Source: Candidatus Thorarchaeota archaeon (GTDB lineage: Archaea; Asgardarchaeota; Heimdallarchaeia; Hodarchaeales; Hodarchaeaceae). Taken from it: a stretch of DNA of 32,000 nucleotides. This document shows, piece after piece, positions 1 to 32,000 of this stretch. Within the stretch, counting starts at the first letter, position 1. Each line of letters starts with the position of its first letter. The notes beneath the pieces are model-generated. The model was not told the origin of the DNA. It was given only the letters and a program-made list of their open reading frames with translations, and made no database searches. The translations under genes were made by a program, and so were the position numbers. The stretch is taken from contig JBHLRO010000009.1 in NCBI GenBank assembly GCA_048882505.1, positions 60,001 through 92,000 on the forward strand, written 5' to 3'.

Positions 1-57
1 GGCCGAAAGCGATCAATTGCTGGCTAATTTTTAAACCTGATTTCGGGATAGGTCTCG

Positions 58-930
58 ATGCATGAGCTGCTTTCCCATGCAAGTGGGGACATTCTCGAAT
101 TTCGTTGGGCAAGTGATCTTGAGATCTTTCGATTTCCATACTGGGCTCCATGTTACTTGATTGATGGCCTACTCATTGATACAGGAGCCCCAGGTGGAGA
201 CGAGGAATACTCCAGATTTTTTCGCAATCATGAAATCACTCAGTGTGTATTAACACATTCACACGAAGATCATGCAGGTAATGTTCACATCCTAAATAAG
301 CTAGAAGTTCCAGTTTATGCTCATAAGGATGCCGTACCTTTATTGACCGAAGGTTTTACTTACCCAGAGTATCGAGCCCTGGCATGGGGATCAGAGGTTC
401 GTCCGGGCAAAGTTAAAGCGATTCCCAAGGAGGCGATTAAAACTCAAGAAAAAGGATATTCTTTTTCCGTTATTCCAATGCCAGGGCACGCGCCCGATTT
501 AATTGCCTTTCTCGAGAAAAACCAGCAGTGGGTGTTTGTAGCGGATTCCGTCCTGCCTAAATATAGCCAGATTTTTGATTTCTCAGATCCGCAGTATCCA
601 CGGGGAGCGTGGATTCAAGAAGACATCTCACTGATCTATCGATCAATTTACAACCTTTCAAAAATAACCAGGGGAATGAACCGCCTGCAAATCTTCACTC
701 AATTATGTGGAATTCAGTCTCGCAGTTTTTTGCAAACTAGATTAGAAGAGATTGAAGCTATGCACAAAAAAGCACATTATTTACATCATAACGGGTTAAC
801 CGAAGATGAAATTCTGATTCGGTTGTTTAAGAGGGAAAGTTTTGCCGGAATAAACTCAAATGGCCATTTATCTAGAAAAAATCTGGTGAAATCTCTTTTA
901 AAGTGGCCAAAGGAATCCGGTAAAAAATGA
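58..930 (+). CDS. Metallo-beta-lactamase-fold hydrolase
   Basis: LLIDTG, THSHEDH (HxHxDH), PGHAPD and VADS motifs appear in the canonical MBL order. Confidence 0.9.
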   Translation: MHELLSHASGDILEFRWASDLEIFRFPYWAPCYLIDGLLIDTGAPGGDEEYSRFFRNHEITQCVLTHSHEDHAGNVHILNKLEVPVYAHKDAVPLLTEGFTYPEYRALAWGSEVRPGKVKAIPKEAIKTQEKGYSFSVIPMPGHAPDLIAFLEKNQQWVFVADSVLPKYSQIFDFSDPQYPRGAWIQEDISLIYRSIYNLSKITRGMNRLQIFTQLCGIQSRSFLQTRLEEIEAMHKKAHYLHHNGLTEDEILIRLFKRESFAGINSNGHLSRKNLVKSLLKWPKESGKK

Positions 931-993
931 AGTTCTAATACAAAACGTCCGACTGATCAGGACCGAATTCTAGTTTTAACGGAGCTGAAAATT

Positions 994-2439
994 TTGAACC
1001 TATCAGACTGGTGGATAAATCAGATAAAAAACACCTTTAGTATGGGGCACCTACCCGCGATTCAAGATTATTTACGAACCCCATCAATCTCAGCTACTGG
1101 TGAGGGGATCCGTGAGACTGCTGAAAAAACAGCACAAGCGATACAGCAGCTCGGAGCAGAGGATGTGCAAATCGTACCTACGGAGGGATGGCCCATTGTT
1201 TATGGAGAATTAATTTCAGATCATGAAAAACCAACTGTAATCTTCTACAGCATGTATGATGTTCAGCCCGTAGAGGCTGAAAAATGGCAAGTGCCTCCTT
1301 TTGGCGGAAATATTGTAGAGGATTTCGAGGGAATGGGACGCGCCCTTGTGAGTCGAGGGGTTATAAATACAAAAGGCCCAACAATGGCATTTTTCCAAAC
1401 TTTGAAAACAGTGGTGGATGCGGGCAAGGAACTGCCAGTAAATATTATCTTTGCAATTGAAGGGGAGGAGGAATTGGCCTCTGTTCACTTTCCGTCTTTC
1501 GTTCACGATTTTAAAGAGCAACTCGCGAAAGCTGATTTGGTTTATTTTCCCATTTTTAGCGAAACCATGGACGGGAGGATATTAATTTCACTGGGGGTTC
1601 GTGGAATTATCTATTTTAAAATCTGGGTTCAAGGGGGACCTTGGGGTGGACCTCAGTCTCGTAACATTCATTCATCTTTAAGTAGTTGGGTGGACTCCCC
1701 AACATGGAAACTGATTCATCTGATTTCAAAAATGCGGGCGCCTGATGGGAAGATACTAGTCCCAGGCATATATGATAATGTAAGGCCAGTATCAGAGGAA
1801 GACCGCAAAATGATCAAGGAAAGTGCGCCAAAACTCGATATTAACATCGTAAAAAAGTCTATTGACGTACATACCCTACTCACATCTGAAGCAACGGATA
1901 AGGAACTCTCAGCAGAGGAGTTAGCACTGAGATTTCTCGCACCGTGCTTAACAGTTGACGGAATCATTTCAGGAAATTCTGAAGAAAAAGGGACTAAAAC
2001 TGTTCTTCCGTACAAAGCATTTGCTAATATGGATATCCGACTGGTTCCTGACATGGAAGTGAATGATATTAGGAATAAAATCACTAGGTTTATCCGAGAA
2101 ACCTGTCCTGAAGCTCAAATCGATATGGAAGCTGGATATATGTGGGCAAAGATGTCCCCCTCCCACCCATATGTAAAGGGCCAATTGGATTTATTACGAG
2201 AAACAGGAAAGCCATTAATCGTTTCTCCGATTGCTGGCGGCTCGGCCCCGTTTTATATCTTTCAAGAGAAATTTGATCTTCCGATACTCTGGGGAGGATT
2301 GGGACATGGCACTCGAGCCCATTCACCCAATGAATATGCATTTCTAGAAAGTAAGACGGGAGCAGGGGGCATTATGGAATTTGAGATGTCAGTAGCACGC
2401 TTACTATCCAAAATCGGAGAAATCGGGAAATTGAGGTAG
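994..2439 (+). CDS. M20/M25/M40 family metallopeptidase/amidohydrolase (dipeptidase-like subfamily, variant metal ligands)
   Basis: YSMYDVQP, RGVINTKGP, EGEEE, SLGVRG, HSS, DIRLVP and HSPNE motifs. TTG start. Confidence 0.88.
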   Translation: MNLSDWWINQIKNTFSMGHLPAIQDYLRTPSISATGEGIRETAEKTAQAIQQLGAEDVQIVPTEGWPIVYGELISDHEKPTVIFYSMYDVQPVEAEKWQVPPFGGNIVEDFEGMGRALVSRGVINTKGPTMAFFQTLKTVVDAGKELPVNIIFAIEGEEELASVHFPSFVHDFKEQLAKADLVYFPIFSETMDGRILISLGVRGIIYFKIWVQGGPWGGPQSRNIHSSLSSWVDSPTWKLIHLISKMRAPDGKILVPGIYDNVRPVSEEDRKMIKESAPKLDINIVKKSIDVHTLLTSEATDKELSAEELALRFLAPCLTVDGIISGNSEEKGTKTVLPYKAFANMDIRLVPDMEVNDIRNKITRFIRETCPEAQIDMEAGYMWAKMSPSHPYVKGQLDLLRETGKPLIVSPIAGGSAPFYIFQEKFDLPILWGGLGHGTRAHSPNEYAFLESKTGAGGIMEFEMSVARLLSKIGEIGKLR

Positions 2440-2623
2440 GTTCAATCGCTTAGCTTCCAGCTCAGCATCATGAATGGAAACAGTTGATCTGATTAAGTAT
2501 TTTAAACCGCGTTTGATGTAGGGAAGCTAAACTCTCTGTATATTTAAAGAATTGGAAAAGGGGTCTTGGATCGCAGTATGGAACCTCTAAAGACCTCTTT
2601 TCAAATATTGCTAAGGTGATTTT

Positions 2624-3358
2624 GTGGTTGTCCGGGAGTTTTTGATCGTTCACGAGTATGGAACAGTGATCTACCACCAACGCTATTCAAAGTCATCACA
2701 GGATATTGTGCTACGTTCTGGGTTGATTAGTGCCCTTTATAACTTTGCCCAAGAGGTCGAACGGGACTCGATTGACGTTCTGCGAATGGAAAAAGTCTCC
2801 CTACTGTTTAAAAAAAGAGATCTCTTGATTTTCGTATTGTTCTTCGATTCGACGGTGAATCCGGAATGGTGTAAAAGGGAAATCGATATACTTGCCAACA
2901 ATTTTTACCTAGCGTTCCCTGATGTCCTTTGGAGTACTGAAATCGTAAATCTAACAAGATTTAAGTCCTTTGACATGGATTCCGATCGAATTCTCACAGC
3001 ATTAAACAGAAAGCTGGAATTAATCCTTTATTTGATCGAAGAAGGGATTATCACAGAAGAGGAGTATCAGGAATCGAATTTCCAAACTCTGGGGCAAATT
3101 GTGGGTAAACGTCTTTTGGATAGATTCCATAACCAGTTTTCTTATGTACTGGGACAAGGAAGCGAATTCACGTTTTCCCAGATCGATCTTCTTCTTGATC
3201 TCCTTAATGCGACACATATACAACGGCACGGATCAAAATATACGTTCGATTGCGCCCACTGCTTCCTGTGTGAAGACAAACAGGACTGTTTTTTCAGTGG
3301 CGTAATGACTCAAATACGAGCAATCCTTAATCTTGACCTAGAAACATTGTTTTTGTAG
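2624..3358 (+). CDS. N-terminal longin-like domain fused to a C-terminal V4R/Bet3(TRAPP)-like domain
   Basis: N-terminal pattern FLIVHEYGTVIY...LRSGLISALYNFAQEV...IDVLRM is typical of Asgard longin-like domains. The C-terminal part has FQTLGQIVGKRLLDRF and CAHCFLC-x5-CFFSG, resembling V4R. GTG start. Confidence 0.65.
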   Translation: MVVREFLIVHEYGTVIYHQRYSKSSQDIVLRSGLISALYNFAQEVERDSIDVLRMEKVSLLFKKRDLLIFVLFFDSTVNPEWCKREIDILANNFYLAFPDVLWSTEIVNLTRFKSFDMDSDRILTALNRKLELILYLIEEGIITEEEYQESNFQTLGQIVGKRLLDRFHNQFSYVLGQGSEFTFSQIDLLLDLLNATHIQRHGSKYTFDCAHCFLCEDKQDCFFSGVMTQIRAILNLDLETLFL

Positions 3359-3554
3359 CAGAAACTCCATTGGATTATGCACACAAATAATGAAAGACCA
3401 TATCGCGTTTGTTATTGCAACATGTTTTTAAAGGTTGGTAGATCAACCTAATCAATTTAAACATTGATCTGGCTCATGATGGTAACTAGGAAGATTAATC
3501 CACGAATCATCTGTCTAGATCAGTGTTTAGTCTCTATACAAGCAAAGATAAGAT

Positions 3555-3818
3555 GTGAGAGAATTGAGCGACCAACCCCCAAGCGATGATGAGTTATCAG
3601 CCGGCAAGGTGGGCTTAACTCATGTTGAAACTAAAACTGGAACTTCTACACGAAGATTAGTACTTTCTTGTGTTCAATGTGGAACAACGCAAGACTTTCC
3701 TATATGCCCCGAATGTGGGGAGCCGATGGATCTTGAAAACGGGAATTTCACCCATCATGGTAACGAGGTTCCCATTTCTGAACACCACGGACAACCTATG
3801 AAACCAAAAATCGTGTAA
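3555..3818 (+). CDS. Small Cys/His-rich putative metal-binding (Zn-ribbon-like) protein
   Basis: CVQC, CPECGEPM, THHG and EHHGQPM motifs within 87 aa. The GTG start is uncertain. Confidence 0.7.
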   Translation: MRELSDQPPSDDELSAGKVGLTHVETKTGTSTRRLVLSCVQCGTTQDFPICPECGEPMDLENGNFTHHGNEVPISEHHGQPMKPKIV

Positions 3819-3945
3819 TTTTGGCTCATTTGTAGCAAGAGTGAAATAACGTCTATCCTATCAACACTTTTTTTCCCCTCGGGAAAAATTCCCTCCATGT
3901 TCCTTATTTTTCCCCTTAACAGTATATGGTACTTTGAAACTTTAA

Positions 3946-4515
3946 ATGGTAAGGATTATGAGAAGTCATAACTATGAAGGCCCGCGCTATAAGATTATCG
4001 TTGTTGGGGACGGTGGAGTGGGAAAAACAGCCATTCTTGAGCGCTTACTTGGCAGGGCGTTTCATAGTACCTACAAACTGACGATTGGAGCCAATATTCT
4101 TACAAAACAGCTTATCTTTGATGGAACTACTTTCAAACTTCAGATTTGGGATCTTGCTGGACAGACTAGATTCACGATCGTGCGATCTACCTATTATTCT
4201 GGAGCTCATGCAGCGATACTCTGCTTTGACAAGAATTGGCCTCCTTCATTCGAAAGCTTGCCAACATGGAAGAACGAAGTGGAATCGCATCTAGGGAGAA
4301 AGATTCCTCTTCTTCTAATTGGAAACAAAAATGATCTTCCTTCTCAAATTACTCAAGATAAGATTGACGAGTACATAACGTCAGTTAATGCAAATCATCC
4401 GTGTACGATGCCATATCTCTCAACCTCTGCAAAAACTGGAAGCAACATGAGCCAAGTCCTCAAAACACTCGCTCAGCTTCTCACTAGCTACAAAACGGAT
4501 GTAGGCTCAAGATAA
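3946..4515 (+). CDS. Rab-like small GTPase
   Basis: G1 GDGGVGKT, G2 YKLTIG, G3 WDLAGQ, Rab-like RF...YYSGA, G4 NKND, G5 SAK. No C-terminal prenylation Cys. Confidence 0.95.
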   Translation: MVRIMRSHNYEGPRYKIIVVGDGGVGKTAILERLLGRAFHSTYKLTIGANILTKQLIFDGTTFKLQIWDLAGQTRFTIVRSTYYSGAHAAILCFDKNWPPSFESLPTWKNEVESHLGRKIPLLLIGNKNDLPSQITQDKIDEYITSVNANHPCTMPYLSTSAKTGSNMSQVLKTLAQLLTSYKTDVGSR

Positions 4516-4558
4516 CTTTAGTTTACCTTTGGTGAATGTAAACCTTTTTGAACGGCTA

Positions 4559-4575
4559 TTTTGTTGTTTTTTTTT
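4559..4575 (+). terminator. Possible archaeal oligo-T terminator after the Rab-like gene
   Basis: TTTTGTTGTTTTTTTTT (T9 at 4567-4575), about 45 nt after the stop codon. Confidence 0.35.
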
Positions 4576-4604
4576 GCAGTTAAGGATGCAGCTGTGGTTC
4601 AGAT

Positions 4605-5099
4605 ATGGGTAAGCTCGATAAGCTAAAAGATCGTATTCTAGCGGAATTTCCAGGCAAGATGGAGAAGGAAAATGTTCTCATTATGAGCTTCATTATGAAG
4701 GAAGTTGAACATGGAAAACAACCTCCAATAAAGGGGGATATAGAAAGCGCAATCAAAGAACTAATTTCTGACGGAATCTTTGAAAAGAAAGATGGACTGT
4801 TAATCCTAAGAAAAGAAGCTTTACAAGCGGAACAGGACGAGCTTGCACAGAAAGAGTCCAAAGAAGAATTTACGGTTTTTAATCCAATGAGCTACCCCCC
4901 AGATCAAGCACAAGTCCTCCTGGCTTTTGGCCAGGCGAAATACGAGAATCGGTCGGCTCTCATTATGGGAATCACGATGAAAGAACTCCAAAATGGAAAC
5001 AAACCTCCAAAAAGGGTTGAAATCGAGCAATCGATCAAAGCTTTGGTTAAGAGCGGGGCATTAGAATCCAAGGGGGAGATGCTAATTAGAAAAATCTAG
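4605..5099 (+). CDS. Hypothetical protein made of two ~60-aa repeats, each winged-helix-like
   Basis: Internal duplication LIM..MKE...G..PP....IE..IK.L...G..E.K...L separated by an acidic linker. The wHTH fold is inferred. Confidence 0.7.
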   Translation: MGKLDKLKDRILAEFPGKMEKENVLIMSFIMKEVEHGKQPPIKGDIESAIKELISDGIFEKKDGLLILRKEALQAEQDELAQKESKEEFTVFNPMSYPPDQAQVLLAFGQAKYENRSALIMGITMKELQNGNKPPKRVEIEQSIKALVKSGALESKGEMLIRKI

Positions 5100-5107
5100 T
5101 ACCTGAT

Positions 5108-6238
5108 TCATTCTGGCAAAATGAGAGGGGATGGACTCATCCTCGGATCCCTTCGGAGGAGAGCAATCCGGAACCCTAGAAAACTGGACTGACTATAACC
5201 AATGGGAGAGGGAATAGTAGAAGGAAGTTTTCGGAGCGTGGCGGCCAAAATTTCGGCACCAACGAGACGAGCACCGTATGCATCAGCGTATATTTCGTCC
5301 AAAAACCGTTTGTAACTCATATAAAAGGATAAACACCCCGATGCTGAGAAGCTGAATAGAGAAATCGATGCAAGTACTAGAAGAGATAGAGGGTCGTGTA
5401 AAAGAGTTTCATTGCGTATAGCGGCCATCGTATAAAGATTAACTCCATATATCACACAATAATAGCGAAACGTACGCAAAACGGTATCAAGAGAACCAAA
5501 AACGTAGTTTTTTCGTATGTGATGGTTCGCTAGATGCCCTTCCTCGTGACTCAATACAGCGATTAGTTCTTCGTCATCAAGTTTCCATTGGAAATAGCGG
5601 GACACCAAACAAATTCGTTTACGCCCCAGACTGGTCACCCCCGCAGAAAGGAAAAGCGATGCGGGCTGTATATCAGCAAATCGAAAATCGCTGAACAAAT
5701 GACTCTTCGGATGCTTCTGGACAATATGATCGATTATTTCAGGTTTAAGAGGTTCTCTAGCAGTTCGGAGGAGTTCTCCTTTGGATCGCATCGCGCGGAA
5801 GACAAGTAAACCTTGAATGATAAACGAAAAAAGAAGTCCAATTCCAAAATATACCCACAGTGGTGTCGATTCGTGAAGTAAAGGGTTTAAGACAAGACTG
5901 TATCCAACTCCAATGATGATCACCGAGTAAACCTGTTGGATTAAATACAGGAAAATATCCTGGATCGTAGGTTGGAAATGAAAATATGATGCGGATAGAG
6001 CAGCCTTTTTTAAGGTTCTAAAAGCCTGAAGATAAAACGTTAGCATAGATAAGAAAAGCAGCCCAGAAAAGACAATCAATGTCAGCAAAAATGTAGGTTC
6101 AGGGAGAAAAATACCGAATAGTTCGACTCCACCTACTATAAGAAGGGCGGGGAAAAAGAGATAAGTGATTATATGCACCCAGTCACTTAACGGTAAAAAT
6201 ATCCCATCATTTTCACGCGATAGTCTAGTTTGATCCAC
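5108..6238 (-). CDS. Membrane M48-family Zn metalloprotease (HtpX/Ste24-like)
   Basis: Several N-terminal TM segments, HEEGH (HExxH) and a downstream EIYADAYGA third-ligand motif. GTG start. Confidence 0.85.
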   Translation of the reverse strand: MDQTRLSRENDGIFLPLSDWVHIITYLFFPALLIVGGVELFGIFLPEPTFLLTLIVFSGLLFLSMLTFYLQAFRTLKKAALSASYFHFQPTIQDIFLYLIQQVYSVIIIGVGYSLVLNPLLHESTPLWVYFGIGLLFSFIIQGLLVFRAMRSKGELLRTAREPLKPEIIDHIVQKHPKSHLFSDFRFADIQPASLFLSAGVTSLGRKRICLVSRYFQWKLDDEELIAVLSHEEGHLANHHIRKNYVFGSLDTVLRTFRYYCVIYGVNLYTMAAIRNETLLHDPLSLLVLASISLFSFSASGCLSFYMSYKRFLDEIYADAYGARLVGAEILAATLRKLPSTIPSPIGYSQSSFLGFRIALLRRDPRMSPSPLILPE

Positions 6239-6556
6239 CAGGTATCACCCGTGTCTGATTTACTCGGTAATAATTTGCCATATATTTTCTTGGATTTTGA
6301 TTTCGGCTCAAAATGTTAATAACACCGAGATCCAAGTCACATTGGAAAGATATTGCCAAATCTTTTTGGAATCGCGTATTGAGTGGATAAATTCTAGTTT
6401 GTAATCGCCAGATTCTCCTTTTGCAACCCTAGTCATACGTTTTGGGCCGCTTGGATTTAGTTGTCGATTCCTTTTTGGAATATGATAAATAGGATTAGCT
6501 TGTGCTAGAGTCAGACTTCTGAAACTGCAACAGGACTCGATAGAGGCCATCTCAAA

Positions 6557-7612
6557 GTGACTAAATTGTCTGCTGCTGACCAAATCCGCAAAAAACAGCG
6601 TATAAAGGAGTTATTAGCAGATATAGTTACTAATCTAAAGGAATATTTCGATGAACTACAGATAAAGAAATTTGGGGCAATCTCGAGGTACGTGGTTTTA
6701 AATCGTGTTGATTCAATCGAAATGATAGGATCAAAAGGACTCAAGCTTGTGAAAGCAGAGTTTAATACCGATCTAGGATCGTTGAATCTTGCTATTGCCA
6801 TCAAGAACTTTCAAACGTATGAGGAAGCTCTGAATAACAAGATATTGACCGAACGATTGGTTGAACGACTGCGGCATACAGGTATCTTGACTCCAAGAGT
6901 GATTTTCGAGCATGAAACAACACTGGTGTACGAAGGGATTCAAGGTAAGTCATTTCACGATTCCTCCTTAGATGACAAGCTAAAGTTGACGCTTGCCGGC
7001 GATGCGATTGCCAGGTTCCATACGCCCGAACTCCGTCCGGTAGATCCGGAAAGGTACGTTTATTTAACAAAAATGGTTCTCAAAGAACTCAAAATCCCCA
7101 CAGATATGAAGAATAGATTGGTTGAGAAGGGGGGAGCTCTTCTTGAAAAAATCTTACGTTATACATCAGGAACTGCTGCTTTTGGCGATTTTCATCCTGG
7201 GAATCTCTTATTCTCAGAAGAACGAGAACAATATGTGCAACCATGGTTGATTGATCCCGAATATGCCGAAGCTACCCGTGCCGCTGACAGGTTTGAGGAT
7301 ATTGGGACCTTTTTTGTAAAAACTGCCATTGATTACTTTCTGGAGGACAATAACCTCCAGAGATTTCGCGATAATAAAGTAATCCCTTTCATCCAAGGTT
7401 ATGATCATTTTCTGAATCATTATGGCCTTTCTATGTACGAAATTTATAAGGGAAACCAAGAGGAAGCATTGAGTTTTCATCTTGGGCTAAGTACACTTCT
7501 GGAAGCCCTATTCATTCAAAGACGGGTCGATTTAGATAATGAGATCGCTCTAAAAAGGTACACAGGATGTATTGAAACTTCCCTCCATATCTGGGACTCT
7601 GGATTGAATTAA
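6557..7612 (+). CDS. Aminoglycoside phosphotransferase/choline kinase-like (protein kinase-like fold) enzyme
   Basis: AIAIK (ATP-binding Lys), LVYEGIQG hinge, GDFHPGNLLF catalytic loop and LIDPE metal-binding motif. Confidence 0.8.
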   Translation: MTKLSAADQIRKKQRIKELLADIVTNLKEYFDELQIKKFGAISRYVVLNRVDSIEMIGSKGLKLVKAEFNTDLGSLNLAIAIKNFQTYEEALNNKILTERLVERLRHTGILTPRVIFEHETTLVYEGIQGKSFHDSSLDDKLKLTLAGDAIARFHTPELRPVDPERYVYLTKMVLKELKIPTDMKNRLVEKGGALLEKILRYTSGTAAFGDFHPGNLLFSEEREQYVQPWLIDPEYAEATRAADRFEDIGTFFVKTAIDYFLEDNNLQRFRDNKVIPFIQGYDHFLNHYGLSMYEIYKGNQEEALSFHLGLSTLLEALFIQRRVDLDNEIALKRYTGCIETSLHIWDSGLN

Positions 7613-7613
7613 T

Positions 7614-8549
7614 TCAACCTTCCTGCTTCAGAGTATACAAATTATAACACGAAACAGGTTTGGGATCGTACTTTTTAAGAATCTGATCGATTACTGAGTT
7701 TTTTTCTCCATAAACACGGATAGGGAGATCGGTCCATCCAATAGCAGCACACTCTTTGGCAATGGCAATCACCAGCGGTTCCCATGCATTTTCATAACCT
7801 GGTCGCGTTGCTGTAAATCGCAGCATTATGTATTCTTCATCTGTTGCATCATCCTTCCATCTAAGAGGAGCGCTTGAACAAATAATCTGGCCTTCCTTGT
7901 CAAATACCAATACGCAGTGGCCGTCTTTGAGAACTTTCTTAGAAAAATAGTCTTTCAACCAGATTCGAGAGAAATGCCGTTTCATCTCTTTATCTTTTGA
8001 TCCAAGTTCAACCAATAAATCGGCATCATCTGGGGTGGCGATTCGAACGGGATACCCAAATCCTTCAAATGGATGATTACTAAGCAAATTAACATCGAAA
8101 TCATAACAAAAACCCTCGATGGTTAATTCAAATCCTTTGTGTTGAAAGAACTGTCTTTGTTTCTCCCAGTCATCCAGAATCCAATAGCTGATTTGTTTAG
8201 GTTCTTTTTTCTTTACATAGGTTAACATTTCATCGAAAAGAACATCCTGAACCTTTTCAGGACATTCAGGATATGCCCAAGGATAGCCAATTAGAACGTT
8301 CTTGTCTTTACTCACACGGGCCTGAATATACGCAAGGGGCTTTCCTTCATCGGAGAAGGCGTAGCGTACAAACCTTGGATTTGTTTTTTCTTGGCGATAA
8401 CGATCCTTAACTTCCTCCGCGGTGGTTTTAAAACCCGTATTGTAATTAAAAATCTGAGCTTGGATCTCTTCTAAACCTTCACTTGGTTTATAGAATTTGT
8501 AGATGATCTTCATGGTATGCCCCGATTGATAAACCGTATAACCATACAT
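7614..8549 (-). CDS. Putative tandem GNAT-fold acetyltransferase
   Basis: Long ORF with two GNAT-like halves (GKPLAYIQA...FFQHKGFE; VRIATPDDADLLVEL...GQIICSS). No specific family recognised. Confidence 0.55.
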   Translation of the reverse strand: MYGYTVYQSGHTMKIIYKFYKPSEGLEEIQAQIFNYNTGFKTTAEEVKDRYRQEKTNPRFVRYAFSDEGKPLAYIQARVSKDKNVLIGYPWAYPECPEKVQDVLFDEMLTYVKKKEPKQISYWILDDWEKQRQFFQHKGFELTIEGFCYDFDVNLLSNHPFEGFGYPVRIATPDDADLLVELGSKDKEMKRHFSRIWLKDYFSKKVLKDGHCVLVFDKEGQIICSSAPLRWKDDATDEEYIMLRFTATRPGYENAWEPLVIAIAKECAAIGWTDLPIRVYGEKNSVIDQILKKYDPKPVSCYNLYTLKQEG

Positions 8550-8710
8550 GAAAGGGTCAGGGTTGGTTTATAATTCTTTTTTTGTTGAGGCAAGCAATTC
8601 CTCTATTGCAGAAATATAGGTGGAATTTGGAAAACCTTAAACGTCCAAGGTGAACTAGTAGGATTAAATCCAAGCCACCGACCAAGGCCAACTCCAAGAA
8701 GGGCCATTTT

Positions 8711-8725
8711 AAGGAGGATTCCTCC
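8711..8725 (+). promoter_or_regulatory. Shine-Dalgarno AAGGAGG inside a GGAGG-ATT-CCTCC hairpin, 9 nt before an in-frame ATA at 8727
   Basis: Sequence aaggaggattcctcccata at 8711-8729. Confidence 0.4.
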
Positions 8726-8840
8726 CATAACTGAAGCCATATCGTCTCAAAGGGATTATCAGTCAAGAATCAAAGAAAATCGTATAAATCTCTTACATAT
8801 AGACGATGATCTTTCTTTCCTGGAATTAACACGTGCCTTT

Positions 8841-10745
8841 TTGAGGAGATTGGCGGGGAATAAATTTATTGTAAAATCATTAGAAAATCCAGAGCTTCTT
8901 CATGAAACGCTTAAAGAAAATCAGTTTGATGTGATCGTTTCCGATTTTCAGCTTATGACATCAGAACTCAACGGATTAGACCTCTTGGAAGAGATCCGCA
9001 AAGATCCGTGGTACCAAAATATCCCCTTCATTCTTTTGACGGGTAGGGGACGAGAGGAAATTGCAATCTCTGCTTTACGCCTTGGCGCATCTGGTTATGT
9101 CAAAAAAGAGGGGAACCCAGAAACTATGTTCCAAGAGTTAATTCATACGGTGGAAACTACAGTTCACCATCATCGTATGGAACGAGAACTCCAACGCCGA
9201 AATTTGGAGCTTGAAATCTTAAATCGGATAATCTCAATTAGTCATCTTCAAAAAGATCTCGATACACTCCTTGCTGATGCCCTTGCAGTTACTATTGAGC
9301 TTTTTGATTTTATGGGCGGAGGGATTTACCTAAGTGAATGGAAACAACGAAGGGCAAGGATGAGGCACTGGTATGGGCTTTCGGAAGAGTTCGTCAAGCA
9401 GATGGCCAAAATTGATGTCGATCAACCCCCTTATGATTCTGTATTTCTAAAAGGGGAAAGTTTTGTAACAGAAGACTACCAAGCTATGTTTCCCGAATTG
9501 CCATATCAAAATATCCGTTCTATGGCTTGTATTCCATTAATGGACAAAATTTCACCCCTAGATACCCAACAGAATGTAATAGGCGCCGTATTCATCGTAA
9601 GTGAAACCCGTTTCCCTGAACACTTCAGCCATCTCCTAAGTACTATTGGAAGGGAGGTTGGATCATCTTTAAGTCATGCGTTACTCTCCATGCAGCTGAA
9701 AGAAACCTTAGATCGTTATCAAACGTTAATTGAAAAAGCACATGATGCTATCTTCATTGAAAATGCCCAAGAAGAAATTGTAGAGGTTAATCAGAGGGCA
9801 TGTGACCTTTTTGGTTATGACCGCGATCAACTATTGTCCATGAAAACCTCGGATTTACAAAAAGGGATATCGTCAGAATCAGAAATGAATCCACTTCCAA
9901 TCTATAAGAATCCAGGAGTAAGTACACCGGAGGCCATAGAAATACCGGCAGTTCATAAAGACGGGACACCATTAACTTTGGAATTGACCATAGTGGCTTT
10001 AGAAGCGCCTGAACCACTTTTTATGTCTATTGTACGTGATATCTCGGATCGAAAAAGGATGGGTATTGCTCTGCAAGCTGCGAATCGCAGACTTAATTAT
10101 ATTAATAAATTTGCACGTCTTAATTATCTAGATCAATTGTCAGCCATTTCAGGATATGTTGCTGTTCTTGAATCCGAGATGGAGAAGGATGACGAGATTA
10201 CAAGCTATTTAAAGAAGATTCGTTTTATTTCGGAAAGATTGAGAAATCAAACACGGGCAGCACAAGCAATTATGACCCAAACGGAAGAGCTGGGATTAAA
10301 AGAACCGACTTGGCAGGATCTTGAAGAATCAGTTTTCATCGCTGCATTCGTATGTAATCTCGGAAAAATAAAGCTAAATGTCAATGTAGAGGAAGTAAAA
10401 GTGCTAGGTGATCCTTTATTTCATCGAGTTTTTACTTACCTCATGGATAATTCAATCAAACACGGTAGCCACGTTACTGAGATTCGCGTAACTTCTGATA
10501 TTGATAAATCCAACGTATTTCCCACACTGAAGATCGTTTATACTGACAATGGAGTTGGTATATCTAAATCAGAAAAAGAACGTATTTTTGATATTGGATT
10601 TGGTCAAGGTACAGGATATGGTCTCTTTGTTGTCAAGGAAATTCTCGAGGTGACTGGTATGTCGATTTGCGAGCGCGGTGTGCCCGAAAAAGGAGTTCAA
10701 TTTGAGATCACGGTGGACTCAAACCACTACAGGCTGAAATCCTAG
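8841..10745 (+). CDS. Hybrid sensor protein REC-GAF-PAS-HisKA-like-HATPase_c; the true start lies upstream of 8841 and the H-box His is absent
   Basis: Receiver motifs VIVSDFQL, ILLTGRG and GYVKK; GAF (GGGIYL...SMACIPL); PAS (HDAIFI...VNQRACDLFGY); HATPase N/G1/F/G2 boxes (DNSIKHG, DNGVGI, IFDIGF, GTGYGL). In-frame RINLLHIDDDLSFLEL is encoded from 8781. Confidence 0.9.
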   Translation: MRRLAGNKFIVKSLENPELLHETLKENQFDVIVSDFQLMTSELNGLDLLEEIRKDPWYQNIPFILLTGRGREEIAISALRLGASGYVKKEGNPETMFQELIHTVETTVHHHRMERELQRRNLELEILNRIISISHLQKDLDTLLADALAVTIELFDFMGGGIYLSEWKQRRARMRHWYGLSEEFVKQMAKIDVDQPPYDSVFLKGESFVTEDYQAMFPELPYQNIRSMACIPLMDKISPLDTQQNVIGAVFIVSETRFPEHFSHLLSTIGREVGSSLSHALLSMQLKETLDRYQTLIEKAHDAIFIENAQEEIVEVNQRACDLFGYDRDQLLSMKTSDLQKGISSESEMNPLPIYKNPGVSTPEAIEIPAVHKDGTPLTLELTIVALEAPEPLFMSIVRDISDRKRMGIALQAANRRLNYINKFARLNYLDQLSAISGYVAVLESEMEKDDEITSYLKKIRFISERLRNQTRAAQAIMTQTEELGLKEPTWQDLEESVFIAAFVCNLGKIKLNVNVEEVKVLGDPLFHRVFTYLMDNSIKHGSHVTEIRVTSDIDKSNVFPTLKIVYTDNGVGISKSEKERIFDIGFGQGTGYGLFVVKEILEVTGMSICERGVPEKGVQFEITVDSNHYRLKS

Positions 10746-10797
10746 AAAATCCAAGATAACATCCCAAAAGCCCCCGTGGATAAATGGTGAATCTAAA

Positions 10798-11844
10798 GTG
10801 ATGGTTCAAGAAAATTTCGCCCTGTTCGTTGAAGGCACAGATGTACGTTGGTCTTTTGGTAATCCAAGCGATGATTTCGTTGAAATCGTCTCTAATTTCC
10901 TAATGGGACTATCCTCATTAGGACAGGAATTTTTTGGAGAGGGTATTGCTTCAATAACGTTCGATCGAAGAAGATACAGTGGTATTAAGGCGAGTGAAAT
11001 CTTCATAGTATCATTGGAAGATAGATTCTTCCTCATTATCAGTGACCCGGCAGTTACTTTACTTTTGATAACAGCCAGTGGGGGAATTCCCTCTGAAATC
11101 AAGGATATTATGCGAGCTGTTCTAATCGGACAGGCCTCAATTCTATATTCCCGGGCAATTGTGGATGCAGATCCGGAAGCAAAAAGGCAGATCGATACTC
11201 ATTTTCAAGAGATTCTGCTAGATCTTAATGAACGTTTCCGCCATACACCTGTAGTAGGACCTTACGGGAGTCATTTTTCAATTTTAAACTTTGAAGAAGC
11301 GTTATTATTGCATTATTACCTTAGAAAACATGCAGAAAAACGGATAGCCGCCCCTGCAGGCCGAGTGATTATTGCCAATCTTGAAGGTTGGAAGATTCCT
11401 CTGGCTTATGGTACGGGTATGGACGAGCGTTCTGGAGTATGGGCTGGCTTTTTTGCAGCAATTATTGGATTTATCCAAACATTATTTGACTCGAAGCCTA
11501 AATATATAACCTTTGGGAGTACGGAGCTTCACAAGTTACGTTTTATTTATGGGGAGAAGCATTTTATGGCGTTAGATACGAGTATAGTGTCTGACTTGCT
11601 TTTACGTAAGGCTTTTCGTACAGAATTGTTCGGAATTAATTATGGTATTCTAAAGGACATTTCAAATGGTGTCAAATCTCTGATTATCGAGGAAATTCAA
11701 ACATATTCTGAAGATAAGTTGAATGAACTATCAGTGGAAACATTGATAGACACTTATGCAGGCGAGGATCAATTATTGGACCTGACGATAGATGAGAGGG
11801 TTTTAAAAATTTGGGGAAAACTTCTAATTAAATATCAGAAATAG
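10798..11844 (+). CDS. Asgard-type protein with two longin-like domains
   Basis: Two copies of a strand-strand-helix-strands pattern: FALFVEGTDVRW...SNFLMGLSSLGQEFFGEGIASITF and VIIANLEGWKIPL...AGFFAAIIGFIQTLFDSKPKYITF. ATG at 10801 is an alternative start. Confidence 0.55.
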   Translation: MMVQENFALFVEGTDVRWSFGNPSDDFVEIVSNFLMGLSSLGQEFFGEGIASITFDRRRYSGIKASEIFIVSLEDRFFLIISDPAVTLLLITASGGIPSEIKDIMRAVLIGQASILYSRAIVDADPEAKRQIDTHFQEILLDLNERFRHTPVVGPYGSHFSILNFEEALLLHYYLRKHAEKRIAAPAGRVIIANLEGWKIPLAYGTGMDERSGVWAGFFAAIIGFIQTLFDSKPKYITFGSTELHKLRFIYGEKHFMALDTSIVSDLLLRKAFRTELFGINYGILKDISNGVKSLIIEEIQTYSEDKLNELSVETLIDTYAGEDQLLDLTIDERVLKIWGKLLIKYQK

Positions 11845-11879
11845 ATTTCTTTTTTAGTATACGCTCGGGATGGGGGCCC

Positions 11880-12659
11880 ATGCGCGTTACTGAGCTTTTT
11901 GATTTAACAGGTACTCGAGGACTAGTGACGGGTGGTGCAACGGGAATTGGCTTTACTATGGCTCAAGGTTTAGTAGAAGCCGGCGCAGATGTAGCAATAT
12001 GCGGACGGGGCCGGCATGGTTCCCTTGAGGAGGCTTTGACAAAACTTTCTGAGTTTGGTACAGAAGTGATCGGTAAGAAATGTGATGTGAGTATTGAAGA
12101 TGATGTTAAACAAATGATTACCGAGCTAGCAGACCAGGGATTCAGTTTGAATACAGTAGTTAATAACGCTGGCATTTCTTGGGGATGTCCTTCAGAAAAA
12201 CTCCCTCTTAACGATTTTACCAAGGTCATTGCCGTAAATCTCACGGGAACATTCTTTGTTTCACGAGAAACAGCCAAAAAGTTCATGATACCTAACCAAT
12301 CCGGTTCAATCATCAATATTTCTAGTACATCGGGCTTTCTTGGAGGGGAAATAGGGATTGCTGGATATTCTGCAAGTAAAGCGGGTGTATTGGGATTAAC
12401 TCGACAATTAGCCATCGAATGGGTTATACATGGCATCAGGGTAAATGCCATCTGCCCAAGTTGGTTTCCATCTTATATGAGTCGCCATTTCACTGGAAAA
12501 GAATCGCCTGTTCGGAATGCCCTGATGGCTGAGAACCCCATGGGTCGTTTCGGGAACCCTTGGGAATTAAAGGGAGTGATTGTATTTCTTGCGTCAAAAG
12601 CTTCGAGTTATATCAATGGTGTTGCCATTCCTGTTGATGGAGGTTTATTGGCGAAATGA
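11880..12659 (+). CDS. Classical short-chain dehydrogenase/reductase (FabG/gluconate 5-dehydrogenase-like)
   Basis: TGGATGIG, NNAG, YSASK, GIRVNAICP and IPVDGG motifs. Confidence 0.93.
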   Translation: MRVTELFDLTGTRGLVTGGATGIGFTMAQGLVEAGADVAICGRGRHGSLEEALTKLSEFGTEVIGKKCDVSIEDDVKQMITELADQGFSLNTVVNNAGISWGCPSEKLPLNDFTKVIAVNLTGTFFVSRETAKKFMIPNQSGSIINISSTSGFLGGEIGIAGYSASKAGVLGLTRQLAIEWVIHGIRVNAICPSWFPSYMSRHFTGKESPVRNALMAENPMGRFGNPWELKGVIVFLASKASSYINGVAIPVDGGLLAK

Positions 12660-13453
12660 CCACAGTGCTCGACCTATTCAAACTTGACGGTCAATCCGCA
12701 CTAGTCACAGGGGGAGCAAAAGGCCTTGGAACGAAAATTAATGAGGGGCTATTAGAAGCTGGAGTTGAAAACCTGTTCTTCTGCGGACGAGGTAAACACG
12801 GGTCGCTCCACAAGGAGGAAGAGCGTTTGAGAGGTCTCTTCCCCCAGGCCGGAATCCAGGGTATTGAGTGTGATATTACTGACGAAAATCAGGTTGGGAA
12901 ATTAACCAATCGAATCAGAGAACTGGGATTTATGATTTCAATCCTAGTGAATTCAGCAGGTGCTACATGGGCTGCTCCTTCCGTTGATCAAACCCTCAAA
13001 ACATGGCACCGTGCCCTTGACGTGAATCTCACAGGAGCTTTCCTTGTAACACGTGATATAGCTAGAACCTTTATGATACCTGCGAGAAAGGGTAGTGTAA
13101 TTAACATCAGTTCAATCCTCGCCCTTGTTGGTAATGCTGAACTGGCCCAGGTGGGATATTCCGCCAGTAAAAGTGCTCTTTGTGGGCTTACGCGGCAATT
13201 GGCGATAGAATTCGCAGATCGTGGAATTCGAGTTAACGCAATTTTACCCAGCTTCGTAGAAGGTGATTCGATGGCTAAAGCATTCACACATCCTGAAAGT
13301 CCAGTTAGGAAAACCCTCTTGGAAATGATCCCACTGAAACGTTTTGCCCGTGCTGACGATCTAAAGGCAATTGTGTGCTTTCTAGCCTCCGAGGCTTCCG
13401 GTTATATCTCGGGACAAAATCTAGTATTAGATGGTGGCTATACTCTCCGTTGA
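12656..13453 (+). CDS. Classical short-chain dehydrogenase/reductase, tandem paralogue of the preceding gene
   Basis: TGGAKGLG, NSAG, YSASK, GIRVNAILP and LVLDGG motifs. ATGA overlap with the previous stop. Confidence 0.93.
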   Translation: MTTVLDLFKLDGQSALVTGGAKGLGTKINEGLLEAGVENLFFCGRGKHGSLHKEEERLRGLFPQAGIQGIECDITDENQVGKLTNRIRELGFMISILVNSAGATWAAPSVDQTLKTWHRALDVNLTGAFLVTRDIARTFMIPARKGSVINISSILALVGNAELAQVGYSASKSALCGLTRQLAIEFADRGIRVNAILPSFVEGDSMAKAFTHPESPVRKTLLEMIPLKRFARADDLKAIVCFLASEASGYISGQNLVLDGGYTLR

Positions 13454-13515
13454 AACGGGACGGAAAAGTATGATAAGGGGAATACCATTCACCAGGTAAA
13501 GGACTTGGATTTTGG

Positions 13516-14625
13516 TTGAATATGCTCGAACTCCTTGAGAAATATCCAGACGCACTAAGAAAACTCCGAAAACATGATCGCCCTCTCCTGGGTTATTTCA
13601 CGAATCGTATCCCGGTCGAAATCCTCCATGCTTTAGGAATAATTCCCATACGTATGCTAACCCATGGGTTCAAGAATCAAGGAGCCTCAGATCGATATAT
13701 CCAGACCTTTGGATGTGAATATTTATGTACAATAATGGATATCGGGTTAGCGGAAGGTTTTGACGTACTAGACGGAATTATATTTAGTACGGGAACTTGT
13801 GATTCACTTCAGAATGTTTCGGACATATGGAGGAAAGTTTTCCCCGCCCATTGGGCCATCAATTTAACATTCCCTGTAAATATAAAGGGTAATTTACCCG
13901 TCAAATTCTTGACAGCTGAATTTCAACGGTTTATCGAGACCGTAAGTCGGCATTTCAAACTAGATTATGCCCTTACACACCAAGGCGATCTCGATTTAAC
14001 ATCATCACTCAAAAAATATAATAAAAAACGTGAACTCCTCCGTGAACTTGCAACTTTGGTTTCAAATCGAAATCTTGCATACCAAGCGTTTGCGAAATAT
14101 TCGCTTCTGGGAGATATTATACCAGTGGAGCAATTCGTCTCATTTCTCCAGGAGAAAATGGAGGATGAAAAACACTACCCCCCAGTACAGATTAGTTCAC
14201 CCAGGCTATTGATAACTGGAGGAATGGGATTCGACAATTATCAGCTTTGGCAACTTCCAGAATTTGATCACCTGGTTGCAGATGACTTTTCGTTTGGAAC
14301 AAGAAATTTCAATTTCAACATTCCGCCGGGGGCGTCGCTCGAAACCTTTGTTAAATCCTATCTAGATCGAGTTCCAGATCCTACCGCCTATGATTTAGAT
14401 CGCAGAGAATCACACCTCACAAATCTGATCCGAAAACACAAGATTGATGGTGTAGTATTGCTTGGAACAAAGTGGTGTGATCCGGACGCTTTTGAATTCG
14501 TTCCTCTAATGAATATATTAAAGGAAAATGGGGTACCTTTTATAAGTATCGAGACGAGTTCCGATCTTGCAAACTTGCAGCAGATCAAAACGCGCATGAG
14601 GGCCTTCATTGAAATGTTGACTTGA
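13516..14625 (+). CDS. 2-hydroxyacyl-CoA dehydratase / benzoyl-CoA reductase family subunit (HgdB/BcrC-like)
   Basis: PVEILHALG, FGCEY, TCDSLQN, VADD and DGVVLLGTKWCDP motifs, ending QIKTRMRAFIEM. Confidence 0.88.
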   Translation: MNMLELLEKYPDALRKLRKHDRPLLGYFTNRIPVEILHALGIIPIRMLTHGFKNQGASDRYIQTFGCEYLCTIMDIGLAEGFDVLDGIIFSTGTCDSLQNVSDIWRKVFPAHWAINLTFPVNIKGNLPVKFLTAEFQRFIETVSRHFKLDYALTHQGDLDLTSSLKKYNKKRELLRELATLVSNRNLAYQAFAKYSLLGDIIPVEQFVSFLQEKMEDEKHYPPVQISSPRLLITGGMGFDNYQLWQLPEFDHLVADDFSFGTRNFNFNIPPGASLETFVKSYLDRVPDPTAYDLDRRESHLTNLIRKHKIDGVVLLGTKWCDPDAFEFVPLMNILKENGVPFISIETSSDLANLQQIKTRMRAFIEMLT

Positions 14626-14648
14626 TGGCACTCCTAGGAGGAAATGAT

Positions 14649-15911
14649 ATGAGCTCGAATGACAAAAAACGGGTTTATCGCCCCTTAAAAAGCCTTCAAA
14701 GTGTAAAAAACCATATGGCCATGTATTATTTCCAAAGCAAGAATCCATATCTTCACGATGAGGGGAAAAAAGTCGCGTGGGTGACCTCAGGAGGCCCTGT
14801 TGAATTTCTCATTGCCATGAACATTATTCCGCTTTATCCTGAGCAATATGGTGCGATTGCAGGGAGTGCCAAAGATTCTACGCGATTGGTTCAGGTAGCA
14901 GAAGCGCATGGTTACAGCCCCGATCTTTGTTCCTATGCCAGAACCTCATTTGGAAGTGTTTATTCTCCTGATCCTCCCACTCCTCTCTCAGAGATTGATG
15001 GTGCTGGTGGGCTCCAAAAGCCAGATATGTTAATTTGTGGTAATAATATCTGTGGAACCGTACTTAAGTGGTATCAAGACATCGCACGTCACTGGAACAT
15101 CCCCATGTTTCTATTTGATACACCTCCCCTGGCTAATGAGACAGTTCCATCATATTACCTAGAATATGTAATCCAACAACTCGAAAATTATGTCAATTTT
15201 TTGGAAATTCAGATGGGGAATAAAATGGATTCAGAAAAACTCGAAGAAGCCTTTCTATTCTCCAGACAAGCGGTGGAACTATGGAGTACAATTCTGGAGC
15301 TGTGTACAAACAAACCAAGCCCCTTGAACTGCGCTGATAGGTTCTTACTTATGGCCCCCGTTGTAGCGCAGCGCGGAACCAGAGAGATCGTACCAATTTA
15401 TGAGGAGGTGTTAGCTGAAGTCCAGAATCGAGTTGATCATAACCTGGGAGCGATTACGGTGCCAGAAAGGTATCGTCTCCTCTGGGATAACATCCCAATT
15501 TGGTTCAATATCTTTTCGTTCTTTAATAGTCTTGCAGCAAAAGGAGTGGTCTTTCCTGCCGACACATACACTAACGCTTGGAGACAAGCCTTCAGCAAGG
15601 AATCAGGAGACGTAATTCGTGATGCAGCGTTAGCATATTCTACAATATATCTTAATAAGACACTTCAACATAAAATTGATTTGATTGAAGAACTAGCTAC
15701 CCGTTTTCACTGTGATGGTGTCCTTTACCATTCGATGAGGAGTTGTAAGCGTTACAGTTTGGGTCAACCCATCACACGGCGCGAAGTGACCATGAAAACA
15801 GGATTGAACGGAGTCCTAATAGAGGGTGACATGTGTGACACTCGTTCTTTTTCTGAGGAGCAGGCCTGGACAAGGATTGAAGCCTTATTGGAACTAATCC
15901 AAAATTCCTAG
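14649..15911 (+). CDS. 2-hydroxyacyl-CoA dehydratase / benzoyl-CoA reductase family subunit (HgdA/BcrB-like)
   Basis: GYSPDLCSY, KPDMLICGNNICGTVLKWY, RLLWDNIPIW, DGVLYHSMRSCK and IEGDMCD motifs. ATG 14649 chosen because AGGAGG (14636-14641) lies 7 nt upstream. Confidence 0.88.
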   Translation: MSSNDKKRVYRPLKSLQSVKNHMAMYYFQSKNPYLHDEGKKVAWVTSGGPVEFLIAMNIIPLYPEQYGAIAGSAKDSTRLVQVAEAHGYSPDLCSYARTSFGSVYSPDPPTPLSEIDGAGGLQKPDMLICGNNICGTVLKWYQDIARHWNIPMFLFDTPPLANETVPSYYLEYVIQQLENYVNFLEIQMGNKMDSEKLEEAFLFSRQAVELWSTILELCTNKPSPLNCADRFLLMAPVVAQRGTREIVPIYEEVLAEVQNRVDHNLGAITVPERYRLLWDNIPIWFNIFSFFNSLAAKGVVFPADTYTNAWRQAFSKESGDVIRDAALAYSTIYLNKTLQHKIDLIEELATRFHCDGVLYHSMRSCKRYSLGQPITRREVTMKTGLNGVLIEGDMCDTRSFSEEQAWTRIEALLELIQNS

Positions 15912-15920
15912 ATAAATAAC

Positions 15921-16499
15921 CTAATCGTCCACAACAATTGCGGCAAAATTGAAATCTGACCATATTCGCTCCGCGAGCGTACGGAATGCTTTGGTTACGT
16001 TTTCTCCAGTAAGAGCTGAAGTTTCCACATACTCAACCTTCCCAAATTCGGGAGCCTGTAGTTTTTCCCTGATGAACTTTTCAGCGAAATCCGCTGAAAC
16101 TGTATTTTCTTCCGTAGAGCGAAGATCGATTTTGTTACCCAATACAACTACTGCAATCTGATCTGATCCAGAATGTTGAATCAACTCTTCCTTCCATGTT
16201 TTCAGGTTATTCAGGGATCCTTCATTTGTCACATCAAAGCATAGTAGCGCGCCCACCGCCCGGCGATAGTACATGGTCCGGATCTGTTTGAAGGAAGGTT
16301 GTCCTGCTAAATCCCAAATTTGGAAGCGCAATTCCTTCGTTCCACCTTCAGTTTCTAGGTAGACAATCTTTGATACAAAATCTGATCCCAACGTAGGAAG
16401 ATAATCTGTTCCAAATCCTTTCCCAATAAAATCGTTACGAAGGCTTGTTTTACCCACGCCCCCATCGCCTATTAATACGACCTTCGCCAATAACGCCAT
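15921..16499 (-). CDS. Rab-like small GTPase
   Basis: G1 GDGGVGKT, G2 YLPTLG, G3 WDLAGQ, MYYRRA, G4 NKID, G5 SAL. No C-terminal Cys. AAGGAGA lies upstream on the minus strand. Confidence 0.95.
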   Translation of the reverse strand: MALLAKVVLIGDGGVGKTSLRNDFIGKGFGTDYLPTLGSDFVSKIVYLETEGGTKELRFQIWDLAGQPSFKQIRTMYYRRAVGALLCFDVTNEGSLNNLKTWKEELIQHSGSDQIAVVVLGNKIDLRSTEENTVSADFAEKFIREKLQAPEFGKVEYVETSALTGENVTKAFRTLAERIWSDFNFAAIVVDD

Positions 16500-16967
16500 A
16501 ATCGAATCAGATTCTCCTTAGTTGCTTCATTTTCTTGGCCTAGCAATTCTTGGCTGATTGACTCTGGAAAAAACAAACATTAACGGATAAATCAAGAAAT
16601 TCCCTAGAGCACATATGGAATTCTAGTATTTAATAGCACTAGGATTTAAAGGAATAAAAAACTATTCATTCCAATTCGTGTACTGTGGCATTTAGGGATT
16701 TCTTCATATCTTTCCTCTCTATTCATGGAAAATGACAATAGAGGGCTTTTTTGTAAGGGAATTATATCATTTAATCCGTTATTCCTAGAAACGTCTAAAT
16801 CAAGGAGTTTTTACACAAGAAGAAACTTCCATGGCAATAAAACCCTCAATCGATTTTCCAATAACAAAGATCAGTCAATTTTTTTGGTCTAGACACTATC
16901 ACTACTTTTGGATTTCAAATTGGAGAATTCTTCACCTCACTGGAAGCGATCCGCACAAAGAAAGACT

Positions 16968-19900
16968 TTATATATCAAAGGGAATAATAATCTTCAGCAA
17001 AGAAGTGCTACCCACCCATAAAGCTTCATATACGTCTTCTGGAGGAATTTTTAGCAGGTTAAGCATTGCTCGTTTGGCATCATCGTACAGAATTGGATTA
17101 TAGGATCTTTGACCTTTGTCTCGCACAATTCGATCAAATTTGTTCAAATCAGATATGCCATTGCTCGAGGTTTCCAGAGACGTTGCCTGAAAGATATAAA
17201 GACGCTTTAAAGCATTTATTGCTGCTTTAGAGAACTGCATTGCCCTTTCTTCTTTAATTTGGGCATCAATACTAATTAGGCGGACGGGATCAATAGTAAA
17301 TTGTTGCAACAGCGTCAACGGAATCAAACCATCAATTATATTACGGATATAGGGGCCTACGAGCTGTTCGTCCACAATTCCTACGTCTTCAAGATAAATT
17401 TTCTCTTCTAAGAGGCGAACCGCCTTAAAGAATATACCTCGAATGAATTTTGTGGGTTTGCGTCCCAAAAATACAAAGATTCGGAATGTGGGCGATGCAG
17501 CAATTAAGATCTGAATCTTATGTTGTTCAATCAAACTTAAACGGAACACCCGATCGTCTAACCGATCAGAGCTAGAATTGGATGATTCTTCGATCTGTTC
17601 AACAAATTGTGATTGGAATGACTCCAAAAAATCGGACATACCAACGGAAAGTCCACTTAACGCAACGTTCAGGGACTCATCCCGGCGATAAATCGTATTG
17701 GTTATATCAAAAAGGGGAATTCCCGCTTCAGTTGTCACCAAGATTGTATAGATATTCGAGATGGCAGACAGTATCTCTTCTATATCACGGGTTTTCTTGA
17801 TTCTTTTACGATTCCATCTTTGCAGGACAATACCACCAAAAACGAGCAAAAATCCAACAAAAACCGTTCCGAGAACTGCTCCTGCAAGTTCAGCCAAAGT
17901 GAATCCGAAGATGAAAATATTCAGGGACGCAAATTGATAATCTTCTAGCGGAAAGAATCGACTAACTCCTGATGATTCTTCTGAAGCTTCAATATGCCAT
18001 TCCAACGACCCATATCCTGGTAACGTCACGGTGAGAGTAAATAAACTTCCATTGAAGTTAAGTTGAGCTATTTCAAGGCCTGCTCCGATCCCTGCAAAAA
18101 CGCCCCTAAAAGGTTTTATTTCATAGTGTACATAAACTTCAAAAGAAGATAGATTGCCTCCCCAATCCGTGACATTCGCCCAAAACTGAACTGTAGTATC
18201 ATTTAAGCGTGTAACGTTCGCAGAATGAATTGTCGGAGTCCATTTGTCTGCTATTGATATGGAATCCACATGTTGAGACGGTTCATAATATCCTGCCAAG
18301 ACTCCAGCATCATACAGCACAATGGTATATGTATAGGTAGCTATCCCCTCAAAATGAACCTTAAGACTCAAGTGGGTCATATTGGATTCCATTGAAGCTT
18401 CAATTACCTCCCATTCTCTGGTATCGTTATTGTAGATCGAAATATTTGCCGCATGGTCATTAAATGGATCATTAACTGTCATCCATATTGTGGCGTTTCC
18501 TGCCTCTCCACTATTGTATTCGAATCCATATTCCAAGGCAGTCACAGGAACAAAATCCGATGTACGTCCTTGAATCAAGGCCGTAGAATTCGAATTTCCA
18601 CCTTTATCATATATGACAAATCGATATTCATACAAGGTGTCGGGGATCACATAAATGTCAAAAGTATAATGAGAAGTGTTATAGTCCATGGGGAATGTCG
18701 AATTTAACCACTGTGATCCAATAAGCTGATTTATTGTTATACCCGCCGATTCAACCAATCCAAATGGATCCGATGCTTCAACCCAAAAGAATAGATGAAC
18801 TGCTGTATGGTTTTCTAGCTCTTGCTCCATATCATAACCAATGAATTCAGGAGGTGTAAGATCTATAATAAATATCGCCTCCCAATCGGTGGTTTTGGAA
18901 TTTCCAAATACATCTATTGCTGAAAGTCTATAGGTGAAGGCGTCTCCAGGCTCAAACAATCGCTGAATTGAATCAGAGATTGTGATAGTATAGATATTCA
19001 GAGACCCGTTGGGCTTTAATGGAACCATATAATTTGTGAGAAAAATGAACTCAAGGGTAACTGGGGCATCACTATCAAGGCCGCTGCCATAAGGTCCTTC
19101 AAAAACTTCAGCCCAAACTGAAACCGTTCCATTTTGAAATTCATCAATATTCCACCTGTTTATTTTCGGAGCTGCGTTGTCTTCAACAGTAATTGAGCGA
19201 ACCAAGGATCCTGGATTACCAGCATCATCCTCAGTCCATACTTTGAATGTCACGTCATCCCCAACGAGAAATTGATAGGTGTAAACGTGGTAAAAGACAT
19301 CTTGAGTCATTGTATATGTATTGGTAACAGAATTTCTAGTGATGTTCAGGTAGAAGGTGTTCGTAACATATTGGGAGGCGCCATAAACATCTTCGGCCCA
19401 AGCCCGTATGGTGATTTCAGCATCATTTATGGTTGAGTTCTCAATTATGAACTGGACGCCAGGTGGAACGATATCAGTCAAAATCAACTTTTTATATTGG
19501 TTTGGAGTAGGAATGAAGATGTTGTTGGCTGTATCTTCTGCTGTGGCATAATAAATAACTTCCCTCGCATTATAGACAAAATTGGAAACAACCGAAGAGA
19601 AATAAGTTTGATTAATCTGAACCAGGGAATGTCCAATCCAGGATCCAGTACTGTTCTCATATACTATCACCGCGATTGTATTATTGCTTGGCCAATCGGT
19701 TGCAGTGGCATTGAATTCTATCGAACCATTGCCAAAATCTTTTGCAGAGAGGGTGACATTAGGAAACGCATTATCTGAAACATTAAAGGGACCGGGACGT
19801 ACCACTCCAAGATTTCCAGCAAGATCGCTTGCATTTATGGAGTATTCAATGGAGTCACCCAAATTATATGTATCCTCGTAATAGAAAGGGCCGCCGCTCC

Positions 19901-21818
19901 CTATGTCCACCATTTCATATTTACTATATTGTCCCCCATTTATACTGATCGCGATAAACACGCTGCTGGCATTCAGTCCGCTTTGGTATATCGAACTTTC
20001 GTTAATTATGACTTGCCAAGAGACTAATCCCTCCGAATTAGTTGGTATGGGGTTCCAAATCAGAGGGGGACGAGTGTCAGTCACCGTAAAATTGTATGTT
20101 TTTATTGTTGAGGGAAATAATCTGGATCCATTCTCGTTTCCCACGGTATCGTTTACTGAATAGATTGTATAATTCAGGAAGTTACCCGTATACTCATTCG
20201 TTTGATAAACCCAATAACCTGACCCATTAAGAGTCATTGTTTTAAGGCTACCATTGACTGATAGAACCACTGAATCTATGCCACTGGAATCAGAAACATT
20301 TGCGTACCACTCAATAGTACCCTCTCCATAATCGGTGACATTAAATTTGTTAATTACAGGGGCACTAGGATCACTAAGGAGGAATGTTTGGGTTTCAGTA
20401 ACAACTGCGTTTCCTCCCAAATCTATGGCGATTATATTGTAGGTGATGCTTATATTGGTCTCTTCACCATTCAAAGAATCAAGAGCTGTGTCATTAAAAT
20501 AGGTTATTCCCGATTGGAAAACCATCGTGAAGTTTTGGGCTGGAATTTTGACAGACTGTGAAGTTAAATTAAAAGCTGTGAGATTCAAATATACATTAAA
20601 ATTACCGTCATCAATTACATCAGCATAAAACGTATCTGAGCTCTTTTCGAAGTGGACATGGGAAATTTCGGGTGGCAGAGTGTCCAAATACGAGGATAAT
20701 TGAATATAAAACGTAAAATTGGCAAGACGATGGTAAGTTCGGTTCGGGATGATCTCAACATTTAATAACTGCTCAATTGTGTTATTAAAATCGGCGGTAA
20801 TATCGTATTTTCCCCAGGGAACGTTATAGAAGGTGGCATCCCCTTGCAAGTTCGTTGTTTGGTTCAACGTAATGAAACTATCTGCCAATGTAACGTTCGC
20901 ACCTTGTACATCTTTATTGTTTAAATCTCTTACATTCACAGTCACACTGGCATTTCCGCTGATATCGTCGTAGAGAATCCAGTGAACAGTTCGGTTCCAT
21001 AATTCCCATCCTTTCGAGGTAAGGCTGGTTCCATTACTAGCACCCAAGAAGACCCTTCGTTCTGCAGAAGAATTTAAGAGCCAATCTTTACCTCCTTTCT
21101 CTAATGTGATAAGAGACCTGGCAAACCGCTCGCCCCCAGAGGTTGAAGGCGCAATAAGTCCAGTAAGATTGGACCCCGCAGGAAGCCCTTGGGGAAAAGG
21201 TCCTTTAATATAAGCCGAATCGGCAAACGGGTCATTATATACTATAAGAGAGCCTGCTGTAAAATTACTGGTAATGTAATGGGAAGTATCCACCACATCT
21301 AGCACCGTATTGTCGTTTTTGGTGCCAGATGATGATCCAAGCGAGAATAAATTCCAGGTATCAACTTCCATTGTCAATACCGGGATCGATACAGTTTCTA
21401 AGGTGGTTAGAAAGGAGATATCAACAGAATCAGATATAATAATTGCATCAATACCGTTAAGCGAATATGAATCGTTATCATTATGCAGAGTTACGTTGAA
21501 GTTTAAGTTTACATTCAAATAATCAATAAAAGGTTGATCGAAGGTTGGATCCAGATTCGATGTATCATTCATAATGAAGAGAATGTTTGGTTGCTGAAAT
21601 GACTGAAGAGAAAAACGGGGGTAAGAAATCGGAGATGTTAACCTTTGTTGATCCTCATTTGGGGCAAGGGAAGAAATCTGGACGAAATCCTGAGCTTCAG
21701 ATTCAGAACCACTAAAGACAAGGGCAGTTGGGATTGAAAGGGAGGATGCAATGAAAATGACTAGGATGAGCAAAGAGAACCATTGACCAGAGATTTGTCG
21801 GATACTCAATTTTAACAA
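16968..21818 (-). CDS. Large single-pass surface protein: signal/anchor, class-I-GATase-like domain, transthyretin-like beta-sandwich, nine Ig-like repeats, TM helix, cytoplasmic longin-like domain
   Basis: Hydrophobic N-terminus and many N-x-S/T sequons. D-x-x-P-P/x-hydrophobic repeat starts. TM segment LAGAVLGTVFVGFLLVFGGIVL followed by QRWNRKRIKK. C-terminal IYTILVTTEAGIPLF...SGLSVGMSDFLESF. Confidence 0.8.
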   Translation of the reverse strand: MLKLSIRQISGQWFSLLILVIFIASSLSIPTALVFSGSESEAQDFVQISSLAPNEDQQRLTSPISYPRFSLQSFQQPNILFIMNDTSNLDPTFDQPFIDYLNVNLNFNVTLHNDNDSYSLNGIDAIIISDSVDISFLTTLETVSIPVLTMEVDTWNLFSLGSSSGTKNDNTVLDVVDTSHYITSNFTAGSLIVYNDPFADSAYIKGPFPQGLPAGSNLTGLIAPSTSGGERFARSLITLEKGGKDWLLNSSAERRVFLGASNGTSLTSKGWELWNRTVHWILYDDISGNASVTVNVRDLNNKDVQGANVTLADSFITLNQTTNLQGDATFYNVPWGKYDITADFNNTIEQLLNVEIIPNRTYHRLANFTFYIQLSSYLDTLPPEISHVHFEKSSDTFYADVIDDGNFNVYLNLTAFNLTSQSVKIPAQNFTMVFQSGITYFNDTALDSLNGEETNISITYNIIAIDLGGNAVVTETQTFLLSDPSAPVINKFNVTDYGEGTIEWYANVSDSSGIDSVVLSVNGSLKTMTLNGSGYWVYQTNEYTGNFLNYTIYSVNDTVGNENGSRLFPSTIKTYNFTVTDTRPPLIWNPIPTNSEGLVSWQVIINESSIYQSGLNASSVFIAISINGGQYSKYEMVDIGSGGPFYYEDTYNLGDSIEYSINASDLAGNLGVVRPGPFNVSDNAFPNVTLSAKDFGNGSIEFNATATDWPSNNTIAVIVYENSTGSWIGHSLVQINQTYFSSVVSNFVYNAREVIYYATAEDTANNIFIPTPNQYKKLILTDIVPPGVQFIIENSTINDAEITIRAWAEDVYGASQYVTNTFYLNITRNSVTNTYTMTQDVFYHVYTYQFLVGDDVTFKVWTEDDAGNPGSLVRSITVEDNAAPKINRWNIDEFQNGTVSVWAEVFEGPYGSGLDSDAPVTLEFIFLTNYMVPLKPNGSLNIYTITISDSIQRLFEPGDAFTYRLSAIDVFGNSKTTDWEAIFIIDLTPPEFIGYDMEQELENHTAVHLFFWVEASDPFGLVESAGITINQLIGSQWLNSTFPMDYNTSHYTFDIYVIPDTLYEYRFVIYDKGGNSNSTALIQGRTSDFVPVTALEYGFEYNSGEAGNATIWMTVNDPFNDHAANISIYNNDTREWEVIEASMESNMTHLSLKVHFEGIATYTYTIVLYDAGVLAGYYEPSQHVDSISIADKWTPTIHSANVTRLNDTTVQFWANVTDWGGNLSSFEVYVHYEIKPFRGVFAGIGAGLEIAQLNFNGSLFTLTVTLPGYGSLEWHIEASEESSGVSRFFPLEDYQFASLNIFIFGFTLAELAGAVLGTVFVGFLLVFGGIVLQRWNRKRIKKTRDIEEILSAISNIYTILVTTEAGIPLFDITNTIYRRDESLNVALSGLSVGMSDFLESFQSQFVEQIEESSNSSSDRLDDRVFRLSLIEQHKIQILIAASPTFRIFVFLGRKPTKFIRGIFFKAVRLLEEKIYLEDVGIVDEQLVGPYIRNIIDGLIPLTLLQQFTIDPVRLISIDAQIKEERAMQFSKAAINALKRLYIFQATSLETSSNGISDLNKFDRIVRDKGQRSYNPILYDDAKRAMLNLLKIPPEDVYEALWVGSTSLLKIIIPFDI
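17940..20684 (-). repeat. Nine tandem ~100-aa Ig-like beta-sandwich repeats (diverged at DNA level)
   Basis: Repeat starts DTLPPEI (20684), DPSAPVI (20372), DTRPPLI (20078), DNAFPNV (19775), DIVPPGV (19475), DNAAPKI (19181), DLTPPEF (18863), DFVPVTA (18557) and DKWTPTI (18248). Spacing is 98-106 codons. Confidence 0.8.
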
Positions 21819-22529
21819 TCCTGATAGGAGAGGGAATTATGGTCTATTTAGATTGGGTACTTGAAGGAAGTTCCCAAATGCTGAATTTTCTTTCACGATC
21901 AACTATGCCAGTATAATTGGAATGATCTATATGAACATCGGAACCCTTGAGATATAATTCTCTCATCGTATCCTGGCGTTATTTTGGACTGTGTTAATAC
22001 TCCGCATTAATCAGCTAATAACTTGTCTCGAACCTAGATATTACCAGTCAGTCTAATAAATTTAACCAAATCGTTGTGAATATTCGTATGCCTTGAATTT
22101 CGGAAATGAATTTGGTTTTAGCCTTTTTTCTCTAGATATGATCGGATACGAGTAGAATTTTTTGTTGATTCCATTTCTAACGCTTCTGCCAACTAAGGCC
22201 GCATTTTTTAACTTTAAAAAATTCACCGTATTTTATCGGAATTTCCGAACGTTTTACCTAGTAAATTTCTCAGAATCTCCCACAAATCAAGTTAACAATT
22301 GTACAAATCGAAAAAACATGTTTTCATGGCTTTATGGTACTCTCGATTCCTATCGAATTCATTCTAAAGAGAAAAAGCAAAATATTATTGTCCATACTCT
22401 GAGAGACATCCGATCCGATTGATAACGACATATATAATGTTGCCAGTTATTTCAGGAGGTCAGGAAAGGTAAATGAACATCGTGATTCATTATCAGTCCG
22501 TACCATTAATAGAAGATAGAGCCAGTTTT

Positions 22530-22535
22530 AGGAGA
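22530..22535 (+). promoter_or_regulatory. Shine-Dalgarno site of the methyltransferase gene
   Basis: AGGAGA lies 7 nt upstream of ATG 22543. Confidence 0.5.
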
Positions 22536-22542
22536 AACCCGC

Positions 22543-23580
22543 ATGGTATCCATATCAACACCTAAAACCTCACAAGATATTGAAATTCTCTTGAATTTTT
22601 ATCTAGCTTCGGCTGCGGTGGGCGTAGCTCTTGAGCTGGGGTTATTTTGGCAGCTTCGAGATAGTTCTCTGAAGTTAACCGAGATATCGGATAAATTCAA
22701 AATCCCAGAGGATCGATGTCGGACGTGGCTTGCGTTATTGATCAAATTAGGATTAGTGACATTGCAAGGGGAACGATACTTTCCCTCTGGTGCCTCCAAG
22801 CAGGCCATTACGGATGTATATAGCCATGAAACGTGGTCATTTTTAGCCCAAGAAGCTCGAGAACAGCAGCCAGCAGTGATAGATTTAGCGTTACACTTCT
22901 CCCAGGCATCAATGTGGGAAGCTTATTCAAAGGAGGCCCCTAATTATGTCACTCTAATGAAAAACGATGCTCAGCGAGCAGAGCGTTTCACACGGATGTT
23001 GTATGAACTCCATACACCGTTGGCAGAATTTTTAGCCAAAAACCTAAATCTATCAGGTGTCAACATGTTAATGGATCTTGGTGGTGGATCAGGAGTTATT
23101 TCTATTGAGCTGATGAAACAAAACCGCGATTTGAATGTAATTGTGGTTGATATTGCCAATGTTTGCACCGCAGGAAGGAGAATTGCCAATGAAACTAGTG
23201 TATCTGATCGTATCACATATTTTGAAGCTGATTTTTTGCATGATGAATTACCACGGGATATAGACCTCGTCCTTGAGTGTGATGTTGGTGTATACACATT
23301 GGATCTTTTTAAAAAGGTGCTAAATTCCCTGAATACGAATGGACGTTTTATCATTGTTTCCAATACAGATGAATTAGGGGCCTGGTTACTAAAACCAAAG
23401 GAATCCGTTTCAATTTTGCCTTGTATGTTTGCTTTTTCATCATCATTGCGAGATCCCAAATTTAAACCCCCTACGATCAATCATGTGAAAAATCTGCTCG
23501 AAGAGGCAGGATTTCAGGATATCAATGTCCAAATTGAAGATGATGGGAGAGTTATAATTGAAGGAATGAAGGGAGGCTAA
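22543..23580 (+). CDS. SAM-dependent O-methyltransferase family 2 (ASMT/HIOMT-like, with dimerisation wHTH)
   Basis: N-terminal AAVGVALELGLF...L..LGLV dimerisation domain, LMDLGGGSG SAM motif I, and VD and ADFL motifs. Confidence 0.9.
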   Translation: MVSISTPKTSQDIEILLNFYLASAAVGVALELGLFWQLRDSSLKLTEISDKFKIPEDRCRTWLALLIKLGLVTLQGERYFPSGASKQAITDVYSHETWSFLAQEAREQQPAVIDLALHFSQASMWEAYSKEAPNYVTLMKNDAQRAERFTRMLYELHTPLAEFLAKNLNLSGVNMLMDLGGGSGVISIELMKQNRDLNVIVVDIANVCTAGRRIANETSVSDRITYFEADFLHDELPRDIDLVLECDVGVYTLDLFKKVLNSLNTNGRFIIVSNTDELGAWLLKPKESVSILPCMFAFSSSLRDPKFKPPTINHVKNLLEEAGFQDINVQIEDDGRVIIEGMKGG

Positions 23581-23706
23581 GCAGGAAATTTAAACCAAAA
23601 TCACTCATGTTTGGAAGTTCGCGTACAGAAGCCATAACTGATGCGACTTTCGAACCCAGCCTGTAGCTTCTCAAAGATGAGTGCTATTTCTCCTCTTGGC
23701 GTGTGA

Positions 23707-23889
23707 TTAGGTGGATAATTCATGGAAAGAGAAGGCCAGGGCGAAATGAGCAATGAGTATCACAAGCGTTAAACCCATTAGAACAAGAGTACCATAGATA
23801 TAGGATGTCAGTTGATCTACAGGCGCGATTGCTTCTTCATCACCAATTTCGTTCGTTACTTCATTAGAGGGCATTGTGGATCTATCCAT
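23707..23889 (-). CDS. Small single-TM hypothetical protein (alternative start ATG 23874)
   Basis: Acidic N-terminus followed by one ~25-aa hydrophobic helix. 8-nt overlap with the upstream gene. Confidence 0.5.
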   Translation of the reverse strand: MDRSTMPSNEVTNEIGDEEAIAPVDQLTSYIYGTLVLMGLTLVILIAHFALAFSFHELST

Positions 23890-24184
23890 AAAATATAAAT
23901 TTCATAAACAAATAATCAAGTGTTAAGAAAATTCCAGCGAAAACTAATAGATAATAAACAAGTTTGATATCATTCCTAGTTCGACGCAGAATGAAACCAA
24001 GCCCGACAACGCAAAATAATGTGATTAAATAAATCATTTCGAGGGAGAATGAGATCCCAAAGAGGGTACTGGTAGATTTGCCCTCGGCGACCAGAGGTTC
24101 ATGTGCGTGCGCTAGAGGAAGATTGAATGGGATAATTGAGATAACAAACAAAGATAAAGGTTTAGCTAATCTCACCTTGCTCAT
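23882..24184 (-). CDS. Small membrane protein: signal-like N-terminus ending AHA-HE, then two TM helices
   Basis: MSKVRLAKPLSLFVISIIPFNLPLAHAHE followed by two hydrophobic segments. Same strand as, and downstream of, cyoE. Confidence 0.6.
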   Translation of the reverse strand: MSKVRLAKPLSLFVISIIPFNLPLAHAHEPLVAEGKSTSTLFGISFSLEMIYLITLFCVVGLGFILRRTRNDIKLVYYLLVFAGIFLTLDYLFMKFIFYG

Positions 24185-24362
24185 TCCTGGCCAGTCTAGG
24201 TGTGGTAGAAGAAATCCATGAGGATATGGAAGAGCTTAAGGGCGATTAATACAGATGCAGCCATTACAGAGAGTCTACTAGTTTGGACCAGATTCTCTAG
24301 ATCCTTGGTAGATAGCTATATCAATCTTTCAGACGTCGAAATCACATGTACAAGGGAGGAAT

Positions 24363-25280
24363 TTAAAATGGAAGGAGCAAGGCGGCAAATATAAAAGCTA
24401 ACCAAATGTTATGAAGTTTAAAACTTCTATACGCTGTTTGTTCTGATGGAGTCTTCAAAAATCTGTATAGACCAGAAAAGAGGAAGAAATGAGGGATAAA
24501 AATCAATAACAGGATGATAATTGATCCGTTTGTCATCATGTAAGTAAGAATTGTTGCATACGCGATAACTAGTATTCCCCAAACAAACGTAATTTGAGCT
24601 GTACGCGGTATCCCGTATACAACGGGGAGCATTGGGATGTTGGCTCGACGATAATCTTCAATGTACTTGGTTGCTAATGACCACGTATGACTTGGGGTCC
24701 AAAAGAAGACCAAAAATCCAAGTAACCATCCTTCCAATGGGATTGTTCCAGTTATAGCCGCATAACCCATCAACACTGGGGTCGGGCTTGCCAGACCCCC
24801 GAGGAGAGTATTTACGATTGACCTTCTCTTCAGCACTAAAGAATATCCAAGCAAATAATAGAATACACCCCAGCCCACAAAAAAAGCGGTCAAGGCGTTG
24901 AATACCAGAAAAGCAAGAGCTATGGCAGCGATGACAAATATGGATCCCACAAAGAGTATCTTTTCTGCAGGATTGATCGCATTTTCTCCGACACTGGCTC
25001 TTTGCGAAGTTCTTTCCATTAGACTATCAATATCCCGATCAAGATATGCATTAATGGTCATTGCGCCTCCTGCTGATAAATATCCGATAATAATTGCTAT
25101 CATCAACTCAATGATCGAAAAATTACCCTTAGAAGCCAATATAAATCCTACAATACCCGTTATCGAAAGTAATACGACAATTCGTGGCTTGGTTAAGGAT
25201 AAATAAGCTCTAATAGTATTTTGAGCTTGATTAACACCCGTTTTTGGTTTTGAATAAACTGTAAGATAATCAGTAGACAT
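24363..25280 (-). CDS. cyoE: Protoheme IX farnesyltransferase (heme O synthase)
   Basis: LTKPRIV, NAYLDRDIDSLMERTSQR, WTPSH..SL...EDY..ANIPMLPV motifs and multiple TM helices (CtaB/CyoE hallmarks). Confidence 0.95.
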   Translation of the reverse strand: MSTDYLTVYSKPKTGVNQAQNTIRAYLSLTKPRIVVLLSITGIVGFILASKGNFSIIELMIAIIIGYLSAGGAMTINAYLDRDIDSLMERTSQRASVGENAINPAEKILFVGSIFVIAAIALAFLVFNALTAFFVGWGVFYYLLGYSLVLKRRSIVNTLLGGLASPTPVLMGYAAITGTIPLEGWLLGFLVFFWTPSHTWSLATKYIEDYRRANIPMLPVVYGIPRTAQITFVWGILVIAYATILTYMMTNGSIIILLLIFIPHFFLFSGLYRFLKTPSEQTAYRSFKLHNIWLAFIFAALLLPF

Positions 25281-25802
25281 TATTTATAATCCCAAAGGTT
25301 CTAAGCCCAACTATGAACAATAGTTAGACATTATCCTGAGTATTTTATGTTTGGGGATACCAAAAAAAGGTGGGGGAGGTTGGGTAAAAACTTGGGTAGA
25401 AATGAATTTTTCGCTCTAGATTGCATAAATAGCTATACATTCCTTCTAATCGGCCATTTGAGACCCAAAACCAAGAAGGTGGTTTAAGTCTGGTTATTCT
25501 TTCCATTGGGTCGATTTCTCTTCTGTTCATAGTCCAGAACTATTTCTTAGCGGAGTGGGTTAGCATCGGACTCTTTTTATCTCTTGTTTTTGTACAGGGT
25601 GTAATGATATACCAGGTACGACAAGGCATCTAGGTTATGCCTCATGGCAGAAAATCTTGGGAAAATTGACCTAACCCTCGCTTGGCTTTCCGACAAAAAA
25701 GAGCATCTCACGAGGATAGGGCAGATTTAAATACAAAAACGCCAAGTTCAGGTAAAAGAAGCGCCTTGGATTAATCATAACGCGTTCCCAAAATCCTACC
25801 TG

Positions 25803-27437
25803 ATGAACATGCTCCTAACATCTTGTATCCTAAAGAATTTCAAGTCTATAGCTAATATCTCCCTTTACGGCCTACAAAACCTTAATTGCTTTATCGGCCC
25901 GCATAATTCCGGTAAAACCAATATCCTTGATGGAATTTCTACGTTTTTTGACCCTTCTCAACGAGCTTACCTGCAACACAGGCAGATCGTGAGCTCAGGA
26001 ACCCATGTGAGTTCAGAGAGAGAATTTGATAGAAATATTTTGACGTACCTAGGAGGAGGTAAACACATTCGTGGAACCTTCCTTTTCGATATTAAGGGAA
26101 TTCGGGAAATTGGAAGCAGAAACGAGGTCATCCGAGATTTTGTCAGGGAAATAGAAGGATATTCCAGCATCGATCAGATCGGAAAACTAGAATGGCAGCT
26201 CATGATGGATTCAGACCAGTTTACGTTACTGGATCAAAAACTCTTCCTATATCTCTTTAAGGATCGAAGAATCCAGGTTGAATCACGGGATCTCCCGTTA
26301 TTTCAGCAAGCTTTCGGAACGACCTTTTTTTACAGATTTCCTGACAACTTGAATGCCCAAGTAAGTCGTTTAGAAGCAAATTTATCCCAATTGATTAAGA
26401 ATAATGAGTACGAGCACATGGCTGCTATTGAAGACTTTCTACGGGATATATTGGATCAGCAAATTGTTTTTGAGCCATCAGATGGAAAAGGAATTGAGGT
26501 AACCGTTGAAAAAGCTTTTACAAGTCCTTTATCACGAATTTCATCAAGCACACAGCGCCTTGTTTTAATGTCGTACGTCTTAACAAGTATCCCCAGCCCT
26601 AGAATCATTTTGATAGACAATCCGAATCTTTACTTACACCCTAGAGGTGAACGAAAACTCGCCAAAAGGTTCATTAATTTGGATAACAAACAAATCTTTC
26701 TTTCTACTCACTCCGCTCGCCTTTTAATTGGAAATGCATTTTTAGTAGATCTGAAAAAGGGTTTCACTCGCGTTCGCAGCATTCGGGGGGAGAAATCAAT
26801 GAATGATGTGGTTAAACTTCTCGGTATAAGGCCATCTGATAGTTTTGGTGCTGATATAGTAATCTTCGTTGAAGGTAGAACTGATGCGAGGGTTTATCGA
26901 GCCTTTGAGGATATTATTGCGGCTTCCACTCAAAAACAGAGCTTTCCTAGAAATAAAGTAGCTTATATTGGTGTTGGGGGATGGACAAATATTCGGTTTG
27001 CTCTCCATTTGGAACTTTTAAGAAGTAAGTTTGTACGGAGTCGCGCCCTCGCAATAACTGACGGAGACATAAAGGACTCAGAAACATATTTTCAGATAAA
27101 ACAGAACTGGAGTTCAGTATTCTCAGAGAACTCTTTTTTCAGTTTAAAAGAGAAATCCATTGAGTCTCTATTTTTGAATAATCCTTTAGTTTTTTATCGG
27201 AAGGCTGAAGCCAGTGGTAACCATCAAAGATTGCCTCCGGTCGAAAAACTAAAGGATTCCATCTCCAAAAAACGACGACGGCGTAGTGATAAAATAATTA
27301 TCAGAGAAATAATAGAAAAGTATTTTGAGAAACGCTATACCTCATCCATGGCAGAGCAACTTGCTATGTTGTTTAAGGTTGAAGAAATACCTGAATATTT
27401 GGCAAGTTTTTTTAGGATAGAAGTGATCAACACATAA
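25803..27437 (+). CDS. OLD-family ATP-dependent nuclease (ABC-type ATPase + TOPRIM)
   Basis: Walker A GPHNSGKT, Walker-B region LIDNPNLYLHP, H-loop STHS, TOPRIM FVEGRTD and TDGD, and SIE motif. Confidence 0.85.
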   Translation: MNMLLTSCILKNFKSIANISLYGLQNLNCFIGPHNSGKTNILDGISTFFDPSQRAYLQHRQIVSSGTHVSSEREFDRNILTYLGGGKHIRGTFLFDIKGIREIGSRNEVIRDFVREIEGYSSIDQIGKLEWQLMMDSDQFTLLDQKLFLYLFKDRRIQVESRDLPLFQQAFGTTFFYRFPDNLNAQVSRLEANLSQLIKNNEYEHMAAIEDFLRDILDQQIVFEPSDGKGIEVTVEKAFTSPLSRISSSTQRLVLMSYVLTSIPSPRIILIDNPNLYLHPRGERKLAKRFINLDNKQIFLSTHSARLLIGNAFLVDLKKGFTRVRSIRGEKSMNDVVKLLGIRPSDSFGADIVIFVEGRTDARVYRAFEDIIAASTQKQSFPRNKVAYIGVGGWTNIRFALHLELLRSKFVRSRALAITDGDIKDSETYFQIKQNWSSVFSENSFFSLKEKSIESLFLNNPLVFYRKAEASGNHQRLPPVEKLKDSISKKRRRRSDKIIIREIIEKYFEKRYTSSMAEQLAMLFKVEEIPEYLASFFRIEVINT

Positions 27438-27518
27438 ACCTCCCCTCCATAAGGAAGCCAGATTAGTCAAGGTTGGATATTTGGGGAATTCTCGTACTCC
27501 CAAGTTGAAGGCATTCAT

Positions 27519-28409
27519 ATGAATCGAGTGGTCATCTCTGGACTCCAAAATTCGGGTAAATCATCGATTTTTAGGGAAACTTACCAAAACTTGTCCCCTC
27601 CTCCACATGACGAGGATGATTACTATAAGGCGAAAATTCTGAAAGCAAAGTCCCTGGGAAAATTCCTCAAAATCGAATTTGATGAAGTATCTGGGGATCA
27701 TCTGGCAAATCTTCCTAAAACTCAAATTAAAGACCATTTTCAGGGTGTTGCTGCATTAATCTGGGTAGTTGACATATCTAATGAACGGACGATTGCTACC
27801 TCCCTCTTTTATTGGAATCAATTGGTAAAAAAAATGGATTCTTTTCCTTTTTTACTGAAATTCATATGTTTCCACAAAACGGATCAAGTCGAAAATATAG
27901 ATCAAAAGCAAGGATTTTTTGGTTCATTACGTCAAGATTTTACTTCAGTAACCTTAACACCCCCCGTTTTCTATTACACCTCCCTTCACGATAATTCTAC
28001 ATATGTTCTCATGGCCAAGGTTCTTCAAAGCATTCAAGAAAAATCCATCGTCTTTAAACAAATGGAACATAAGACCAAAGAGTTTCTGTTGATGAATGAA
28101 GATTTTTTCGGTGTTGCGATAATTTCAAACGAAGGTTTGGCTGTAATTGAAACAGGGGAGAAGGTGGAATTCGTTACTTTGCCAGCAAATCTATGGTTAA
28201 GTACGAATGATCGCCTTCGAGAGGCATTTAATATCCAAGAGGGACTGGCTTGTACCATCCATTTAGATGAACAGACTCTAATATTCTTTGATTTAAATCC
28301 TGAACTTCTTTTATGCACTATTTCGAAAAAAGAAGCCCCGCTCCAATTTTCCTTCGTTCGGTCCGATTTACTTGGGCAAGTGCTCCGTGAAATACTCAAA
28401 GAAGTATGA
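27519..28409 (+). CDS. Rag/Gtr-like P-loop GTPase domain fused to a C-terminal roadblock domain
   Basis: G1 GLQNSGKS, LIWVVD, G4 HKTD and G5 YTSLHD. The C-terminal part FFGVAIISNEGLAV...TLIFFDLNPELLLCTIS is roadblock/LC7-like. Confidence 0.75.
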   Translation: MNRVVISGLQNSGKSSIFRETYQNLSPPPHDEDDYYKAKILKAKSLGKFLKIEFDEVSGDHLANLPKTQIKDHFQGVAALIWVVDISNERTIATSLFYWNQLVKKMDSFPFLLKFICFHKTDQVENIDQKQGFFGSLRQDFTSVTLTPPVFYYTSLHDNSTYVLMAKVLQSIQEKSIVFKQMEHKTKEFLLMNEDFFGVAIISNEGLAVIETGEKVEFVTLPANLWLSTNDRLREAFNIQEGLACTIHLDEQTLIFFDLNPELLLCTISKKEAPLQFSFVRSDLLGQVLREILKEV

Positions 28410-28452
28410 AAGGATTCTTTGGTTTTCGATTTTCGAACTATCCTCTGTAAAA

Positions 28453-28492
28453 AGATTTTAAATCTGTTTTTTTCTAAAAAAAGTTTTTTTTT
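28453..28492 (+). terminator. T/A-tract-rich region, probable terminator of the GTPase gene
   Basis: AGATTT-T-AAATCT palindrome, then T7 (28467-28473), A7 (28476-28482) and T9 (28484-28492). Confidence 0.4.
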
Positions 28493-28566
28493 GATTTCTT
28501 TCATGATCCTATTGTAAGTTTCCTCCCTTCAGACGACACTCATACCCCTATTAATAGTGATATCTT

Positions 28567-30012
28567 ATGTCAAATGATATTAAAGCTAAAATTAGAGCCG
28601 TGCTCGACACAGAGAATGTAATGTACCTTGCCACGGCGGTAGATGGTATTCCTTCTGTTTCTTCGGTCTTTTATGGCTACGATTCAAAAACCTTCGAACT
28701 TTATTTCTTCACCTTTACTCCCACGGTAAAGGGGGTTCATATCGGGTTCAACAAGAAGGTACAGGTGCATATTTCTAAAAAAGCGGATGAAGGGGATCAG
28801 ATAAAGGGGGTGCAGGTCACTGGTAGAGCCGAAAAAATCAAAGATGAAGAGACAATAGAAAAAATTAAGCCATTAATTAATATAGCTTCTAATTCGGCCT
28901 TTGTTGACTATTACGATCTTCCAGTAGCAGGTTGGTACCGAATAGTTCCAACACAGATCAAATATATCGATTTTTTTTCTGATCCACAATTTGAATTTCT
29001 GGAGTTCCGAGAAAACCAACCATCGTTCTTTCAGAACTTTGGAGAAGCGGTAGTCTCGCGACTTAAGGTATGGGTAGCGACAACTCGGGCTCCATTCTTT
29101 ACCGCGTCGATCATTCCAGTATTGGTTGGAGCGGCGTTAGCGTTTAGTTTAACTGGCGTAATTCATTGGCCTTATCTATTCCTGACCTTAATAGGTGGTG
29201 TATTGCTGCACGCAGGTACAAACATGCTTAATGATTATTTTGACCACACTTCACGGAATGATGAAAGCAATCAACACGGATTCATCCCCTTTTTTGGTGG
29301 ATCTAGGATGATTCAAACGGGTACGATGTCAAGTTTGAAGATTGGCATTGCTGCTTGGATCTGTTTCATCATCGGAAGTTTGATAGGGCTTTACCTTGAA
29401 TCACAAATCGGGGGGCAAGTAATTACATCTCTTGTAATATTTGGTGCATTTTTAGGTATTTTCTATACCGCAGATCCATTACGAATTGGATACCGTGGAT
29501 TGGGCGAAATTACCGTTGCCCTTGGCTTCGGCCCGGCCTATACACTTGTTTCATTGTATGTTCAAGTTGGTGCGACCGGGACTCCCTTGGATCTTACGTT
29601 ATGGATTGTTGGGATGTTCTGGTCAGTCCCCTTGGCGCTCTTGGTTGCAAATATTCTACTCATAAATGAATTCCAAGATTATGAAGCTGATCTTAAAGTA
29701 GGTAAAAGGACCTTGCCAGTCCGTCTTGGTAAGAAACGTGCTCTGTCTATTTACAAACAGATAAACACATTAGCGTATGTAGTAATATTGGCTGGAGCAG
29801 TCGTGTTCTTCCAAAATGCGTTCTTAACAGTATTGGCCTTGATCACTTTTCCTTTGGCTAGAAAAGCCATGGTTCATGCAGAAAAGCATTTTGATAAAAT
29901 ATTTGAGTTAATCCCAGCTAATGTTATGACCATTGGTGTACATCTATTTACAGGTGCCCTGATAATTTTGGGCTTGGTTCTCACTAGAATTGTTCTCCCT
30001 ATCCCCAGCTGA
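28567..30012 (+). CDS. menA: Fusion of an N-terminal PNPOx-like split-barrel domain to MenA (1,4-dihydroxy-2-naphthoate prenyltransferase)
   Basis: About aa 1-150: YLATAVDGIP...TVKGVHIGFNKKV...GVQVTGRAEKI...YRIVP (split barrel). About aa 167-481: TRAPFF, NMLNDYFD, NEFQDYEADLKVGKRTLPVRLG (MenA). Confidence 0.88.
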   Translation: MSNDIKAKIRAVLDTENVMYLATAVDGIPSVSSVFYGYDSKTFELYFFTFTPTVKGVHIGFNKKVQVHISKKADEGDQIKGVQVTGRAEKIKDEETIEKIKPLINIASNSAFVDYYDLPVAGWYRIVPTQIKYIDFFSDPQFEFLEFRENQPSFFQNFGEAVVSRLKVWVATTRAPFFTASIIPVLVGAALAFSLTGVIHWPYLFLTLIGGVLLHAGTNMLNDYFDHTSRNDESNQHGFIPFFGGSRMIQTGTMSSLKIGIAAWICFIIGSLIGLYLESQIGGQVITSLVIFGAFLGIFYTADPLRIGYRGLGEITVALGFGPAYTLVSLYVQVGATGTPLDLTLWIVGMFWSVPLALLVANILLINEFQDYEADLKVGKRTLPVRLGKKRALSIYKQINTLAYVVILAGAVVFFQNAFLTVLALITFPLARKAMVHAEKHFDKIFELIPANVMTIGVHLFTGALIILGLVLTRIVLPIPS

Positions 30013-30347
30013 ATATTGATTTAACGTCTAGCGTCAGCGGTTTGTATTTTAGGGGATTCTAGTTTAATTCCTGCCCAAATTTTACCTTTCAAAATCCGTA
30101 ATATTGGGGAGGTGAAAAATTATTTCCTCTATGGTAACGAGAAATATATTAGATACCGAAAACCATCAGTATCTGTTTTTGGAGAAAAAATCCTCTCTCA
30201 AATCTAGGGAATATTGACAGTAGAAAAAAGAAACATCAGTTTTCTTAAAGGTAATTTCAAATTCTTTGTCAGGTCTCCCTTTACATAGTCCAGGTTATCT
30301 ATTCATTAACGATAATGTGGAGTTCACCCCAACAATGGGTTGACAAG

Positions 30348-31664
30348 ATGTACGAGAATGAACGATACGATGTAATAATATGTGGAGCTGGCGTGGCTGG
30401 ATCTGCCACCGCAATACGGCTCATGCAAAAAAATCCCGAATTAAAGGTAGCATTAATAGATCGTGGAGACCCGATTGGATCAAAAAACGTATCAGGAGGG
30501 GTTTTATGGGGATCCGCTCTTGAGGAAATCATTCCCGAATGGTGGACCAAGGCCCCCATCGAACGACGGATAATTCAGAAACGAACAGGACTTCTTACAA
30601 AAACAGATGCCTTAACCGTGGATTTTCATTATCCGAATTGGAGGTCAAATCCTGATGGATCTCCAAACGCTGTTAGTCTTCTTTTGGGAAAATTCGTGCA
30701 TTGGTTGGCTGAAGAAGCGGAAAGAAGCGGTGCCCACGTTTACAGTGGAATTACCGTTGATGATTTATCACGAGACCCAGAAGGGCGTATTAATGGAATT
30801 TACCAAGCAGATGATTTCTTTGAATGCGATGTGGTGGTAATTGCCGATGGTGCGAATTCTCGTCTAGCGTTGTCCTCTGGCCTCTGTAAAGAAATGAAAA
30901 AAGAACATTACGGGTTGGCGGTAAAAGAGATTTTAAGCCTCTCCGCAAAGACTATTAATGATCGATTTAATAATCTAACCGCTACAACAGGTCTAGCAGC
31001 GGAATACGTCATAGGAGGGCTCCCCAATGGTATCCGTGCTGGTGGATTTCTCTACACGAATGAGGAGACATTATCATTAGGAGTGATCATTCAGATTGAC
31101 ACGTTAACCGATCCGGAGTTTCCTCCAGTAAAGGTATACGAAACTTTCAAACAACATCCTCATATTCGAAATTTGGTTGAAGGCGCCGAACTTCTGCAGT
31201 ATTCCTCTCATTGGGTACCAGAGGGAGGGATTCATATGGTTCCCCAACTTTTCGATGATCACGTATTGGTTGTTGGAGACGCAGCGGGTCTCGTTCTATC
31301 AAATGGTATGATAATTCAGGGGATCAATTATGCGATAGAAAGCGGAATAATGGCTGCTGATACGATTCATGACGCCTATAGAAAACGCGATTTCTCTCGA
31401 GCGACTCTTAAACAATATGAACGGAAACTTGATAAATCGGTACTAAAGGATCTAAAGAATTTCAAGAATGTTCACAAAATTACCCGAAATCCTCGTCTTT
31501 ACGACCAATATCCCGATATTTTCCTTGAAATGTTTCATGAAATGCTCACAGAGCGGAGGAAACCTAAAAAACATCTTATAACACTATTTCGAAACGCAAA
31601 AAAGACTCAGAAAGTCGGATGGTTACGTCTGATCCGTGATGGATTAACCTTAAGACACTTTTAG
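30348..31664 (+). CDS. fixC: FixC-like ETF:quinone oxidoreductase flavoprotein
   Basis: GAGVAG dinucleotide motif, GSKNVSGG, ADGANS, GGFLYTN, VPEGG and LVVGDAAG motifs. Adjacent to fixX. ATG 30348 preferred over 30315. Confidence 0.9.
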   Translation: MYENERYDVIICGAGVAGSATAIRLMQKNPELKVALIDRGDPIGSKNVSGGVLWGSALEEIIPEWWTKAPIERRIIQKRTGLLTKTDALTVDFHYPNWRSNPDGSPNAVSLLLGKFVHWLAEEAERSGAHVYSGITVDDLSRDPEGRINGIYQADDFFECDVVVIADGANSRLALSSGLCKEMKKEHYGLAVKEILSLSAKTINDRFNNLTATTGLAAEYVIGGLPNGIRAGGFLYTNEETLSLGVIIQIDTLTDPEFPPVKVYETFKQHPHIRNLVEGAELLQYSSHWVPEGGIHMVPQLFDDHVLVVGDAAGLVLSNGMIIQGINYAIESGIMAADTIHDAYRKRDFSRATLKQYERKLDKSVLKDLKNFKNVHKITRNPRLYDQYPDIFLEMFHEMLTERRKPKKHLITLFRNAKKTQKVGWLRLIRDGLTLRHF

Positions 31665-31689
31665 CCATTCTCGATGGAGATGACAAGAT

Positions 31690-31977
31690 TTGGCAGAAGA
31701 AGTCAAAGTTCAGGATAAACTGGGTTCGGTACCTTATGTAACAGATTCTGAAGAAAACGCACACATAACTGTGCAACCGGATATTTGCAGAAAGTGTCCT
31801 CATCACCTCTGTATTGCAGGATGTCCTGCTGGTTGCTTTACCTTTATCGATGGAGAGATGGTATTTCGCTATGAAGACTGCGTAGAATGTGGTACATGCT
31901 TTCTTCAATGTGACCAGGGATCAGTCACTTGGAATAACCCTCGTGGCAGTTTCGGTGTGAAATATTATACTGGGTAG
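31690..31977 (+). CDS. fixX: FixX-like ferredoxin
   Basis: CRKC...CIAGCPAGC and CVECGTC...C motifs, WNNPRGSFGV C-terminus. TTG start with GGAG upstream. Confidence 0.92.
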   Translation: MAEEVKVQDKLGSVPYVTDSEENAHITVQPDICRKCPHHLCIAGCPAGCFTFIDGEMVFRYEDCVECGTCFLQCDQGSVTWNNPRGSFGVKYYTG

Positions 31978-31990
31978 AATGGAGTCAACA

Positions 31991-32000
31991 ATGAACATTC
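31991..32000 (+). CDS. Start of the next gene (M-N-I...), truncated by the window edge; possibly an ETF subunit (FixA/EtfB)
   Basis: GGAG at 31981-31984 followed 6 nt later by ATGAACATTC. The identity is inferred only from fixCX context. Confidence 0.3.

Follow-up and report, generated by a model that had tools for sequence, protein, structure and literature searches.

Asgard archaeal genomes encode dozens of Ras-superfamily GTPases and many longin and roadblock proteins, and the matching of regulators to GTPases is largely unknown. Longin and roadblock domains form platforms for GTPases in TRAPP, Mon1-Ccz1, CPLANE, Ragulator, SRX-SRbeta, and MglB (PMC3747258). Eukaryotic longin exchange factors for Rab proteins are heterodimers or multi-subunit cores in which two or three longin domains come together. 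They include the Bet5/Trs23 core of TRAPP and the heterodimeric tri-longin complexes Mon1-Ccz1, Fuzzy-Inturned (CPLANE), and BLOC-3, whose subunits each carry three longin domains in tandem. In the SRP receptor, the longin domain of SR-alpha (SRX) docks the small GTPase SR-beta at the membrane. Small GTPase genes are likewise paired with roadblock or longin genes in prokaryotes, as in MglA-MglB, the actinobacterial conservon, and the Group 1 Rup operons. A conserved-domain protein that has a transmembrane helix is encoded in the Rup1 operons (Wuichet and Sogaard-Andersen 2014, PMC4316618), and MglA belongs to a family distinct from the Rab- and Rup-type GTPases (PMC4316618). In Asgard archaea, an operon of LAMTOR1-like, Rab-like, and DENN genes has been described (Liu et al., bioRxiv 10.1101/2020.10.19.343400), and the genome layout rarely matches GTPases to regulators in MK-D1 (Tran et al. 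2024, PMC10933270).

The locus described here lies in a 32,000-nucleotide stretch of DNA from a Candidatus Thorarchaeota archaeon, an Asgard archaeon of the Heimdall group (the window), and contains a gene for a 1616-aa receptor-like protein followed by a gene for a Rab-like GTPase. We propose, at about even chances, that the pair forms a membrane-tethered longin platform with its own anchor-less Rab-like GTPase. The 1616-aa protein would reside in the cell membrane, with a large, variable, N-glycosylated ectodomain outside and, just inside the membrane, a domain of the longin fold with a small helical domain behind it. The longin domain may bind the GTPase encoded next door, whose switch and catalytic Gln are intact and which carries no lipid anchor. 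Because the GTPase lacks such an anchor, binding to the longin domain would bring it to the membrane site of the receptor, where it could be held or switched. We lean slightly towards recruitment with activation, either GEF-like or by docking of the GTP state, over inactivation. The indicators of topology, the fold, the family of the GTPase, the conserved linkage of the genes, and their co-duplication are observed; the physical binding, the direction of regulation, and any coupling to events at the ectodomain are inferred.

The locus shares with the eukaryotic longin Rab exchange factors the fold of the receptor tail and a Rab-like GTPase, here a candidate partner. However, the modeled 282-aa tail contains one longin domain and a helical domain instead of a tri-longin architecture, the longin domain is fused to a transmembrane surface protein, and the locus does not contain a Bet3-type partner as in TRAPP. 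The fold of the tail matches that of SRX with Z-scores of 7.3–8.2, but the roles of the two proteins are reversed. The GTPase of the SRP receptor is membrane-anchored and its longin protein is soluble, whereas this locus combines an anchored longin domain with a soluble GTPase; furthermore, the former GTPase is Arf/SR-beta-like and the latter Rab-like. Unlike in the prokaryotic roadblock pairs, the longin domain is predicted to form the C-terminal tail of a giant surface glycoprotein on the cytoplasmic side, and the locus has no conserved histidine kinase or c-di-GMP output gene. The GTPase described here has the standard DxxGQ, whereas the Gln is absent from the Rup1 GTPase and G3 is different in MglA. 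The locus is not an MglA/MglB module: the motifs of its GTPase are standard for Ras/Rab, the nearest solved structures are those of Rabs, and its longin domain is membrane-anchored. The structures of Roadblock2/3 and Loki Roadblock-Longin from the Asgard toolkit (Tran et al. 2024, PMC10933270) match the tail with Z-scores of 6.9–8.3, and the nearest solved relative of the GTPase is a Thorarchaeota Rab. In contrast to the receptor-borne longin domain, the proteins reported by Tran et al. and Liu et al. are soluble or fused to GTPases. The layout of the locus also differs from the MK-D1 picture (PMC10933270) in that it does pair a GTPase with a longin protein. No description of a receptor-borne longin domain with a Rab-like GTPase was found in the literature searched, including Tran et al. 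and Liu et al.

The two genes, their domains, and the spacer between them are located on the minus strand of the window. The GTPase gene (P0002, positions 15921–16499) encodes a protein of 192 aa, belongs to the receptor-linked clade, and matches Pfam Ras (1.4e-43). The motifs G1–G5 are intact (GDGGVGKT, PT, WDLAGQ, GNKIDL, and ETSA(L/K)), and the catalytic Gln67 of DxxGQ is invariant in 23 members of the clade. The closest PDB entries are a Thorarchaeota Rab (6.6e-33), followed by Rab2A, Rab8A, Rab10, Ypt31, and Rab7. The motifs, the Gln, and the nearest similarity to Rab proteins identify the protein as Rab-like, and the earlier note was correct in calling the gene complete. It had also taken the GTPase to be unprenylated, which agrees with a C-terminus (...AAIVVDD) that contains none of the Cys prenylation motifs CC, CxC, and CaaX. 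A terminal Cys is missing in 22 of the 23 clade GTPases; the exception ends in ...HYC.

The receptor gene (P0001, positions 16968–21818) is open from a TTG start and encodes 1616 aa; in the database copy, the start is placed three codons further downstream, which gives 1613 aa. A hydropathy scan identified two hydrophobic segments: aa 14–36 (positions 21711–21779), a predicted signal peptide or signal anchor, and aa 1302–1332 (positions 17823–17915), a predicted transmembrane helix that is followed by the basic stop-transfer sequence QRWNRKRIKK. The reading frame, translation, and hydropathy agree with the single-pass protein with an N-terminal signal or anchor that had been proposed before, and the helix and stop-transfer sequence are where they had been placed, at about 17825–17925. 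The ectodomain contains 54 N-x-S/T sequons, compared to 19.9 expected from its composition, and the tail contains 1, compared to 1.4 expected. The same bias across the transmembrane helix occurs in 19 homologues. The enrichment of sequons in the ectodomain and not in the tail supports the placement of the ectodomain outside and of the tail inside the cell, as had been suggested when the tail was called cytoplasmic. Full-length homologues (n = 14, 1476–1846 aa) are present in metagenome-assembled genomes with Heimdall or Hod names. These observations support the prediction that the receptor is a giant single-pass surface glycoprotein with a cytoplasmic longin tail.

The head domain of the receptor (aa ~70–285, positions 20964–21611) has no match in Pfam or NCBIfam. 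Its Atlas feature matches, to bacterial proteins without a name (0.92) and weakly to ThuA (0.81), are leads only, and the ThuA match is the single lead towards the putative GATase-like head of the earlier note. The long receptor paralogues have a different type of head, as indicated by alignment and a weak match to DUF2341. The head is followed by a putative CarboxypepD_reg / transthyretin-like domain (aa 291–360, positions 20739–20948). The transthyretin-like domain of the earlier note is matched at this place by Pfam PF13620 (E-value of 3.2e-5), but the score of 24.6 bits is under the cut-off of 32.3 bits; the names that homologues carry in their sources agree with the assignment. Next come nine repeats of ~100 aa (aa 379 to ~1290, positions 17949–20684), most of which end in a D-x-x-G-N motif with a spacing of 91–108 aa. 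A repeat HMM recovered all nine previously noticed units, compared to 0–2 matches in shuffled controls; as the HMM was derived from this very protein, its E-values are inflated. The repeats do not match Pfam or NCBIfam at threshold and are presumed to have an Ig-like fold.

The tail comprises 282 aa after the transmembrane helix and begins with a domain (aa ~1354–1504, tail residues 20–170, positions 17307–17759) whose longin fold is confirmed in a predicted structure. The AF2 model, built with a 43-row alignment (pLDDT 79.9), contains a five-stranded antiparallel sheet and has the beta-beta-alpha-beta-beta-beta-alpha-alpha topology of the longin fold, with the DSSP order E22-29, E34-39, H47-78, E92-98, E101-107, E111-117, H123-139, and H150-164. 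The region of alpha1 (tail residues 41–90) is of low confidence, with pLDDT of 45–59. A single-sequence AF2 model of the tail was all-helix with pLDDT of 34 and was unusable, and the alignment-based model was used instead. The best VIA match of the model is Sec22b (Z-score 10.2, rmsd 3.3, 126/128 aa), and other matches include synbindin (Z 9.7–9.8), Fuzzy (9.1), MglB (8.3), and Mon1-Ccz1 (8.0). In an unbiased VIA search of 48,161 PDB chains, longin and roadblock structures occupied 48 of the top 50 rows, and Z-scores of at least 8 were reached in 19. Foldseek, which the earlier note had recommended for its longin-like tail, and VIA on the full PDB are concordant, and that assignment is borne out at the fold level. 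At the sequence level, the tail has no Pfam or NCBIfam family match at threshold, curated longin families such as Pfam Longin, Sybindin, Sedlin_N, Clat_adaptor_s, and Fuz_longin_1 included, and its profile gave 0 matches to PDB sequences. Among the 43 members of the tail family, one matches Fuz_longin_1 (E 3.6e-4, with no member reaching the curated cut-off) and one matches Pfam Robl_LC7 (PF03259, E 0.12). Comparison of the tail profile by hhalign with the two further longin candidates in the window (positions 10798–11844 and 2624–3358) gave probabilities of at most 1%; therefore, their kinship at the sequence level is unsupported.

The C-terminal helical domain (aa 1505–1616, positions 16971–17306) is formed mainly of confident helices in the AF2 model and is co-conserved with the longin domain across the receptor family. 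An Atlas feature search with this domain gave no usable match; an HTH_47-bearing cluster among Atlas structural rows and PCI/ArsR-named AFDB rows are leads only. Bacterial OmpA-bearing proteins occur among the structural neighbors of the tail. The tail is C-terminal in all 57 representatives, and none of them is a fused tail-GTPase (Rosetta-stone) form. Complex prediction from alignments of the tail and the GTPase gave a score of 0.30, with the mark at 0.32, which we count neither for nor against binding.

The top matches of the tail include Sec22b, Ykt6, VAMP7, and the sigma and zeta subunits of AP/COPI (Z 9–10). It is possible, but unlikely, that the GTPase acts on the receptor and governs its delivery, turnover, clustering, or polar placement. 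The tail would then be a sorting or adaptor handle, by analogy with longin SNAREs and sigma/zeta adaptor subunits. The ectodomains vary greatly in size (374–2550 aa) and in their heads, and the tail is constant across the receptor family, as expected of a shared handling signal. The linkage evidence presented below fits such a role equally well. However, it would still require contact between the tail and the GTPase or a bridging factor, both hypothetical, and the neighborhoods seen contain no conserved coat, SNARE motif, or other adaptor gene.

The eukaryotic longin GAPs FLCN, NPRL2, and SMCR8 rely on an arginine of their longin domains. Residue Arg112 of the tail is nearly invariant in the family, and MglB and Asgard roadblock structures match the tail with Z-scores of 8.2–8.3. 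The tail could act as an MglB-like GAP that switches the GTPase off at the receptor and excludes its active form, in a polarity-type logic, and prokaryotic roadblock genes are classically paired with those of small GTPases (PMC4316618). We consider this somewhat less probable still than an action of the GTPase on the receptor. The GTPase is not MglA-like but Rab-like, and it carries DxxGQ with a catalytic Gln of its own; Arg112 is located in a beta-strand of the model; and longin folds give a better and longer alignment with the tail than do roadblock folds, which have the order alpha-beta-beta-alpha-beta-beta-beta and no C-terminal helices. The roadblock matches cover only residues 17–144, and the longin matches reach residue 170.

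The two genes are separated by an AT-rich, non-coding spacer (positions 16500–16967) with a GC content of 34% and the length of 468 bp given in the earlier note. Three-frame translation and tblastn identified no open reading frame and no remnant of a GTPase or tail in the spacer, only chance-level matches. The Shine-Dalgarno sequence that had been ascribed to the GTPase is present as a candidate AAGGAG, but it lies 14 nt upstream of the ATG, a long distance for such a site. Because 468 bp and T-runs separate the genes, co-transcription is doubtful in this window. The spacers in relatives are from -11 to ~290 bp long, and 470 bp is reached only in the closest ortholog. In the closest relatives, synteny extends to other neighbors, the HGD-D and SDR genes.

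The conservation of the linkage, on which the earlier proposal depended, was verified by a synteny survey. A Ras-family gene adjoins ~20 of ~29 receptor paralogues or orthologues in related genomes, which are close kin, so that the counts are not independent. It is located directly downstream on the same strand of ~17 of the ~29 distinct receptor genes, with gaps of -11 to 470 bp, and directly upstream of another 3–4. A genome of this kind contains ~56 Ras-family matches in 4.3 Mb, so only ~1% per neighboring slot is expected by chance. All 23 adjacent GTPases form a single clade (support 100/100), with 30 other Ras paralogues from the genome of the window falling outside it, and four well-supported clades of tails largely correspond to GTPase subclades. 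The adjacency spans four paralogue clades with tail identity of 35–45% and both gene orders, and it was retained after rearrangement into different flanks, for example in L006.

With a clade-level threshold for GTPases of ~244 bits or above, picked after the scores were seen, a strong tail match and a clade-level GTPase occur together in 16 genomes of the genus and are both missing from 4. One genome (74% complete) has the GTPase without the tail, and in another the tail is accompanied only by a GTPase fragment at the end of the contig. A receptor-family gene adjoins ~26 of 34 clade-level GTPases, with 3 beside contig-cut orthologues of a 2180-aa receptor. Several clade GTPases stand alone or adjoin only a 29-residue remnant of the tail. 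Approximately nine receptor genes have no adjacent GTPase; several of these are on short contigs, and they include a 1612-aa copy in a closed genome (L045) as well as the most divergent tail-bearing genes, L005, L007, and L059. In the genome of the window, a search with the tail identified one strong copy and, on contig C33, a distant relative that has no GTPase in its vicinity. The receptor-GTPase linkage is not due to chance, yet it is frequent rather than obligatory.

We regard it as improbable that the two proteins have no direct functional link, in which case the receptor would serve as an adhesin or envelope protein with a tail that only dimerizes or binds another partner, and the adjacency would be synteny inherited in a single group of close relatives. 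The pairing is confined to one genus-level group and does not extend to the more divergent tail genes, the HGD-D and SDR neighbors are syntenic too in the closest relatives, and the GTPase genes of MK-D1 are generally outside operons with longin or roadblock genes (Tran et al., PMC10933270). However, the adjacency persists over the four paralogue clades, different flanks, and both gene orders, only one of many GTPase clades takes part, and the matching duplications are not predicted by inherited synteny alone.

The layout, phylogeny, and co-duplication all point to one clade of GTPases and one family of longin-bearing proteins, and thus provide a defined regulator-GTPase pair amenable to expression and assay. 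Binding of the GTPase by the tail, if real, would account for the way in which a Rab-like protein that lacks a lipid anchor gets to the archaeal membrane, and a longin-GTPase platform would be positioned directly on a surface receptor. Such an arrangement was not found for eukaryotes or Asgard archaea in the literature searched. It is conceivable, although we give it a low probability, that the diversified single-pass receptors carry their own longin exchange factor, and that contact or ligand binding at the surface loads a dedicated Rab-like GTPase locally. If true, membrane targeting would have been solved without prenylation, and the close archaeal relatives of eukaryotes would possess a one-gene receptor-GEF, a forerunner of eukaryotic receptor-to-Rab/Arf signaling.

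The receptor gene is a single open frame on the reverse strand of the window (positions 16968–21818) that encodes 1616 residues; a public copy of the protein begins three codons downstream of the start of this frame. Hydropathy identifies two membrane segments, residues 14–36 and residues 1302–1332 (window 17823–17915), and the second segment is followed by the basic sequence QRWNRKRIKK. Between the two segments there are 54 N-x-S/T sequons, compared with 19.9 predicted from composition, whereas the 282 residues past the second segment contain one, compared with 1.4 predicted. The asymmetry recurs in 19 receptor homologues. Lysine and arginine make up 4% of the acidic ectodomain and 12.8% of the tail. 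Because of the sequon asymmetry and the difference in charge, we read the sequence as that of a receptor with a probably glycosylated ectodomain outside the cell and a cytoplasmic tail. The hydropathy and the sequon bias thus agree with the earlier note, which proposed a single transmembrane helix with a basic stop-transfer sequence and a cytoplasmic tail.

For the tail there is no match in Pfam, NCBIfam, or the sequences of the PDB, and among 1.84 billion representatives a full HMMER scan retrieved only 57 relatives. The region is C-terminal in all 57 of them, the longest of which has 2550 residues. The AlphaFold2 model of the tail, calculated from a 43-row alignment of relatives, has a pLDDT of 79.9 and a pTM of 0.78. 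It consists of a juxtamembrane helix, a beta-beta-alpha-beta-beta-beta-alpha-alpha domain, and a helical domain, of no assigned fold, formed by the last 110 residues. Confidence is high for the sheet and the later helices and low for the region of the first alpha-helix (pLDDT 45–59). The top rows of a Foldseek search of the PDB are all roadblock and longin proteins, with E-values of about 1e-3. The best VIA-align match is Sec22b (Z 10.2, rmsd 3.3, 126/128 residues), followed by synbindin, sigma-adaptins, Ykt6, and Fuzzy (Z 9.1–9.7), by MglB, SRX, and Asgard Roadblock3 (Z 8.2–8.3), and by Mon1-Ccz1 (Z 8.0). In a search of 48,161 chains that is independent of Foldseek, 48 of the 50 top rows belong to the longin/roadblock superfamily; the longin matches cover tail residues 20–170, and the roadblock matches residues 17–144. 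Since the structure searches with the model top out on longin and roadblock proteins, the longin-like tail recognized previously from sequence is right at the level of fold: the predicted structure is a longin fold, an assignment that rests on structure rather than on a match to a curated sequence family. According to structural neighbors in AFDB and the ESM Atlas, the whole two-domain module occurs C-terminally in further uncharacterised proteins of Asgard archaea, and the longin part also has neighbors in bacterial OmpA-bearing proteins.

Outside the window, a second giant frame of the source genome, which has 1539 residues and is cut at the contig start (C33:78–4697, forward strand), has a C-terminal domain with a weak match to the tail profile in its longin part (model positions 6–192, E 1.5e-4), and there is no Ras-family gene within 5 kb of it. 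Within the window, the 348-residue frame at 10798–11844 (forward strand), which had been called a tandem-longin protein, has no match in Pfam or NCBIfam and no significant similarity to the tail profile by hhalign. Its counterpart in two relatives (loci L002 and L004) is a syntenic gene of 354–355 residues past the SDR and HGD-D genes.

The gene downstream of the receptor (window 15921–16499, reverse strand) encodes a Rab-like GTPase of 192 residues that belongs to the Ras family (Pfam 1.4e-43). Among solved structures it is closest to a Thorarchaeota Rab, followed by the eukaryotic Rab2A, Rab8A, Rab10, Ypt31, and Rab7. Motifs G1–G5 and the catalytic glutamine are intact, and a C-terminal cysteine motif is absent from the sequence. 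The 468 bp spacer between the two genes has 34% GC and stops in all frames, and no gene remnant was found in it; the sequence AAGGAG is positioned 14 nt ahead of the GTPase ATG. A second Ras-family GTPase of the window (3946–4515, forward strand, 189 residues) is placed by the tree outside the receptor-linked clade.

With about 56 matches to the Ras family in the 4.3 Mb genome, the chance of finding one in a given neighboring slot is about 1%. For three receptor homologues from public assemblies the next gene downstream is of the Ras family, and the gaps between called genes are 173, −8, and 27 bp; the overlap, at locus L003, is −11 bp by ORF call. A 2180-residue paralogue from a closed genome has two Ras-family genes immediately upstream and entirely different flanks. 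There is no adjacent Ras-family gene beside two distant homologues in public assemblies. A tail-profile search of 83 genomes of the class detected the family in 17 of the 21 genomes of one genus-level group, with one to seven copies each, and rarely in the rest of the class. Among about 29 distinct receptor genes in the fetched loci, in which tails and GTPases were marked by HMMs, the GTPase is directly downstream in about 17 and directly upstream in three or four. About nine have no adjacent GTPase, of which several lie on short contigs and one is a complete gene for 1612 residues in a closed genome. The linkage anticipated from the single window is thus conserved in related genomes. Because the genomes surveyed are kin, the counts overstate independence, and linkage is argued chiefly from the paralogue clades, from the occurrence of both gene orders, and from flanks that differ.

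There are also tandem arrays of two receptors followed by one or two GTPases of the receptor-linked clade (G054:C69, G053:C152, and G052:C224; loci L042, L046, and L048), for example 1907 residues, 1619 residues, GTPase, GTPase. Convergent to the GTPase of the window are two HGD-D (2-hydroxyacyl-CoA dehydratase D-component) and two SDR genes (13516–15911 and 11880–13453, forward strand). The closest relatives (L002, L003, and L004) have this block in synteny, but it is not found around other receptor paralogues and is therefore probably unrelated to the receptor–GTPase pair. Two of these relatives have a conserved frame of 62–64 residues with four cysteines (CxxC ... C ... C) about 450 bp upstream of the receptor (L002:5330–5518 and L004:5355–5549, forward strand), of which no counterpart was seen in window 21819–22560.

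In a maximum-likelihood tree of 54 GTPases (23 receptor-adjacent, 30 other Ras paralogues of the genome, and one non-adjacent from a relative), all 23 receptor-adjacent GTPases form a single clade with support of 100/100. The tails form four well-supported paralogue clades that largely match GTPase subclades. Receptors of 2200–2450 residues pair with one subclade, those of the tandem arrays with another, those of 1610–1627 and 715 residues with a third, and the receptor of the window, together with an orthologue 90% identical to it, with a fourth. The correspondence is imperfect; for example, a tandem-array receptor of L042 adjoins a GTPase of the first subclade. Agreement of this kind would be expected if receptor and GTPase had usually been duplicated together.

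In a search of the class with the clade profile, GTPases scoring at least about 244 bits, a threshold set after a small score gap was seen, are confined to the same genus-level group. At this cutoff, 16 genomes have a strong tail match as well as a clade GTPase, and four have neither; the exceptions are one 74%-complete genome with the GTPase only, and one in which the tail is accompanied only by an adjoining GTPase fragment at a contig end. About 26 of the 34 clade-level GTPases adjoin a receptor-family gene, three of them next to contig-cut frames 56–64% identical to the 2180-residue receptor, and the remainder stand alone. One stand-alone GTPase (L063 of G056, 4185–4739, reverse strand) lies behind an 85-residue frame (4899–5156, reverse strand) in which the final 29 residues are all that is left of the tail (E 3.7e-8). 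In G065, a 28-residue fragment with stops (C39:215087–215173) lies upstream of a clade GTPase (216827–217390), at a distance of about 1.6 kb. Both look like decayed receptor genes next to which the GTPase was kept. In G062, a clade GTPase copy with four in-frame stops (C12:149208–149750) lies beside a 2192-residue receptor and two intact copies. What the analysis shows is genetic coupling between a membrane-anchored longin-fold domain and a single lineage of Rab-like GTPases that lack an anchor.

Longin and roadblock domains serve as platforms for GTPases in TRAPP, Mon1-Ccz1, CPLANE, Ragulator, SRX-SRbeta, and MglB (PMC3747258). Because this role is established, the most economical reading is that the longin domain of the receptor tail would dock the GTPase directly. 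The prediction of the tail–GTPase complex fell short of its mark and is left out as evidence. Structural matches of the tail to longins of GEF, GAP, SNARE, and adaptor types lie within about 2 Z units of one another, and nothing in the analysis separates GEF from GAP from effector-type docking. Of the receptor-GEF system put forward in the earlier note, the architecture, fold, and linkage hold, and exchange activity and signal relay are a proposal only.

Asgard roadblock, longin, and Rab-like proteins were described by Tran et al., who stated that the MK-D1 genes for such proteins mostly lie outside operons and are therefore difficult to pair (PMC10933270). Liu et al. reported an operon of LAMTOR1-like, Rab-like, and DENN genes and numerous fusions of longin with two-component domains, but not a receptor with a longin tail and a GTPase (bioRxiv 10.1101/2020.10.19.343400). 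Bacterial Group 1 Rup operons include a transmembrane protein of unknown domain (Wuichet and Sogaard-Andersen, PMC4316618). No account of a surface receptor that has a longin domain in its cytoplasmic tail and is paired with a Rab-like GTPase was found in the full texts searched, a set that leaves out most subscription journals. We class the pair with the known longin/roadblock–small GTPase pairings; here it is receptor-borne and belongs to the Heimdall group of Asgard archaea.

The head of the window receptor, a candidate GATase-like domain in the earlier note, is assigned to no family by searches of Pfam, NCBIfam, and Atlas features. Residues 291–360 match CarboxypepD_reg (transthyretin-like) under the threshold, and most of the nine repeats, each of about 100 residues, end in D-x-x-G-N. 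The paralogues of 2180–2450 residues (L006:5001–11543, L065:1–5280, and L066:1–5152) share the CarboxypepD_reg-like region and the D-x-x-G-N repeats with the window receptor and have a different head, with a weak match to DUF2341; S-T-D-G-G-x-T-W-like motifs in their alignment recall Asp-box repeats by eye. Across the family, the ectodomain varies in head type and in length (374–2550 residues), while the tail is constant. This combination fits a family of receptors or adhesins with a common intracellular output. It fits equally well with the constant tail being a common handle through which a GTPase system manages diverse surface proteins.

Follow-up and report, generated by a model that had tools for sequence, protein, structure and literature searches.

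A split-barrel domain fused to a MenA/UBIAD1-like prenyltransferase in Heimdall archaea and several bacterial phyla

A single gene in the window, the 32,000-nucleotide stretch of DNA analyzed here, encodes a genuine two-domain membrane protein, in which a split barrel is attached to a polyprenyltransferase through a conserved linker and an amphipathic helix. Its closer relatives are MenA-like enzymes, mostly fused, and form with it a clade separate from canonical MenA; the clade is found almost only in genomes without the classical (MenB/MenD) or the futalosine (MqnA/D) head-group pathway. We propose that the N-terminal domain carries flavin and reduces a quinone head group, salvaged or supplied by a route outside the known ones, or else the prenylated product, to the quinol for the pathway of the C-terminal domain; we put the probability of this reading at about 45%. 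If it is true, genome-based metabolic reconstructions that call the gene MenA and infer menaquinone synthesis from it are incorrect or leave something out for large groups of uncultured organisms, among them SAR406/Marinimicrobia, many Chloroflexota, and most Heimdall, Loki, and Thor genomes, and the carriers either depend on the quinone head groups of their neighbors or hold a head-group pathway that has yet to be described. The fusion would also give experiments direct access to a step that normally escapes notice: which protein reduces the quinone for UbiA-type prenylation or MenG methylation.

Architecture and domain assignment

The gene is one unbroken reading frame of 481 aa that begins with ATG (Table 1). 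It is preceded by an intergenic gap of 157 nt (28410-28566), with a Rag-like GTPase gene on the upstream side; no small gene for a PNPOx partner protein adjoins it. Both Pfam domains scored above their cutoffs: PNPOx_N (PF01243) at aa 6-132, with 39.1 bits (cutoff, 28.1), and UbiA (PF01040) at aa 182-438, with 101.1 bits (cutoff, 34.2). The continuous fusion put forward in the original prediction was thereby confirmed, and the two motifs quoted in it were located, P-S-V-S-S-V at aa 29-34 and T-V-K at aa 53-55. An AF2 model was confident over both domains (pLDDT, 86.8; pTM, 0.79), and the predicted inter-domain geometry recurs between fused proteins; the Atlas model and that of another fused cluster superimposed with a TM score of 0.88 over 470 aligned residues. 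The linker contains an extra strand and an E-F-x-E-N motif (E146/N150), and F136, E146, N150, and R174 are invariant or nearly so in alignments of fused sequences.

Table 1. Features of the fusion gene and its surroundings (window coordinates)
Feature	Position	Strand	Evidence
Whole ORF: PNPOx/GS26-like domain, linker, and MenA/UBIAD1-like polyprenyltransferase	28567..30012	+	Pfam, NCBIfam, homologues, AF2 model
N-terminal split-barrel domain, aa 1-135, GS26/COG3871 branch, predicted cytoplasmic	28567..28971	+	Pfam, Foldseek, profile vs PDB
PdxH-type flavin-phosphate motif region, aa 47-66, F-F-T-F-T-P-T-V-K...N-K	28705..28764	+	Alignments and mapping onto PdxH
Conserved linker and amphipathic helix before TM1, aa 136-174	28972..29088	+	Conservation, AF2 secondary structure, comparison with unfused forms
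UbiA-family membrane domain, aa 175-481, nine predicted helices	29089..30009	+	PF01040, phmmer, Foldseek, AF2
First Asp-rich motif, N219, N222, D223, D226 ... N231, D232, N235	29221..29271	+	Alignment
Second Asp-rich motif, N367, D371, D375, K380, T382	29665..29712	+	Alignment
FixC-like ETF:quinone oxidoreductase flavoprotein, ETFQO_UQ-bd domain	30315..31664	+	Profile matches
FixX ferredoxin-like protein	31690..31977	+	Profile matches
Heme O synthase (CtaB/CyoE), second UbiA-family gene	24363..25280	-	TIGR01473, 240.6 bits vs cutoff 210.3

A homologue search gave over 80 cluster representatives that carry both PF01243 and PF01040, at 36-96% identity and 95-100% query coverage; the assemblies behind them are independent and come from archaea and from several phyla of bacteria. 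The architecture is present in Heimdall/Hodarchaeota, Marinimicrobia, Calditrichota, Chloroflexota, Gammaproteobacteria, and others, and the Atlas clusters that share it have 60-164 members. Identity in the N-terminal domain tracks that in the C-terminal domain (74/72, 70/62, 57/61, and about 39/43%); the two domains evolve at similarly slow rates. Many Asgard genomes of the Loki and Thor types carry unfused relatives, and congeners of the host manage with an unfused homologue, which implies that the N-terminal domain can be done without or that its role can be filled in trans. Recent transfer from bacteria was considered and rejected: in a tree whose root is unplaced, the window's Heimdall lineage is not nested in the bacterial type-I clade and forms a deep branch of its own within the mostly fused clade.

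The assignment of the N-terminal domain as a PNPOx-like split barrel was borne out by the Pfam score and by fold matches (Foldseek neighbors 2i02, 3ec6, 2fhq, 3db0, and 2hq9; TMt, 0.72-0.83). Its nearest solved relatives, at 1e-13 to 1e-14, are general stress protein 26 (GS26; 3e-13) and Lin2891 (1e-14) of COG3871 (PDB 3ec6 and 3db0), which share the single barrel of ~135-150 aa and an aligned K...N-P motif. Whereas these are free-standing soluble proteins, the domain described here is tethered to a membrane enzyme and has an additional conserved linker.

Contact with the flavin phosphate and isoalloxazine in PNPOx proteins was judged by a strand Arg, an [ST]-R-K motif, and a conserved Gln, with the motif residues mapped onto what we take to be the FMN contacts of PdxH. 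T49, T53, K55, N62, Q83, and G86 are kept. R54 and P63, which the bacterial members have, are replaced by V and K throughout the Heimdall lineage of the window, and the position of the strand Arg is Ser (S30/S32/S33) in all type-I members; flavin binding is therefore not assured. In the Heimdall family f2 the domain is degenerate, has neither K55 nor Q83, and is barely detected by Pfam, so that it can evidently persist without the flavin motif. No site for an electron donor such as NAD(P)H was identifiable in the fusion protein. F420 is unsupported as the cofactor: the match to Ddn was insignificant, TIGR03618 gave 27 bits (cutoff, 79), and the host has CofD (269.6 bits, above 257.45) and, by profile search, no match to CofH.

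The membrane domain belongs to the UbiA superfamily by its Pfam score, its two Asp-rich motifs, both invariant across 20 fused sequences, and its eight/nine-helix fold, modeled by AF2 as nine long helices over aa 175-476. A search with Foldseek identified 8djk, 4tq3-6, 6m31, and 7bpu, with 8djk_B on top, and phmmer against the PDB likewise found 8djk, UBIAD1 (E value, 1e-13), which is the closest solved structure by both sequence and fold, at ~21% identity. To call this part a complete MenA, as had been done, proved too strong, since every MenA equivalog model scored below its curated cutoff: TIGR00751 (84.6 versus 102.15), NF004751 (144.5 versus 264), and NF004749 (134.5 versus 277). Two relatives, at loci L111 (121) and L094 (105.6), do exceed the TIGR00751 cutoff. 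With MenA (EC 2.5.1.74; TIGR00751, PRK06080) the fusion shares the nine-helix UbiA fold, both Asp-rich motifs, and a G-S-R-x-I-Q-x-G segment after the first of them, and all of its best NCBIfam matches are MenA models. It differs in the added split barrel, in having no linkage to menB, and in occurring in hosts without DHNA synthesis; the Asgard family f3, which has MenB, is only 28-34% identical to the query, as is the MenA of MenB-containing relatives.

Head-group pathways in the carrier genomes

The host genome is a metagenome-assembled genome (MAG) that is 94.6% complete. Profile searches of it found no PF02621 (MqnA/D), no MenD, and no true MenB, the best match to the last reaching 130 bits against a cutoff of 342.7. 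When 18 carriers drawn from six lineages were searched, only two, both Caldithrix, had PF02621 and a MenB match above cutoff. One Caldithrix genome, G013, encodes a canonical MenA (220 bits) alongside the fusion. Of 201 Asgard genomes surveyed, 90 have a close homologue, and neither MenB nor PF02621 was found in any of these; the absences are read from MAGs, although the same pattern is seen in genome after genome. It recurs in Marinimicrobia (81 genomes surveyed), where none of the 18 genomes with the fusion and none of the 7 with a close unfused form has MenB or PF02621; MenB is present in 19 of the 20 with a distant canonical MenA, which often adjoins menB. Homogentisate was rejected as a general acceptor, because HPPD (TIGR01263) occurs in 0 of the 18 fused and 1 of the 7 close-unfused Marinimicrobia. 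The host itself has HPPD.

Proposed function and competing readings

In the mechanism that we propose, the C-terminal domain would join a polyprenyl chain to a quinone head group of naphthoquinone or related type, which would come from environmental salvage or an undescribed pathway. The N-terminal domain would act as a flavin-binding dimer, most likely with FMN, and perform the two-electron reduction on which this chemistry depends. This could take place at either of two points: the oxidized head group may be reduced to the quinol before prenylation, as UBIAD1 requires for menadione, or the prenylated quinone may be re-reduced for methylation by MenG, as NDC1/NdbB does in phylloquinone synthesis. 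The fusion would keep an oxygen-sensitive quinol beside the membrane active site. Of the original prediction, a cofactor-sensing or redox accessory domain coupled to menaquinone synthesis, a redox accessory role in prenylquinone synthesis remains the best-supported part; heme sensing is unlikely and DHNA upkeep unsupported.

There are biochemical precedents. The eukaryotic menadione prenyltransferase UBIAD1 is inactive without a reductant because menadione needs prior reduction (PMC4398444); UBIAD1, like the enzyme in our model, uses a head group that its cell does not synthesize, but it lacks a flavin domain and depends on reductant supplied in trans. NDC1 reduces demethylphylloquinone ahead of methylation (PMC5030760), a case of a dedicated flavoenzyme that works after MenA and before MenG on the prenylated naphthoquinone; unlike the N-terminal domain, NDC1/NdbB has a type II NAD(P)H dehydrogenase fold and is separate from the prenyltransferase. 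Ddn, a split-barrel enzyme, is a menaquinone reductase (PMC8498797). As an F420H2-dependent FDOR-A protein from the PNPOx superfamily, with membrane naphthoquinones as substrates, it resembles the proposed arrangement, but it is a separate protein, and the N-terminal domain matches its profile only at an E value of about 0.9 and falls in the GS26/COG3871 branch.

A broader version of this proposal is that the fused clade represents a third, undescribed route to respiratory prenylquinones, with a head group from obligate salvage or a novel pathway and a built-in flavin domain that carries out the compulsory quinone-to-quinol step on the prenyltransferase itself; we hold this only tentatively and think it rather unlikely as a whole. 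Its users would be the abundant SAR406 ocean bacteria, Chloroflexota, and Heimdall relatives of eukaryotes, and it would amount to a self-contained prokaryotic version of what UBIAD1 does. For SAR406, obtaining a head group from dilute seawater is not obviously feasible.

The chief competitor to a reductase is a non-catalytic N-terminal domain, serving as a dimerization scaffold or as a ligand- or redox-sensing regulator, with its flavin chemistry lost or never used. Split barrels are obligate dimers, which counts for a scaffold, and the R54V and P63K changes, the f2 forms, and the sufficiency of unfused homologues for the congeners all fit this explanation. Other UbiA proteins carry sibling fusions at the same N-terminal position, and these point both ways: PAS+UbiA is sensor-like, but luciferase-like monooxygenase+UbiA places a catalytic flavoenzyme fold there. 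Also against it, the flavin-motif residues of type-I members, beyond the core ones, are invariant across phyla. A domain without catalysis is a possibility that we take seriously, if an unlikely one.

Alternatively, the C-terminal domain might prenylate a non-respiratory acceptor, such as another aromatic, a flavin, a phenazine-like compound, or a lipid head group, which the N-terminal domain would bind, make, or deliver. That the clade misses the MenA equivalog cutoffs, is uncoupled from both menaquinone pathways, sits beside a canonical MenA in Caldithrix G013, and has common unfused relatives in Loki- and Thor-type genomes all counts in favor of this account. The best family matches are nonetheless all of MenA/UBIAD1 type, with two relatives above the TIGR00751 cutoff; a MenG/UbiE methylase adjoins the fusion at two loci; its context in the window is respiratory; and the homogentisate version fails on the Marinimicrobia data. 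We judge such an acceptor less likely still.

It is improbable that the protein is a standard MenA whose DHNA is synthesized de novo and whose accessory domain keeps the DHNA reduced or senses heme. This reading draws on the similarity to MenA models and on the presence of heme-binding split barrels among the Foldseek neighbors of the N-terminal domain. The first function presumes that DHNA is made, yet the host and nearly all carriers have neither MenB/MenD nor MqnA/D, and the proposal is unsupported for that reason. Heme binding of the HugZ/HutZ/HOZ kind, for which a conserved axial His and closest similarity to heme-binding members would be expected, is unlikely, and we dropped it as the leading idea: no His or Cys is conserved in aa 1-150, and the profile matches to heme binders (HutZ, 3.6e-4; PtHOZ1, 1.3e-3) were some ten orders of magnitude weaker than those to GS26-type proteins.

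An artifact, in which two separate genes were joined by read-through or an assembly chimera, had been named as one of two outcomes that would overturn the fusion, and we discount it almost entirely, since well over 100 sequences keep the junction and linker, across phyla and across assemblies made independently, and nothing was found in its favor. The fusion had also been thought undescribed. In the literature library that was searched, no paper describes the split-barrel and prenyltransferase combination, but at the level of databases the second of the two outcomes holds: the architecture is already common and annotated there under generic names (such as "UbiA family prenyltransferase" and "DHNA octaprenyltransferase/NimA-like FMN flavoprotein"), so it is new as biology and not as a sequence architecture.

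Neighborhood and respiration of the host

The host has a respiratory chain, with COX1, heme O synthase, and ETF plus FixCX, and it also encodes a UbiE/MenG-type methyltransferase. Which quinone the oxidase-bearing Heimdall archaea use, and what its source is, matters for models of how far the archaeal ancestor of eukaryotes could respire. In the window, the fusion gene lies just upstream of fixCX, as originally noted, and the ETF-beta gene follows from position 31979, with ETF-alpha next, past the window end. The adjacency is not conserved in congener G151, where fixCX is absent next to the homologue.

A UbiE/COQ5 methylase adjoins the fusion at loci L003 and L007. When ORFs were clustered across 23 fused loci from bacteria and archaea and a further 21 from Asgard genomes, no other cross-phylum neighbor emerged, and a conserved operon context was rejected; the remaining genes at these loci are housekeeping ones, encoding thermosome, RF-2, LysS, FolP, and CdaA.

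Domain structure and relation to MenA

As predicted, the split barrel and the prenyltransferase lie in a single unbroken ORF of 481 aa, in which both quoted motifs, P-S-V-S-S-V and T-V-K, were found. In the AlphaFold2 model (pLDDT 86.8, pTM 0.79) the barrel has an extra strand and is followed by an amphipathic helix at aa 154-172 and then nine long helices. The predicted arrangement of the domains is a recurrent one, as the Atlas model matches a different fused cluster with a TM score of 0.88 over 470 residues. UBIAD1 (8djk) is the nearest match to the C-domain by fold and its closest solved homologue. In a 20-sequence alignment both Asp-rich UbiA motifs are invariant, and the linker is strongly conserved (P128, K132, D135, F136, E146, N150, then R174-A-P-F-F-T).

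Features of the fusion and its surroundings; L113 is the locus that continues past the window's end
Feature	Position	Strand	Profile match
Very long ORF, 1616 aa	16968-21818	-	
COMT/BchU-like O-methyltransferase	22543-23580	+	Methyltransf_2 + dimerisation domain
Heme O synthase (the window's other UbiA gene)	24363..25280	-	TIGR01473, 240.6 bits vs 210.3
OLD-family protein	25803-27437	+	AAA_15/AAA_21 ATPase + OLD-like TOPRIM
Gtr1/RagA-family GTPase	27519-28409	+	Pfam, 46 bits
Fusion	28567..30012	+	
Fusion, PNPOx_N	aa 6-132		Pfam, 39.1 bits vs cutoff 28.1
Fusion, UbiA	aa 182-438		Pfam, 101 bits vs cutoff 34.2
FixC-like	30315..31664	+	
FixX	31690..31977	+	
ETF-beta/ETF-alpha and downstream region	L113 1979-3908 (window 31979 onward) and L113 5501-6196 (-)		

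The description of the C-domain as a complete MenA proved too strong: all of its best NCBIfam matches are MenA models, but every score falls under the curated cutoff (TIGR00751, 84.6 versus 102.15; NF004751, 144.5 versus 264). Two relatives exceed the TIGR00751 cutoff, the unfused homologue of a congener (L111, 121 bits) and a fused form of Heimdall family f2 (L094, 105.6 bits).

Co-occurrence across genomes says more than these scores; genomes were compared for menaquinone head-group genes, all calls of pathway absence resting on MAGs. The host, whose assembly of 4.32 Mb is 94.6% complete, gave no match to PF02621 (MqnA/D) or MenD, and its best MenB match scored 130 bits where the cutoff is 342.7. 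Six lineages supplied 18 carrier genomes, and of these the two Caldithrix alone have both MenB above cutoff and a PF02621 match. The query was matched in 102 of 201 genomes of the host's phylum, 90 of them closely (E<=1e-30), and none of those 90 has MenB (E<=1e-70) or PF02621. True MenB (396-419 bits) occurs in Asgard family f3, which matches the query only at 28-34% identity and E about 1e-23, the level that canonical MenA would give. A survey of Marinimicrobia took in 81 genomes that were at least 80% complete. Neither MenB nor PF02621 was found in the carriers (0/18 fused, 0/7 close-unfused). A further 20 of the genomes match the query only through a distant MenA, about 300 aa long; 19 of these have MenB, and the two genes are often direct neighbours (e.g., genome G258, contig C31). 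In one Caldithrix genome (G013) the fusion, at 83 bits, coexists with a canonical MenA that scores 220 bits. The anti-correlation with both known head-group pathways is clean in two unrelated phyla. We conclude from this pattern of co-occurrence that the clade is a MenA-like paralogue family, not the MenA of either known pathway; together with the true MenA alongside the fusion in that one Caldithrix genome, the anti-correlation makes the MenA label doubtful and points to quinone salvage or an unknown pathway.

In Asgard family f13 a MenB-like crotonase was also seen in 23 of 40 genomes (e.g., G117:C71:3824-4597) at 305-335 bits, just below the MenB cutoff, and looks like an orphan MenB-like enzyme; none of the 40 f13 genomes matches the fusion query at E<=1e-20.

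The N-domain and its proposed role

In the 20-sequence alignment the N-domain carries the motif F-F-T-x-x-P-[TS]-R-K-x-x-Q-I-x-x-N-P, followed by conserved Gln83 and Gly86, which we take to be the PdxH pattern of flavin-phosphate and isoalloxazine contacts. Its nearest folds are PNPOx-like, GS26, and HugZ-like barrels. By profile, Lin2891 comes first at 1e-14 and General Stress Protein 26 next at 3e-13; matches to Ddn (0.9) and to heme binders of the HutZ or HOZ kind (about 1e-3 to 1e-4) are far weaker. N-domain identity to relatives tracks that of the C-domain (74/72, 70/62, 57/61, and about 39/43%), so the N-domain is under comparable constraint. Three types separate in a wider alignment: type I, in the window's fusion and most bacteria; type II, with an R-x-R...G-D-P-K pattern, in Dehalococcoidia-like forms and one Asgard form; and type III, in Heimdall family f2, which is degenerate and lacks K55 and Q83.

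UbiA-type aromatic prenylation requires an electron-rich quinol. UBIAD1 is inactive without reductant, and its authors concluded that menadione has to be reduced first (PMC4398444); MenG methylation in the phylloquinone pathway depends on prior re-reduction of the prenylated quinone by NDC1, a flavoenzyme dedicated to that step (PMC5030760); and Ddn, a split-barrel enzyme of the same superfamily as the N-domain, is a known menaquinone reductase (PMC8498797). We propose, with a probability of about 0.45, a role for the N-domain as a dimeric flavin reductase, its cofactor probably FMN, which would supply a head group or product as the quinol, or keep it in that form, at the active site in the membrane. 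The head group itself would come from salvage or from an unknown route. F420 has no support as cofactor: CofD was found in the host, and CofH was not detected there.

Degenerate type III forms, PAS siblings, and the R54V change speak for a non-catalytic N-domain acting in dimerisation or as a sensor, a reading we consider less likely. The R54V change, with P63 to Lys, is found in 6/6 members of the window's Heimdall lineage, which retains S30, T/S49, T53, K55, N62, Q83, and G86. With the MenA label in doubt, the C-domain might prenylate a different, non-quinone acceptor, which seems less probable still. Besides the heme O synthase and the fixCX and ETF genes near the fusion, the host has COX1 elsewhere in its genome (456 bits), as well as a methylase of UbiE/MenG type that is full-length and scores 160 bits. 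A UbiE/COQ5 methylase adjoins the fusion at loci L003 and L007; the host still needs a quinone, and the picture is one of prenylation and methylation without a head-group pathway. A homogentisate-type acceptor was rejected as a general explanation, as the occurrence of 4-hydroxyphenylpyruvate dioxygenase in Marinimicrobia does not follow that of the fusion clade. The host has a bona fide copy of this enzyme (G000:C5:85744-86808, minus strand; 420 bits versus a cutoff of 277), so homogentisate is available in this archaeon.

The original prediction was of a cofactor-sensing or redox accessory domain coupled to menaquinone synthesis, for example one that keeps DHNA reduced or senses heme. A redox role on the quinone step survives as the leading reading, but the de novo DHNA and heme version is improbable: the failure to find head-group genes in the host and most carriers argues against the former, and the latter is opposed by the finding of no conserved His or Cys in the N-domain alignment and by HutZ/HOZ matches far behind Lin2891 and GS26.

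Distribution and evolution of the fusion

More than 80 cluster representatives with both PF01243 and PF01040 precomputed came up in a word-indexed search. Their matches span 95-100% of the query, and identity is 57-96% within Heimdall/Hodarchaeota and 36-43% in KSB1, Marinimicrobia, Calditrichota, Planctomycetia, Chloroflexi, and Arenicellales. Fused loci were found in named genomes of Caldithrix, Marinimicrobia, Anaerolineales, Dehalococcoidales, Tepidiformales, and Gammaproteobacteria, and several ESM Atlas clusters of 60-164 members contain both families. An exhaustive profile search with the N-domain and linker gave 478 representatives at E<=1e-10, the top matches being mostly fusions about 440-530 aa long, or fragments of these. 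This recurrence across archaea and bacterial phyla disposes of a read-through or assembly chimera. The architecture is indeed common at the database level, under generic names (e.g., 'UbiA family prenyltransferase', 'DHNA octaprenyltransferase/NimA-like FMN flavoprotein'), and a full-text literature search found no paper on it; the fusion is an uncharacterised, unstudied variant of a known enzyme kind.

A tree of 71 prenyltransferase-domain rows, made under the PMSF model, contains a clade (SH-aLRT 95) with 45 fused and 6 unfused rows. Within it, 11 rows make up the window's Heimdall lineage, a deep branch of its own with support 99. The clade also takes in a bacterial type I clade (24 rows, support 99), the fused forms of Heimdall families f2, f4, and f5, and the congeners' unfused genes, grouped with a sequence from Promethearchaeota. 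In the host genus the fused form occurs only in the host and G151; seven other species have instead a single unfused homologue (40-44% identity) that keeps the helix before TM1 and lacks the E-F-x-E-N linker. Such a pattern would arise if the N-domain had been lost or if one form had displaced the other, so the fused and unfused forms are probably interchangeable in role. Type II fusions take other positions in the tree. At least 3-6 changes are needed to explain the fused state, gain and loss not being separable with certainty because the root is unknown.

A PAS domain as N-terminal partner of a related UbiA protein was confirmed at one locus (L046, 897-2201). PAS_9+UbiA was seen in Iainarchaeum, Fidelibacterota, Chloroflexota, and Thermoplasmatota (L046 and Atlas clusters), and a luciferase-like monooxygenase joined to UbiA in Chloroflexota (Atlas clusters). 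Another locus, L076, reads BPD_transp_1+UbiA, which may be an ORF-calling artefact.

Genomic neighbourhood

The predicted adjacency to fixCX was borne out: fixC, fixX, ETF-beta, and ETF-alpha lie directly downstream of the fusion, all co-directional, as a complete fixCX-etfBA module. SCO1/SenC follows on the opposite strand, with an iron-dependent repressor bearing a FeoA domain and FeoB further downstream. Directly upstream of the fusion is the Gtr1/RagA-family GTPase, which has a C-terminal extension and is conserved together with the OLD-like gene in the congener G151 (L107). The OLD-family protein, between this GTPase and heme O synthase, is a candidate defence nuclease. The COMT/BchU-like O-methyltransferase adjoins heme O synthase and could act on a quinone or tetrapyrrole.
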